Shown here piece after piece: positions 1-64,000 of a DNA stretch of 64,000 bases (position 1 is its first letter; each line of letters opens with the position of its first letter). Both the position numbers and the translations under genes were made by a program. This DNA is from Candidatus Marinacidobacterales bacterium (GTDB taxonomy: Bacteria > Acidobacteriota > Vicinamibacteria > Marinacidobacterales > DATDRI01), in contig CBDCNP010000002.1 in the NCBI GenBank assembly GCA_965219415.1, positions 2,848,001 through 2,912,000 of the forward strand. Direction: 5' to 3'. Below the pieces are notes generated by a model, which was not told the origin of the DNA, did no database searches, and worked only from the letters and a program-made list of their open reading frames with translations.

Positions 1-483
1 GTCGCCGCTTACCCAGCCGATTCGCTGCGAGTGACCTACACAATCAACTTCGACCATCCTCTGCTACGACATCAGCAGCACTCGCTCGAAATCGATGAGA
101 GCTCGTTCGTCGATGAGCTCGCCCCGGCCCGCACCTTTGGGTTTCTCAAGGACGTGGAACAGCTTCGGCAAGCGGGGTTGGCGCTAGGTGGATCCTTGGA
201 CAACGCGATCGTTCTCGGCGAGGCAGGAGTGCTCAACAACCCGCTTCGCTTCCCCGACGAGTTCGTCCGGCACAAGATCCTCGATATCCTAGGAGACCTG
301 TCTTTGTTGGGTCGCCCATTGCTGGCTCATGTGGTCGCGGTTCGCGCCGGGCACGGTCTCCACACGCAGTTGGTGCGCCAGATCATCGAGTCGCCGGATT
401 GCTGGGAGCAAGTAAGCTACCCGGAGCCGGTTACCGCGGCCGTCCCCGCGGCCAAGACTCCCGTCACCGAACCCGTCTCATAG
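1..483 (+). CDS. lpxC: UDP-3-O-acyl-N-acetylglucosamine deacetylase, 3' part (runs off left edge)
   Basis: ARTFGF, GGSLDNAIV and the Zn-binding LRFPDEFVRHKILDILGDL motif, followed by AGHGLH. Confidence 0.95.
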   Translation, partial: VAAYPADSLRVTYTINFDHPLLRHQQHSLEIDESSFVDELAPARTFGFLKDVEQLRQAGLALGGSLDNAIVLGEAGVLNNPLRFPDEFVRHKILDILGDLSLLGRPLLAHVVAVRAGHGLHTQLVRQIIESPDCWEQVSYPEPVTAAVPAAKTPVTEPVS

Positions 484-579
484 AAGGGCCCTTCCACATC
501 GCACACCGGTTCTCCCTATAAGGGGAGAGCCTTAGGTACCTGTCCCCTGTCTTCATGTCATTTTGTCAGGGGGGGCAAC

Positions 580-1017
580 CTATCTAGGCGGTGATTCCTC
601 GGTCGTTTCTAGCACGAAGGCCGTGACCTTGACGGTCGTGATTTTCTTGGCTCCGTTCGACGCGATGGAGACACTGCGCGTAATACGACCCTTGTATCGC
701 CTCGTCTCCAGCATCACCTTGAGAGTCGTCGATTCACCGGGTCTTACCAATTGATCGGCGGTGAGTGCCGCCGTGCAACCGCAGGACGTAGAGATGCGTC
801 CAATGTTCACTTCCTCGGTGCCAATGTTGTAGATCTCGAACTCGGCATCGAGGGTGAGGTTCTGCTCGACCTTGCCGAAGTCATGGGACTCCGGTGTCAC
901 TTCGATCGCCGGCCCCTTCACCGGCTTGGTCGCACTCTTGCTCTGATGACCCGAAGCTGTCATCGCAGGAAGACCAATCCAAGCTAGCATCAACAAGGCG
1001 CCGGTTAGTCTCTTCAT
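580..1017 (-). CDS. Secreted DUF1573-type Ig-like protein
   Basis: Signal peptide MKRLTGALLMLAWIG; HDFGKV...IYNIG...STSCGCTA...PGES pattern; GAAGGAG upstream of ATG 1017. Confidence 0.75.
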   Translation of the reverse strand: MKRLTGALLMLAWIGLPAMTASGHQSKSATKPVKGPAIEVTPESHDFGKVEQNLTLDAEFEIYNIGTEEVNIGRISTSCGCTAALTADQLVRPGESTTLKVMLETRRYKGRITRSVSIASNGAKKITTVKVTAFVLETTEESPPR

Positions 1018-1048
1018 CGTATCTCCTTCGTTGCTCGTTTCGTGGAAG

Positions 1049-1441
1049 CTATGAATCTTCACTTTCCTGGTCACCGGATTGGTCCATTCGGTCCGTTTGG
1101 CCGGAGTCGATAGTCTTCATCCCCTCGGCCCCTCCGGTCAGCCTCTTCATATAAGCGCCTAGCCTTTCGTTTTCGTAAGTCACGGTATTCAAGAACAGAC
1201 TCTCGACTAGATAGCGCTTCCTTGAATCCTCGTCCATCTCGTCGACGAGGTGGTCGATCTCTTGCATCATGTCCTCGAAAGTCGCCTTGAGCTCCTGCTT
1301 CAGAGTGACTTCACGATAGAGTGATTCCAAAACGTAGAGGAGATCTCCATCGAGTGGAATCTCATGACCAGTCAGCATTCGTATTTTCTTGAGCTCGCCA
1401 GCGCCGACTTGGTTAATTTTGGTTCTATTCATGCCGGGCAT
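1049..1441 (-). CDS. Hypothetical alpha-helical protein (130 aa) in ECF/STAS operon
   Basis: ORF 3 nt downstream of the STAS stop, normal protein composition; no family recognised. Confidence 0.7.
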   Translation of the reverse strand: MPGMNRTKINQVGAGELKKIRMLTGHEIPLDGDLLYVLESLYREVTLKQELKATFEDMMQEIDHLVDEMDEDSRKRYLVESLFLNTVTYENERLGAYMKRLTGGAEGMKTIDSGQTDRMDQSGDQESEDS

Positions 1442-1444
1442 CCT

Positions 1445-1780
1445 TCAAAAACTCTCCAGAGCAGTTTTTTCTTCACGGTAAACATCTACCAGATTATGAA
1501 GTCCCGTCAAACTGACCATCGTCTCCACTCGTTCCTGCAGCCCTACCAACTTCAGCGCTCCGGAGCGCTCCGACATGAGCCGATATATATCCATAAGACA
1601 GCCGATGGAAGCGCTGTCGATGTAGCTCACGTCCGAGAGATCGATAATTAGCTTGCGCGTCCCAGCCTCCATGAGCCCGGAGACTTCGCCAAAAAAATCA
1701 GTCAATTTGGGATACACCAGTTTGTCTTCCTTGATGCGGACTATTTTTACTTCGCCCGATGATTCAATTTGGAGATTCAT
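1445..1780 (-). CDS. STAS-domain anti-sigma factor antagonist (SpoIIAA/RsbV-like)
   Basis: LIIDLSDVSYIDSASIGCL with the conserved phospho-acceptor Ser; 111 aa. Confidence 0.9.
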   Translation of the reverse strand: MNLQIESSGEVKIVRIKEDKLVYPKLTDFFGEVSGLMEAGTRKLIIDLSDVSYIDSASIGCLMDIYRLMSERSGALKLVGLQERVETMVSLTGLHNLVDVYREEKTALESF

Positions 1781-2434
1781 AAGTATGTTTGCCTGCCTTT
1801 TCCATGGCAGCTCCCTTTGATAAATCGTCCCCGTTTGAAGCCAGCAGCACCCGCCCGAGCTCCAAGCGACCTCTATTGATTCGGCTCTTCACCGTGCCCT
1901 CCGGCAACCCGAGACGGACCACGATCTCCTGATAGGTTAGACCATGAATGTCTCTCAACACCACCGCCTCACGGAGCTTGGCGGGTAGCTCTTCGAGGGC
2001 CCGCGACAACAATTGCTTATGGTCCGACGCCTCCAGCGAGCGATGCGGATCGAATCGACCGGAAGCCATATCCTCCATGCTGATCTCTCGATCGACCAGC
2101 GCTTCGCGTTCCCTCCGGCCGCTCCGATAGTGATCGATACAATGGTTCCGGCTGACCGAATACAGCCAGGTACCGAAGTCGGCGCTACGGTCGAATCGAT
2201 GGAGAGATCGGAAGACGCGAAAGAAGATCTCCTGAGTCAGGTCTTCAGACTCTTGTACCGACCCGTGAACTTGTAGGCGATCCCGAACACCTTTCGGCGG
2301 TAGCGGCGGACGATCTCCTCCCAAGCCACCTCCCTCCCAACAGCGGACTGGCGTGCCACGCACTTGTCGATGAGTGCCCGATCGGTAAGATCAGAGGCGT
2401 GCGTCTCCGTCGATCGATTCTTACTAGGCGGCAC
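1764..2434 (-). CDS. ECF RNA polymerase sigma factor (one-base frameshift near 2255)
   Basis: Region 2 (AWEEIVRRYRRKVFGIAYKFTG / EDLTQEIFFRVF...FGTWLYSVSRNHCID) and region 4 (GLTYQEIVVRLGLPEGTVKSRINRGR) lie in two frames, joined by one missing base; start approximate. Confidence 0.85.
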
Positions 2435-2594
2435 CAGATCCCACGGTTTGTTTGAGGTGCAGTGGCTCCTGTCACCAGGAAGTACCCGAAGTTGCTGCCA
2501 GATCAACGATCCAGAGCAAGAAGAAACGCTCCCACGAACCATTGTAGCATTTAGGGGTTTCAGTTTCTTGAATTCGGACTTTCGGAGCTAAACA

Positions 2595-3512
2595 GTGTCT
2601 AGATTAGACTTTATGGCGATGGCAGGGGCGACGACGGCCTTCGCCGTAGCTACCGCAGGTATGTTGGTCGGGTGGGAGCCATTCGCCACCTGGTACTACA
2701 CCTTCGCCTGGTGGAGCTACATCGTGTTCGCCGACGCCTGGCTCCTGAGACGGGACCTAAAGAGTATCGTCCTCCGCAACCCTCGAGTAGCTAGGTTGCT
2801 GTTTCTGTCCATCGCCATTTGGGCCACCTTCGAGATAGCCAACTTCCGCCTCGGTAATTGGTACTACGTCGAAATTCCTTCCGAACTCGCCTTGAGATGG
2901 TTGGGCTATGCACTCGCCTACGCCACCGTTTTGCCCGGCATCTTGGTGACCGCTCAGCTCTTGGAAGTCTTTTGGCGACAGTCGTCGTCGGCTCGAAGTT
3001 TTACCCTCTCGCCAAAGCTGCCGAGACGCCTACTTTGGGTAGGACTGCTCGGAAGCCTGTTACCTTGGATCTGGCCTCTCTACTTCTTCCCCCTAATCTG
3101 GTTGGGGCCTACGGCTTTTTTTGCCGCGCTCAACTTTCGGTTAGGCGGAAAAGGAGTCTTGCGGACGATGGCCGAACGGGGACCAGAAAAACTCTATCGG
3201 TTGGCCGGTGCGGGAATGATCTGTGGTCTCCTTTGGGAATGCTGGAACTTCTGGGCTCGAAGTAAGTGGGTTTACGAGATACCCTTTTTCGGCTGGGCGC
3301 CAGTCTTTGAAATGCCCGTCGCCGGTTTCTTAGGGTTTCCCCCGTTCGCCGTCGCGTGCTACGAGATGTACGTCGCGGCGGAGAAGCTCCTCACCGCCCT
3401 GGCCGAGCGACCGGCGCTGAGGTTCGTCTTTTGGCTACTGGTCGCCACCTTGGTAGGTCTAGCTTTTTGGGGAATCGATGCCTGGACGGTTCGGAGTTTC
3501 CAGATTTACTAG
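2595..3512 (+). CDS. Polytopic membrane protein of unknown function
   Basis: Multiple hydrophobic helices; internal pseudo-repeat FEIANFRLGNWYY / WECWNFWARSKWVY; true start may be ATG 2613. Confidence 0.75.
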   Translation: MSRLDFMAMAGATTAFAVATAGMLVGWEPFATWYYTFAWWSYIVFADAWLLRRDLKSIVLRNPRVARLLFLSIAIWATFEIANFRLGNWYYVEIPSELALRWLGYALAYATVLPGILVTAQLLEVFWRQSSSARSFTLSPKLPRRLLWVGLLGSLLPWIWPLYFFPLIWLGPTAFFAALNFRLGGKGVLRTMAERGPEKLYRLAGAGMICGLLWECWNFWARSKWVYEIPFFGWAPVFEMPVAGFLGFPPFAVACYEMYVAAEKLLTALAERPALRFVFWLLVATLVGLAFWGIDAWTVRSFQIY

Positions 3513-3765
3513 CATCAATGCGCGCTCACTCCTCGTTCGCGCGCTTGGCGCCTCGCTCCTCGCTCGGCGCTCCTTTCGTCGGCCCGCCGCCTGGCCACGT
3601 CGGGTTTGACCTACCACCTACTTTGGCGGCCGTCACGCCGGGCTCGCGCCTTCGTCAGTGCGGCGGGGCCCCACCCCCACCGCCGTCCCTTCGCCGACAA
3701 GCGGCTCCGGGACAGCCGATGGCTCTTCGCGCAGGGTGCAGTGCATTCGTCAGCACCCCGCTAAG
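3513..3765. repeat. Composite intergenic REP-like element, copy 1
   Basis: Shares TCAATGCGCGCTCACTC, GTTCGCGCGCTTGGC, GCGGGGCCCCACCCCCAC and GGGACAGCnGATGGCTCnTCGCGC blocks with 7808-8216; lies between convergent genes; CTAG on both flanks. Confidence 0.8.
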
Positions 3766-4587
3766 CTAGTCCTTGGGTAGGTCCGGCCTGCCTGCCTTGC
3801 TCCACGCCGTATACCAATAGCTCGCTACGTCCTCGGCAGAGTCCGAGATACGCTCGTTCAAGATCTCCTCGGCGCGAAGCCAGAGGCTCTCGTAATAGAA
3901 CCGATCATAGCTCGAGACGCCTTTGCGGGAGAGGTAGTCGTACAGCAGTAGATTATCCACCCACACATAGGAGCGGACGAGCATGGAGATGATGTATGCG
4001 TTCGGATCGTCGAGGTAAATGGCGGTTGACGCGTCCGCTTTCAACTTGCTCCCATAGACGTCCAGCAACCGGCTGTCGAAGCGTTCACGAAAGCCTTCTT
4101 GATCGATCATGTCGCCGTCACCTTCCTTCGACACTAACAAAGGCTGACTCAGGTCCGTGATGTGGAGTACGAGCTCCGCAGAAAGCATGTCGATCGTCTC
4201 GAGATCCATCTGCTTGAACGCCTCGGCGAGCTTTTCGTAGGCTTCAAGCATCCGCCACGGCAGATCGCCCACCTCGCCGAGTTTGTCCTCCCCATACTCC
4301 CGAAGCGCCGACTCTCGATCGAGCGGTAGGTTCTCGAAGGGGAAGGGCTCCAACAGATCGACCTCGAAAACAGACCTCGGTGCGGCTATGGTCACGTCTT
4401 CTAGCTGCTGCATCAAGTAGACCTTCCGGTCTTTGTAGAAGCCCTTGAGCGGCTTGGGTAACGCGTCGATTGCGTCCTCGAGCGCGAGCCGATAAGCCAC
4501 GTCACTCCAAGCCAATCCGTGACCGACCGAGCCAACCACCATCGCGAGAATGAACAACAAGAGAAAAATACTCCGCCTCGACATCAT
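3766..4587 (-). CDS. Secreted phospholipase C / S1-P1 nuclease-fold protein with degenerate Zn ligands
   Basis: Signal peptide cleaving before Trp (GLA|WS); GDLPW, LHITDLSQPL, GFRERFD and ASYWYTAWSKAG segments match family positions. Confidence 0.6.
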   Translation of the reverse strand: MMSRRSIFLLLFILAMVVGSVGHGLAWSDVAYRLALEDAIDALPKPLKGFYKDRKVYLMQQLEDVTIAAPRSVFEVDLLEPFPFENLPLDRESALREYGEDKLGEVGDLPWRMLEAYEKLAEAFKQMDLETIDMLSAELVLHITDLSQPLLVSKEGDGDMIDQEGFRERFDSRLLDVYGSKLKADASTAIYLDDPNAYIISMLVRSYVWVDNLLLYDYLSRKGVSSYDRFYYESLWLRAEEILNERISDSAEDVASYWYTAWSKAGRPDLPKD

Positions 4588-4659
4588 CGCTCCTCTGAAT
4601 TCGTCGCCCACATTTTAGATCCCTTCGGTAGTAGTGATCAAAAAGGCTATGCCCCAGAC

Positions 4660-5423
4660 CTAGGGAACGCGAGCTAACGTGAGGACGTCCACCGACCGGG
4701 CACCGCCGCGGAGCAACGCCCGCGTACAGGCCTCCGCCGTCGCACCTGTTGTGAAGACGTCATCGACTAGCAATAGACGCTCGCGCCGGAGCCAAGCTGG
4801 TAGCTGCGCGCGGTAGGCTCCAGCCGCGTTTCGTCGGCGCGCACCCGCGCTCAACCAGATTGAGGAGGACGCGGCGCGACTTTGACCAAGATCGAGCAGC
4901 AGGGTCGCTTGGCAGCCCTTGCGATTGACCTCGCCAACAACTCCGCTTGGTTGTATCCGCGCTCACGACGACGACGCCAATGAAGTGGCACCGGGACCAC
5001 CGCCGCCCCAGCATCCAGCTCGCCCGTGGCGAGGATCGAGCGAAACGCCAGCCTCCCGAGTGTCGCGGCTACACGCGATCGCCCCCGGAACTTCAGGGAG
5101 AGGAGCGTCTCCTTCAGGCCCCCATCGTATGGCCCCAACGCGCGAGCGCGGCGGAAGCATCGACCTCTTTCCACACGGCACGAGCCACATAGTCCTGGCG
5201 CCACCGTCTCCGCGAAGGGCATGCCGCAACGGGGGCAGTAGGGCTGTGTGATCACTGGCATCGACTGCCAGCAAAGATCGCAGATGGGCCCCTTGAGCGG
5301 CCACTCGAGAAATACCCGGCAAATGAGGCAAGTCGATGGGAACCCAATAGCCACGAGCCCCCCGAGCATGGTTCGCAGCAGACCAACCCCGCGGGAGACG
5401 CCCGACCTGGCCTGACCCGACAT
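4660..5423 (-). CDS. comF: ComF family double zinc ribbon + phosphoribosyltransferase protein (frameshift near 4853)
   Basis: CxxC pairs, VPVPLHWRRRRERGYNQAELLA, LLVDDVFTTGAT; one missing T joins the two ORFs. Confidence 0.9.
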
Positions 5424-5438
5424 CCCCTGATTGGAACC

Positions 5439-6803
5439 TCAGGAGGTGGACCAAGTCGGAGCCGGTCGAATTGCAGGTTCCGGTCGGGCCGCGGCGCGTA
5501 CGCTGAGATGGATCGAGTTCCATCTACCACAATGCTCGCAGTAGTCGCTCCACTCTGGGTACGTGGTCTTGCAGGAGCCGCAGCCATAGTCCTGCATCAA
5601 TCCACCGACCTCGCCGAGAACCGTCTTGCTCTTACTAAGCGCTTCCTTGAAGTCGCCCTTGCTTTCCAAGACTCGCGCGATGTAGACGTGGAGAGCTGGA
5701 AGACCACTTACCATGTCTTCAATCTGGCGGAACTCGCCGAGGGCCTCGTCCAGCATGAAGAGTCGATAATACAGCTTACCGAGGCTGTACCTGAGCGGTG
5801 CTTCGTTTTCGGACAAGACGATGGCCTGCTTCCAAGTTGCGATCGCTTCTTCGGGCAGCTCCGCCCTGAGATAATGATTTTGAACCGCAGCGAGTAGTTC
5901 GGTGGAACCCGTGGTTTGAAAACCCTTTCGCCAGACGGAGAGCGCCTCGTCGGCGTCGCCAGCTTCGATGTGGGCGTCCCCAAGCTTTATATGAGCCGGT
6001 ACGAACCCGCTGTCACGCTTGAGAACGGAGTTGAAGGAAGCGATGGCCTCCTTGACGTCTCCTCGCGAAAGCTGCTCCCGACCCACCTCGAATCGGATAC
6101 CGACTGAGGCTTCCTGCGCCGCTTCCTTTTCGGTGGTGAGCGTTAGCATCTTTTCTATCTTCGGTTGCAGCTCGTCGGCAGCCGCCCAGTCTTTTTGCTT
6201 GATCTTCAGGTCACGGAGCTTTCGGTGAGCAGAGACGGTGGTTCGAGGATCGAGCTGGATGATGCGCTTCAAGACTTCCTCGGCACGTTCCCAATCACCG
6301 AGGTCGAGATAGGCGTCCGATAAGCAGTAAAGCGCCATCAGGTGCTCGGGCGCCTCCACGATAGCTCGCTCCAGCGAGGCCGCGGCTTCACGGTACCGCT
6401 TCAGGGCTCGTAGGCTGTCGCCCCGCTTGATCAGTGCGTTCAGGTGATCCGGCTCCCGCGCCAGCACGTCGTCGAATCGAGCAACGGCCTGCTGGTAGCG
6501 TCCATTGACCATATCGTCCAGGCCGTGGAGATAGAGATCCTCGGTTCTCTCGTGGGCCCGGTGAAGCCGCTGCGTCCTCCAGTTTTGGGCGAATCGTCGC
6601 GCCCCTCCAGCGATGTCGAAAAAGAGGATGAGTGCCGCTCCCGCGCCAAAGGCTCCCATCAGAGCCATCCAGAGCTCCAAGCTCAGGGGTCTCAGGAGCG
6701 CCAAGCTGATCTCCACCGGCGTCCGGTTCATGGCTATCGTGGAGGCCAAGAACCAGACCGCCCCGAATATCAGCAGCAGGCTGAAAAGTGTCTTGATTCT
6801 CAT
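5439..6803 (-). CDS. lapB: LapA-LapB fusion-like TPR protein (LPS assembly regulator)
   Basis: Two N-terminal TM helices with LapA-like NxTPVEI segment, TPR array, C-terminal rubredoxin CGSC...CEHCGRWNS. Confidence 0.7.
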   Translation of the reverse strand: MRIKTLFSLLLIFGAVWFLASTIAMNRTPVEISLALLRPLSLELWMALMGAFGAGAALILFFDIAGGARRFAQNWRTQRLHRAHERTEDLYLHGLDDMVNGRYQQAVARFDDVLAREPDHLNALIKRGDSLRALKRYREAAASLERAIVEAPEHLMALYCLSDAYLDLGDWERAEEVLKRIIQLDPRTTVSAHRKLRDLKIKQKDWAAADELQPKIEKMLTLTTEKEAAQEASVGIRFEVGREQLSRGDVKEAIASFNSVLKRDSGFVPAHIKLGDAHIEAGDADEALSVWRKGFQTTGSTELLAAVQNHYLRAELPEEAIATWKQAIVLSENEAPLRYSLGKLYYRLFMLDEALGEFRQIEDMVSGLPALHVYIARVLESKGDFKEALSKSKTVLGEVGGLMQDYGCGSCKTTYPEWSDYCEHCGRWNSIHLSVRAAARPEPAIRPAPTWSTS

Positions 6804-6815
6804 CTACGCTCCAGT

Positions 6816-7802
6816 TTAATCCAAACCATACCGTTTGCGCTTCTCCCATAGCGCCTTCCGGCTGATTCCCAAAATCTTGGCGGCACGGGTCTGGTTCCCT
6901 CGTGCGTAACGGAGAGTCCGCTCGATGTAGCTTTTTTCGACCTCAGCCAGAGTCGGTTTGTCCTTACTTCCCAGCCGGAACGTTACCGAAGGACTGTCCA
7001 AAATGGACTCGGGCAGATCGGCGCGCTCTATGCGAGACCCCTGCGCCACGAGCCCAGCACGTTCCACGGCTCCCTTGAGCTCACGGATATTCCCCGGCCA
7101 AACGTAGTTGCGAAACGCCTCCAAAACGTCGTCCGCGAACTCCTCGGGGAAATTTCCGCCCAGCCGCTCGCCCTCTCGCTGGAGGAAGTGTTGCGCTAAG
7201 GGAATGATGTCGTCCCGGCGTTCCCGAAGCGGCGGCAACTGAATCCAGAAAACACTCAGCCGGTGAAACAGGTCACGCCGAAAAGACTTGCGCTCCACCG
7301 CCTCCATCAAGTTGCCCGTACTCGATGCGACCATGCGTGCCTGAACGGTGAGCGTCCGAGTCCCACCGACCCGTTCATACGTCTTGTCTTCCACGACCCG
7401 AAGCAGCTTCGCCTGAAGCGCCGGCTCCGGCTCTCCGATCTGGTCTAAAAAGATCGTGCCTTCGCCTGCGAGCTCTAGCTTGCCGGGCTTGGTCTCCTGA
7501 GCTCCGGTAAAGGCACCCTTCTCGTATCCGAACAACTCGCTTTCCATGAGTTCAGCCGGGATGGTTGGGAGATCCACCTTGACCATTGGATCACCGGCCC
7601 GCTTCCCCCAATAGTGAATCGCGCCAGCCGCCAAATCCTTTCCGGTTCCGCTTTCCCCGGAAAGCAAAACGTTAGTGGGTGCGTTGGCGAGCCGATGCAA
7701 TAGGGCGACGATGTCGACCATCTGCGGGTCGTGAGCAACGAAGGCACTCGAGAGCTCACGGGCCGCTGCTCCGTCCTTCTTGGTATCGGTCGCGTCGGAC
7801 AT
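6816..7802 (-). CDS. Sigma-54 enhancer-binding protein lacking an N-terminal sensor domain
   Basis: GESGTGKD Walker A, ELFGYEKGAFTGA, FRRDLFHRL, WPGNIREL, Fis-type HTH; Walker B reads FLDQIG. Confidence 0.92.
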   Translation of the reverse strand: MSDATDTKKDGAAARELSSAFVAHDPQMVDIVALLHRLANAPTNVLLSGESGTGKDLAAGAIHYWGKRAGDPMVKVDLPTIPAELMESELFGYEKGAFTGAQETKPGKLELAGEGTIFLDQIGEPEPALQAKLLRVVEDKTYERVGGTRTLTVQARMVASSTGNLMEAVERKSFRRDLFHRLSVFWIQLPPLRERRDDIIPLAQHFLQREGERLGGNFPEEFADDVLEAFRNYVWPGNIRELKGAVERAGLVAQGSRIERADLPESILDSPSVTFRLGSKDKPTLAEVEKSYIERTLRYARGNQTRAAKILGISRKALWEKRKRYGLD

Positions 7803-7807
7803 TCTAG

Positions 7808-8216
7808 TGCCTCAATGCGCGCTCACTCTTCGGTTGAATGCCTCGTCGCTCTTCGCGACTGCCGCCTGACCACCTCGAGTTTGAGCAACCAGCTGGCTTG
7901 GCGGCCCTCACCCGCTTCGGGCCTACGCCCTGCGCGGCGGCTGAAGGCTCCGTTCGCGCGCTTGGCCTCGCGCTCCTCTATCAATGCCGCGGGGCCCCAC
8001 CCCCACGGCTCTCGCTTCGCTCACACTGCGCTCGGGCTGAAGGCTCCCATCAACTGCGGCGGGGCCCCCAGGCTCGTCCCAACGCCCGCTTTCTCAACTG
8101 CGGCCTCACTCCTCGTTCGGCCGCTGGCCTCTGCTCGACAAGCTCGCTGCGGCCGGCGGCGGCTGCGGGACAGCTGATGGCTCCTCGCGCCGCCTTCAGC
8201 TGCCTGCACGAAGCCG
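7808..8216. repeat. Composite intergenic REP-like element, copy 2
   Basis: Same blocks as 3513-3765 in a different order; 22-bp CTGCGCGGCGGCTGAAGGCTCC (7930-7951) is the exact reverse complement of 11216-11237. Confidence 0.8.
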
Positions 8217-8585
8217 TCAACTGGCGATCGCCAGACGCCCCGCGTCTCCCCAGAGCCGCTCCAAGTTGTAATAGGCCCGGCTACGCGGAGTGAAGAGGTG
8301 AACCACGAAATCCACGTAGTCCATCAAGATCCAGTCGCCCCGCGGATAACCTTCCACGTGATCCGGCTTGATACCCTTCTTAGCAAGCGCTTCCTCGACC
8401 GCATCCGCGATAGCCTTCAACTGTCGATTCGAACTTCCACTCGTCAGTAAGAAGAAGTCGGTAAAGCTGGCCAGTCCCCTCAAATCCAACACCACCAGAT
8501 CGGTGGCCTTCTTTCCCTGAGACGCCTTAACCGCCACCCGTAACTCTTTGCCCATGCTTCGCAGTGTTAGCTTCTTCTGTGTCAA
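8217..8585 (-). CDS. rsfS: Ribosome silencing factor
   Basis: KKATDLVVLDL, WILMDYVDFVVHLF...YNLERLWGDA; follows nadD. Confidence 0.95.
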   Translation of the reverse strand: MTQKKLTLRSMGKELRVAVKASQGKKATDLVVLDLRGLASFTDFFLLTSGSSNRQLKAIADAVEEALAKKGIKPDHVEGYPRGDWILMDYVDFVVHLFTPRSRAYYNLERLWGDAGRLAIAS

Positions 8586-8611
8586 TCCCTTACCTGGCCC
8601 TTAGCTGGCCG

Positions 8612-10374
<1,763 letters not shown>

Positions 10375-10638
10375 CTACGAAGACGCTCGGGGGATGATGC
10401 TGATGAAGCGTCCGCGCTGGCCTCGATTTTGGAACCGAACGATGCCGCTGGAACGGGCGAAAAGCGTATCGTCTTTGCCACGCCCCACGTTCTCTCCCGG
10501 CTTGAAGCGAGTGCCCCTCTGTCGGACAAGGATGGTGCCGCCCGTGACCTGTTGGCCACCGAACGCTTTCACGCCGAGACGTTGTGAGTTGCTGTCCCTC
10601 CCGTTCCGGGAGCTACCTTGACCTTTCTTGTGTGCCAT
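10375..10638 (-). CDS. rpmA: 50S ribosomal protein L27
   Basis: [24 protein letters not shown]. Confidence 0.98.
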
Positions 10639-10692
10639 GAAAAAGAAGTCCTTTTGACTTTGCTGACTCTTGGAGGACCCTTGGGTCCTCGT

Positions 10693-11010
10693 CTACTTCT
10701 TGCCCTCGATCTTCTCGATTTCGACGGCGGTAAACGGTTGCCGGTGTCCGTTCGTCCGGCGGTACTGTTTTCGGCGTTTCTTCTTGAAGACTATGATTTT
10801 TCGATCTCGATCCTGCTCAAGGACCGTTCCCACGACGCTCGTTCCATCGAGGTAAGGCTTGCCGACTTGAATCTTCCCGCCCTGGTTCAGCAACAACACC
10901 CGCTCGAACCGAACCTTGGACCCGACCTCGGCCTCAAGCTTCTCGACTCGAACCCGCTCACCGGGAGAGGCCTGAATCTGTTTTCCACCGCTTTCGAAAA
11001 TCGAGTACAA
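10693..11010 (-). CDS. rplU: 50S ribosomal protein L21
   Basis: YSIFESGGKQ...FKKKRRKQYRRTNGHRQPFT; probable TTG start after GGAGG. Confidence 0.97.
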   Translation of the reverse strand: MYSIFESGGKQIQASPGERVRVEKLEAEVGSKVRFERVLLLNQGGKIQVGKPYLDGTSVVGTVLEQDRDRKIIVFKKKRRKQYRRTNGHRQPFTAVEIEKIEGKK

Positions 11011-11048
11011 GAGCTTTCCTCCCATCTACTTACCGCAGAGATCCCCCC

Positions 11049-11077
11049 ATTCTATGGAGCGGCTACACCCCTGTCAA
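11049..11077 (-). promoter_or_regulatory. Sigma-70 promoter of the rplU-rpmA-obgE-nadD-rsfS operon
   Basis: TTGACA-17 nt-TAGAAT on the minus strand. Confidence 0.8.
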
Positions 11078-11140
11078 CCCGGCCGCGAGGAATTGCGAAA
11101 CTGATAGGGCGCGCAAGGGAATGCGGCCGTGTCTATAGGC

Positions 11141-11295
11141 GCGAGCGAGGAGCGAGCGCCCGCGAGTGGGGGTGGGGCCCCACCCGCACTAATTGATTTC
11201 CGCGAGACGTGCCGGGGAGCCTTCAGCCGCCGCGCAGCGCGAAGCGCGGAGCGGCATGGCGACGGGGGTGGAGTCCCCGTCGCCTCTGATGAAAG
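11141..11295. repeat. Composite intergenic REP-like element, copy 3 (opposite orientation)
   Basis: Hairpins GCGAGTGGGG-GTGGGG-CCCCACCCGC and GGCGACGGGG-GTGGAGT-CCCCGTCGCC; 22-bp block shared with copy 2. Confidence 0.8.
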
Positions 11296-11322
11296 ACCTG
11301 TCGAACCGCTAAAGAGCGTTCC

Positions 11323-14300
11323 TTAGTAATCGAACCCAATCCAGAACTTGAACTGCGTCTCGTTTCGAAGCGAGAGATTATTCGTGACCGTGTTGGCGAA
11401 GTCGGTGACCTTCACCCAGTCGAAATGAAGCGGGAGCCCGAAGGCATTCAAGCCCAAGCTGAAACCCCAGGAAGCCACGCTATCCTTGGTGCCCCATCCG
11501 TCTACGACGCGTCCGTCCACCCGTGAAATCCGGAGGTCGCTCGCAAACACCTGAAACGCTTGATCTTCGAACGCCGCCCCTCCCCAGTTGAGGAACAAAG
11601 TCCCTCGCAGCGGGCCGAAGAACCCAATGGGTGTGATCGCGGCGTCAATGATGGGGAAGCGCAGCTCCGCGTTCGTGAAAAACCCGCGATTGCCGACGAA
11701 TCCTTGGAAGGGGTAGCCCCTCATCGTGTTATCGCCGCCGAACCAGAAGAAGTCGGGATTGTCCCCACGGCTGCTAAAGCCCCGAGCGCGAAGCGCCACC
11801 AGGCTGCTCCCGGTGAGTTGCAGATACTTTCTGAGATCGGCCTGCAAGGTGTATCGAGACAGAAAGGGCCCGCCCGGCGATACGTTGAAGCCCACTAGCA
11901 TCGTGCTACCGGCCAACGGTCCAAAGTTCCGAAACCGGGCCGTCTCGGAAGTGTAGGTGATACCGATGGGCAGGATGTCCCCGGTCGGAAAACGCCGTTC
12001 GATTGAGTCCTGAAAAGCGGCGAATACCCCCGGATCGAACCCGATTCCATCGATGTTGATATCGGGGTCGAGAAACGGATTCTGGAACTGGGTCCGCTGG
12101 TTGATGTAGCCGGTGTAGAACTCGAACCGACGGAAACGATCGAGCGGGTAGATGGCCGCGATGGTCGCACCGGTTTGCTTCAACGTCGCAATCTCACCCG
12201 CACGCGTGAATAGATTACGCGGCTGGCCGATGATGAACGGATTGGTGAAGAAGAAGCTGGTGGTGTCGAAACCGGTGACCGAGTACTGCAGACGGTGTCC
12301 GAGGTTGGTGTAATTTCCGGAGAAATTCCGGAACTCACGAACCGACAAGGCGAAGAAGCTGAAATTCTGATCGCCCAACACGTCGGTGAACTGGATTCCC
12401 GTCCCTCCGAAAAAGCTACCGTCGCTATTGACCCCTACCGCGATCGGCGGTGCGCCGGCGACAAAGAGCTTCTCGAATGTCCCCTTTTTCCGTTTGTTCT
12501 CCGGAATGACTTGATGGAGAACGGGCGGAACGAAGTCGATGACCGGCCCCTCGGTGCGGATGATCTGATCGGCAGTGATCTCCTTGACGGGTTCGTCGAG
12601 GCTCAACCGAAAGAGTCCATAATTACCCTTGTAGTAGCTGGTGAAGAGGAGTTGCTCGGTTCCCTTGTCATCTACAACGACCGCAGGAGCAAAGTTCCCA
12701 CCCAGCGCGTCGGTGTACTGGAGAATGTCCCCCGTTTCCAGGTCCAGTGAACGCAGGTTGTAAATGCTGTCGTCCTCGTTGGAAACGTGGAAAAGGAGAT
12801 TGCCGTCGGTCGAGAAAGCCGGCGCAGAATCGTCATAAGGACCGAAAGTCAGCTGCTCTTTTTCCTCCGGGTTGTCGAGTTTCAGGCGATAGAGCTTGTC
12901 GTAGCCGCTGATGCGACGGGAGTAATAAAGCCACTCATTGTCCGGATCGGCGACCGGGAACTTGTCCCGAAATTCGTCTTGGGTGATGTTCGTGACTTCT
13001 TCGGTATCGAGGTCCATACGAAAGATGTCGCCCACACCGTCTTTCAACGCCGCAAAGTAGACATACTTGCCCTGGGGTCCGAAATTCGGAAAAGCCGCTT
13101 GGTCGTACTCCATCACATAGCGGCGATCGACCTTAGAGGTGAGCACGTTGACGAGAACGAGGGCGCGGCGTTTCTGGTACCGACCGAAGAAAGCCACGTG
13201 CTCGCCGTCGGCTGTCCACGCCAAGGCGGCCCCCAGAAACGAGTCCTGCCCGACCAGCGGGATGTACTCGAACTCCCCGGTATAGCCGGGAGTGAGGTTT
13301 CTCAACACCGAACCGTCTTTGCCGGAGATGAGGACGACGTCGAGCTCGCCGTCACGCCGGTTGAAGCTCAGGACCGCCGCCAGCTCGCGCGAAGGGGACG
13401 GAGCCGCGGTGAGCGCCGCCACCCACTTACCTTGCCGCCGCGGATTGGGAGAATAGTCCCGGCTGTAGTCAGAAGGGATTTCCTTATCCCGAAAGGGCTT
13501 GAAACGCTCCTTGACCCATTTGCGAAATTGCCGATCGAACTCTTCGGCGTCCATTCGGAAGGCCTGCTCATAGACGTCGGAGCTCACCCCTCCAACCACG
13601 GCCCTACGAAGGGAGAACAAGAACTGGCGGACGCCTTCTTTGCCGAACCGCTCCTCCATGAACTCGAAGATGGCATGACCGAAGTTATAGGGTATCCTGG
13701 AGAACCCTTGGTTGAGCTCTTCAAAGGTCGGGATATTGTCGGTAACCGCGGCGTCGCGGACCGTCATCAGATCCAACGAATCCCATTTGCCGGTCATGTA
13801 ATCGGAGAGTCCCTCATCGATCCATAAGGGAACCGAACGGCGCACCAACGAGCGGGGAATGATGTCGAACTCGAATATATGGGTCAGCTCGTGAATGATG
13901 AGCTCTTGGAGTTTGTCCGGCGGCTCATCGATGGGCAGCACCATCCGATCCCGCACCGGTTCGGCGAACGCAAGGACGCCTTCCGGAATTTCGCTCGGGA
14001 AGAGGTTGGTCTGCGCGAACTCGGAAAAGGTCTTGTACAGAATCAAGGGAATGGGAAATGAGATCTCGTGCTTGAGCTCGTTCGACACCCTCTCGTAAGC
14101 GCTCTCTGCATAGCTCACCACCCGGCCCAGATGTTGTTCGAACTCGGGGTAGTAATACACCTCAAAGTGAGGTGAACGGTACACGTGCCAGGCGTGGTGG
14201 TCGTACTGGACCTTGTTCTTGCCGTAGTAGGGCCGGAATTGCGCCTGCTGAGCTCCCATGGAGCCGGCGACTAGCATGAAGACTAATGCTGCCCCACCGA

Positions 14301-14331
14301 TCCGAAGGATATTCCCCGTTACGTCGCTCAT
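11323..14331 (-). CDS. Omp85-superfamily protein: gluzincin-like domain + PD40/TolB-like propeller + C-terminal barrel
   Basis: Signal peptide; IIHELTH and WIDEGLSDY; PD40-like repeats (PAFSTDG, PNFGPQG); MRGY lid motif, NAELRFP, aromatic C-terminus IGFDY. Confidence 0.8.
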   Translation of the reverse strand: MSDVTGNILRIGGAALVFMLVAGSMGAQQAQFRPYYGKNKVQYDHHAWHVYRSPHFEVYYYPEFEQHLGRVVSYAESAYERVSNELKHEISFPIPLILYKTFSEFAQTNLFPSEIPEGVLAFAEPVRDRMVLPIDEPPDKLQELIIHELTHIFEFDIIPRSLVRRSVPLWIDEGLSDYMTGKWDSLDLMTVRDAAVTDNIPTFEELNQGFSRIPYNFGHAIFEFMEERFGKEGVRQFLFSLRRAVVGGVSSDVYEQAFRMDAEEFDRQFRKWVKERFKPFRDKEIPSDYSRDYSPNPRRQGKWVAALTAAPSPSRELAAVLSFNRRDGELDVVLISGKDGSVLRNLTPGYTGEFEYIPLVGQDSFLGAALAWTADGEHVAFFGRYQKRRALVLVNVLTSKVDRRYVMEYDQAAFPNFGPQGKYVYFAALKDGVGDIFRMDLDTEEVTNITQDEFRDKFPVADPDNEWLYYSRRISGYDKLYRLKLDNPEEKEQLTFGPYDDSAPAFSTDGNLLFHVSNEDDSIYNLRSLDLETGDILQYTDALGGNFAPAVVVDDKGTEQLLFTSYYKGNYGLFRLSLDEPVKEITADQIIRTEGPVIDFVPPVLHQVIPENKRKKGTFEKLFVAGAPPIAVGVNSDGSFFGGTGIQFTDVLGDQNFSFFALSVREFRNFSGNYTNLGHRLQYSVTGFDTTSFFFTNPFIIGQPRNLFTRAGEIATLKQTGATIAAIYPLDRFRRFEFYTGYINQRTQFQNPFLDPDINIDGIGFDPGVFAAFQDSIERRFPTGDILPIGITYTSETARFRNFGPLAGSTMLVGFNVSPGGPFLSRYTLQADLRKYLQLTGSSLVALRARGFSSRGDNPDFFWFGGDNTMRGYPFQGFVGNRGFFTNAELRFPIIDAAITPIGFFGPLRGTLFLNWGGAAFEDQAFQVFASDLRISRVDGRVVDGWGTKDSVASWGFSLGLNAFGLPLHFDWVKVTDFANTVTNNLSLRNETQFKFWIGFDY

Positions 14332-14438
14332 TGCCTTACCTCGCTGCTGAATCCACCTGTTGATTCCAAGACCGAGCAAAGCAAGGAACGGCTCCGCCAG
14401 CTTGGATTGCTAACGTTGTTGAATCAGATCGCTATCGG

Positions 14439-15227
14439 TCATTTCAAGAGAATTCGGGTTCCTCGAAATGTTTGGGGGCTCAGGATACTCAGGAAATTGG
14501 GCAGCAAACGATCCATTAGCTCGAAATACGAAGACAGAGCCGATGTTTTTTCGTCCTGACCATAGATCACTTCTTCGGTAAACCGCTCGCGGTGAATCGA
14601 TTTGCCGGTACGCCCATCGATGAAATAAAACTCGGCGGCCAAGACGAAGCCGGTCCTCTCCTGAAACTGCGTACTGCGGACCAAACGTGGGCGGCCGTAG
14701 GCATCCCGCACGTAGCGGTCACCTCGGGCAAAACCGGACCGGGCCTCGGAGCTAAAGGTTAATCGGCCGCTGACGATGAGGGGATCTTGATACTCCTCGC
14801 CGATCTTCTTCCAATAGTCTTGATCGGCGAGCAGCTTGTCCTGCTCCATATCGATCCACTCCTGTCTCGAGATCTCTTCCTCGCCGTCGGCTCTCGCCTC
14901 TTCCTCCAGTTGACGGAACTGATCGAGCCTCCCGGTTTCCTTCAGAGTCTGCTCGGAGAAATCCCCGAGCGGCGCCAATTCCCCTTCCACGACCCGCAGT
15001 TGAGAACGCGTCCTAAGCTGGTTACGCAAAAGGCGGACCGTTTCTGCATCGAGATCCAGCGCCTCCGTCGTCTGCGTGACGAAACTCGCCACCAGGACGC
15101 GGGTGAAGTCGGAGACATCTAGCTTGGCGGATACTGGGACCTCAATCGGGACTTCGTAGTAATTGGTGCAGGAGCCCAAGGAGGTGGCGAGTAGGGCTCT
15201 GGTGAGAGCTAGCGCCCCAGTTCCCAC
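14439..15227 (-). CDS. Predicted lipoprotein of unknown function
   Basis: Lipobox-like LGS-C after a hydrophobic stretch; start (GTG 15227) approximate. Confidence 0.65.
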   Translation of the reverse strand: MGTGALALTRALLATSLGSCTNYYEVPIEVPVSAKLDVSDFTRVLVASFVTQTTEALDLDAETVRLLRNQLRTRSQLRVVEGELAPLGDFSEQTLKETGRLDQFRQLEEEARADGEEEISRQEWIDMEQDKLLADQDYWKKIGEEYQDPLIVSGRLTFSSEARSGFARGDRYVRDAYGRPRLVRSTQFQERTGFVLAAEFYFIDGRTGKSIHRERFTEEVIYGQDEKTSALSSYFELMDRLLPNFLSILSPQTFRGTRILLK

Positions 15228-15249
15228 TTTGGCGACAAACTTATGGAGA

Positions 15250-15648
15250 CTAAGGGCTGCGACGACTGCGTCCAGTTTTTCTTTTCCTTTTTTCATAGGC
15301 TTCCCTGAAAAGCTCATAGTTCTGTCGGATGTACAGGTTGTTCGAATCCAGCTCGAGCGCCCGTTTGTATTGTTCGTCCGCAAGATCGAACTGGCCCGCT
15401 TGCTCGTAGGCAACCCCGAGGTTGTTGCGAGCACTTGCGTTTGACGGATCGATCTCTACGGCCTTTTGCCATCGGTAGACCGCCTCACGCCAGAGGCCGA
15501 CTCGGGCAACTTCAATTCCGAATTCGACTTCCTTCTTGGCAACCTCTTCGGGTTTCTTATCGGCGAACGCCGGGCGGGCGAGGGCTAAGAGCGCGAGTGT
15601 AAGAACAGTGGCGGTCCGTGATCTCAACCGGTGCTTGAGCTTTCGCAT
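15250..15648 (-). CDS. Secreted small TPR protein
   Basis: Signal peptide ending AFA; TPR motifs WQKAVEIDPSNASARNNLGVAYEQAG. Confidence 0.85.
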   Translation of the reverse strand: MRKLKHRLRSRTATVLTLALLALARPAFADKKPEEVAKKEVEFGIEVARVGLWREAVYRWQKAVEIDPSNASARNNLGVAYEQAGQFDLADEQYKRALELDSNNLYIRQNYELFREAYEKRKRKTGRSRRSP

Positions 15649-15880
15649 ATGCGGTTCCTAGCTCGGGGCGGTCAATGAAAAAAGCCGCCTTCACAAGGGG
15701 TAGACCGGCCACCGTATGCTATCCCACGCCCCGAGGTCCTGCAAGCTCGGGCCCAGCGGGGGGTGAATCCGCCCTTTTTTCGTCCCTTACCTCGTGACCA
15801 AGTTTTCGAGCCCCAGCATAGACAGGCGCCGAAGGGGTTGCTGTAACCGTAATTACTGGAACTAAAAGGCCAAAAAAGGG

Positions 15881-16976
15881 ATGACTCGACCCATTGCCTT
15901 GCCCGGAGACCCGGCGGGCCTGGTTTCCGCCCTCGCCCTGGCGCTTCTCCCCGGCTTGCCGTTGCGGAAAAAGGTCGAGTTGGTCCTCCGATTCGAAAGC
16001 TACCAATCGGCTCTCACCTGCTTGGCCTCGCCCGTTCCTCGAACCCTTATGTCACGGGCCGAGGTCGAGTACCGGAACGCGACCCGACAAGGCTTCCGGC
16101 TTCTAGACTTGATGGCCCCCGATTACCCACGCTCTCTCAAAACGACGGTGGACCCTCCTCTGGTCCTTTACTTGTGGGGCAGCTTGCACGAGGACGACGA
16201 AAACGCCATCGCCGTGGTCGGCTCGCGCCAGGCAAGTGCCTACGGCCTGGCCGTCTGTCACAAGCTGGCTGCGGGATTGGCTCGACGAGGGGTCCCGATC
16301 GTCAGCGGCATGGCACGCGGCATCGACGCGGTGGCTCACCGCGCGGCACTCGAAGTGGGGGGTCGGACCATGGCGGTCTCGGGCTCCGGCCTCAATCGTA
16401 TCTATCCACCCGAGCACCGTCGGCTCGCAGAGAAAATATCGGAAAAAGGCGCGGTGATCTCAGAATTGCCACTAACGAGCCCGCCGCTGGCAGGCCATTT
16501 TCCGATGCGCAATCGGATTATCGCCGGCATGACCTTGGGCGCCGTCGTCATCGAGGCCGCGGAGCGAAGCGGTTCGCTCATCACAGCCCGCCACGCGCTC
16601 GAGCAAAACCGAGAGGTCTTCGCGGTACCCGGTCCTATCGACTCCAAGACCACCATCGGCGTCCATCGACTCATCCAGGATGGCGCTAAACTCGTCACCT
16701 GTGTCACCGACGTGATCGACGAACTGAGACCAGAGATCCAAGAGCGACTCGCCGAAGCGGAGTCGGCGGGTGGTCGATCGACGGTCTCCCCGATGGAACT
16801 TGTAGAAGACGAGCGGATCGTGTTCAATAGATTACGACACTCTGGCACAGCAGATACGGACCGTTTAGTCGAGCTCGTCGGCGAGAATCATGGCGGCGCT
16901 CGCCGGCCTTCGGATCAAGGGCTTGGTGAGCGAGTTGCCTGGAGGTTCATACTGGGTTAAGGATGATGGCGAGTGA
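15881..16976 (+). CDS. dprA: DNA-processing protein DprA (frameshift near 16875 in the winged-helix tail)
   Basis: IAVVGSR, VSGMARGID, FPMRNRIIAG, IEAAERSGSLITA, VFAVPG; alternate frame gives IMAALAGLRIKGLVSELPGGSY ending 16976. Confidence 0.93.
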
Positions 16977-17051
16977 AGTTTGAGAAGGACGCGGTGACGC
17001 GTCGAATCCTGGCCCATGTCGGCGAAAAAACTGCCGGTACGAACCCCCACT

Positions 17052-17080
17052 GAGACAAAACTTGCACGAGGCGCTAAACT
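17052..17080 (+). promoter_or_regulatory. Putative sigma-70 promoter for a leaderless topA transcript
   Basis: GAGACA-17 nt-TAAACT, then 6 nt to ATG; no Shine-Dalgarno. Confidence 0.45.
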
Positions 17081-17086
17081 AGTACC

Positions 17087-19543
17087 ATGGCAAAGTCGCT
17101 GGTTATCGTAGAGTCGCCTGCGAAGGCGAAAACCATCAACAAATTCCTGGGGCGGGACTACGTGGTCAAGGCTTCTATGGGACACGTCCGGGACTTGCCG
17201 AAGAGCAAACTCGGTGTGGATGTCGACAAGGGGTTCGACCCCAAGTACGTCGTGATTCCCAAGCGCAAGAAACTACTCACCGAGCTCAAACAGGCGGCCA
17301 AGAAGGTCAAGGATGTCTACTTGGCACCCGACCCCGATCGTGAAGGCGAAGCCATCTGTTTCCATCTCGCCGAGGAACTGAAGGGACCGAAGAACAAGAT
17401 CCATCGTGTGATGTTCAACGAGATCACCAAAAAGGCGATTCAAGAGGCCTTCAAGAACCCGGGAGAGATCGACAAGAACAAAGTGGACGCGCAGCAGGCG
17501 AGGAGAGTCCTAGATCGCCTGGTGGGTTATCAGCTCTCACCCCTTCTTTGGGAAAAGGTACGCCGGGGGTTGTCGGCGGGACGGGTTCAATCGGTCGCTC
17601 TGAGGCTGGTGTGTGACCGCGAACGAGAAATTCAGGCCTTCAAGTCGGAAGAGTACTGGTCGATCCATGTGGAGCTTCTTGGAAAAGAGCCTCCCTCGTT
17701 CATGGCCAAGCTCGTCAAGATCGACGGCAAGGCCTTCGACATCGACAACGAGGAACGGGCTCTCGAGGTTAAGTCCGAGCTCGAAAAGCTCGAGTTTCAG
17801 ATCGCCAAGATTACCGCCAAAGAACGGAAACAAAACCCGGTTCCCCCCTTCATCACCAGTAAGCTCCAGCAGGAGGCGGCGCGCAAGCTGAGCTTTACCG
17901 CCAAGCGGACCATGATGGTCGCGCAGAGGCTTTACGAAGGCATCGAGCTCGGCAAGGAAGGTCCGATCGGTCTTATCACCTACATGAGGACCGATTCGAC
18001 GCGAGTGGCCAACGAAGCATTGGATGAGGTTCGCGGGTATATCGGCGAGCGCTTCGGGAAGGAGATGGTTCCCGACAAGCCGAACATGTATCGAAGCAAG
18101 AAAGGGGCGCAAGACGCCCACGAAGCCATCCGGCCCACCTCCTCCGTGCGCGAGCCGGACAGTGTCTCGGAATATCTCGACAAGGACGAGTACAAGCTCT
18201 ACAAACTCATCTGGATTCGGTTCGTGGCGTCCCAGATGCCGCCCGCCGTCTTCGACGAGACGGTGGTGGACATCAAGGCGGGCCGCTACGATCTGAGGGC
18301 GCGTGGTTCAGTGATGAAGTTCCCGGGCTTCCTTGGTCTCTACGAGGAAGGCAAGGACGAAGAAGCCACCAAGAAAGATTCCGAGGCGGATGACGCCGAT
18401 GCCAAGGCCCCTCCTACTGAGACCTCGGGCAAGCTCCCGAAACTCGAGACGGATGAACGGCTAAAACTCGAGGCGCTCAAGCCGGAGCAGCATTTCACCC
18501 AGCCGCCGCCGCGCTTCACCGAGGCGTCTCTGGTCAAGGAGCTCGAAGAGAAAGGTATCGGCCGCCCGAGCACCTATGCCTCGATTCTTTCAGTGCTTCA
18601 GTATCGAGAGTACGTCAACAAGGAACAACGCAAGTTCGTGCCCACCGAGCTCGGCTTCCTGGTCACCGATCTGCTGACCAAGAACTTCGCCGACCTCATG
18701 GAGGTGGAGTACACCGCCCGTATGGAGGAACTTCTCGACGAGATCGAGGAGGGCAGGGCGAATTACCTCTCCACGGTCGACGAGTTCTACAAGAAGTTTC
18801 GCAAGGATCTCGACGAAGCCCAGACCAACATGACTAATGTGAAGGCCCAGGAGATCCCGACCGAAGAAACCTGCGATAAGTGCAACTCGAAGATGGTCAT
18901 CAAGTGGGGCCGGTTCGGACACTTTCTCGCCTGCTCGGCCTACCCCGAGTGCCGAAACACCCGCGAGGTGCAAAACTACGGGGTCAACGGTTCCGCCGAT
19001 CCAGACAATTTCGAAGGCGAGACCTGCGAGAAATGCAGCAAGCCGATGGTACTCAAGAAGGGCCGCTACGGTCAGTTCCTAGCGTGCTCGGGGTATCCCG
19101 ATTGCAAGAATACGCGGCGCATCCTTCGAGGCAAGGACGGAAGCGTAGCGTCGAAAGCGGATGTTCCGCTCGACGAGAAGTGCCCTCGCTGCGAGAACCA
19201 CTTGGTTCTCAAACATGGTCGCTTCGGAGAGTTCACCGCCTGCAGCAACTATCCGGACTGCAAGTACATCAAGCAGAAGGAAATCGGCGTCGGTTGCCCG
19301 AAAGAAGGCTGTGGCGGACAGATCGTTGAGAGACGCTCGCGACGCGGGAAACTCTTTTACGGTTGTGGTCAGTATCCCGACTGCGACTTCACCGTCTGGT
19401 ACAAGCCGGTTAACGAGCCCTGCCCGGAGTGTGGCGCTCCCCTGCTGATAGAAAAGACTTCCAAACGCGACGGGGACTATCTGGCCTGTCACAAGGAAGA
19501 CTGCAAGTTCAAACGCACCGCCGCGGAAACCAGCGCCACATAG
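17087..19543 (+). CDS. topA: DNA topoisomerase I
   Basis: LVIVESPAKAKTI, DPDREGEAI, AGRVQS, ITYMRTDS, C-terminal C4 zinc ribbons. Confidence 0.98.
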   Translation: MAKSLVIVESPAKAKTINKFLGRDYVVKASMGHVRDLPKSKLGVDVDKGFDPKYVVIPKRKKLLTELKQAAKKVKDVYLAPDPDREGEAICFHLAEELKGPKNKIHRVMFNEITKKAIQEAFKNPGEIDKNKVDAQQARRVLDRLVGYQLSPLLWEKVRRGLSAGRVQSVALRLVCDREREIQAFKSEEYWSIHVELLGKEPPSFMAKLVKIDGKAFDIDNEERALEVKSELEKLEFQIAKITAKERKQNPVPPFITSKLQQEAARKLSFTAKRTMMVAQRLYEGIELGKEGPIGLITYMRTDSTRVANEALDEVRGYIGERFGKEMVPDKPNMYRSKKGAQDAHEAIRPTSSVREPDSVSEYLDKDEYKLYKLIWIRFVASQMPPAVFDETVVDIKAGRYDLRARGSVMKFPGFLGLYEEGKDEEATKKDSEADDADAKAPPTETSGKLPKLETDERLKLEALKPEQHFTQPPPRFTEASLVKELEEKGIGRPSTYASILSVLQYREYVNKEQRKFVPTELGFLVTDLLTKNFADLMEVEYTARMEELLDEIEEGRANYLSTVDEFYKKFRKDLDEAQTNMTNVKAQEIPTEETCDKCNSKMVIKWGRFGHFLACSAYPECRNTREVQNYGVNGSADPDNFEGETCEKCSKPMVLKKGRYGQFLACSGYPDCKNTRRILRGKDGSVASKADVPLDEKCPRCENHLVLKHGRFGEFTACSNYPDCKYIKQKEIGVGCPKEGCGGQIVERRSRRGKLFYGCGQYPDCDFTVWYKPVNEPCPECGAPLLIEKTSKRDGDYLACHKEDCKFKRTAAETSAT

Positions 19544-19556
19544 AAACAAGAGGCCA

Positions 19557-20906
19557 ATGCAGCACGTCACCGTGATCGGAGGCGGGCTAGCGGGAGTCGA
19601 AGTGGCCTGGCAGATCGCCAAAAGGGACGTTCCGGCCGATCTCTTCGAGATGCGGCCCCGACGCGGAACTCCCGTCCATCGCACCGACCAACTCGCGGAG
19701 CTCGTTTGTAGCAATTCCCTGCGCTCCGATCGCCTCGAAACCGCTCACGGCGTTTTGAAGGAGGAGATGAGACGGCTCGACTCCCTGGTGATGCGAGCCG
19801 CGGACCGGGCGCGAGTGCCCGCCGGCTCGGCTCTGGCGGTTGACCGCAACCTCTTCGCCTCCCATCTCACCGAAGCGATCACGCGCTCTCCGAAAATCAC
19901 ACTACGTCGAGAAGAAGTTCCCTCGATTCCCGAAGAAGGGATCGTCGTGGTCGCGAGTGGGCCTCTCACTTCGGAAGCACTGACCGAGTCGATTACTCGA
20001 TTCACCGGCAAGCAGAGTCTTTACTTCTACGATGCGATCAGCCCAGTCGTGGAAGCGGAAAGCATTGACATGACCAAGGCGTTTCGCGCCTCACGCTACG
20101 GAAAGGGTGGGGATGATTACATCAATTGCCCGATGAACGAGGAGGAGTACCGGCGATTCCATGAAACGCTGGTATCGGCGGCCTCGGTCGATCTGCACGA
20201 CATCGACAAGTTCTTCGAAGGATGCCTTCCCATCGAGGTCATGGCACGTCGTGGCTACGACACGCTCCGCTTCGGTCCGATGAAACCGGTCGGTCTCATA
20301 GACCCCCGTACGGAAAGACGGCCTTTTGCGGTGGTGCAGCTTCGCCAGGACGATTTGGCCGCGAGCCTCTACAACATCGTTGGTTTTCAGAATCAGCTGA
20401 AGTGGGGTGAGCAGAAGAGTCTGCTCCGGATGATCCCCGGCCTCGAGAACGCCGAGTTCTCCCGCTTCGGAATGATCCACCGCAACACGTACATCAACTC
20501 CCCCGCGGTGTTGAAATCGACGTTTCAGACGCGCCAACGTACCGACTTGTTCTTTGCCGGGCAGATCTCGGGTGTGGAAGGCTATACCGAATCGGCGGCT
20601 TCTGGGCTTCTCGCGGGGATCAACGCCGCTCGAGTATCCCGTGAGTTAACGCCGTTGACGCCACCACGCACCACGGCTTTGGGAGCGTTGGCGTTCTACA
20701 TCTCTCATTCCAGCGCCGGCAACTACCAGCCCACGAACATTGCGTTTGGACTCTTCCCGCCTCTCGACACGCACGTCCGGAAAAAGAGCGAACGCAAACG
20801 GGCGGTGGCGCAACGCGCCTTGCATGCGATCGATGACTTCGTGTCTTCCGCTCAGCCGGGCGCTCAGCCAGGCGCGCACCCCGGCGCGGTCACGCTAAAT
20901 GCCTGA
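19557..20906 (+). CDS. trmFO: Folate/FAD-dependent tRNA (uracil-54) methyltransferase TrmFO
   Basis: GGGLAGVE, AELVCSNSLRS, YFYDAISP, FEGCLPIE, GPMKPVGL, AGQISGVEGY. Confidence 0.96.
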   Translation: MQHVTVIGGGLAGVEVAWQIAKRDVPADLFEMRPRRGTPVHRTDQLAELVCSNSLRSDRLETAHGVLKEEMRRLDSLVMRAADRARVPAGSALAVDRNLFASHLTEAITRSPKITLRREEVPSIPEEGIVVVASGPLTSEALTESITRFTGKQSLYFYDAISPVVEAESIDMTKAFRASRYGKGGDDYINCPMNEEEYRRFHETLVSAASVDLHDIDKFFEGCLPIEVMARRGYDTLRFGPMKPVGLIDPRTERRPFAVVQLRQDDLAASLYNIVGFQNQLKWGEQKSLLRMIPGLENAEFSRFGMIHRNTYINSPAVLKSTFQTRQRTDLFFAGQISGVEGYTESAASGLLAGINAARVSRELTPLTPPRTTALGALAFYISHSSAGNYQPTNIAFGLFPPLDTHVRKKSERKRAVAQRALHAIDDFVSSAQPGAQPGAHPGAVTLNA

Positions 20907-20930
20907 CCCGAGGCCTCTGATATCTGACCG

Positions 20931-21833
20931 ATGTTAGCTGCACAGAAAGCATTCTTGGACGATCTGGAGCACCGACGCGGGGTCTCCGCGCACACGGTCA
21001 AGAGCTACCGCGCCGACCTCGACCAGTTCACCAGCTTCCTCGTCGATGAATGGGGGATGGATCCCAAAAAGCTTACTCCCGAAGACGTCGATGTGCTGAC
21101 GCTGCGAGGGTTTCTTGCTTACCTGCACGACAAAGGCATCGCGCGATCTTCCATCGCTCGCAAGCTCGCCGCCCTTCGCACCTTCTTCCGATTTCTCACG
21201 CGCGAAGGGAGTCTGGAGAAGAACCCGGCTCGTTTGATCGCGACCCCAAGACAAGACAAGAAGATCCCCGATCGCATGGAAGAAAACGAGGTCGAAAGAC
21301 TCATCGATTGTCCGGATAGGACCGAGCCGCTCGGGAGACGTGATCACGCGATTTTGGAGTTAATCTACGCAACCGGACTCCGAGTCGGCGAATTGGTGGG
21401 GCTCGATCGCAGCTCCATCGAACGGGATGCGCAACTGGTGCGGGCCCAAGGAAAAGGAGGCAAAGAAAGGCTCGTCCCTTACGGAGAGCCGGCGGAGGCC
21501 GCTCTCGAGAGCTACCTTCGAGACCGGCAAGAGCTGACCCGGCGAGGGCCGGGCACCGACGCGCTTTTTCTGAACGCACGCGGCCAAAGACTCACTTCAC
21601 GCAGTGTCCACCGCCTGGTGCGAAAGTATTTAGATCAGGCGTCACTCCGCTCGGGGCTTTCCCCTCACAGCCTACGACACGCCTTTGCGACTCATCTGCT
21701 CGAGCGGGGAGCCGATTTGCGATCGATCCAGGAGCTTCTCGGCCACTCGAGTCTTTCGACCACGCAGAAATACACGCATCTCTCGACAGCGAAACTCCTG
21801 AAGGTCTACGAGAAGAGCCACCCGAAGGCCTGA
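20931..21833 (+). CDS. xerC: Tyrosine recombinase XerC
   Basis: YATGLRVGEL, GKGGKER, HSLRHAFATHLL, LGHSSLSTTQKY; canonical position after trmFO. Confidence 0.9.
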   Translation: MLAAQKAFLDDLEHRRGVSAHTVKSYRADLDQFTSFLVDEWGMDPKKLTPEDVDVLTLRGFLAYLHDKGIARSSIARKLAALRTFFRFLTREGSLEKNPARLIATPRQDKKIPDRMEENEVERLIDCPDRTEPLGRRDHAILELIYATGLRVGELVGLDRSSIERDAQLVRAQGKGGKERLVPYGEPAEAALESYLRDRQELTRRGPGTDALFLNARGQRLTSRSVHRLVRKYLDQASLRSGLSPHSLRHAFATHLLERGADLRSIQELLGHSSLSTTQKYTHLSTAKLLKVYEKSHPKA

Positions 21834-21837
21834 ACAG

Positions 21838-22767
21838 TCACTTGCGCGGAACGAACTTCTGGATGCGCATGCCGACACGGACATCGGTCACGTAGACCGC
21901 CCCGGTCTTCGAGACCGCGACGTCGTGGGCCCAAAAGAATTGGCCGTCGTCCTTACCGAAGGAGCCCCACTTGGCGAGAATGTTTCCATTTAGATCGAGC
22001 TTCAGGGCACGATTGCGCTGGGGAGGCTCGTCCTTGAAATCACCACCGTCCGCGATGTATAGGAATCCATCGGGCCCAATCTCTAACCCCCAGGGTCGCC
22101 CCAACTCTTCCGATTTCCACTGACGGAGAAATTTTCCGTTCTCATCGAAGACCTGGATTCGAGAGGCCTGGCGATCGGCGACATAGACGCGGCCCTCGGT
22201 ATCGAGACCGAGGCCGTGCGGCTCGGCGAACTCGCCCGGGGCCTCTCCCTTGCCACCCCATTCGAGTAAGAACTTCCCTTCCTTCGAGAACTTCACGACT
22301 CGCTGGTTCTTGTGTCCGTCGGCAACGTAGACGGTGCCGTTGGGCGTTACGGCCACGTCAGTGGGCTCGTTGAAATGGGTCTCATCCCACGCACCGACAC
22401 CCCGTTCTCCCCAGGTCATCAAGAGCTCGCCTTCGTGGTTGAACTTGAAGACTTGATGAATGCTCTGATCCGTCACCCAGACGTTGTCTTCGCTATCCAC
22501 TGCCAGCCCGTGGGGCACGTCGAAGAGACCGTCTCCCCAAGAAGCCAGGACCTCTCCACTCTTGCTATCCAGGCGGAGAATCGGACGATCGCCACGGTGG
22601 AACACGAAGACATGATCGTGGGAATCAACGGCCACGCCGGGTACCTGTCCCAAAGCGAAGCCTTCGGGAAGCTTGGGCCAGCCATGGACAACCTGGTAGG
22701 TCCCATCGCCGCCACGACCCATCGGCGCGAGGGACAGCAGAGCCGCCATTAAGAATTGTCCGCGCAT
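21838..22767 (-). CDS. NHL-repeat beta-propeller, peptidyl-alpha-hydroxyglycine amidating lyase-like
   Basis: Repeats PHGLAVD, FNEPTDVAV...VYVADG, FAEPHGL...VYVADR; short signal peptide. Confidence 0.85.
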   Translation of the reverse strand: MRGQFLMAALLSLAPMGRGGDGTYQVVHGWPKLPEGFALGQVPGVAVDSHDHVFVFHRGDRPILRLDSKSGEVLASWGDGLFDVPHGLAVDSEDNVWVTDQSIHQVFKFNHEGELLMTWGERGVGAWDETHFNEPTDVAVTPNGTVYVADGHKNQRVVKFSKEGKFLLEWGGKGEAPGEFAEPHGLGLDTEGRVYVADRQASRIQVFDENGKFLRQWKSEELGRPWGLEIGPDGFLYIADGGDFKDEPPQRNRALKLDLNGNILAKWGSFGKDDGQFFWAHDVAVSKTGAVYVTDVRVGMRIQKFVPRK

Positions 22768-22796
22768 ACGGAGTCTTCTATCACGCTTGCGGGGAC

Positions 22797-25251
22797 TTAG
22801 AGAAGCTTGGCGGCCTGGGCGAAGGCGAGAATCTCCCCCGTGGACTGGAATCGTTCCTGCGGCTGCTTAGCAAGACAGTGCATCACCAGCTCCTCCAAGG
22901 GCTCCGGTATCTCGGGTCGAGTCTTCCGCAGGGGGGGACCGGAGAGTAGAGATGATGCATGACCAGATTCCCTTCGGTGAAAGGGGCGTGGCCGACCAGA
23001 ATCTCGTACAAAGAGGCACCCAAAGAGTAGATATCCGACCGAGCGTCGGTCTGCTGGGCTCGGGCTTGCTCCGGTGAGACGTACTTCGGGGTACCGGATA
23101 TCGACATATTTCCATCCACCACTTCGTCGCCGTGGTTGAGCTGCGCGAGCCCAAAATCGACGATCTTGACTCGATTCTCGGTGGTCAGAAGCACGTTGGA
23201 AGGTTTGAGGTCCCGGTGCACAATCCCTCGACGGTGGGCGTGCTCGAGTCCCTGGCAAACCGAAACGAGGAGATGCATCACCTCGGGAATCGCCAGGTGT
23301 TTCTTGCCGCGGAGAATCTTCGCGTAGTTCTCACCTTCCACCAACTCCATACAAATGAAAGGCTGATCGTCTTTGAAGCCGATGTCGAAGACGGTGATGA
23401 TGTTGGGGTAGTTGAGAGCGGCCGCGGCACGCGCTTCGGCCAAGAGCTGGTCGCGGGCGTCGGCACTTCGGGCCAGCTCGGCGGAGAGGACCTTATAGGC
23501 TACCGGCCGTTTCAGCAGGCTGTCGAAAGCGAGATAGACGGCGCCCATGCCCCCCTTGCCAAGCAGTTTCTGCAATTCGTACCGATGGCTGTTGCCGTTG
23601 GTGCCACCGGCCATCGTCGTCTGCTGGTTTTCGAGCTCGATTTCCCTGGACTTCTCGGCGGCGAGCAGGTCGAGCGCCCGTGCGTGACGTTGATCGGCCC
23701 CCTCATAGTTGTACTGCACCGCCATGATCCGGTGCAGGATGTCGGCGGTCTTCTTAAAATCCTCTTGGGCCTCATAAGCCTGCGCCAGGACATCCCAAAG
23801 ATGAAGGTTCTCTGCGCGCACGTCCGCCTGCTGCCCCACTACCCTCTGTAGCTTTTCGATTGCGAGGGAAGTCCACCCGCGGCGAAGGAACAGTTTCGCC
23901 AGATGGGCGGTCGCGTCCGAATAGTGAGTATCGTCCGGCGGCACTTGCTGCAGATAGCCCACCATGTCCTTTTTCAGTTTCGCTTCGGAGGCGGCTTTCG
24001 CGGCTTCGAAGAATCGACCCGCTTCGGCAAAGAACTTGGCCGCTTGCTCGAAGTTACCAAGCTCCATCCGAAGCTCCGCGGCGCGATCGAACTTGTTTGG
24101 CCTTCTCCAAGAAACCCGCCCCACGAGACTTGTCGCCGCCAAGAATCGCGGCGTCGGCGGCAGCAGCAAACGCACCGGCATTCTCATAGCAATCGGCGGC
24201 ACGCCCGTACTGCTGCAGGGTCTCGAAAAGCTCCGCGGCTCGAACGGGGTCACCGGCCTTCAAAAAGCACTCCGCCGCCACCGGTTGATTTCCAAGCGAG
24301 AGCTGATGCTCGCCTTCGAGCGAGGCAGCGGTTCTCGAGTCTCCCACTTCCCCGAACATCTCCGCCGCTTTGTGCATCTGGCCTGATTTCCGGTAGAGCT
24401 CAGCCGCCCGTTTGTGCTCGCCCAACTTTTCCCAGACCGCAGCGGCGAGACCGTATTGGCCACCGCGTTCCATGATAGAGGCGGCCCTTTTTCGTTCGCC
24501 CACCTTCTGAAAACCGCTCGCGGCACGAGCCGAGAGCCGCGCCAGCTCCTGTCGTTGTTTTTCGGAGAGATACCCTTGCGCCCCGGCCGAAACTTCGCCC
24601 AATTGGCGCTCGAAAAGCTCAGCGGCCCTCCGGAAGTCCCCGGCGCTCTCGTAGGCGACACCGGCCTTCAAATAGTAACCACCTCGGCTGTAGAGTTCCC
24701 CGGCGCGTTCGAAGTTCCCGGCCTTGCCGAACATCGCCGCCGCCTCCAAAGCCGAGCCCGCATCGAGGTAGATCTCGGCGGCACGCTCCAACTTCCCCGC
24801 TTCAGCAAACAGACGGGCGGCGCGAACTTTTTCGTTGCCGAGAACGAACCAATCGGCGGCGTAACCCTTACGACCCTTGCGCAAACAGATTTCTCCGCAC
24901 AAGCGGTACTCTTCGCCCTTCTCATAGCAATCGAGCGCTTGATCAAGATCGCCGAGCTCCTCGTAGAGTTGTCCGGCCCCGAACCAATCGCGCGCCCTCG
25001 CCGCTCGGGCCGCCTCGCGGCGAAGCTTGCCGTTCTCGAAACCTTGACCGAAAAGTTTCCCCATCAAATTGGCGGCTAACCCATCGCCTCCAGCCCGAGA
25101 GCGTGCGAGGAACCAACGGACCGCCCACACAATCGCCACCAAAACGAGCACCTTCTGGCCGTACTTCCATCCGAAGTACGGCACGATTTCGCGCCAGTAC
25201 GTCGTCCAGCGGGCCGGCGACCGATGCCCTGTAGACCGTGTAGAGTTCCAC
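22797..25251 (-). CDS. Membrane-anchored TPR/alpha-solenoid Ser/Thr protein kinase (2-3 frameshifts)
   Basis: GKGGMGAVY, VAYK, HRDLKPSN, DFG, GTPKYVSPEQ, SDIYSLG; upstream AAELxExAG repeats in ORF 24054-25526; frame breaks near 24110 and 22935 (G run), possibly 25190. Confidence 0.8.
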
Positions 25252-25417
25252 AAAGACACCAGGAATACAGAATCCGTGCCAGGGGGAATACTCTCCAAAC
25301 TATTGTGCAAATGGGGTTTCACTGAGCCCCCTGAGAGAAGGGTGGGGGTAAAGGCACCCACCGGTGGGCCAAAGAAGTGACGTTTCCTGGAGGAGGGCTG
25401 ATGAGAGCTGGGGGAGG

Positions 25418-26296
25418 CTAATCTAACTGCAGGCGCCTCAGATATTCTCGAAAGGCAGCCCCCAGATCGGGGCGTTTCAAAGCGTACTCTACGCTCGCTT
25501 TGAGGAAGCCTAGCTTGTTTCCACAATCATGACGCTGCCCCTCGAACTCGTACCCGAAGATCGGACGCTCGGAAGCCAGACTTCGCAAACCGTTCGTCAA
25601 CTGGATCTCGCCTCGTTGATCTTTTTCGGTCCGAGCCAAGTGGGAGAATACGTCTGGAGTAAGAATGTAGCGACCGATGATGGCGAGATCCGACGGGGCT
25701 TCATCGGCGGTCGGTTTCTCCACCATGTCACGGACCCGGTAGAGCCGCTCGCCGACTTTTTCGCCGGCGATGACGCCGTAGCTTCCGATTTCCTCGCGAG
25801 GCACCCTCATCACCGCCAGGATCGGCCCTTGCTCTTTTTCGAAGACCTCCAACATCTGCTTAGTGCAAGGCACCTCACTCGCAATGAGATCGTCACCGAG
25901 CAACACGGCGAAAGGTTCTTCCCCAACAAGATGCTCCGCGACCCCCACCGCATGTCCCAGCCCCTGCGCCTCCTTCTGTCTGACGTAGGAAACATGAATT
26001 AGGTCGGAAATGGCTCGAACCGTCGCCAGCTCGGCATCTTTTCCGCGCTCCTCCAAGAACCTCTCCAATTCGAACGAGACGTCGAAATGATCTTCGATGG
26101 CCGACTTGCCGCGGCCGGTTACGATAATGATGTCCTCGATCCCCGCCGCCACCGCCTCCTCCACGACATACTGGATCAGTGGCTTGTCCACCAACGGCAG
26201 CATTTCCTTCGGCTGAGCCTTGGTGGCCGGGAGAAAACGGGTGCCGAGCCCCGCGGCCGGGAGCACAGCTTTACGGAGTCTGGTCGGACGTGTCAT
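25418..26296 (-). CDS. galU: UTP--glucose-1-phosphate uridylyltransferase
   Basis: KAVLPAAGLGTRFLPATKAQPKEMLP, GLGHAV, VEKP, EIQLT. Confidence 0.97.
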   Translation of the reverse strand: MTRPTRLRKAVLPAAGLGTRFLPATKAQPKEMLPLVDKPLIQYVVEEAVAAGIEDIIIVTGRGKSAIEDHFDVSFELERFLEERGKDAELATVRAISDLIHVSYVRQKEAQGLGHAVGVAEHLVGEEPFAVLLGDDLIASEVPCTKQMLEVFEKEQGPILAVMRVPREEIGSYGVIAGEKVGERLYRVRDMVEKPTADEAPSDLAIIGRYILTPDVFSHLARTEKDQRGEIQLTNGLRSLASERPIFGYEFEGQRHDCGNKLGFLKASVEYALKRPDLGAAFREYLRRLQLD

Positions 26297-26425
26297 TTCA
26301 TCATAGGGGAGCAGTGCATCTTACCCCCGATCGCAGGCTAGTGCGACCGTGCAACACGCGGTCCCCACTGCCAAAGCGATCGGGATTAACCGCTCCCGCC
26401 AACGCCGAGAGATCCAAGCGGAGCT

Positions 26426-26454
26426 TTGAATCGGGAACGGGAGGGGGCTAACAT
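26426..26454 (+). promoter_or_regulatory. Putative sigma-70 promoter of serS
   Basis: TTGAAT-17 nt-TAACAT, 7 nt before ATG 26462. Confidence 0.5.
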
Positions 26455-26461
26455 GTCACGG

Positions 26462-27754
26462 ATGTTGGACCTCAACTTCGTGGCCGACAACCTGGATCTG
26501 GTTTCTGCGCACCTCAAGGACCGCGGGCTCTCCGTCGACCTTTCCCAAGTCGCCACGCTTAACGGCGAGCGCAAGAGCCTCCAGACCGAAATCAGCCAGC
26601 TGCGTCACGACCACCAAAAGGAATCGCAACAAATCGGGGCGTTGCTCAAGGAGAAGAAAAAGGACGAAGCGGATGCCCTGCGAAGCCGTTTACGCGAAGC
26701 CTCTAATGTCATCAAAGGCAAAGAGGAACGGCAACGAGAAGTGGAAGAGCTTCTCCGCCAAGTTCTGCTCAACGTACCCAACCTTGCCCATGAGAGTGTC
26801 CCCGTGGGTCCGGATGCCTCGGCCAACGTCGAGGTGCGGCGACATGGCGAGTTGCCACGGTTCGATTCCCCACCGCGGCCGCACTGGGAGATCGGGGCGG
26901 AGCTCGGCATCCTCGACTTCGAAAGGGCGGCCAAGCTGTCGGGAGCCCGCTTCGTGGTCTACCTGGATCTCGGAGCCAAGCTGGAGCGAGCCCTCATCAA
27001 CTTCATGCTTGATCTGCAAACCAAGAGCCACGGCTATCGCGAGGTGCTTCCTCCTATCCTCGTGAACAGCGCCACCCTCGAAGGCACCGGACAGCTTCCT
27101 AAGTTCGAGGAAGATCTCTTTAGGGTTCGAGAGCGCGACCTCTACTTGGTCCCGACCGCCGAAGTGCCGCTTACCAACCTGCATCGAGACGAAGTCCTGG
27201 ACGCCGCTCAACTCCCCATCTATTACACGGCTTACACACCTTGTTTCCGGAGTGAGGCCGGCTCCCATGGAAAGGACGTGCGAGGACTCATTCGCCAGCA
27301 CCAATTCAACAAAGTCGAGCTGGTCAAGCTGACTACCCCTGAGACATCCTACGAAGAGCTCGAGAAGTTAACGGTTGACGCCGAGGAGGTTCTGAAGAGG
27401 CTCGAGCTTCCCTATCGGGTTGTGACACTATCGACGGGAGACATGGGCTTCTCCGCCGCCAAGACCTACGACCTCGATGTATGGCTTCCCGGTCAGGACC
27501 GTTTTCGCGAAATCAGTTCTTGCAGCAACTGCACCGACTTCCAGGCTCGTCGGGCCAAGATACGCTACCGTCCCGACGCGAAGTCCAAGGTCCGATTCGT
27601 ACACACTCTGAACGGCTCCGGTCTCGCAGTGGGAAGAACGCTGGTGGCCATCCTGGAGAACTTTCAGAATCCCGACGGTTCGGTCAGTATCCCCAAGGCA
27701 CTAAGACCTTATCTCGATGGGATCGAGAGGATAACCGCTGCTCGGCCTGCCTAG
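26462..27754 (+). CDS. serS: Serine--tRNA ligase
   Basis: MLD start, [52 protein letters not shown] (alternative start 26453). Confidence 0.98.
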
Positions 27755-27855
27755 TGCCATTCCCAACTGGATCCGCCTAGAACGTGATTAGCCGAGGTCA
27801 GCGTTGGCGCTGCGAAGTGCCGCCGTCGTACTTGGGGAGATTAGTTGGAGCGGCA

Positions 27856-29157
27856 CTAGGAGGCGGGTTTCGTCGCAACTTTGCGAGGCGTGGGCTTGTC
27901 CGCTAAGCGGAGCTCGGATTTCGACTGGCTCTTGCCCATCCCCTTTTCGGGTCGCCCGAGCAAATAGCCCTGGCCGTGATCGACACCGAGTTGGAGAAGG
28001 GTGTCGAGCTCTTCCTGCCGCTCGATTCCCTCGGCGATGATCGTGGAGCCCATTTTGTCGGCGAAAATCTTGAGGGCCTTCACCATCTCTTGGCGGACAT
28101 AGCTGGCGTCGATATCCCTTACCAGTTCGATGTCGAACTTCAAGTACTTGGGATTCAGATTGGCGATCTTTTCCAGACCGGAATGACCGGCGCCGATGTC
28201 GTCCACCGCAATGGAGATTCCCATCTCGGTGAAGTTGCGCACCGCCTCACCGAATAGGGAATAGTTCTCGATGGCGTACTTCTCGGTGACCTCGAGTACG
28301 ACTTGCTCGGGAGCAATCCCCAATTGTTCAAGCCGGTCCAGGAGACGGGCGCCATGAAATTCGGGGTCGTACATAGAAGACGGGAGGATGTTGATGAATA
28401 GCTTGGTCGGTTCAGCGAGTCCCTGGCCGCTCCGGAGAGCGCGGAGACGACACGCGCGATCGAGCTCGAACACGAGGTCGGCTTCGGCTGCCCCCTCGAA
28501 GAGGTTGAGCGGACTCTGAAACGCCGTCCCCTCCGGACCCCTGGAAAGCGCCTCGTACCCCATCACCTCTTTGTTGTCCATTCTGTAGATCGGCTGAAAG
28601 AGCGTGCTCAAATTGTCATTGAGGATAATCTCGAGTATCTGGGCTCGACTCTTGAACGCCTTCTGCAGTTGCTGATAGCGAACACACTCCCACGCCTCGT
28701 TGACGAGTCGGGTAACCAACCGTTCCGCCATGACCAGTGGATTGTGGAGCACGAGGCTGTAGCCGACCGGCACCTTGAGATCTTGCCGGACGTACGGTGC
28801 AGCCAATTTCGACAATCTTTGGTTGAAGTAGTTCTCGATCCTTGCCGCCGCCTCGAGCTCGGCGATCCGCGCTGGCCCTCCGGTTCGCTTCGGAGAGAGA
28901 AACACGAGAAAGGCGTCGCCTCCCTTGTCGCTGCTCGCCAGCATATCCGTGGCACGAACCTCTCCACCTCGCAGGTCTCGAAAGAGCTGCGTGGCGGCGT
29001 CCAGAACCTTTTCGTAAGCCTTGGAGCCGTAGTCGTGCTCCACCTGGCTCAGTTGTGAGAGATCGATGAGGAGTAATGCCATGCTGCTGTGTCGGACCAG
29101 CAGCAGCAGTATCTCGTCCAGTCGCTCTCGGTATGGGACCCCGTCGGCGTCTATCAT
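27856..29157 (-). CDS. EAL c-di-GMP phosphodiesterase with degenerate GGDEF domain
   Basis: GGDAF in place of GGDEF; FQPI...YEALSR, INI, LEVTE, DDIGAG, K, AEGIE, GQGYLLGRP. Confidence 0.9.
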   Translation of the reverse strand: MIDADGVPYRERLDEILLLLVRHSSMALLLIDLSQLSQVEHDYGSKAYEKVLDAATQLFRDLRGGEVRATDMLASSDKGGDAFLVFLSPKRTGGPARIAELEAAARIENYFNQRLSKLAAPYVRQDLKVPVGYSLVLHNPLVMAERLVTRLVNEAWECVRYQQLQKAFKSRAQILEIILNDNLSTLFQPIYRMDNKEVMGYEALSRGPEGTAFQSPLNLFEGAAEADLVFELDRACRLRALRSGQGLAEPTKLFINILPSSMYDPEFHGARLLDRLEQLGIAPEQVVLEVTEKYAIENYSLFGEAVRNFTEMGISIAVDDIGAGHSGLEKIANLNPKYLKFDIELVRDIDASYVRQEMVKALKIFADKMGSTIIAEGIERQEELDTLLQLGVDHGQGYLLGRPEKGMGKSQSKSELRLADKPTPRKVATKPAS

Positions 29158-29589
29158 GTCAGTTCTAATTGAGTCGGGCGTCCCTCGCTTGGCACAGGAG
29201 AATCCCGTGGCGAGAACGCCTGGCTCCGGTCGACGCGGTACTTTTGCAAAGAAGCATGCTCAGGGGGAGCTAGATTTTCGATAGAACGCTGTGGTGCTCG
29301 ACCTTCTATTCTGCTGTTAAATAACGGGTTATGGGTCAACAACTTGCTCTCCGATCCCGCGCTAGGGGCTTTCACCCTCACCACCCGGGGCGAAAATCCC
29401 CACGCTAGTTTTTTTGTTTCGACGCGAAAGGCACCTCAACTGTTGGCCCAGCCAAATCGCGGGGTTGCCATGATCGAAACTCGCCAGGGGGTTTGACCCG
29501 CGCAGCGTGGCTCACGGGTTGGCGGATGCGGTCGGAGTTGCTACCCATGAAGTGGAGCGGGGTTGATTTTGCCCAGGGTTTCGCCTGGA

Positions 29590-30955
29590 GAGTCAAGCCC
29601 ATTCTTAGTTGAAACTCTCCACGGCTCACGTTTAAGCGACCTTCTTCTTCGATACGGTTGATGTCTTCGCCTCGATCTTCAGTTCCCGCTTGAGAGCTTC
29701 GCGAAGCTTGGGAAGATGGCGGTAGCCCACCACCTTCCTCAAGCGCGGTTCGATGTCTACGAGCGCCGTTGCCAACCAGCGCTGGCGTTGGCTCGAGTTC
29801 TTCCAGTGGTCGACCTTCGCGCAGCGTTCCTCGACGAGAGCATTGACGGACTCAAGGCAGTTCGTCGTCTTGAACGAACGGCCCAGCACCGCGTGCACGC
29901 CGAGTCGATGCAACGTCAGCGTCTCCTCGAGGCCTTCCTCCAGGCTGCCAGCTGCGGATTGGTTCCGCTCTTCTAACTCACCGTGGAGTTGCTCGAGCGC
30001 AGTGAGGGCCTCTTCGTACTCCGGCCTGTTGTAGGCCCACTGGAGCCGCTTGCGCCATGACGCCTGCTCGCCCTTGGACAGGTAGCTCACTACGTTTTCA
30101 CGTTTGTGCCACTGGCAGCGTTGTATCAGGGCCCGCTTACGGAATGCCTTCTTGACTGCCGCTTGGAGACCCTTGCCGCCGTCGATGATCACCAGCAGAC
30201 CCTGGGAGATATCGAGTCCCCGCTCGAGCAGTGAACGCAGGAACGGCGTCAACACCTGCGCGTTCTCCGTGTCCGTCTCCACGAAGCCCAAGAAGCGTTT
30301 TTCCCCGCAAAGCGTGATGGCCAGAGCCACGACCATCGTTGCCTCGGCGAATGTCTTCCCATCCAGAAACAGCGCCACCACATCCTCGCCGGTCAGATCC
30401 CGTTCCTGCATCTCCCGCAGCTTCGCAGCGCTCGCTTGCACGAACCCTCGGGACACCGTTGAGCTCGACAGCCCGATGGCGCCCGGAATCGCTTCCGCTG
30501 CCGCCTCGTAGTTGCGACAAGAGATTCCGTAGAGAACTCGTTTCAGCAGAAGATCATTCACCTCACCGCCGTGGCTCACCGCCTCGTAGCAGCGAAGCGG
30601 AATCTCTCCTCCCTCGATGCTCCGAACCCGTGGCACACGGATCGGTACCCGCTGGCCGCCAAGCCCTACCGTGCCCGGGTTGCTTCCGGGACGGCGACCG
30701 CGCTCCAGCTCGTCCTTGCGAGAGTATCGCTCTCCCGCCAACGCCTTCACTTCGTCGTCGAGCAACTCGTGAACGTGCATTAGACCAAGGGGGACCAACC
30801 AACGGATCATCTCTACCTTGGCGTCCAGCACGAGTTCCCCGTAATCCTCGTGCCTCACCATCTCGACCTCACCCAAACGACGCGACTTCTTGCGTTTCTT
30901 GACCGAACGTAGCAGACTTCCCATCTCGGCTCCTTTCTTCGCGGCTTGATTTTTT
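29590..30955 (-). mobile_element. IS256-family element, upstream end cut by ISL3
   Basis: Transposase plus probable terminal sequence GAGTCAAGCCCATTCTTAGTTGAAA at 29590; no matching end in the ~30 nt before ISL3. Confidence 0.75.
29632..30924 (-). CDS. IS256/Mutator-family DDE transposase
   Basis: RVPRVR, GISCR, FLDGK, IIDGGKGL, QRCQWHK, TTNCLESVN. Confidence 0.92.
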   Translation of the reverse strand: MGSLLRSVKKRKKSRRLGEVEMVRHEDYGELVLDAKVEMIRWLVPLGLMHVHELLDDEVKALAGERYSRKDELERGRRPGSNPGTVGLGGQRVPIRVPRVRSIEGGEIPLRCYEAVSHGGEVNDLLLKRVLYGISCRNYEAAAEAIPGAIGLSSSTVSRGFVQASAAKLREMQERDLTGEDVVALFLDGKTFAEATMVVALAITLCGEKRFLGFVETDTENAQVLTPFLRSLLERGLDISQGLLVIIDGGKGLQAAVKKAFRKRALIQRCQWHKRENVVSYLSKGEQASWRKRLQWAYNRPEYEEALTALEQLHGELEERNQSAAGSLEEGLEETLTLHRLGVHAVLGRSFKTTNCLESVNALVEERCAKVDHWKNSSQRQRWLATALVDIEPRLRKVVGYRHLPKLREALKRELKIEAKTSTVSKKKVA

Positions 30956-32339
30956 GGGTTTACGCGGATTCGTGTGGGTAAGTTCTGACGGAAAAACAGT
31001 GTAACTCATTGTGTGGAAAAGGTATCGAGTACTTCATCAGGTGCTGAAAAGTGGTCCATTTTTAGGATAGGCTAACCGAGTGAAAAATTCCCAGTCGATC
31101 CGCTCGCTGTTTGCGCTGCCAGGTTTCGTGGTTGGTGCCGGATTGAAGGGTCTATTCGGTGACCGATACGCCCGTGTCATCCAGCTCAAGAGGCGAAAAA
31201 AACAGCTGTGTGCTCTTACTGTGGGCAACGGTGCCGGGGGCGCTATGACAAGCAAGTGTGCCGGGTCCGCGACCTGTCGTTGGCAGGCTGGCGGATCTAT
31301 CTGGAATACGAGCGTTGGCGCGTCAACTGTTCTGGGTGCGGCGGTGTGCATGTAGAACACCTAGACTGGCTGGCGAACAACTCGCGCTACACCCAGCGTT
31401 TTGCGACGCATGTGGGCAAGCTGTGCCGGGATATGCCGAACAAGGCGGTGGCCGAGATGGAACGTCTGCACCACGGTACGGTGAAGGCTCTGGATACGCT
31501 CTACATGCAAGAGCAGGTCGACCGGGCGGGGCTACCGGCGCCTCGGGCCATCGGTGTCGATGAGATCTCCATCCGCAAGGGACATAACTATCGCGTCATT
31601 GTCAGCGGCCTGGAGCGGGCGCGTCCCATCTGGGTGGGCGGTGAGGGTCGCAAAGAAACCGACATCGATTTGTTCTTCAAGGCGCTGGGCGGAAAGAAAA
31701 GCGCCCGTATCAAGCTGGCCGCCATGGATATGTGGAAGCCCTTCCGGAACTCGGTGATTCACAACGCGCCTAATGCGCGGATCATCTTCGACAAGTTTCA
31801 TATCATGCGTCATCTGTCAAAGGCCCTCGATGAGGTCCGGCGCGGTGAGTACAAACGCCTCAGCGGCAAGGACCGGTCGTATATCAAGGGGCAGCGTTAC
31901 ACTTTGCTTTCCCGGCGGGAGAACCTGAGCCTAGACGGTCGCCGCGCACTCAAAAAGTTGCTCCAGGCCAACCGGCGCCTGAACACCGCCTATATTTTGA
32001 AGGAGGTCTTCGGGCAACTCTGGGATTACCGCACCGAACGCGGCGCTCGCGCCTTTTTCACTCGTTGGAAAGACAGCCTCAAATGGCAACGCCTGCATCC
32101 GTACCAGAAGTTCGCCGGTATGATTGAGTCCCATTGGGATGGTATCGCCTCCTACTGTCATCCGGAGAACAAAGTCAGTCTCGGCCTAGTTGAAGGGGTC
32201 AACAACAAAATCCGTGTTCTGCAACGACGCGCCTACGGCTATCGCGACGAGGAATATCTCAAGCTGAAGATCGTGGCGGCTTTCCTTCCGCCATTACCCA
32301 GAAATGCAGTTTTCAACCCACACGAATCCGCGTAGACCC
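30956..32339 (+). mobile_element. ISL3-family insertion sequence, complete ends
   Basis: 24-bp terminal inverted repeats GGGTTTACGCGGATTCGTGTGGGT / ACCCACACGAATCCGCGTAGACCC (1 mismatch); no target duplication. Confidence 0.92.
31080..32335 (+). CDS. ISL3 transposase (-1 frameshift at A7, 31196-31202)
   Basis: CSYCG/CSGCG zinc finger, IGVDEISIRKGH, AMDMWKPF, FDKFHI, VEGVNNKIRVLQRRAYG. Confidence 0.92.
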
Positions 32340-32341
32340 AG

Positions 32342-32494
32342 AACTTCATCATTCTAATCATCGTCGAGTTGGACCTGGCCAAGTCCTTCGGCAAGGGGGT
32401 GGGCTTCGCGATTGGGCTCATCCTGCTGGGCCCCATCTTCATCATGATCCTGGGGTTCGGTGACGCGAGGTATCAGGGTCCCGCCGCGGCGTAG
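32342..32494 (+). pseudogene. 3' remnant of a small membrane protein gene (DUF5684-like)
   Basis: Reads NFIILIIVELDLAKSFGKGVGFAIGLILLGPIFIMILGFGDARYQGPAAA* directly after the ISL3 end; 5' part absent. Confidence 0.7.
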
Positions 32495-32505
32495 GGCGCC
32501 CCTGC

Positions 32506-33393
32506 TCAAGTCGATGTAATCGCGAACTCGATCAAGATACCACCGACGAACTTGGTGGTAATCGTCCTGTCGTCCTGCGAATACGTGCGGGTCATGATTT
32601 CCATGGAGCCTTGCTGCTCGGTGGCAGCCGTTCCCGCCGGCCCAAGGAGCCTCTCTACCTGCTGTAACGTCAACCCTTTCTTCAACTTGGTGACTTCGCG
32701 CTCGGGAGGGTCGTTGGGCCGAGTCGTTTCGGTCGCGTCAGCGGCGGCCGGGATAGAAAGGTTTTCCTGAGCGGCGGGGAAGTCCACGAACTTGCTCAAG
32801 GCCTCCACGATTCCATTAGGTGTGACTGCCTCCGGCGGAACGGCGTTGTGGTAACGGATGTTGAACCGGCTTCCCGACTGCGCTCGACGCGCCCGCTCGT
32901 CGGCGGCTTGGGCTACTTTGGCCTGGGCGGACTGGGCGCTGGCCCAGGCGTTGTCCTGTCTCCGCTCCCGTCGAAGATCGTCTTGTTCGTCCTTGAGTTC
33001 CTTTCGCTTCTGAGGATCCGTTTCCCATTTCAGCTCTTGCTCTATGTTCTTTTCTCGTCTCGACTTCCCTTGGTTGTAGGAGCCAGATGAGTAGGTAGAG
33101 GCGCTCGCTAGGTTGTCGGCGAAGGTTCCGAAGCCACCACCTCCGAGCTGAAACTCGATATGCTTTTTCTTGATGTGCACCTTCGTCACCATGATGGATT
33201 GTCCCGCGTGGACTCCCGTGCCGTTGGTCTTGAGATTCTGCGCCAACTTGCGGAAATCGACCGGCATCGGCTCGTTAGGGTAGACGTCCACCCCGATTTG
33301 GCTGGCTGGCATGTCGAGCTTCACGACCACCGTCATGCCTTCGAAGTACTGGCGGAGGACGGATTCGCTCTGCGCTGAAGCGAAGCTCGACAC
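32506..33393 (-). CDS. Hypothetical secreted protein, signal peptide truncated; C-terminal SmpA/BamE-like segment
   Basis: Begins with signal-peptide tail SSFASA|Q; IEFQLGGGGFG; LKKGLTLQQVERLLGP. Confidence 0.6.
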   Translation of the reverse strand: MSSFASAQSESVLRQYFEGMTVVVKLDMPASQIGVDVYPNEPMPVDFRKLAQNLKTNGTGVHAGQSIMVTKVHIKKKHIEFQLGGGGFGTFADNLASASTYSSGSYNQGKSRREKNIEQELKWETDPQKRKELKDEQDDLRRERRQDNAWASAQSAQAKVAQAADERARRAQSGSRFNIRYHNAVPPEAVTPNGIVEALSKFVDFPAAQENLSIPAAADATETTRPNDPPEREVTKLKKGLTLQQVERLLGPAGTAATEQQGSMEIMTRTYSQDDRTITTKFVGGILIEFAITST

Positions 33394-33778
33394 CGACGAC
33401 TTGAACGCGATCCCCCAGCAAGGCCGTGCCGAGGTTCACGATCGATCCGCCACGCCGGCCGACCGCGGCTAGATAGTTATCTGTCCCGGTTCCTCCGGAG
33501 CTCTCCGTTAGCAGAACGATGGCTTCCTCGTGCCCGTCACCGTCCAGATCTCCTGTCAGCCGGAAGTCGCGGACGAGCCGCACCCTGGGACGAGACGCCA
33601 CCCCGGGAACGAAGGGCTCGCCTTCGAAGGAGCCGTTCTCGAGTTGTACTGCATGGTCGTAGATTCCTTGATAGGAACAGTTCGCAAGCTCATCCGGTGA
33701 AGGCGCTTCTGATTGTGCCAGAGCGAGACTGGCCGGGAACACTAGGATCGACAAGATTTGGATTCTAACGGCGATCAC
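33394..33778 (-). pseudogene. 5' part of a secreted protein gene fused out of frame to the next gene
   Basis: Signal peptide ALA|Q, GDLDGDG...ESSGGTG...LGDRVQV, then the frame runs into the downstream gene. Confidence 0.55.
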
Positions 33779-33956
33779 ATTCGTCTCCCGGAGTGATCAC
33801 GGAACCAGAACTAGAGAGAACTTCTTGAATGGCGGTTAATTTTCTGAGATGGGAATTCCTGGGAATCCTCTAGGGCAGAATATCAGAAGTGGAAAAAATG
33901 TTGGAGTCTCTGCTAGTCAAGGATGCAGAAGCGAGCGAGGCTTCCCAACGCCTATA

Positions 33957-34713
33957 TCAACGGCGCCACGTCAGCTCGAACTCGTAGGTATCCGCCCCGT
34001 TCTTGTCGTCCTCTATTCTCACTACCGCCGTGTAGTTATTCGAGGAGCTTGGGGCCTGAACGAGCTCCACCTCGCCCCGGCCGTCAATCTTGTGGAGCGA
34101 TACCGGCACCTCGCGTTCGGGAAGGGGAGACTGGAAGCGGGCGCGACGCTCCTGGGTCCCTTGACCACCCATGTCTTTCACGAGATGCTCGTCGCCGCGG
34201 ATCTCGATCTCGGCACCGATGTCGACGCGTCCTTCCCAACGGAAGACACCTTCTCGACGATTGTCGAAGTCGTCCCACTCATCGTCGTCATCCCAATCGT
34301 TGTTGTCCCAGTCATCCCAGTCATCGCGTCGCCAGACGAGCTCGAACTCATAGTAGTCGTCTCCCATCTGCTTCCCGTCGTCGAGTCGGACGACGGCTGT
34401 ATAGTCGTTCCACGAGCTCGGTTCCTCGATGAGCCGCACGTCTCCGCGCCCTTTGATCTTGTTGAGCTTGAGATGGATCTCGCGAGCTCGGGAGTGGCGC
34501 GCTGAACCGATGGTCCTGGCGCTGGATGGGCTTGGCTTCAATATGATTGATACGGATAGATTCGCCGCGGATCATAATCTCGTCCACGCCATCCACTTGT
34601 CCCCGCCACTGAAAACGCTCTTCCTTTGCGGTAGCTTCCGCAGGGACAGGTCCAGCGTCCATCCAGCAGCCGCTCACCAGCAAGAATTTCCCTAGAAAGA
34701 GTTTCGCATCCAT
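33957..34713 (-). CDS. Exported two-repeat beta-rich protein with D/W-rich linker (frameshift near 34485)
   Basis: Two ~95-aa copies FxWxGxVD...IRG...FxxPLP...GRGxVxLxxxPSSxNxYTAVVRxxD...YEFELxWRR; AAGGAG upstream. Confidence 0.75.
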
Positions 34714-34813
34714 CCTGATTTCTCCTTTACCACTATAGAACCACATCAAGGAGCCTGTCGCCAGGTCCCCGGCGCCTGGCTAGCCTGATTCTAGCCCCGC
34801 GCTATCTTGGCGC

Positions 34814-34866
34814 CTGAAGTGAGCTTCAGTACGGCCCTTGACGGGAGCGGGCTCACGGTTTAAAAG
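34814..34866 (+). promoter_or_regulatory. Palindromic site plus putative sigma-70 promoter of the amidohydrolase array
   Basis: CTGAAG-TGAG-CTTCAG (34814-34829), then TTGACG-17 nt-TAAAAG. Confidence 0.45.
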
Positions 34867-34891
34867 TGCTTCCGGACAGGAGGTATTCGGT

Positions 34892-36196
34892 ATGCAAAGG
34901 CTTACAAGCGTTCTGATCTTGGTGCTGTCGACGGCGGTGGGTGCGGCGGCACAATCAGGTGACTCCGACGTCAAGGCCATCGTGGGGGCCAACGTCGTGG
35001 ATATCGAAGGCGGGGAGCCGATCCGTGATGCGGTGGTGGTGATCGTGGACGAGCGGATTTCCGCCATTGGCCCGGCTTCGAGCACCCGGGTTCCGACCGG
35101 GGCGGAGGTGATCCATGCCGATGGTATGTGGCTCGTTCCCGGCCTCATGAACATGCACGTCCACTTCGGCCTGAAGCTGCCCGGGAAGATGGCGGCCGAA
35201 TTGGCCAATGAAAAGGACACCGAGCTCGCCCTCCGTGTGGCCGACAATGCTCGACAGTCGCTTTTGTCGGGCGTCACGACCATACGAAGCACCGGTGACA
35301 CGGGCGCCGCGTCGATTGCCCTCGATAAGGCGATCAAGAAGGGCCACGCCGTCGGGCCTCGCATCTGGAGCCCCAGCGACGCCGTGCCCATCTCCGGCGG
35401 CCATGGGGCGAGACATGGCAAAACCTACGATGGTCCTTACGAGCTCATGAAGGCGGTTAGAGAACGCGTGGCCGACGGGGCGAGCTGGATCAAGATAGCG
35501 ATTTCCGGAGGCATCGCGAGCCAAGGGGGCGCCATCGCGGAAGCCACCATGACGCCCGAGGAAATGGAAGCGGTGATCGATTCGGCCCACCGTTTCGGGC
35601 GCAAGGTAACTGCGCACTCCGGCTCCCCGCAGGCAACGTCAACGGCCGTCGACCTGGGCGTCGACTGCATCGAACATGGCTACTTTCTCGATCGTCCCAC
35701 GCTCGAGAAGATGAAGGCGAACGGTGTCTGGTTGGTGCCCACCATCGTGGTCAGTCAGCCGGCTACCGCGCCTTTCTTCGAGAAGATCGGTTCTCCCGAG
35801 TGGTATCTGAAGCGTCGGGACTCGGTCGGTAAGGATCATTGGAAGGCGCTCCAGACGGCGATTGAAGTCGGCGTCAACATCGGTCTGGGTACGGATCAAT
35901 TTCCTCATGAGCCGAACGATGGCACGACGGCCACCGTCCGTGAGGCTCAGTACTACGTCGAAGCGGGCATGACGCCGCTCCAAGCATTGCGGTCCGGGAC
36001 CATCGAAACGGCGAAGCTTCTCGGTGCCGAAAAAGACATCGGCTCCATCGAGGTCGGTAAGTACGCGGACATCCTGGCGGTGCCGAGGGATCCGACCGCG
36101 GACATCAAGGCTCTCCGCCAGATTCAGTTCGTGATGAAGGGCGGCGAGGTGTACCGCAACGACATGGCGGCCGGAGCTCGGGCTTCGGGCCGGTAG
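34892..36196 (+). CDS. Secreted amidohydrolase-superfamily peptidase, copy 1
   Basis: Signal peptide; PGLMNMHVH, GVTTIR, GGHG, WIKI, AHS, EHG, GTD, GKYAD; GGAGG RBS. Confidence 0.93.
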   Translation: MQRLTSVLILVLSTAVGAAAQSGDSDVKAIVGANVVDIEGGEPIRDAVVVIVDERISAIGPASSTRVPTGAEVIHADGMWLVPGLMNMHVHFGLKLPGKMAAELANEKDTELALRVADNARQSLLSGVTTIRSTGDTGAASIALDKAIKKGHAVGPRIWSPSDAVPISGGHGARHGKTYDGPYELMKAVRERVADGASWIKIAISGGIASQGGAIAEATMTPEEMEAVIDSAHRFGRKVTAHSGSPQATSTAVDLGVDCIEHGYFLDRPTLEKMKANGVWLVPTIVVSQPATAPFFEKIGSPEWYLKRRDSVGKDHWKALQTAIEVGVNIGLGTDQFPHEPNDGTTATVREAQYYVEAGMTPLQALRSGTIETAKLLGAEKDIGSIEVGKYADILAVPRDPTADIKALRQIQFVMKGGEVYRNDMAAGARASGR

Positions 36197-36216
36197 GTCG
36201 GTAAGGAAGTAATGAT

Positions 36217-37524
36217 ATGCGACAAATTCAGAACGCTCTGATTGGGCTGTCCGCGGCGCTTGCTTTATTGATGCCGCAGGCAGCGGAGTCTCAAGTAAAG
36301 GCCATTGTTGGCGCCAATGTCGTCGATCTCGATGGCGGGCCGGCGATCCGGGATGCCGTCGTCGTGATCGAAGGCGAGCGCATCTCCGCCCTCGGCCCAT
36401 CGGGAAGCGTACGCATTCCCTCGGGAGCGGAAGTCATTCCCGCCGATGGCATGTGGCTCACGCCTGGCCTCATGAACATGCACGTCCACTTCGCGCTGAT
36501 GCTGCCCGGCAAGATGCAAGCCGAGCTCGCCAACGAAAAGGAGACTGAGAAAGCACTCCGCGTCGCCCACAACGCGCGGCTATCTCTCCTTTCGGGTGTG
36601 ACCACGGTACGCCTCCCGGGAGATAAGCGCGAGACGGCGATCGCGCTCGATAAAGCCATCAAGAAGGGCCAGGCCGTGGGTCCGCGTATCTTCAGCGCCG
36701 GCGAATCGGTCCCTATCACCGCGGGACACGGTAGCCGCGGTGTAAGACGGACCTACGATGGGCCCAGCGAGCTCATCAAGGCGGTCCGTGAGCGGGTTAA
36801 TGCAGGGGCGAGCTGGATCAAGATTCTCATTTCCGGTGGCATCTCGACGCAAGGTGGCAACATTGCCGAGGCCACCATGACTCCAGGGGAGATGGAAGCC
36901 GTGATCGACGCCGCGCACCGGTTCGGGCGAAAAGTAACTGCACACTCCGGTTCTCCGCAGGCAACGTCAACAGCCGTCGACTTGGGCATTGACTGCATCG
37001 AACATGGGTATTTTCTCGATCGCCCCACGCTCGAGAAGATGAAGGCGAACGGTGTGTGGCTGGTGCCCACCATCGTCGTCAGCCAGCCAGCCACCGAGCC
37101 CTTCTTCAAGAAGATCGGTTCTCCCGAGTGGTATCTGAAGCGCCGGGACTCGGTGGGCAAGGAGCATTGGAAGGCGCTGCAGACGGCTATCGAGCTCGGG
37201 GTCAACATCGGTCTCGGTACGGATCAAATGCCTTATGAGCCCAACGCCGGGACAACCGCCACAATACGGGAGGTTCAGTACTACGCGGCGGCAGGGATGA
37301 CGCCGCTTCAGGCCTTGCGGGCGGGCACGATCGAGACGGCGAGAATGCTCGGTGCCGAAAAGGACATCGGCTCCATCGAGGTGGGCAAGTACGCGGACAT
37401 CCTGGCCGTCCCGAGTGATCCAACCGCGGACATCAAGGCGCTTCGTCAGATTCAGTTCGTGATGAAGGGCGGTGAGGTGTATCGCAACGACATGGTTACC
37501 GGAAGTCGACCTTCCGGCCAATAA
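36217..37524 (+). CDS. Secreted amidohydrolase, copy 2
   Basis: Same motifs (HVH, K, H, H, D); MRQIQN signal peptide. Confidence 0.93.
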   Translation: MRQIQNALIGLSAALALLMPQAAESQVKAIVGANVVDLDGGPAIRDAVVVIEGERISALGPSGSVRIPSGAEVIPADGMWLTPGLMNMHVHFALMLPGKMQAELANEKETEKALRVAHNARLSLLSGVTTVRLPGDKRETAIALDKAIKKGQAVGPRIFSAGESVPITAGHGSRGVRRTYDGPSELIKAVRERVNAGASWIKILISGGISTQGGNIAEATMTPGEMEAVIDAAHRFGRKVTAHSGSPQATSTAVDLGIDCIEHGYFLDRPTLEKMKANGVWLVPTIVVSQPATEPFFKKIGSPEWYLKRRDSVGKEHWKALQTAIELGVNIGLGTDQMPYEPNAGTTATIREVQYYAAAGMTPLQALRAGTIETARMLGAEKDIGSIEVGKYADILAVPSDPTADIKALRQIQFVMKGGEVYRNDMVTGSRPSGQ

Positions 37525-37550
37525 GGAAGAGTAAGGTTAGGTATCAAAAG

Positions 37551-38855
37551 ATGCGACAAATTCAGAACGCTCTGATGGGGCTGTCTGCGGCGGCACTCGT
37601 GCTCTTGGCGCCGCAGACAGCGCAGTCTCAAGTGAAAGCGATCGTCGGCGCGAGCGTGGTGGATCTCGACGGCGGCCCCGCGATTCGAGATGCCGTCGTC
37701 GTCATCGATGGCGAGCGAATCTCCGCGATCGGTCCGTCGGGGAGTACGCGGGTTCCTTCGGGAGCGGAAGTGATCCGTGCCGACGGCATGTGGCTGCTTC
37801 CGGGCCTGATGAACATGCATCAGCACTTCGGGTTCATCCTTCCAGGCAAGATGCAGGCCGAGCTGGCGAACGAGAAAGATACCGAGCTGGCACTTCGCGT
37901 CGCCGACAATGCGCGCGGATCCCTTCTTGCCGGCGTGACTACGGTGCGGCCGCCCGGCGACAGTCGTTCGGCGGCGATTGCTCTCAAGAAGGCTATCGAC
38001 AAGGGGCAGGCCATCGGCCCGCGCATCTACAGTGCCGGTGAGGCAGTTCCCATTACCGCAGGCCACGGAGCCGGCGAAGTCACCTACGACGGTCCTTACG
38101 AGCTCATCAAGGCGGTTCGGGAGCGCGTCGCCGCCGGCGCTGTATGGATCAAGATCATGATCTCCGGAGGCATCGCGACCCAGAGCGGAGCGATCGGGAA
38201 AGCCACCATGACGCCGGAAGAGATGGGAGCGGTGATCGATGCCGCACACCGGTTCGGCAGGAAGGTTACTGCTCACTCCGGCTCCTCGCAAGCGACGACG
38301 ACGGCGGTCGAGTTGGGGATCGATTGCATCGAGCATGGTTACATGCTCGATCGCGAGACCCTGATGAAAATGAAGGAGCATGGTACGTGGCTGGTGCCGA
38401 CGATGGTAGTAACCCAGCCGGCCACACAACCGTTCTTCGAGAAGATCGGTTCCCCGGAGTGGTACCTCAAGCGGCGCGACTCGGTGGGCAAGGAGCACTG
38501 GAAGATGCTTCAAATGGCCATTGAGGTCGGAGTCAACATCGCGCTCGGCACCGACCAGCTTCCCCAAGAGCCCAACGATGGAACGATCGCAACGGTCCGG
38601 GAGGCCGAATACTACGTGGCGGCGGGGATGACGCCGCTTCAAGCATTGCGATCCGGCACCATCGAAACGGCCAAGCTTCTCGATGCCGACAGTGACATCG
38701 GCTCCATCGAAGTCGGCAAGTACGCCGACATCTTGGCGGTGCCGAGCGATCCGACGGCGAACATCAAAGCCCTCCGTCAGATTCAGTTCGTGATGAAGGG
38801 CGGCGAGGTGTACCGCAACGACATGGCTACCGGCGGTCGGGCCTCGGGGCGATAA
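37551..38855 (+). CDS. Secreted amidohydrolase, copy 3
   Basis: Same motifs (HQH, K, H, H, D). Confidence 0.93.
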   Translation: MRQIQNALMGLSAAALVLLAPQTAQSQVKAIVGASVVDLDGGPAIRDAVVVIDGERISAIGPSGSTRVPSGAEVIRADGMWLLPGLMNMHQHFGFILPGKMQAELANEKDTELALRVADNARGSLLAGVTTVRPPGDSRSAAIALKKAIDKGQAIGPRIYSAGEAVPITAGHGAGEVTYDGPYELIKAVRERVAAGAVWIKIMISGGIATQSGAIGKATMTPEEMGAVIDAAHRFGRKVTAHSGSSQATTTAVELGIDCIEHGYMLDRETLMKMKEHGTWLVPTMVVTQPATQPFFEKIGSPEWYLKRRDSVGKEHWKMLQMAIEVGVNIALGTDQLPQEPNDGTIATVREAEYYVAAGMTPLQALRSGTIETAKLLDADSDIGSIEVGKYADILAVPSDPTANIKALRQIQFVMKGGEVYRNDMATGGRASGR

Positions 38856-38868
38856 AGGGGGCACAACG

Positions 38869-40179
38869 ATGCGACGAATTCAGAACGTTTTGTCAATTTT
38901 CACAGCGGCGGCACTCGGGTTCTTGGCCCCGCAAACGGCGCAGTCTCAGGTGAAGGCGATCGTGGGCGCGACCGTGGTCGATCTCGACGGCGGAGCGCCG
39001 ATTCGAGACGCCGTCGTCGTCATCGATGGCGAGCGAATCTCCGCCATCGGTCCGTCGGGGAGTACGCGGGTTCCCTCTGGGGCGGAAGTGATTCGTGCCG
39101 ACGGCATGTGGCTCGTTCCCGGTCTGATGAACATGCACCATCACTTTGGTTACATGATGCCCGGCCCGATGACCGCTGAGCTGAGGAATGAGAAGAATAC
39201 CGAGCTGGTACTCCGCGTCGCCGACAACGCTCGACAAGCTCTACTCTCGGGAGTGACGACGGTAAGGCCTCCCGGCGATCGGCGCGAGGCTGCCATCGCA
39301 CTCAAGAAAGCCATCGACAAGGGCCAGGCGATCGGTCCCCGTATTTTCAGCGCCGGCGAAGCGATCCCTATCACCGCGGGTCACGGCAGCAACCACGTCA
39401 GGAGGACCTACGACGGGCCCGACGAGTTAACCGAGGCGGTCCGCAGCCGCGTCGCCGCCGGGGCGGTCTGGATCAAGATCATGGTTTCCGGAGGCATTGC
39501 CACTACTGGCGGCGATATCTCGGAAGCGCTCATGACGCCCGAGGAGATCGAAGCGGTCATCGACTCTGCCCATCGTTTCGGACGAAAGGTGACCGCCCAC
39601 TCCGGCTCGCCGAAGGCGACGATGACCGCGGTCGACTTGGGGATCGATTGCATCGAGCACGGCTACATGCTCAATCGTGAAGCCCTCGTCAAGATGAAAG
39701 AGAACGATGTCTGGCTCGTCCCGACAATGGTGGTTACACAGCCCGAGACGGACCCGCTCCACGAGACGTTCGATTTGCCGGCTTGGTACGTGGCGCGACG
39801 CGAGGCGGTCGGGAAGCTTCACCTCAAGGCGATCCAGATGGCCATCGAGGAGGGCGTCAACATTGCTCTGGGGACAGACTTCCTACCCGCAGAGCCCGCC
39901 AACGGAACCACCGTCACAGTGGTCGAGGCCGAGCTTTACGTCAAGGCGGGGATGACGTCGCTTCAGGCGTTGAGAGCAGCGACCATCGAGCCGGCGAGGC
40001 TTCTCGAAGCCGAAGAGGACATCGGTTCACTCGAGATCGGCAAGTACGCGGATATTCTTGCGGTGCCGAATGATCCCACGAAGGACATTTCGACTCTTCG
40101 CCAAATTCAGTTCGTGATGAAGGGCGGCGAGGTGTACCGCAACGACATGGCTACCGGAAGTCGGGCTTCCGACCAATAG
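38869..40179 (+). CDS. Secreted amidohydrolase, copy 4
   Basis: Same motifs (HHH, K, H, H, D); GTDFLP variant. Confidence 0.93.
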   Translation: MRRIQNVLSIFTAAALGFLAPQTAQSQVKAIVGATVVDLDGGAPIRDAVVVIDGERISAIGPSGSTRVPSGAEVIRADGMWLVPGLMNMHHHFGYMMPGPMTAELRNEKNTELVLRVADNARQALLSGVTTVRPPGDRREAAIALKKAIDKGQAIGPRIFSAGEAIPITAGHGSNHVRRTYDGPDELTEAVRSRVAAGAVWIKIMVSGGIATTGGDISEALMTPEEIEAVIDSAHRFGRKVTAHSGSPKATMTAVDLGIDCIEHGYMLNREALVKMKENDVWLVPTMVVTQPETDPLHETFDLPAWYVARREAVGKLHLKAIQMAIEEGVNIALGTDFLPAEPANGTTVTVVEAELYVKAGMTSLQALRAATIEPARLLEAEEDIGSLEIGKYADILAVPNDPTKDISTLRQIQFVMKGGEVYRNDMATGSRASDQ

Positions 40180-40203
40180 AGTAAAGTAAGGCTGGTGATT
40201 CGA

Positions 40204-41511
40204 ATGCGACAAGTTCAGAAAACTCTAATCGGGTTATTTGTGGCGGCAGTTGTTTTCTTGGCGCCGCATACTGCGCAGTCTCAAGTGAAGGCGATCGTCG
40301 GCGCGAGCATAGTCGATCTCGACCGCGGCTCCGCGGTCGGGGATGGCGTGGTGGTGATCGAAGGAGAGCGAATCTCTGCGATCGGCCCGTCGGGCAGCAC
40401 GCGTATTCCGGCGGGCGCGGAAGTCATTCGCGCCAACGGCATGTGGCTCGTTCCCGGCCTCATGAACATGCACACGCACCTCGGTGTCATCATGGCGGCG
40501 CAGAAGGCGGAACTGGCCAATGAAAAGACGACGGAGTTGGCCCTGCGGGTCGCCGCCAATGGGCGCAAAGTTCTCTTGTCGGGCGTGACGACGATTCGAT
40601 CACCCGGTGACAGGAAGGGTGCGGCTCTGGCTCTCAAGAAGGCGATCGCCAAGGGTCAAGCGGAGGGGCCGCGCATCTTCAGCGCGGGCGCGGGGCTGCC
40701 GATCACGGCTGGGCACGGCAGCGACAGTGGCGCGGAGACGTATGATGGTCCTTATGAGCTCATCAAGGCGGTCCGCAGTCGGGTTGCCGATGGGGCGGTT
40801 TGGATCAAGATCTTCACGTCCGGCGGCATCTCGACTCCGGGGGGTGACATTTCCGAGGCCCTGATGACGCCCGAGGAGATCGAAGCGGTGATCGACGCCG
40901 CCCATCGTTTCGGTCGAAAGGTGACCGCGCATTCGGGCTCTTCGAAAGCGACGAGTCTGGCGGTCGACGCGGGCATCGACTGCATCGAACACGGCTATAT
41001 GGTCGACCGTGAGACCCTATTAAAGATGAAGGCGAATGGCGTTTGGCTTGTTCCAACCATCACCGTGACTCAGCCGGCGAGCACACCCTTCTTCGAACAG
41101 CAAGGACCTCCTGCGTGGTACATGGCTCGCCGCGAAACAGTGGGAATAACGCATTGGCAGGCTCTCCGGACGGCGATCGCGGAAGGGCTCGACATCGCTC
41201 TGGGCACGGACTTCCTACCCTCGGAGCCGATCGATGGTACAACGGCCACCATCCGGGAGATCGAATACTACGTGGCGGCGGGGATGACACCGACTCAAGC
41301 CTTGCGAAGCGCGACAATCGAAACCGCTAAGCTTCTCGACGCCGATAAGGACATCGGTTCACTCGAAGTCGGCAAGTACGCGGACATCTTGGCGATGCCG
41401 AGCGATCCCACCAAAGACATCTCCGCCCTTCGCGAGATTCAGTTCGTGATGAAGGGGGGGACCGTCTACCGTAACGACATCGGCGGCGGGAGTCGAGCTT
41501 CCGGACGATAG
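40204..41511 (+). CDS. Secreted amidohydrolase, copy 5
   Basis: Same motifs (HTH, K, H, H, D); GTDFLP variant. Confidence 0.93.
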   Translation: MRQVQKTLIGLFVAAVVFLAPHTAQSQVKAIVGASIVDLDRGSAVGDGVVVIEGERISAIGPSGSTRIPAGAEVIRANGMWLVPGLMNMHTHLGVIMAAQKAELANEKTTELALRVAANGRKVLLSGVTTIRSPGDRKGAALALKKAIAKGQAEGPRIFSAGAGLPITAGHGSDSGAETYDGPYELIKAVRSRVADGAVWIKIFTSGGISTPGGDISEALMTPEEIEAVIDAAHRFGRKVTAHSGSSKATSLAVDAGIDCIEHGYMVDRETLLKMKANGVWLVPTITVTQPASTPFFEQQGPPAWYMARRETVGITHWQALRTAIAEGLDIALGTDFLPSEPIDGTTATIREIEYYVAAGMTPTQALRSATIETAKLLDADKDIGSLEVGKYADILAMPSDPTKDISALREIQFVMKGGTVYRNDIGGGSRASGR

Positions 41512-41519
41512 GCATCGCA

Positions 41520-42800
41520 GTGCGACAAATTCAGAATGTTCTGCCCGTCTTGTTTGTGGCAGCGCTCGGGTTCTTGGCGCCGCAGACGGCGCACCCTCAA
41601 GCAAAGGCCATCGTGGGGGGGAGCGTGGTGAGCCTCGACGGTGCAGCTCCCATCCAAGACGCCGTCGTGGTGATCGAAGGCGAACGAATCGCAGCGATGG
41701 GACCCGCGGGGAGCACGCGAGTTCCCACGGGGGCGGAAGTCATTCGTGCCGACGGCATGTGGCTCATTCCCGGCCTCGTCAATATGCACGTACACCTCGG
41801 CCTGGCATTGCCTGGCAAGGTGGCTACCGAGCTGGCCAACGAGACGGATACCGAGCTCGCTCTTCGTGTTGCGGATAACGCTCGTCAATCCCTGCTCTCC
41901 GGCGTGACCACCATACGGACGCCCGGGGATCGCCGAGCCGCGGCGATTGCGCTCGACAAGGCGGTCCAGAAAGGCCAAGCGGTGGGCCCGCGCATTTTCA
42001 GTGCCAGCGAGACTGTTGTGATCACCGGCCGTGGCTCCGGCCGTAGCGAAACCTATGACGGGCCCTACGAGCTCATCAAAGCCGTCCGTAGTCGAGTCCG
42101 CGACGGAGCCAGTTGGATCAAGATCGCGATCTCCGGCGGCATCGCTAGCCAAGGCGGAGCCATCGCGGAATCCATCATGACGCCTTCGGAGATCGAAGCG
42201 GTGATCGATGCCGCCCATCGTTTCGGCAGAAAAGTAACGGCACACTCCGGCTCGCCTCAAGCGACGAGCGTCGCCGTGGATGCGGGGGTCGATTGCATCG
42301 AGCACGGTTACCACCTCAATCGCGAGGTCTTGGTCAAGATGAAAGACAACGGGACCTGGCTGGTTCCCACCATCGTCGTGAGCCAACCGGCGACTGCACC
42401 TTTCTTCGAAAGGATTGGCTCTCCCGATTGGTATCTCGAGCGCTTGGCTTCAGTAGGAACAGATCATTGGAAGTCGCTTCAAATGGCCATCGAAGTGGGT
42501 GTCAACATCGCGCTCGGAACGGATCAATTCCCCTATGAGCCCAACGACGGAACGACCGCCACGGTGCGAGAAGCCGAATACTACGTGGCGGCGGGGATGA
42601 CGCCGACTCAAGCTCTACGCAGCGCGACTACCGAAACTGCCAAGCTTCTCGATGCCGATAAGGACATCGGCTCACTCGAAGTCGGCAAGTACGCGGATAT
42701 TCTTGCCGTGCCGAGCGATCCCACTAAAGACATCTCGGCCCTCCGCGAGATTCGGCTCGTCATGAAGGGTGGAACCGTCTACCGCAACGACATGCGTTAG
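41520..42800 (+). CDS. Secreted amidohydrolase, copy 6
   Basis: GTG start; HVH, K, H, H, D present; GHG loop reads GRG; short C-terminus. Confidence 0.92.
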   Translation: MRQIQNVLPVLFVAALGFLAPQTAHPQAKAIVGGSVVSLDGAAPIQDAVVVIEGERIAAMGPAGSTRVPTGAEVIRADGMWLIPGLVNMHVHLGLALPGKVATELANETDTELALRVADNARQSLLSGVTTIRTPGDRRAAAIALDKAVQKGQAVGPRIFSASETVVITGRGSGRSETYDGPYELIKAVRSRVRDGASWIKIAISGGIASQGGAIAESIMTPSEIEAVIDAAHRFGRKVTAHSGSPQATSVAVDAGVDCIEHGYHLNREVLVKMKDNGTWLVPTIVVSQPATAPFFERIGSPDWYLERLASVGTDHWKSLQMAIEVGVNIALGTDQFPYEPNDGTTATVREAEYYVAAGMTPTQALRSATTETAKLLDADKDIGSLEVGKYADILAVPSDPTKDISALREIRLVMKGGTVYRNDMR

Positions 42801-43987
42801 GGTTTGCGTGGCTTGGCGGTTCTGGAAGACGACCCACCCCCCGAAGAGTATCCTTTGGAGGTCGCGCTACCGCCTGACGAGGACGACGAGCCTTTAGACC
42901 TTGTCGAGCTTGCCGAAGAAGAGCCCTCTCGGGACCCCGAGCTCCCAAACGCCCCACCCCCACTGGTTCGGCCGACCCGTGTGTAGCCGCGACCCTTGAC
43001 GAGTCGCCCGCCGGCGATGCCTTGGTCGGGGATCCCGACCGGTCTCCGCACGTAGAAGGTGTCATAGGGCGTATACCAGTAGTAGTAACCGAAGGGGGCG
43101 AAGAAGAAACTGCTCCAGTAGTTGTAGCTTTGACCGAAACCCGCGCCTCCGCCCCCGTAGCTGCGGCCTTGGGTCTCCCGGGAGACCTCGAAGCGGTGGG
43201 GATAGGCGAGTGCCACCATTAAGTCGATCGTCTCGGGGGAGATGCCGGAATCCGCGAGTTGAACGAGCGTCTTGCCGTTCAAGTCGAAGGTGGAGCCACT
43301 CTCCACCAAAGCCGCCTCGACCGCCGCGGAGTCGATCTTGTTGCTCGCTTCGGCGAGATCGTCGATGGTGAGAGGCCTCGATATCGCCGCTCGCGCCGCC
43401 GTAACCGCGGTCGCCGTCTCGGGTGGCACTTCCTCGAATCCCAGCTTGCTCACCGCTTCCGATGGAGCGGGTCGGTAGCGCCGTATGACGACCTCGCGCC
43501 CGCTTCCGCCATCGAGCGCCTGTATGTCGACCCACGTGTTCCAGCGTCTAAAGAAACTCACCCCAGTGAAACTCTGTTGTTTCCCCGCCTTGCAGCTCAT
43601 TTCGGAACGCAGGAACAAGAGCGCCTGGTTCTTGGACCACTCGGTAACTTGATGACCGCTGCAGTCCGAGACCGCGAACGGGCGGCGGAGTCCGTCGGCG
43701 TACAAGGTCTCCTCCAAGAGTAGCTCGCCATCTGCGTAGGTGCTTAGTTTTGCTTCTCCCTCCGCGCCCGGGGTGACGCACACCAGCTGCTCGTCGGTGA
43801 CGCGATATTCTTTTTCGCTGGCCCCTTCGAGGACAGCCGGAAGCTTCACGACGTCGGCTACCAACTGCCAACAGCCGAGCCATGGCAACCAGGGGGAATC
43901 GGCAGAGTCTTTCGCCGGCTGCGCGAACGCCGTCGATGAAGTTGCGCAAAGCAACGCCGTAACCAGTGCAAGCTGTCGGAAGCTCAT
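42797..43987 (-). CDS. Hypothetical secreted protein with Tyr/Trp-rich segment and Ser/Gly-rich tail
   Basis: Signal peptide AFA|Q; WLPWLGCWQL; LVQLADSGISPETIDLMVALAYP; stop overlaps the amidohydrolase 6 stop. Confidence 0.75.
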   Translation of the reverse strand: MSFRQLALVTALLCATSSTAFAQPAKDSADSPWLPWLGCWQLVADVVKLPAVLEGASEKEYRVTDEQLVCVTPGAEGEAKLSTYADGELLLEETLYADGLRRPFAVSDCSGHQVTEWSKNQALLFLRSEMSCKAGKQQSFTGVSFFRRWNTWVDIQALDGGSGREVVIRRYRPAPSEAVSKLGFEEVPPETATAVTAARAAISRPLTIDDLAEASNKIDSAAVEAALVESGSTFDLNGKTLVQLADSGISPETIDLMVALAYPHRFEVSRETQGRSYGGGGAGFGQSYNYWSSFFFAPFGYYYWYTPYDTFYVRRPVGIPDQGIAGGRLVKGRGYTRVGRTSGGGAFGSSGSREGSSSASSTRSKGSSSSSGGSATSKGYSSGGGSSSRTAKPRKP

Positions 43988-44001
43988 GGTCTTATCCTCT
44001 C

Positions 44002-44754
44002 TCAATTGAATATCCAGTATATCCCGGCCGTAACACCGAATCCTGTTAGGTCGATGGGATCGAAACCAATGAAGTCGTCCTTCAGCTTCGCATCGACCCA
44101 GGCGTAGCGGCCCTCGACGGTCAGGAACATCTTGCGGCTGAGCTTTACGTCGACCCCGCCCAAAACGTGCACCGTCGGGGCCCATCCACTCGACGTGAGC
44201 ATGGCCTCGAAGATGGACAGATCGTCGAAATCGACGAACTCACCAAACTGTTCGAACTTGTACCATTGAAGTCCGACTCCGGCGCCCACGTAGGGAGCGG
44301 CGCTCCTCGCCACCCAAGCATAGCGGCTTACCTCGTGTCCGCGCGGCACGAGATAAAACTTCGCACTAGCGGTCAAAGGAAACTGCGTGAGCGTGGTCTT
44401 CTGGACGATGGGGAGATCGTCGGTGCCCACGAAATCGCGGAACTCCGACGTCGTCGAAGAGCGGCTGTACTCGAATCCGAAGACGACGTCGAGGCGCTCT
44501 TTCAGCACTAAGGCGAAATCGACGCCGAGCGTCGGGGCATCGAAATCGCCGTCGCCCACAGTGAGCAGCTCGCGAGTGAAGTCGAAGAGGTCGCTCTCGG
44601 CTCTGGCTAGGCTCCAACCGGCGCGGAAGCCCGCCGAGAATCGGGGTGCGCCAAAGAGAAAATCGGGTTCCTGGGTCGCTGGCGGAGTGGCACTGACCTC
44701 CACGCCAACCAGGGACACGCCGGCAAGTACAAGGGCGACGAGGTTTTTTTGCAT
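44002..44754 (-). CDS. Outer membrane beta-barrel protein (small OmpA/OmpW-type barrel)
   Basis: Signal peptide; alternating strands, PYVGAGVG, EGRYAW, terminal AGIYWIFN. Confidence 0.75.
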   Translation of the reverse strand: MQKNLVALVLAGVSLVGVEVSATPPATQEPDFLFGAPRFSAGFRAGWSLARAESDLFDFTRELLTVGDGDFDAPTLGVDFALVLKERLDVVFGFEYSRSSTTSEFRDFVGTDDLPIVQKTTLTQFPLTASAKFYLVPRGHEVSRYAWVARSAAPYVGAGVGLQWYKFEQFGEFVDFDDLSIFEAMLTSSGWAPTVHVLGGVDVKLSRKMFLTVEGRYAWVDAKLKDDFIGFDPIDLTGFGVTAGIYWIFN

Positions 44755-44912
44755 GTCTTCTCATCACCCGTACGGGGGGAACGGGTTCGTTAGGCCCATC
44801 TTCCCACTTATGGTCGGCCCAGACAAATCGGGACCGGACGGATTCTTTCCCGAAATCGGACACCGGGCACGGTCTTCTTCGTGTGAAGGCGTGACTCTTG
44901 GGCGCATACCGG

Positions 44913-44928
44913 TGGCATACGTTTTGCT
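44913..44928 (+). promoter_or_regulatory. Putative sigma-54 (-24/-12) promoter
   Basis: TGGCATACGTTTTGCT = GG-N10-GC consensus, 16 nt before ATG 44945. Confidence 0.5.
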
Positions 44929-44944
44929 CCTATTATTGTCCGAC

Positions 44945-46448
44945 ATGATTCAAGACCTCTCGGTCGCGTTTCGAGTTCTCCGGAAACGACCCGGCGCCAG
45001 TGCCGTCGTCATCTTGATCCTGGCGTTGGGCATCGCCGTCAACGCCACGTTTTTTACTTTTTTCAACGGGATGATTCTTCATCCCTTGCCGTTCGAGGAT
45101 GCGGAGAGGCTCGTCTATTTGAGTGAGTCGCAACCGAAGCTCGGCAAGAGCCGGCAAGAGATCTCGGGGCCCAATCTGCAAGACTGGCAGGAAGAAAGCA
45201 GTGTTTTCGCGGCCATCGCACCGTACGCGAATCGAAGCTTCAACCTTCATACCGAAGAGGACCCCGAGCGGGTCCGAGGCACCAGGATCTCGGCTTCCTT
45301 GTTCCCGCTGCTCGGTGTCGAACCCATCTTAGGCCGCAACTTCACCGAGGAAGACGACCGGCCCGGAGCGGCCGAGGTAGCGCTCATCAGTCACACGATG
45401 TGGCAAAGACGTTTCGACGCCGATCCCGCCGTTTTGGGGCGCACGGTTCATTTGAACGAGCGGGTACACGAAGTCGTGGGGGTGATGCCGCCTGGATTCC
45501 GCTTCGAGAACTTTTCCGAGGTCTGGACACCGTTGAGGCTCGCTCCGCAAGACACCGCTCGCGACAATCGTTGGCTTGCCGCGATCGCGCGACTGAAACC
45601 CGGCGTGACAGCCGAAGAGGCACAGCTCGAGATGGAACTCATCGGAGAGCGACTCGAGGGCCGTTACCCGGAGACGAACACGGGCTGGAACGTGCGAGTG
45701 CGCCCCCTCCGCGATGCTTGGCTTCCCCCGGTCACGCAGTTGAGCTCCTACATCCAGCAGGTGGCGGTGTTCTTCGTCCTTCTCATCGTGTGCGCCAACG
45801 TCGCCAATCTCATGTTGGCGCAAGCGACGGCACGTCGTCAGGAGACCGCACTTCGCGCCGCACTCGGCGCGGGCCGCACACGTCTGATGCCGCAATTCCT
45901 CACTGAGAGCACCCTACTCGCCATCACTGCGGGCGTCGTGGGAACGATCCTGGCTCTTTGGGGAGTCGTTTGGGTCAAGGAGCTCGTACTCGTTCCCATT
46001 CCGTATTGGCTTCATTTCGAGCTCGACGCTGCCACGCTTGCCTACTCGGTCCTCGTCACCCTGAGCGTCGGCTTGGCGTTCGGACTGGTTCCGGCGCTTC
46101 GCGGAACCGGCGGCGATCTCCACCATGCCCTCAAGTCGGGAGGAGGCGGACGGGCCGATGACGGCGCAAGCGGTAACCGCCTACGGAGTCTACTCGTCGT
46201 CTCACAGTTTGCGATGTCGCTCGTTCTTTTAGTTGGCGCGCTGATGATGGTCAAGAGCATCGTTCGCATACAGAACGTGGACGTGGGGTACGAAACCGAG
46301 AGGGTTCTCACGTTGCGGTTGTCCTTGACGGGCGAGTCGTACCGTGAGTCGGGTCGGCGAGGTCGATTCTTGAATGACGCGCTCGAGAGGATTTCGAGCA
46401 TCAGCACGGTGGATGCGGTGGGCGGAGTGAACTATCTACCGTCGAGTT
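44945..46448 (+). pseudogene. ADOP-type (MacB/FtsX duplicated) ABC permease, 3'-truncated by IS5
   Basis: MIQDLSVAFRVLRKRPG, LALGIAVNATFF, VGVMPPGF, LIVCANVANLML, RAALGAGR, LRSLLVVSQ; stops at ~500 aa within the second periplasmic domain. Confidence 0.85.
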
Positions 46449-47420
46449 GCCTTGGTGCACAACTCCGATAGAGGCCGAGAGCTCGCTTGGCCCCGACTCC
46501 CATCATCCGATCATCTCGGTATCAGGCATCCCGAGCGCCGTCATGGTGTTGAGAATCTTGCACCCGATCCTTGCCTCACCTCTCTGTGCCGCCAACCCTC
46601 TCGCTCGCATCGCTGAGCCCACGATAGCCTTGTAGCGATGGAACGTTGTCTCGACTTTGCTCCGTTTGCTGTAGCCCGATTCTGTGTGCCACTTTCGTTT
46701 GCCGAGCCGAGCTTGTGCTGCAATGTTGCGATTGCGCTGTCGGCTGCTCGCCGGCCCCGATGCGAGCAGGGCGCCCTTGCGCGGCGGTATCAGCACCCTC
46801 GGCGAGCGATGAGCGCTGTGATTCTCGATTGCCTCATAGACGCCGCCGGCGTCGTATGCGGTGTCAGCTCTGGCCGATGAGATGGGACTGTCGATCTGTC
46901 CGACAAGCGATGCAACCCGCGATGAATCGCGGGCTCTTTTGCTCGTCAGCTCGCCGGCGACGACTTCGCCACTCTGCTCGTCGACACACAGATGGAGCTT
47001 GCGATAGTCCCTGCTCTTTTGTGCTCTGCGCAGCTGGCCGGCGTGGACAGCGAGACCGCTGCTGTCGAACAAGATGTGCAACGGCGTCTTCTGCTTGACT
47101 GGGTAGAAGGGGACCTTACCCAGCTTCGGCTTGCGCCTCGAGATCGTGGTGTGATCGGGCACATCATTGTCTAGCTTCATCAGAGCGAACAACGACCGCA
47201 GCAATCCCTCGCTCTGCCTAGATGACAGATGAAACACCATGCCCAGGGTGACAGCCGTCTCGATGGCGTGGTTCGAGTATTTGCGTTGACGGCCCGGTTT
47301 CCTCCTCCTTGGCCGGGGCGCGTCCCAGTTCACAAGCTTGCCGGCGGTGAGCGAGATCCAGACGGTCAGGCTCCCGCGGTTGCGTAGACCCGCCTCATAT
47401 TCACGCCAATTCCTCACCTT
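46449..47420 (-). mobile_element. IS5-family (IS903-group) element, 5' end missing
   Basis: IS903-like end GCCTTGGTGCACAAC at 46449; no partner end upstream of the ORF. Confidence 0.8.
46503..47417 (-). CDS. IS5/IS903-group transposase (N-terminus truncated)
   Basis: NWREYEAGLRNRGSLTVW, VPDHTTISRR, DSSGL, RKLHL, ADTAYD, GYSKRSKVETTFHRYK. Confidence 0.9.
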   Translation of the reverse strand: MRNWREYEAGLRNRGSLTVWISLTAGKLVNWDAPRPRRRKPGRQRKYSNHAIETAVTLGMVFHLSSRQSEGLLRSLFALMKLDNDVPDHTTISRRKPKLGKVPFYPVKQKTPLHILFDSSGLAVHAGQLRRAQKSRDYRKLHLCVDEQSGEVVAGELTSKRARDSSRVASLVGQIDSPISSARADTAYDAGGVYEAIENHSAHRSPRVLIPPRKGALLASGPASSRQRNRNIAAQARLGKRKWHTESGYSKRSKVETTFHRYKAIVGSAMRARGLAAQRGEARIGCKILNTMTALGMPDTEMIG

Positions 47421-48600
47421 TTAGGACTTCCCCCAAGCCATCCATGTCCATGTCCATATCCATATCCGTCCCCACGGTTGCCGGCGATTTGGCCTCAGGC
47501 TGGGCCTTCCCAGGCTCCGGCGCGGCGGCTGGCTCGTAGATCTCGGCAGGCTGGGCAGGCTGGGCGGTGGAATCCTCACCGACGTCCGAGGATACGATCG
47601 GTTCCGCTGCGATAGGCGGCGAGTCGAGCGAGGGGAGCGCTACGGTCTGTTCGTTGAATTGGGGAAACGCAGGCTCACACTCCCAGGGCTGGGCGCCTCC
47701 ACTTCCTGTACCGGCTGTCCTGGCGCGGCTTCCACGATGGGCTCGACCATGGCGGGAAGTGGAGCGGGCTCAGCGTCACCCGCTGGCGATTCCTGTGAAG
47801 ACTCCGGCTTTGGGGCGGGAGCGGCTTCGGTCTTGTCCCACTGATCCAATAACGAAGCGCCATCGTCCTCGACCGCCTCCACCCAACCCAACGAGCGAAA
47901 CGCCCACGATTAGCTTGCACACATCCAACTCTTTGAGCGAGGATTCGGTGCAGGCTTCCGTCACACCTTTGGGCCGCCTGAGCATGGCGAGAAGCTCGAG
48001 CGCCGGAGTCTCCAGCTCGATGGAACGAAGAGATCCTTCGGTCCCGGAAACTGCCTGGTACGTGGAGTCAAGATCGCCGATGCCCCGTGATATGCGCCAC
48101 CAACTATCGATCTCACGGATTCCATCCACGATGAGCTGGGGGGTAGGCATGTCCAAGGTGATCGTCTCCTTGCTCGGAAGGTCTTGAGCCACGAACTCGT
48201 AGTGCGCCTTAGTCCAGTTGAAAAGACTCAAGATGATGGAGCGCACTTGGCCGACAACCGACTTAACGAGCTCTTTCGGATCCAAGTATCCGCTTTCGAC
48301 CAGCAGCGCGCCAAGCCGCTTGCCCGGCTTGATTAGTTTGCTAGCAGCTTCGAGATCTTTGAGTCCGACGCGCCCACTCCGCAGTAAGTACTCACCTAAG
48401 CGATCATCGATGGCAGAGGACTTGGCGAAAACGAAGGCGCCGTCCCGCACGAACAGAGTCTTTTCTGCCTGCGGATTGGAGAAGCTCAATAGACCCGTCC
48501 CCTTGGTTTCGCAGACGGCTAGGAGGATATCGGGCAGATCGTAGTCTGCGGTCGAGCTTTCGAACTCTCCCTGGAGAGGGATTTCCGTGCGGACTGGCAC
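47401..48600 (-). CDS. DUF4388/PATAN-like protein with Pro/Glu-rich tail (two frameshifts; 3' end joined to the IS)
   Basis: LQGEF...LPDIL...TGLLSF...KTLFVRDG...RLGEYLL...RLGALLVESG...LFNW. Confidence 0.75.
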
Positions 48601-48674
48601 CGATGTTTTCTGGAGGTACCCAAGCGATTGAGAATAGACTGTTTAAGGCATTATAACCCACTTGGTGCATTGAG

Positions 48675-49388
48675 TTAAACGCCAACTCTCGCGGCCAGCT
48701 GCCTATCAATCCGTCCCCGCACCTCTTCCGCTAACCTCTGCCGATCCTTGTGGTTGAGTCCCGCTGTGGGCACGGGGTCCCCAAAGAAGATCTCGATAGT
48801 ACCTGGGCGAATCGCAAAGGTCCCCGGCGGCATGAGCTCGAACGCGCCCCTGACCGTGATCGGGAGGATTGGAACCTCAGAGTCAATGGCGAGGTAGAAA
48901 CCCCCCTTTTTGAAAGGGAGCAGCTTACCGGTTCGGCTTCGGGTACCTTCGGGTGCCAGAAGAAACGATGCCCCCTCACGCGCGACTCGGGCCGCGAACC
49001 ACATACTCCTGACCGCCCGCTCTCGATTGCTGCGATCGATGGGAATGAAACCTCCCATTTTCATGGCCGTAGCGAGTACCGGCAGCTTGAAGAGCTCCTT
49101 TTTTCCGAGTGCCCGGACCTCCCCCGGAAGGATGAGGAATACCGCCGGAACGTCCAGATTGCTGGAGTGGTTCATCATGTAGACGAAGTGAGGGTTTTCT
49201 GGAAGTTTCTCTTGGCCGCGAACGACCAAACGAATCCCGGCGAGGAGGAACCCGATCCGGACGCCCAGCCGCCCTAGACGGTAGAGGAGGAAGCTCGAGC
49301 CCGACAGGGCGGCGATAGGGATTGCAATCAAGCCCGCGAGGAGCGTGTAAAACGGAAGGACGACCAGAAGAATCAGCGACCGGAACAT
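48675..49388 (-). CDS. plsC: 1-acyl-sn-glycerol-3-phosphate acyltransferase
   Basis: NHSSNLD, FIPIDR, PEGTRS, FKKG. Confidence 0.9.
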   Translation of the reverse strand: MFRSLILLVVLPFYTLLAGLIAIPIAALSGSSFLLYRLGRLGVRIGFLLAGIRLVVRGQEKLPENPHFVYMMNHSSNLDVPAVFLILPGEVRALGKKELFKLPVLATAMKMGGFIPIDRSNRERAVRSMWFAARVAREGASFLLAPEGTRSRTGKLLPFKKGGFYLAIDSEVPILPITVRGAFELMPPGTFAIRPGTIEIFFGDPVPTAGLNHKDRQRLAEEVRGRIDRQLAARVGV

Positions 49389-49502
49389 GGGCTCGACGAA
49401 GTCACCGACCAGATTTCGCCGCGGGCTCGAATGGGAACGGCTGCACTTAGTCGGTCAAACCCGAGATACGCGGTACTCGCTGCTCCGCCTCTTTGGACCG
49501 AC

Positions 49503-49877
49503 TCAGGAGTTGATCAGGTAGTGGATAAAGTATACCGAGTTGCCCTTTCGCACTCTCACCCTGAAGTATTCACCACCACTATCACCCGGGAGAATCTCGG
49601 ACTGCATGCCCTGAGTGGGGAGCTCCTTGGCCGGCCATTCAATGGCGATGTCCTTGGATACTTCCTTGCCGGATTTGCTGAGCACGAACCAGGCTTCACC
49701 TTCCGCCTCGGTCAGAACGAGTTGGTAGCTTCCTCGGGCCAAATTGTGATCACCGAAGTCGACATCGCGAGGGAGACGAATATTACCCTTGAAGAGGACG
49801 TTCGCATCCTGTGCCGTAGCAACAGCGCAGACGAGGAGCATTACCGTAAGAGCGAGGGGCTTGGCAAATTGTCGCAT
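49503..49877 (-). CDS. Small secreted hypothetical protein
   Basis: GGAGG RBS, signal peptide ATA|Q, beta-rich LARGSYQL segment. Confidence 0.7.
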   Translation of the reverse strand: MRQFAKPLALTVMLLVCAVATAQDANVLFKGNIRLPRDVDFGDHNLARGSYQLVLTEAEGEAWFVLSKSGKEVSKDIAIEWPAKELPTQGMQSEILPGDSGGEYFRVRVRKGNSVYFIHYLINS

Positions 49878-49959
49878 GAGAACCTCCTAACAGGCACGCG
49901 GTTTTCTTTAATCCACTATATAAAACAGTCTCGCGAACTATGCAATCGGCACGGCAGAC

Positions 49960-50000
49960 AAAAAAACCCCCGGCCTCCCACGATCGCGGGAGCCGGGAGG
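49960..50000 (-). terminator. Intrinsic terminator of carD
   Basis: Minus-strand GC hairpin CCCGGCTCCC...GGGAGGCCGGG followed by T7. Confidence 0.8.
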
Positions 50001-50017
50001 TATCGTCATTCAGACGA

Positions 50018-50695
50018 TTAGCAAAAGCGGTTGATGGAAATCGAGATCGGACTCCGTGGACGTCCCTTGCCCTTGGCCTGCCCGGTGCCGCTCGCACGGC
50101 TCTTGGGCTTCCTGGTGGACTTGGGTTTGGCGACATAGGCTCCCTCAGCCTTCGCCGCCGCAAGGGTTGTTTTCCGGAGTAGGGACTTCAAGCTGATCCG
50201 GCTCTTCCTCTTGGAATCCATCCCGCGGGAAAGAGCGAGATCGATCTTTTGCTCGACGAGATCCTGGGACTCGCCGGCAACCTCGGCTACCTCGCTAACG
50301 ATGAGGAACCGAGCCCGATCAAGCATCCTCTTCTCGCGAAACGAAAGACTCTTGCGTTTGCTCAAGAACGAAAGGCTCTTCAGAACCCCCGCCACGTCGT
50401 AGATGGAGCCACTCCGCATCTTGTCGGAGTTATCTTTGTAGCGCCCCTTCCAGTTGGCGTGCTGCTCAACCCTTTTGTTCTCGAGCTGATCGAAAATGCG
50501 GTCGACATCCCTGTTGGTGATGACCCTTCTCAACCCAACACCATCCACATTGGCCACGGGCACCATGACTTTGGTGGCGTTCGAAAGAATGCGGAGTTTG
50601 TAGAACTGCGACTCCCTCGCTGGCTCAAGAATGTCCTCAACAACTCCAATCCCATGGTTGGGATATACGACCTTGTCCCCGATTTGAAAGGCCAT
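50018..50695 (-). CDS. carD: CarD/CdnL family RNA polymerase-binding regulator with basic C-terminal extension
   Basis: FQIGDKVVYPNHGIG, VMVPV, GLRRVI, NWKGRY, LSFREKRML. Confidence 0.9.
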   Translation of the reverse strand: MAFQIGDKVVYPNHGIGVVEDILEPARESQFYKLRILSNATKVMVPVANVDGVGLRRVITNRDVDRIFDQLENKRVEQHANWKGRYKDNSDKMRSGSIYDVAGVLKSLSFLSKRKSLSFREKRMLDRARFLIVSEVAEVAGESQDLVEQKIDLALSRGMDSKRKSRISLKSLLRKTTLAAAKAEGAYVAKPKSTRKPKSRASGTGQAKGKGRPRSPISISINRFC

Positions 50696-51131
50696 TAACA
50701 CCTCACTTTCTAATAAAAAGTGCGGCAATTCTATCACATCTAGGCGAGAATAGCAACCAATTATTGTGCCGAGAAGTCTTTTCTTCGTGTTAGTTTAGAG
50801 GGACTCCACCAGCCAAATAGAAACATAAGGTGGAAATCCCACACCTCCTACTATTTTCGGGTTCCAAAAGAAATGCCCCTTATTAAGACGGGTGGGTAAG
50901 GAAACACAAAGGCTTCTTGGACTATAACTACAATCTAGTCAATGAGTTGAAATGTGTATAAGACTACCGCCCGCCTTTGCCGCGGCATCGAACGGGCCCA
51001 CGAGTCCAAAATAGCACTTTCTCTTTCTTCTCGCCACAAAGTCGGTCCCGCCCCGTGCGAGGCGAGAGAGTATTCCATGGTAGACTTTGCTCCGCGCCCC
51101 ATTCCCATGCCGAATGCGCAAGAGCGGAATA

Positions 51132-51219
51132 GCCGGAGTGGCGGAACTGGTAGACGCACGGGATTCAAAATCCCGCGGGGCTTAGCTCTGTAAGGGTTCG
51201 ACTCCCTTCTCCGGCACCA
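51132..51219 (+). tRNA. tRNA-Leu(CAA)
   Basis: Acceptor GCCGGAG/CTCCGGC, anticodon arm CGGGA-TTCAAAA-TCCCG, long variable arm, GGTTCGACTCC, encoded CCA. Confidence 0.96.
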
Positions 51220-51342
51220 ACACAGCCTGGAATTTTCTCCGGCTCGCTTACGCGCAAAATGCGGCGTCCAAGGTGGTAGAGGGAGGAGGGCTACCCGGAA
51301 CAGGTTGGGGTGGAAAGCCTCCTCCCTAACCGGCGGTCTCTA

Positions 51343-52395
51343 CTAATTGTAGTACTCAGCGCCGGTTTGGTTCGCCGCCAACGCCATGTTGCGGAGGCTG
51401 ACGGTTGTCGCGAAGGTCTTGCGAACGTGCGTGTCGTCGGGATCGAAGACTCCCTCCGAGGCCCCTTGCAGGTTGGTGCTTTCGCTCCGCCCCACGACCG
51501 ATAGTCGCACCTTGGTAATCCAACTTGTCGGGTCGTCGGGATCGGGTACCGCGGGCTCGTCTACGAAATTCATCGAATTCCCCAACGCGTACTGTAGCTG
51601 CAAGTTCTCGATGTTGATGGCCACTGGAATCCAGGGCTCTCCGTTGCTCAGGTCGCGGCGCTCGAGTGTCGGGGTGGGCGATGGCGGCAGCGGGCTCACG
51701 CGGTATTGAATCACCTTGAACCTTCCGATAACCGCGCAGTCGGGATGCACCTCACCATTGAACCCTCCGGGCAGGTTCATCCCCGTGGCGCTCTGGCCGG
51801 GATTGTGCGTGATTTTTAGAGTAGGACTGCCGCCGGCGCTGGTCATCGTCGGGGGAAGGCTAACCTCGAAAGGATAGATCCCGTACTCGCCGTCCCCGTT
51901 ACAATCCCCGGTCTCAAGGGCGAAGAGGATCATCCCTTCGTTGTACGCATTCTCCGGGTAGGTTTGATACGGATCGAGCGTCCCCGGATCGATGTTGAGC
52001 GTTGAGGATTGGTCGATGGTATTGCAAGGACCGCCTCCTCCTCCACTACCCGCCACGCCGCACTTCAGCGGCTCCGATATCGGGACATCGGGATCGGCGA
52101 AGATGATGGTGACCTCGTCCGGGTCGATCAAACCGCCGTCATTCCAGAGAACCGCGGACTGCGCCGGCGTTTTGTAGCCTGCCATGAGCAAATCACGGCT
52201 GATGTTCTCCACGCCGGAGCGCGTGTTGTGGTTCATGTCGCTGATCTCGGGCTCACGTCGAAAGCTTTCTTGACCACGTTGCAGCAGCCCAAAAACGGAT
52301 GCCATCACGTTTACCATGAGCAAGAGCGCGATCATCACTTCCACTAGAGTGAATCCCCGCTCGGTCATCGAAAAGTCGGTTCGGACCGGTTTCAT
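51343..52395 (-). CDS. PilW-like type IV minor pilin
   Basis: Class III signal RG|FTLVEVMIAL, SRDLLMAGY, NIENLQLQY, terminal VSLRN. Confidence 0.85.
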   Translation of the reverse strand: MKPVRTDFSMTERGFTLVEVMIALLLMVNVMASVFGLLQRGQESFRREPEISDMNHNTRSGVENISRDLLMAGYKTPAQSAVLWNDGGLIDPDEVTIIFADPDVPISEPLKCGVAGSGGGGGPCNTIDQSSTLNIDPGTLDPYQTYPENAYNEGMILFALETGDCNGDGEYGIYPFEVSLPPTMTSAGGSPTLKITHNPGQSATGMNLPGGFNGEVHPDCAVIGRFKVIQYRVSPLPPSPTPTLERRDLSNGEPWIPVAINIENLQLQYALGNSMNFVDEPAVPDPDDPTSWITKVRLSVVGRSESTNLQGASEGVFDPDDTHVRKTFATTVSLRNMALAANQTGAEYYN

Positions 52396-52707
52396 GGAGC
52401 ACCTCCCGTGAGAAACGTCCGGGGTTGGGGTTCCCCGGACTCCCCTTCGCTCGTCCGGACTGTGGGGAATCTCGATCACGCGGTTAGTTTTTCAGGTATT
52501 TTGCGCTCCATGGAATGGGCTAAATCACACGGATAACCCCCCAACGCTGTGGGGGGAATTTCCCACAATCCCGCAAACGGCATCCTCGTCCCTTACACTA
52601 TTCTGCGTTCGGCTTGGACTCCGGGTAGATTCAAGATACGATAGTAGGTTCGGATCCGCCGAGTCGCACCAGGAAGAATTCAACGCGCCGTTCGCACAGA
52701 AAACCCC

Positions 52708-53793
52708 ATGACTTTCCGTGTTCTCGCATTGTCCATGCTCGCGGCGGGACTCGTCCTGTCCGGTGCGATCCCTGTGTCTGCTCAAGAGTGGCCGGCCAGC
52801 CCGGTCCGCTATACGGAAGCCAAGGAGTATCCGGTCCATCGCCTGATCGAGCTCCCCGGATCGGTCGAGTCGCGTACCGAAAGCTTGGTGGCCAGCGAAG
52901 TAGCCGGCCTGGTCGTTGAGCTTGCGGCCCGTGAAGGACAAACGGTACGCAAAGGCGAGACCCTCGCCAAGCTCCGAAGCGATCAGCTGGAGTTACAGCT
53001 CCAGGCCGCGGAGGCCGAGCTCCGCGAGGCGGAAGCGCGTCGGACGCAGGCAGAGAGTAATCTGGAGCGCTCCAAAGATCTCTTCGACTCCGAAGTGCTG
53101 TCCCAACGACAGCTCGACGAGGCCATTTCTGAATTCGATGCATGGCGCGGGCGGACGGAGCGCCTCACCGTCATGATTGCCCGCATCAAGCTCGACATCG
53201 AGCGCTCGGCTGTACGAGCGCCCTTCGCGGGCGTCATCGTCGCCGAACGGTGCGAGGTCGGAGAATGGGTCGACAAGGGAGATCCGGTGGTCGAGCTCAT
53301 CTCACTCTACGACCTCGAAGTTCGGGTCGATGTTCCGGAGCGTTACTTCAGCAACATGAACCCGGGGGCCGAGGCGACCGTCCGCTTCGAATCCTTACCG
53401 GGATACGAGTTGACCGGAAAGGTGAGCGCCATTGTTCCCCGAGCCAACGCTCGGTCCCGAACCTTCCCGCTCAAGATCCGCATTAAGAATAAGGATGGGA
53501 AGGTGGGCGCGGGGATGCTGGCCAAAGTGTCATTTCCCGCTGGAGAGTCCTACTCCGCCACCGTCGTTCCCAAGGATGCGGTCATCACACGGGGAGCAGA
53601 ACGCTACGTCTACCTCGTCAACGGAGACAGCACCGTGAGTCAGGTATCCGTCGAGACCGGTGTCGCCATGGGCCCCTGGGTCGAGATTCAGAGCGAGGTG
53701 AGGCCGGGTGCGAAGGTCGTCACCCGCGGGAACGAGCGCTTGCAGCCGGGGCAGAGAGTCCAAGGCGAGCCACTAGAGTACGCTCTGCCATAG
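52708..53793 (+). CDS. RND efflux periplasmic adaptor subunit
   Basis: VASEVAG, EGQTVRKGE, coiled coil, RAPFAG, VPKDAV. Confidence 0.93.
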   Translation: MTFRVLALSMLAAGLVLSGAIPVSAQEWPASPVRYTEAKEYPVHRLIELPGSVESRTESLVASEVAGLVVELAAREGQTVRKGETLAKLRSDQLELQLQAAEAELREAEARRTQAESNLERSKDLFDSEVLSQRQLDEAISEFDAWRGRTERLTVMIARIKLDIERSAVRAPFAGVIVAERCEVGEWVDKGDPVVELISLYDLEVRVDVPERYFSNMNPGAEATVRFESLPGYELTGKVSAIVPRANARSRTFPLKIRIKNKDGKVGAGMLAKVSFPAGESYSATVVPKDAVITRGAERYVYLVNGDSTVSQVSVETGVAMGPWVEIQSEVRPGAKVVTRGNERLQPGQRVQGEPLEYALP

Positions 53794-53797
53794 TGCC

Positions 53798-56700
53798 ATG
53801 AAGATCATCAACGAAGCCGTACGCTACCCGGTCACGACCGCGGTAGGGGTGCTGTTCTTGTTGCTCTTCGGCGCCATCGCTCTCTTCCGCATTCCCGTCC
53901 AACTCACACCCGACGTCGACGAGCCGAACGTCACCGTCAGCACGTTTTGGCCGGGAGCCAGTCCTCAAGAGATCGAGCGGGAAATCGTCGACGAACAGGA
54001 AGAACAGCTCAAAGCCATTGAGGGTCTCGTCAGAATGGAGAGCTCGAGCTCCGACAGCTCCGCCACCATCGTACTGACCTTCCCGGTGGGAACCGATTTG
54101 GACGCCGCCGTTTTGAGAGTCTCGAACCGATTGCAGCAGGTCCCCGAATATCCCTCCGACGCGGATAAGCCGATCATCACGACGGTCGGTTTCGAAGAAA
54201 ACGCCGTCGCCTGGTTCATTCTCAAGAAAACCGAGGAGAACCCTTACCAGGAAGACATCTCGACCCTGTACAACTTCGTCGACGACTACATAAAGCCCGA
54301 GATCGAGAGAGTCGAGGGCGTGGGGCAGTCTAACTTCTTCGGTGGCCGCGAGCGAGAGATGCAAGTGATCGTCGACCCTGCCAAGTTGGCGGCTCGCAGT
54401 GTGACGTTCAACGAGCTCGGGGAGGCCCTCGAAAAAGAGAACCGCAACTACAGCGGTGGGGACTTCGACGAAGGCAAACGCCGCTACGTCGTGCGCACCG
54501 TGGGCGAGTATCAATCGGCGGAAGACATCGAGAACATCGTTGTTGCGGTGCGGGACGGTGTTCCCATCTACGTTCGTGACGTCGGCCGTGCCGAGCTCGG
54601 CTACCGAAAGCCCCGGGCCGAGGTCTACGAGTGGGACGAGAAGACCATCGCCATCAACGCCATCGCGGAGCCGGGAACCAATGTCCTCGAAGTCATGGCG
54701 GGGTTGCAAGAAACCACCGACCGACTGAATCGGGACCTACTGCACCCTCGGGGGCTCGACCTTTGGTTGGCCTACGACGAGACCGAGTATATCGATAGCG
54801 CCATCGCTCTCGTTCGACAAAGCCTCATAATCGGCGGCCTACTCGCCGTCGTCATCCTACTGCTTTACCTGCGGAGCGGCACCAGCACGTTGGTCATCGC
54901 GGTCGCCATCCCCATTTGCATCGTCGGTACGTTCTTGATGATGTACCTGTTCGGGCGCACGTTGAACGTCGTGAGCCTGGCGGGAATGGCCTTCGCGGTG
55001 GGCATGGTGGTCGATAACTCCATCGTGGTGCTCGAGAACATCTACCGCCACAGCCAGATGGGCAAGCCTCGATTCACGGCCGCCTACGACGGCGCGAGAG
55101 AGGTCTGGGGAGCAGTCCTGGCCAGTACACTCACCACCATCGCAGTCTTCGTACCGGTGGTGTTCATCCAGGAAGAGGCGGGGCAGCTCTTCGCCGATAT
55201 TGCGATCGCCATCAGCTGTGCGGTGGCACTCAGCCTCATCGTCTCGATCACCGTCATCCCCAGCCTTTCGGCGCGCATTCTTCGCACCGCCCATCAGGAC
55301 AACGAGGACAAGGGATTCCACAATCTTTGGGGGGCAATGAATCGCGCCGCCGACTTCGCCCACTGGGTTCGCGACACGGTGACCTGGATCAACGCAACCA
55401 CCAAGCGCCGGCTCACGGTTGTTGTCGGACTCACCACGGTTTCCATCGGCCTGAGCGTCCTCATCATGCCCAAGGCCGAGTACCTCCCGGTCGGCAACAA
55501 CAATTTCTTGTTCGGGATCCTGTCGCCACCGCCGGGATACACGCTGGACGAAGTCTCCGAGCTCCGTAAGGTTTACGAGGAGGGTCTGCGTTCGCTGTGG
55601 GAGTCTGAACCTGGGTCTCCGGCGGCATTGGCACAGCCTGGAGGCGGGGTCAAAAACTTTTTCTTTGTGAGTCTCCACAGCAGTGTCTTCATGGGTGCGC
55701 GCGCTCGAGATCCTCTGCGCGTCCGAGAGCTCATCCCCGAGTTTCAAAGGTTGGGCTTCTCGAGTCCCGGCGTGATCGCGGTCGTCAATCAGGCCAGCAT
55801 TTTTCAGGGAGGCTTCGACGAGGGGCGCAACATCGACATCGACATCACCGGCCCCGATCTCGAGCGGCTCATGCAGCTAGGTGGGGAGATGTTCGGCAAA
55901 GTTTTTCAAGCCCTGCCCGGAGCGCAGGGTCGACCCATACCGGGACTCGATTTGGACAATCCAGAAATTCAAGTGATCACCCATCGTCGGCGAGCCGCCG
56001 AAATGGGGCTCTCGAACCGCGAGCTCGGTTTTGCGGTGAGTGCGCTGGTGGACGGTGCCAAGGCTAGCGACTACCAATTTGAGGGGAGAGAGATCGACCT
56101 CAGGGTCATGACCGAGGAGAGCTACGAGCACCGCACTCACCTGCTCGAGCAGCTTCCCATCGCCACACCCTATGGCCGGCTCGTCACGCTCGGTTCGGTG
56201 GCCGAGGTCGTCGAGGCGAACGGGCCGGTGCAGATCAATCACCGCGAGCGCGAACGCTCTATCACTCTGCGCATCACACCGCATGAACAGATGCCGTTGG
56301 AGACCGCGATGGAAGCGGTGCAGACCCAGATCATCGCTCCGATGCAACAAGAAGGAAAACTCGGTGGCCTCTATCGTGTTGCCTTGAGCGGAAGCGCCGA
56401 CAAACTCTCCCAAACCGGCCGTTCTTTGAGGTGGAACTTCCTTCTCGCCATCGTCATTACGTATTTGCTGATGGCGGCGCTCTTCGAAAGTTTTCTCTAC
56501 CCTTTCGTCATCATGTTCAGTGTGCCGCTAGCCGCTCTGGGAGGGTTCTTGGGGCTGGCGGTCGTGAACCTGTTCACCTACCAGGCCCTCGACGTGCTCA
56601 CCATGTTGGGCTTCATCATCCTCGTTGGCACAGTGGTCAATAACGCTATTCTCATCGTGCATCAGTCCCTGAACCACATGCGCGAGGAAGCCATGGAGCC

Positions 56701-56980
56701 ACGCCTCGCGATTAGCGAGTCGGTGAAGACACGCATCCGTCCCATCTTCATGAGCGTGAGCACATCGGTCTGCGGCATGTTGCCGCTCATCCTATTCCCC
56801 GGCGCCGGCTCGGAGCTCTATCGCGGACTGGGAAGCGTCGTGGTCGGCGGCCTGGTGCTGTCGACGCTGTTTACTTTGTTCCTTGTCCCTGCATTGTTTA
56901 GCCTGGTGATGGACGCTCGTGCCTACCTCGCCGAGCGGGCGGTGCGAGTATTGAAGCCCGCCCAGCACACGAGCGACTAG
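53798..56980 (+). CDS. RND efflux permease (AcrB family)
   Basis: PGASPQEIE, GMVVDNSIVVLENI, GTVVNNAIL, RIRPIFMS; 1060 aa. Confidence 0.96.
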   Translation: MKIINEAVRYPVTTAVGVLFLLLFGAIALFRIPVQLTPDVDEPNVTVSTFWPGASPQEIEREIVDEQEEQLKAIEGLVRMESSSSDSSATIVLTFPVGTDLDAAVLRVSNRLQQVPEYPSDADKPIITTVGFEENAVAWFILKKTEENPYQEDISTLYNFVDDYIKPEIERVEGVGQSNFFGGREREMQVIVDPAKLAARSVTFNELGEALEKENRNYSGGDFDEGKRRYVVRTVGEYQSAEDIENIVVAVRDGVPIYVRDVGRAELGYRKPRAEVYEWDEKTIAINAIAEPGTNVLEVMAGLQETTDRLNRDLLHPRGLDLWLAYDETEYIDSAIALVRQSLIIGGLLAVVILLLYLRSGTSTLVIAVAIPICIVGTFLMMYLFGRTLNVVSLAGMAFAVGMVVDNSIVVLENIYRHSQMGKPRFTAAYDGAREVWGAVLASTLTTIAVFVPVVFIQEEAGQLFADIAIAISCAVALSLIVSITVIPSLSARILRTAHQDNEDKGFHNLWGAMNRAADFAHWVRDTVTWINATTKRRLTVVVGLTTVSIGLSVLIMPKAEYLPVGNNNFLFGILSPPPGYTLDEVSELRKVYEEGLRSLWESEPGSPAALAQPGGGVKNFFFVSLHSSVFMGARARDPLRVRELIPEFQRLGFSSPGVIAVVNQASIFQGGFDEGRNIDIDITGPDLERLMQLGGEMFGKVFQALPGAQGRPIPGLDLDNPEIQVITHRRRAAEMGLSNRELGFAVSALVDGAKASDYQFEGREIDLRVMTEESYEHRTHLLEQLPIATPYGRLVTLGSVAEVVEANGPVQINHRERERSITLRITPHEQMPLETAMEAVQTQIIAPMQQEGKLGGLYRVALSGSADKLSQTGRSLRWNFLLAIVITYLLMAALFESFLYPFVIMFSVPLAALGGFLGLAVVNLFTYQALDVLTMLGFIILVGTVVNNAILIVHQSLNHMREEAMEPRLAISESVKTRIRPIFMSVSTSVCGMLPLILFPGAGSELYRGLGSVVVGGLVLSTLFTLFLVPALFSLVMDARAYLAERAVRVLKPAQHTSD

Positions 56981-56982
56981 CC

Positions 56983-57013
56983 CCCGCCTTCGCCAAGGCT
57001 ACGGCGAGGCAAG
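56983..57013. repeat. Short palindromic intergenic element of a second type
   Basis: GCCTTCGCCAAGGCTACGGCGAGGC imperfect hairpin right after the stop codon; single copy in this window. Confidence 0.45.
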
Positions 57014-57036
57014 CGCCGTTTCACTACAATAAGGCG

Positions 57037-58703
57037 ATGCGAAAGTGTCCGGCCGCCAACGTTCTCCCGTTTCTCTTGCTCCTCACGGCGTGCGAGGGTC
57101 GGGAGCCCGAACCGTTGGTAGTGCTCTTCTGCCTCGACGGCGCCAGTCCCGAAGCCTTCGACCGGCTTCGCTCGGAGGGGAAGCTACCCAACATCGACCG
57201 CCTGATCCGCTCGGGTAGCTGGGGCCCATTGGAGTCCTTGGGTGCGAAGCGGGTACTCCAGGCCCACCCGCGACGGGGGTATTGGTCTCCGATCATTTGG
57301 GCGTCCGTCGCGACGGGCATGATCCCCGAGAAGCACGGGATTCTCGATTTTCTTCTACCAATGCCGGGGACGTCGTTCGCGTGGATTGGAAACGATGCCG
57401 GCCCGCCGCGAGCCGATCTCAAGCTGCCTCAGGTGAACGGTCGTCCACCGTACACTCTGCGCCTTCGGTTGCGCTCGTTTCCGGCGAACGGCCCGCAGGA
57501 TGTCCAAGTCCTCTTGAACGGCGCCCCCGTCGCATCGACCACGGTTCCGGTCAAGTGGAAGGACTTCACCGTGGATTTATCGGAGGAGCTCTTTCGCCCG
57601 CACAGAATCGGGTCGAGCTTGTTTTCTCGAAACAAAGCAAGCCATCGGACCGAGGCAAATCGAAAGATCACCGTTCCCTCGCCGGGGCCTTCGCCTCGCT
57701 TACGGTGGAAGATTCGCGGGGAAAGATCGTGGCTTCCTTCGACCCGGTCTACCAACGCTTCTCGCTCGGCAGGGGTTTTCATCTTCCCGAGGCCGAGCTG
57801 GTCGAAGCGCAGAGCGCTCACTTCAAGACACGACCGGTGTGGAGTCTCCTGGGGGATCTGGGGCATCGGATCGGGGTGGTGGGCTATTGGTCCACTTGGC
57901 CCGCCTACGAGGTGAACGGCTTTCTCGTCAGCTCGCGCATGGGAATGCGTGGAAGACGACAAGGCACGCGCGAGCATCTCACCTGGCCGGCCGAGCTCGC
58001 GGGAGAGCTCCAGCCGCTGAAGCCAACCGAGGCCGAGATGAAAGAGGTCGTCACCGACCTCTACCCGCCTTCCTGCTCACCGGCCAAACCCAAGAGCCTC
58101 TCGGTCTTCGAGCAAGTCGTGTGGCAAGACGAGTTCTATTTCCGAATCGCGCGGAAGCTCTTACCCACTCTCGACGAAGGATTTTTCACCGTTTACTTCG
58201 AGTCCATCGATGTGGGAAGCCATGCGTTTTTGCCTTATCGTCACGGAGCAGAGCTTCCTCCCGATTGTCCCGAGTCGGTGAGAGAAGTGGCCGACAAGAC
58301 GTACGCACGGATCGACGGATGGATCGGCGAGTTGATTGAAGATCTCCCCGCCCACGCAACCGTGGTCGTGATCTCGGACCACGGCATGGTGACCGCCGAC
58401 AACGCCGGCTACCACGCTCCCTATGGGGTCTTTATCGCGTCTGGACCGGCGGTCCGGCATGCCGAGTTGAGGGGTGCGACGGTCTTGGACATTGCGCCGA
58501 CTATCCTTCAGCTCATTGGCGTCCCCATTCCTTTCGAGATGGACGGCAAAGTACTGGTGCAGGCCTTCAAGCCGGAGTGGTTCGCGGCGCACGTCCCGCG
58601 ATATTTAGACGTAGAGACGGCACGCGCCGAGGAGAATGCACCTCTCGCGGAAGACACCGAAGACGTGATCGAGCGGCTAAAATCGATTGGCTATATAGAG
58701 TGA
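57037..58703 (+). CDS. Alkaline phosphatase superfamily (NPP/phosphodiesterase-like) lipoprotein (frameshift near 57595)
   Basis: Lipobox LTA-C, LDGA, SPIIWASVATG, IDVGSH, SDHG, LDIAPT, RLKSIGYIE. Confidence 0.8.
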
Positions 58704-58794
58704 AGATTCGCCTGCATCACTGGAAAGCTTGAGGCCAAGTTGAGTCGGCTGTCGGCCGCCAAACTACTTGGTTGCTCTGACCGGAGCTAGCCAG

Positions 58795-58822
58795 GCGGCG
58801 GTGGGGCCCCGCGCGCACTAAC
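58795..58822. repeat. Degenerate minimal REP-like unit, copy 4
   Basis: GCGGCGGTGGGGCCCCGCGCGCACTAAC between convergent genes. Confidence 0.6.
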
Positions 58823-58830
58823 TATTTCCG

Positions 58831-60831
58831 CTACACGCGTGACACTTCCACCCGGGCGTCGTTGAAGCAAGCACCCGCGCCCACGTTGTCGACTGTCGGT
58901 GGGCAGAGAGCGGTTGCGGTGCGGTCGTTTTCCGAAGACTTCATCCAGGCACCCTTCGGGATGCTGACCACCCCGACCTTGGTGCTGTCACTCACCCGAG
59001 CGTGACAACGTACTTCTCCTAGCCGATTGTGTACGCGCACAATGTTGCCAGCATCGATACCCCTCGTCGAGGCATCTTCCGGATGGATGGTGACCTCCAA
59101 GGTGGGATAGCTCCACTCACCGAAGGTGCTGTTCGTCATCCTTGACATTGCCGGAGTGAGAAGCGCCAGCGGGTAATCCGGATCTTGGACCGGTCGATAC
59201 TCGTACGACCGCGGTCCGAGTGCTGCGGGTGTGAGGTGGATCTTCTGATCCGAAGTCTGCGGGAACACCGACTCGAACTGCACCGGTGCATCCCCAGGAA
59301 AGCTGTACCTCTGCTGCTTGCCCGCTTCGAGTAAGACGGGATCCGCTTGCTTCCCGTTCAACCGCATCGTGGCGGCGACTCTTCTGAGCGCTTCGGCGCC
59401 TTCCCAAGAAAACGCCTCGTCCTCGAAGCCCATCGCGCGACCGAGCGCCGAGAAGACGTCGTGGTTGGACCGAGACTCGCCACGTGCTGCGATGGCGGCC
59501 CGAACACCGCCGACAACATAGGCACCGTAGCCAGCCCGGATGTCCTCGTGCTCGAGAAACGTCGTGGCGGGCAGGAGAATGTCCGCGTAACGAGCCGTGT
59601 CCGTCATGACCTGATCGAAAACGACCGTAAACAGGTCTTCGCGGCCGAGACCGGTAAGCACCGCGTTTTGATCCGGTACCGTAGCAGCGGGATTGGCGTT
59701 GTACACGAAGAGGCCCTTGATGGGCGGTGAGAAGTCACCCTTCAGGACCTTGCCTAGCTCGGTCATATTGATGATGCGGGTCTGCCAGCTCGACTCGTCC
59801 CATATCTGATTCGGTTCCACATGTAACGCGCCTCGATTGCTCAACGTATAGCCGCCACCGCGAGGCCCGAACTTGCCGAGCAGCGCCGGCATCGCCAGAA
59901 CCGCGGCGACCGCCTGCCCTCCGTTCTGGTTCCTCTCGATGCCCCATCCGCACCGCATCACCGCTGGAGAAGCTGCGGCGTACTGATCCGCCAGCCGTCG
60001 AATCGCTTCCGGATCGACGCGTGCCTCTACCGCCGCTCGGTCGATAGACCATGGAGCCGCCTTCTCCAAGAGTGCATCGAGACCGACGCTGTGGCCGTCC
60101 AGAAACTGCCGGTCGAGCCTTCCCTGCTCGCTCCAGTAACGGATCATCGAAAGCGCTACCGGGAGATCGGCCCCCGGGAAGATCGGAAGGTGCAGATCCA
60201 CGAGGTCCGCGGACAGGTTCCTCCTGGGATCGACGACCGCTATGAACGCGCCCCGGCGTTTCGCCTCCTGTAGAAACGGCACCAGATGGATGTTGGATGC
60301 CCTGGGATTCGCGCCCCATACAATGATGCACTTGGCTTCGGGGTAATCTTCGAAGGCCACTCCCGGCATCTTGCCGTACATGCCCTGGGAGACTTCGGAA
60401 GTCGGCGCCGCGCAAATCGTCTTCGCGAGGCGGGAGGCGCCCAGACGCGCGAAGTATAGGCTGTCGGAAAAACCGTCGGTAAGCGCGCCGTTCGAGCCGC
60501 CGTAGTGATAGGGCAGAACGGCTTCCGGCCCCCACTCGGCCGCGATTGTCCGAAACTGATCCGTGATATCGCCGATCGCCGCCTCCCATGAGATCCGCTC
60601 GAACTCCTCATCTCCCTTTGCACCCTTGCGCCTCATCGGGTAGAGAGGCCGCGAGTCATGATAGACGCGGCGTGAGAACTGCGTAACCTTGGAGCAAATG
60701 AAGCCCCCGCTTGTCGGATGGTCGTCGTGACCCCGAATCTCTTCGATGATGTCGTCCTTGACGGTCACTTCGAGCGAGCACGCGTCCGGGCAATCCATGG
60801 CGCAAGTGGTATCGACGAGCTTAGTGGTCAC
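58831..60831 (-). CDS. Molybdopterin-dependent oxidoreductase (DMSO reductase family)
   Basis: CAMDCPDAC...ICSK, YPMRR, ISWEAA, WGANP, TARYADILLPATT, IHPEDA. Confidence 0.92.
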   Translation of the reverse strand: MTTKLVDTTCAMDCPDACSLEVTVKDDIIEEIRGHDDHPTSGGFICSKVTQFSRRVYHDSRPLYPMRRKGAKGDEEFERISWEAAIGDITDQFRTIAAEWGPEAVLPYHYGGSNGALTDGFSDSLYFARLGASRLAKTICAAPTSEVSQGMYGKMPGVAFEDYPEAKCIIVWGANPRASNIHLVPFLQEAKRRGAFIAVVDPRRNLSADLVDLHLPIFPGADLPVALSMIRYWSEQGRLDRQFLDGHSVGLDALLEKAAPWSIDRAAVEARVDPEAIRRLADQYAAASPAVMRCGWGIERNQNGGQAVAAVLAMPALLGKFGPRGGGYTLSNRGALHVEPNQIWDESSWQTRIINMTELGKVLKGDFSPPIKGLFVYNANPAATVPDQNAVLTGLGREDLFTVVFDQVMTDTARYADILLPATTFLEHEDIRAGYGAYVVGGVRAAIAARGESRSNHDVFSALGRAMGFEDEAFSWEGAEALRRVAATMRLNGKQADPVLLEAGKQQRYSFPGDAPVQFESVFPQTSDQKIHLTPAALGPRSYEYRPVQDPDYPLALLTPAMSRMTNSTFGEWSYPTLEVTIHPEDASTRGIDAGNIVRVHNRLGEVRCHARVSDSTKVGVVSIPKGAWMKSSENDRTATALCPPTVDNVGAGACFNDARVEVSRV

Positions 60832-60942
60832 CTTTTTTCCTCCTATCATCTCATAGAGGATTCTAGCTTCCATCCCTGTCCCCCGTAAGAGCCACTCTGG
60901 CGTGTACGGAAGGATCCAGCGCGAAAGGCCATCAACAGGCCG

Positions 60943-61719
60943 TCAACCCCTCTTTTTCGCCACGATGCGGAGCCCCAATGGCACAATGGCCCCATCGTCT
61001 ATCAAGCCTCGCTCGAGCTCCAGGAGCTTGAGGGCAGCATCGTACCCTCGCTGGCTCGGCTCTAAAGCGGCGGCAAAGTCCGCGAACAAGGTCGGGACCC
61101 TTTCCGAATTCACGATGTCGAAACGGCGCTCGACTCCGTCGAGCATTTCTTTGCCCTTGTGGAGGGGGGGTTCGTGGTGGTGCTCTTCGATCCATTCTTC
61201 CAGTGGCGTCGTCGGCACCGGCCGTTCGTCCACGTGGTCCCGGTGCGAATGGTGGTGGTGCTCTTCGTCTCCCCGCTCTTCCGTTAGTACTCCGCACGAC
61301 TCGAGCAGAGACCACATCGCGTAGAACCATCGCGCCGTACTCTCATCGATTTCATCCCACGAGAATTCTTCTGCGAGAAGGAGCCCGCCGGGAACGAGGA
61401 GGCGCCCGGTGTGCTCCAACGCATCTCCCAACGGAAAGATATGGTGGAGCGAAAAACCAAAGACGATGGCGTCGAAAGTTTCTCCTTCGAGGTGGAGAAA
61501 ATCCGTTTGCCTCGCTTCGACGCCGAGAGCTCGGGCCTTGTCGACCGCCCCCTCATCCACATCCAAGCCGATGACACGATGGCCGGCTTCTTTTAGTTCG
61601 CCCGCTAGCTCGCCGGCCCCGCATCCGGCGTCCATGATCCGCGAGTCGGCGGGTAAATAATCCTCGAGGTAGCAAAGCGTCCCTGAGATCGTAAGGTCGG
61701 TGGGTTTCCGGGCACCCAT
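60943..61719 (-). CDS. Class I SAM-dependent methyltransferase with His-rich insert
   Basis: IMDAGCGAG, GLDVD, FDAI...SLHH, LVPGG. Confidence 0.88.
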   Translation of the reverse strand: MGARKPTDLTISGTLCYLEDYLPADSRIMDAGCGAGELAGELKEAGHRVIGLDVDEGAVDKARALGVEARQTDFLHLEGETFDAIVFGFSLHHIFPLGDALEHTGRLLVPGGLLLAEEFSWDEIDESTARWFYAMWSLLESCGVLTEERGDEEHHHHSHRDHVDERPVPTTPLEEWIEEHHHEPPLHKGKEMLDGVERRFDIVNSERVPTLFADFAAALEPSQRGYDAALKLLELERGLIDDGAIVPLGLRIVAKKRG

Positions 61720-64000
61720 TACAAGCGCTCCTGGCGGATACGGGAGCCTTCGGCGTGCTTCTCGACGCGGATAGTGGCCGGCAGTCGCTCGGTCAGCTCG
61801 GGAATGTGAGTGATGATGCCGACCATGCGACCTCCGACATGTAGAGACTCGATGGCGCTGGCCACGGTGTCTAATGTCTCGGGATCGAGAGTCCCGAAAC
61901 CTTCGTCGATGAAGAGACTATCCAAATTCACCGCGCCCGCGGCGCGTTGTATTTGCTCGCTGAGCTCGAGTGCCAAAGCCAGCGAAGCGAGAAAAGTTTC
62001 GCCGCCGCTGAGCGTGTCGGCGCTTCTTCGCTCGCGGGCGTTGTCGTGGTCGAGCACGTGGAAGGCGTCTTGCTGATACTCCAAGGAGTAGCGTCCGCTC
62101 AACTTCTCGAGCCGCAGCGAGGCCCCGCCAACCAACTCTCGAAAGGCTTCCTCGAGCAAATACGCCTGGAAGTTCTCGCTTCGGAGATCCGTTGCAAGCC
62201 GCTGATAGACGGAAAATTCTTGTTGCAGGCTCTTTTTTTGGGCCGAGAGCTCGGCGGCTCTCTCCATTCGGCGCTCGATCTCTTTGGCCTGCTGCTCGAG
62301 CTCTGCCTTTTTTTTATGCCGTCCTCGTAATCGAGACGCTTGAGTACCGCTTCCTCCTCCGCGTGTCGCTGGGCCTGGTCGGTGACCGCCTCACCCCCGA
62401 GCTCCGTCTCGAGCTCCGACACTCTTTGCTCGGTCGTATGGCGCTCTTGACGATAGGTCTGGATCTCTTCTTGCAGACGATTCAACTCTGCGGCCGGGAG
62501 AGCAGCCCCACGAATCGCTTCCCTCTTGATCCTCGCGGACTGGAGTGCTCCTTCGACCTTCCTCTGAGCCTCCAGCAAGGCTCGGGTGGATACCTGTGCG
62601 GAACGCTCCGCCTCCTCGAGCGCCTTTCTAGCGGATGAAAACTCCGCCCCGGTCTTTCGCTCGGCTTGCTCCGCCGCCTTGCGGTTGCGCTCGATTCGTG
62701 TTTTCTCTTCAGCGAGTCGAGCACGCTCCTCCGCCGGATCCGAATCCCCGGCAACCTTGGTAATCTTTTCGTCGAGCCCGACGAGCTCCTCTCCCGCTTC
62801 CATAGCCCGCGATGCAGCGTCCCCCATTTGCTGCTCGAAACTTCGCGACTCCTCAGTCACCCTTTCGAGAGCGCTCCGTGTCTTCAGAAGCTCCTTCTCC
62901 GCTTTTTCCTGCTCCCTCGTCGCCAGTTGATAAATCTCGCGCGCTTTCGCAACCCGGCTGACCGCGGAAAGGATTCGGTCTTCTACATGGTCGCCTCGAT
63001 CGCCGACAGTTCCCTCACCGACTTTCTTCTGAAGGGCGCGTTCGGCACGCTCGATCGCGCTCTGCAGTCTGGAACACCTCTTGCTGGCCTTGGCGCGCTC
63101 TTTCTCGGACGCCCGTGCGGCGGCACGTACTTCCGCCTCCGCTTTGGCCCCCTCTTCGAGAAGGGAGCGCGCCTCCGCCTCGGCGCGAAGCGCCTCGTCC
63201 AATCGTGACGCGGTGTCGTCTAAGAGCGCCACCCGGATCGCCGGAGGAAGCTTCGACACCGGTTGCTCACAGACGGGGCATCTCTTTCCTTTGCCGAGCT
63301 CACCGCGAAGATGGGCGGCCGCATGTTTCGCTTCCGCCTTCCGACGCTCGGTTTCGATCTTCTCCGAGCTCGCTCGCATTTGTGGAGCGATTGGCGCAAT
63401 TTATCCAATGCGGCCTCTTGTTTCGACGCGCTTTCTTGTGCGCGAGCGGCGCGCTCTTCGGTTTCTTCCACTTCTGCCAAACCTTGCCGGGCCGTCCTAC
63501 GGTCAACAGCAAGCGAGGCGGCCTCGTCACGAGCGGCATCTAGTCGTCGATCCAGGTCCTGGTCATAGCCCGAGGCCTCGCGCTTCTTGTTAGCAACTTC
63601 CACGTCGCTCTCAAACGTGTCTACCCGCGGGCGGAGTCGTGTCCGGTCTTTGTCGGCCCGGTGGACCTCCTGCTGCAGTTTCTCCTGCTGCCCGCGGGCC
63701 TCGTCTCTTCGGCGCCGAGCGGCCTCTCTCGGAGCGAGAAGGCCTTTGAGCTCGTCGAGGGCTCGGATTTTCTCTTGCAACCCGGGCAGCTCTTCTGCGT
63801 GTCGAACCGCCTCTGCAAGCTTCTCGCTCGCCCCTTGGTGCGCTTGGCGAATCTCACCGAGCTCCGTACTCGCCTCGAGGGCCCGCTTGCGGTCTTCTTC
63901 CGCCCGCCCTTCGCTCGCTGCCGCGGCATCCAGGAGCGGAACCAGCGGTGCGACCTCCCTAGCCGCGGCCAGCTTGTTTTCATCGGACCCAATTTTCGAT
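61719..64000 (-). CDS. sbcC: SbcC/Rad50-type SMC ATPase, 3' part (several frameshifts; runs off right edge)
   Basis: CPVC zinc hook, coiled coil, LSGGETF signature, FIDEGFGTLD, GIITH. Confidence 0.88.

Follow-up and report, generated by a model that had tools for sequence, protein, structure and literature searches.

The closest described relatives of the genes analysed here are amidohydrolases of the carboxypeptidase, prolidase and ochratoxinase group (Cc2672, Sgx9355e, Sgx9260b/c, OTase and ADH3), and PMC11342369 reports that near-superimposable members of this family differ in their C-terminal preference, for Arg/Lys, for hydrophobic residues or for Pro. By the same source, Cc2672 of Caulobacter crescentus (PDB 3mtw) is an L-Xaa-L-Arg/Lys carboxypeptidase (via PMC11342369), Sgx9355e is a dipeptidase for hydrophobic C-terminal residues, and ochratoxinase is a D4 homo-octamer. 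Further relatives are CaeD and ColD, which remove leucine in bipyridine antibiotic pathways (PMC5636949), while secreted metal-dependent bile salt hydrolases of Bilophila wadsworthia were described with 2–3 co-located paralogs per strain (preprint PMC13081902). The ochratoxinases, among them A. niger OTase (4c5y), Stenotrophomonas ADH3 (8ihq, 8ihs, 8j85), LlADH and their relatives, are octamers that split off the C-terminal Phe of an N-acyl amide. Members of the family are in use for ochratoxin detoxification and N-acyl-amino-acid biocatalysis. The structure of Sgx9355e (2qs8) was deposited as ‘Xaa-Pro dipeptidase with bound methionine’.

Organization of the six-gene array

The window, i.e. 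the whole 64-kb stretch of Candidatus Marinacidobacterales DNA that was analysed, carries six ORFs in tandem on the + strand, each encoding 426–438 aa with no internal stop and separated successively by 20, 26, 13, 15 and 8 nt. A sequence-only reading of this DNA had described six ~430-aa genes lying 8–26 nt apart with none frameshifted, which agrees with these values, and all motif strings that it quoted were found exactly as given. The features are listed below, with OG1 to OG6 denoting orthogroups and L1 the loop after the HxH motif.

34750..34891, + strand: upstream intergenic region, containing the ribosome-binding site of copy 1
34892..36196, + strand: copy 1 (OG1), 434 aa from ATG, with an alternative start TTG at 34838; L1 motif HVH-FGLKLPGKM
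36217..37524, + strand: copy 2 (OG2), 435 aa; L1 motif HVH-FALMLPGKM
36490..36516, + strand: the nine codons of copy 2 that follow HxH (residues 92–100), the main hotspot, with an equivalent stretch in every copy
37551..38855, + strand: copy 3 (OG3), 434 aa; L1 motif HQH-FGFILPGKM
38869..40179, + strand: copy 4 (OG4), 436 aa; L1 motif HHH-FGYMMPGPM; GTD-FLPA
40195..41511, + strand: copy 5 (OG5), 438 aa if started at GTG 40195, 435 aa if started at ATG 40204; L1 motif HTH-LGVIMAAQ with one residue deleted; WIKIFTS
41520..42800, + strand: copy 6 (OG6), 426 aa with a GTG start and a shorter C-terminal tail

A GGAGG lies 8 nt upstream of ATG 34892 of copy 1, and most of the array spacers carry AGG/GGAG-like ribosome-binding sites. 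Terminator-like sites in 33000–44500 numbered 4 versus 9.1 expected from shuffles, with none in the spacers, and the six co-oriented genes are, from their layout, probably one co-transcribed array or operon. Promoter-like sites upstream showed no excess over chance (2 found versus 2.9 expected), and an Rfam search yielded neither a riboswitch nor any other Rfam family upstream of the array and nearby.

A presequence of 23–39 residues with a hydrophobic core (10-residue mean Kyte-Doolittle 2.1–3.5) was found heuristically in all 18 array genes of three species, with K/R preceding the core in 17 of them. The signal peptides claimed for all copies were thus recovered as signal-peptide-like N-termini by a heuristic rather than a dedicated predictor, and the proteins are predicted to be exported via Sec and to be periplasmic.

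Fold, metal site and comparison with known enzymes

Pfam Amidohydro_1 (PF01979) matched all six copies (E 1e-40 to 1e-44; 9e-45 for copy 1), and the closest solved structures by sequence were 2qs8 (E 2e-55) and 3mtw (1e-52), followed by LlADH, ADH3 and ochratoxinase entries. The AlphaFold2 model of copy 2, built on 146 sequences since a six-sequence alignment gave only pLDDT 43.6, has a (β/α)8 barrel with eight strands and a small β-sandwich domain to which the N- and C-terminal segments contribute (pLDDT 95.0, pTM 0.92); by Foldseek its top matches all fell in this group, with TM 0.85/0.92 against 3mtw and 0.82/0.87 against 2qs8. Over ~390 residues, the similarity to characterised group members ranged from E 2e-55 to 5e-34, with TM 0.78–0.85. 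NF051886 (XaaProDiPepCaul) was the top NCBIfam match of all six proteins at nearly full length; membership in this Xaa-Pro dipeptidase equivalog was rejected, the scores being 263.8–290.1 bits versus a curated cut-off of 500 bits. The earlier placement in a COG1228-type carboxypeptidase/prolidase/ochratoxinase group is therefore borne out, on the basis of Pfam, PDB, NCBIfam and fold matches.

The residues H89, H91, K201, H242, H262 and D335 (copy 1 numbering) are invariant in the six copies and in all 18 array genes, so that the full HxH/K/H/H/D ligand set attributed to every copy is indeed present. In the six copies they align with the matching motifs of Cc2672 and 2qs8; they lie at the ends of predicted strands in the copy 2 model and follow the order expected of binuclear subtype I amidohydrolases, i.e. 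HxH after strand 1, Lys after strand 4, His after strands 5 and 6, and Asp after strand 8. By analogy with the family, HxH and Asp would bind one metal and two His the other, a carboxylated Lys would bridge them, and a metal-bound hydroxide would attack the scissile amide. Among 8000 candidates scored, 2449 proteins reached E ≤1e-40, and the host genome yielded 83 amidohydrolase-like matches. Of the 42 family positions conserved at ≥90%, only G170/H171 (in OG6, all three species) and G84 (in one gene) are altered among the 18 array genes.

Sgx9355e, the top sequence match, shares with the array its metal ligands, its GGH loop and, after strand 7, the VPTI motif, but it is only ~32% identical, carries HAHG after strand 5 versus HSGS in the array, has a loop after GGH ~14 residues longer and an unrelated L1 sequence, and is a single environmental gene rather than one of six. 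Cc2672, the best structural match, agrees with the array in its ligands and in its two-domain fold, whereas its acidic/polar MDIYNTD after strand 7 is replaced by the hydrophobic PTIVVSQ in the array, so a basic C-terminal residue is unlikely to be the array's substrate. The ochratoxinases have the fold and binuclear site in common with the array but are 27–30% identical to it, and the array lacks their second carboxylate-contacting His after strand 5 (Gly245). All 18 array genes and the outgroups read AHSGS at the strand-5 motif, with Gly where ochratoxinase has His289; of 115 distant representatives, 34 have His and 22 have Gly at this second position, which hence does not define the whole group. 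With Gly in place of the carboxylate-contacting His289, substrate binding may differ from that of the characterised enzymes, and we know of no link of the array to ochratoxin. The Bilophila bile salt hydrolases, likened by description only, are also exported members of the amidohydrolase superfamily and cleave N-acyl amino acid conjugates, but they are ~945 aa long with extra domains and adjoin a type II secretion system.

Age of the copies and location of their differences

The same six-gene array was present in all three genomes of the genus (Ca. Marinacidobacterales MAGs), which are three independent assemblies. A tree of the 18 array genes resolved six orthogroups by three species with supports of 99–100 (OG1, 100/100) and copy 6 as the first branch among the paralogs; the orthologs of copies 2 and 3 occupy positions 3 and 2, respectively, in both sister genomes. 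Each orthogroup is under purifying selection (ortholog dN/dS 0.065–0.148, dS 0.27–0.69), and the paralogs, 67–82% identical across the six orthogroups and three species and with dS of 0.9–1.7, are judged from these distances to be much older than the species split. That the copies are diversified and not redundant, as had been claimed, is upheld by the retention of six orthogroups in three species at dN/dS near 0.1.

Within the order, six copies occurred in 3/3 genomes of the genus and one in 8/19 genomes of family f2, while an array-type gene was absent from 28/28 genomes of family f3 and from 5/5 other genomes of f1. No shared neighbour genes were found around the single-copy relatives in four genomes, so that genomic context gives no clue to the substrate. 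Among the papers listed in literature searches on amidohydrolase paralogs of Acidobacteria/Vicinamibacteria and on Marinacidobacter, none was found to describe this array. The term ‘undescribed system’ overstated the case: an enzyme of a known kind, widespread as a single copy, has been multiplied in tandem in this genus, and no conserved partner genes were found. Tandem multiplication followed by divergence is a frequent course of gene-family evolution.

Assignment of the sites to loops of the predicted model, together with the dN/dS comparison, showed the fixed differences to be concentrated on the catalytic face. Fixed orthogroup-specific differences were found at 27 of 102 positions in the eight catalytic-face β–α loops versus 26 of 296 elsewhere (p = 1.8e-5), or 27:40 versus 26:126 when only variable sites were considered (p = 2.9e-4); the loop boundaries were taken from a single predicted model when the sites were already known, and alignment columns are not independent. 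Loops are in general more prone to change. The small β-sandwich domain and C-terminal part held only 4 such differences in 124 positions. Three loops carry the divergence, L1 (following HxH), L7 (following strand 7) and L3 (the GGH loop), and it is sharpest in the nine codons after HxH (92–100), where 8 of 9 positions are fixed within and different between orthogroups, with a dN/dS of 0.03 among orthologs and 0.41 among paralogs versus 0.105 and 0.138 in the rest of the protein. Since the paralog dN/dS is <1 and dS is near saturation, these values demonstrate divergence followed by constraint, not positive selection.

The sequence-only reading had placed the differences right after the catalytic strands in general. 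Positions +1 to +8 after five ligand sites indeed held 11 of 40 fixed differences versus 42 of 358 elsewhere (p = 0.009), but upon removal of the HxH loop the clustering disappeared (4/32 versus 42/358, p = 0.54), so the statement stands for L1 only and falls for the other ligand sites; the positions after Lys, EHGY and GTD vary within orthogroups too. The middle residue of HxH is V, V/T, Q, H, T and V in OG1 to OG6, orthogroup-specific except in one gene, while the residues after strand 7 (VPT-I/M-V/T-V-S/T) are hydrophobic throughout. Judged by offsets from the ligands, the ochratoxinase pocket and carboxylate contacts would fall on I209, V288/S289, position 245 and, probably, H171.

Proposed function of the set and of copy 6

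Reading chemistry, substrate classes and physiological role from sequence, we infer that the array is probably a periplasmic set of subfunctionalised hydrolases that cleave C-terminal amide bonds with different substrate preferences. A widespread single-copy gene would have undergone tandem duplication in the lineage ancestral to the Ca. Marinacidobacterales genus, its substrate-facing loops L1, L7 and L3 would then have changed and become frozen, and each copy would thereby have gained its own preference. As Sec-exported binuclear-metal enzymes, the proteins may cleave the C-terminal L-amino acid off dipeptides, N-acyl amino acids and the ends of peptides; because the strand-7 residues are hydrophobic as in Sgx9355e and the acyl-side L1 differs most, a largely shared hydrophobic C-terminal preference with differing acyl or penultimate preferences is suggested. 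Together, the six enzymes would let the cell convert a broader range of amide-linked organic nitrogen to free amino acids.

The six proteins could instead be subunits of a single periplasmic enzyme, a hetero-octamer, or could mix combinatorially into oligomers, as solved relatives are deposited with eight chains per entry and PMC11342369 describes the D4 homo-octamer of ochratoxinase; the six genes stay together in 3/3 species, and the few fixed differences in the β-sandwich and C-terminal part may leave contacts compatible. Moreover, some remote relatives (33–38% identity) are single chains of two paralogous halves: in the six such chains compared (P0124-P0126, P0128, P0150 and P0156), the halves are 35–66% identical, and each half of P0124-P0126 and P0128 retains HxH and G[TS]D. 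Each of the six copies, however, has a complete active site that requires no partner, single-copy relatives are the rule elsewhere, and co-location in an operon is expected of separate enzymes as well, so we regard shared oligomers as unlikely. Equally doubtful is the extension by which such hetero-octamers would act as a combinatorial multi-specificity hydrolase, with copy 6, which lost the GGH-loop His and gained an Arg alongside, taking substrates whose C-terminus is held differently.

Isozymes tuned to conditions such as metal supply, pH, temperature or salinity, rather than to substrates, might explain why L1 begins right at the metal ligands and why the middle HxH residue is orthogroup-specific apart from one gene; this is improbable given genes 8–26 nt apart with no sign of separate regulation, and fixed differences spread over L1, L7 and L3, which line the pocket and carboxylate site in relatives. 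An array serving one class of natural products or xenobiotics (lipopeptides, siderophores or ochratoxin-like amides), with successive or related intermediates as substrates, would fit relatives such as the ochratoxinases, CaeD/ColD (PMC5636949) and the Bilophila wadsworthia bile salt hydrolases (PMC13081902), yet biosynthetic, transport or regulatory genes are not conserved beside the array or the single-copy relatives, and we hold it no more probable than the isozymes. Tandem repeats can also amplify for dosage or mis-assemble, but dosage amplification, neutral redundancy or an assembly artefact is highly improbable here. Contigs from four public runs of four studies covered all 30 bins of the stretch, and among the matches listed, c3|c4 excepted, at least 4 of 5 gene junctions were bridged, with 0 differences in two of the four runs; the age of the paralogs, the retention of the orthogroups and these independent assemblies and contigs led us to reject amplification and artefact.

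Compared with copies 1–5, which keep it, copy 6 has replaced the GGH-loop His in all three species (ITGRGSGRS; G170R, H171G/A), although this His after strand 3 was found in 104 of 115 distant representatives. By offsets from the ligands, H171 is probably the counterpart of the carboxylate-contacting His191 of ochratoxinase, and copy 6 may hold the substrate carboxylate differently; it constitutes a conserved natural variant without a near-invariant family histidine. The preferred reading, a set of enzymes with separate preferences, concerns a known enzyme kind and would not greatly surprise a specialist. Six orthogroups in three species nonetheless form a natural panel in which a common scaffold is kept and the fixed differences fall mostly into a few loops, thus a compact system for mapping the determinants of substrate preference, and offer a testable case of how amide-bound organic nitrogen may be harvested by an uncultured marine lineage of Acidobacteriota.

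Orthologs agree in the cores of the genes, but both termini (5′ and 3′) show a mosaic pattern among the paralogs; exchange thus does occur, yet the cores stay distinct. In one contig of run X10, 37594 is followed by 31 other letters and then by 38999, which most likely reflects mosaic 5′ ends of the copies in a related strain and not a deletion.

A tandem amidohydrolase array and its distribution

The array is an old, genus-specific, six-fold tandem expansion of a widespread, predicted-exported amidohydrolase of the Cc2672/Sgx9355e/ochratoxinase group. The sequence-only reading had described six intact plus-strand genes separated by 8-26 nt, and these were recovered as:

34892-42800, plus strand, six co-oriented ORFs (copies 1 to 6) of 426-438 aa

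The spacers measure 20, 26, 13, 15 and 8 nt, none holds a terminator-like hairpin, and purine-rich ribosome-binding sites precede most of the genes. Identity to copy 1 is 67-79% among the six proteins (mean column identity, 83%). The window's genome, G000, is an assembly of 8.05 Mb in 3 contigs. At least half of the stretch's sampled words were held by 10 public sequencing runs, with all holders spanning 12 studies, and contigs from four runs of four studies covered 30/30 bins of the stretch. Among the pieces listed from two such runs (X1 and X2), the junctions between copies 1 and 2, 2 and 3, 4 and 5, and 5 and 6 were bridged with 0 differences, while no listed piece bridged copies 3 and 4.

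All six proteins matched Pfam Amidohydro_1 (E 1e-40 to 1e-44), and the metal ligands HxH, K, H, H and D, previously read as complete in every copy, are invariant and line up with the corresponding Cc2672 and 2qs8 motifs; the other quoted motif strings were each found as written. The top NCBIfam model, NF051886 (Xaa-Pro dipeptidase equivalog), scored 264-290 bits, far under its cut-off of 500. The solved relatives nearest in sequence include 2qs8 (E 2e-55), Cc2672 3mtw (1e-52), 9kov, the ochratoxin-degrading amidohydrolases LlADH and ADH3, and the A. niger ochratoxinase. An AlphaFold2 model of copy 2 (pLDDT 95.0, pTM 0.92) comprises a signal helix, a small beta-sandwich and an eight-stranded barrel, and was built from a 146-row alignment of the six copies, 25 hand-picked from 120 close homologs, and those 115 of 125 distant representatives that were of single-domain length. 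Its Foldseek neighbours were 3mtw (TM 0.85/0.92), 2qs8, 9kov, 3n2c, 3be7, ADH3 and ochratoxinase.

A heuristic search for the proposed signal peptides found a presequence of 23-39 residues with a hydrophobic core in 18/18 array genes of three species, with K/R ahead of the core in 17/18, and the same kind of core in 118/120 close homologs. Because the Acidobacteriota envelope is diderm, the predicted-exported array proteins would be periplasmic.

Copy number in relatives, which the sequence-only reading had proposed to compare, was counted at E<=1e-130 across the order (55 genomes, some of them incomplete, so that absence is not proof). Six matches each, all in one array, were found in 3/3 genomes of the genus, the two congeners being recorded as Ca. 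Marinacidobacterales MAGs (Acidobacteriota, Vicinamibacteria); exactly one match was present in 8/19 genomes of family f2, and none in 28 genomes of family f3 or in five further genomes from the family to which the window belongs. The subfamily is widespread, with 2449 proteins at E<=1e-40 among 8000 candidates scored and 38,487 cluster representatives at E<=0.001. Among the matches listed from the literature searched, no published account of the six-gene array was found.

Age, selection and recombination of the copies

A tree of the 18 array genes and four single-copy outgroups, one of which was cut at an apparent frameshift, resolved six orthogroups with one gene per species in each (support 99-100), copy 6 branching first. 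By FastTree (137 rows, leaving out five of the 120 homologs whose sequences were the same as those of array proteins), one clade with a support of 90 united the six orthogroups with 18 metagenomic proteins. Ortholog pairs have dS of 0.27-0.69 and dN/dS of 0.065-0.148, versus dS of 0.9-1.7 and dN/dS of 0.09-0.20 for the paralogs within the window; thus the copies arose by duplications several-fold older than the species themselves, and purifying selection has maintained each of them. A recent amplification for dosage is ruled out by the old duplications together with this selection on all copies, which agrees with the earlier view of the copies as diversified.

Compared with the arrays of both congeners, the window's second and third genes (36217-38855) have changed places, their orthologs there occupying positions 3 and 2. 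This swap is derived in the window's lineage, since the window and the congener G002 are sisters by dS. At the junctions, a spacer and the 3' tail preceding it move together with the downstream gene. Sliding-window comparison revealed cores resembling orthologs and a mosaic among paralogs at both gene ends (~200 nt on the 5' side and ~150 nt on the 3' side), so recombination has been active and the cores were not homogenised. Both junctions around position 2 of G002 are almost identical, a pattern in the sequence that indicates putative gene conversion.

Loop divergence and predicted substrates

Among 451 alignment columns, 182 are invariant, 210 vary inside orthogroups, and 59 are fixed per orthogroup but differ between them, 53 of the latter lying within the mature region. 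Mapped on the predicted structure, as the sequence-only reading had proposed, fixed differences take up 27/102 positions of the eight beta-alpha loops on the catalytic face versus 26/296 elsewhere (one-sided Fisher p=1.8e-5), or, as fixed to other among variable positions, 27:40 versus 26:126 (p=2.9e-4), with the strands taken from the model, the loops set after the sites had been seen, columns that are not independent, and loops being generally more changeable than other regions. The model thereby places the fixed divergence between copies in predicted substrate-facing loops. The loop after HxH (L1) holds nine fixed differences, that after strand 7 (L7, residues 284-303) eight and the GGH loop (L3) four; another four fall among the 124 positions that make up the beta-sandwich domain and C-terminal part. 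The narrower claim that differences cluster right after the catalytic strands stood for L1 only, where 8/9 positions after HxH are fixed differences; with L1 left out, 4/32 versus 42/358 were counted (p=0.54). Codons 92-100 of L1 yielded a dN/dS of 0.03 in orthologs and 0.41 in paralogs, compared with 0.105 and 0.138 in the rest of the protein; therefore, L1 changed after duplication and then froze.

The ochratoxinase ligands are H111, H113, K246, H287, H307 and D378, and members of the group are nearly superimposable yet release different C-terminal residues, namely Arg/Lys, hydrophobic or Pro (PMC11342369). Pocket equivalences were set by offsets from these ligands rather than by residue alignment. 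On that basis, ochratoxinase Val253 corresponds to the invariant I209 of the array, and Val332/Ile333 to V288/S289 in L7, beside fixed differences at 286, 287 and 289; ochratoxinase His289 corresponds to Gly245 across the array's whole clade. His191 probably corresponds to the GGH-loop His171, which is kept in 104/115 distant representatives and replaced in copy 6, with Arg at position 170, in 3/3 species. In ADH3, we take the residue three positions after HxH to be Ser88. The S88E variant of that enzyme is reported to have higher activity (PMC11291262; PDB 8j85 title). After strand 7, the array proteins carry a hydrophobic stretch, VPT-I/M-V/T-V-S/T, like VPTISAG of 2qs8 and unlike MDIYNTD of Cc2672, from which we infer that the leaving group would be a hydrophobic C-terminal residue and that the copies would differ mainly on the acyl side.

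We consider it fairly probable that the six copies act in the periplasm as C-terminal amide hydrolases whose substrate preferences differ from copy to copy. That the paralogs may instead, or also, co-assemble as hetero-oligomers, by analogy with an octameric family and with remote relatives occurring as fused two-module chains, seems improbable. In six such chains from the representative library (P0124-P0126, P0128, P0150 and P0156), identity between the two halves is 35-66%, and 4/6 retain HxH and G[TS]D in each half. The chains P0124-P0128, P0150 and P0156 are 824-868 aa long with two paralogous amidohydrolase halves, and most have signal-peptide-like N-termini.

Flanking genes, transposases and further amidohydrolases

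The array and its downstream genes, encoding a secreted Gly/Ser/Tyr-rich protein, a 250-aa ORF and a MacB/FtsX-type permease, are collinear in 3/3 genomes of the genus, and the upstream side is common to the window and the congener G001 only. Pfam and NCBIfam searches gave no family for the immediate neighbours, single-copy relatives in four genomes had no neighbour gene in common, and an Rfam search upstream of the array found no element; the context is therefore uninformative on substrate. The convergent secreted protein (42797-44185, minus strand) is rich in Gly, Ser and Tyr in its C-terminal region, belongs to no Pfam or NCBIfam family, and adjoins the array in 3/3 genomes. Window positions 44866-46192, most of the permease gene, are present in G002 and without counterpart in G001, where the flanks are adjacent. 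The divergent upstream gene (33957-34749, minus strand) starts with a lipobox-like LVSGC, contains beta-rich modules in repeat, and falls into two overlapping frames in the window (34348-34749 and 33957-34541). When it is compared with G001, the phase of the third-position mismatches changes near 34500; a 269-aa ORF, matched by position, occupies the corresponding place in G001 (14136-14945 of the fetched region L013). The split is likely a frameshift or a sequencing error.

An ISL3-family transposase (31208-32335, plus strand) and a DDE_Tnp_1 transposase (46503-47417, minus strand) flank the wider array region, with no match in the 20-kb regions around both sister-genome arrays. A partial seventh copy of the copy 1 type, 94% identical to copy 1 across 236 aa and without the first residues, lies on contig 3 of G000 at 3962695-3963399 (5690-6445, plus strand, of the second locus, L017). 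IS3-like transposase ORFs lie upstream of it, and a Mutator-family transposase gene (L017 6470-7837, plus strand) truncates it directly after AHSGS. Another Mutator-family transposase, ~1.1 Mb away at window 29632-30924 (minus strand) and thus on the upstream side of the array at a distance of 4 kb, is identical to this one at 428/430 positions, so the IS has been recently active in G000.

At E<=1e-10, G000 holds 83 matches to the query. Among them, more distant amidohydrolase genes (identity <=37%) are clustered on contig 3 at ~427-441 kb, 964-969 kb and 3999-4046 kb, and clustered amidohydrolases are a genome-wide theme in G000.
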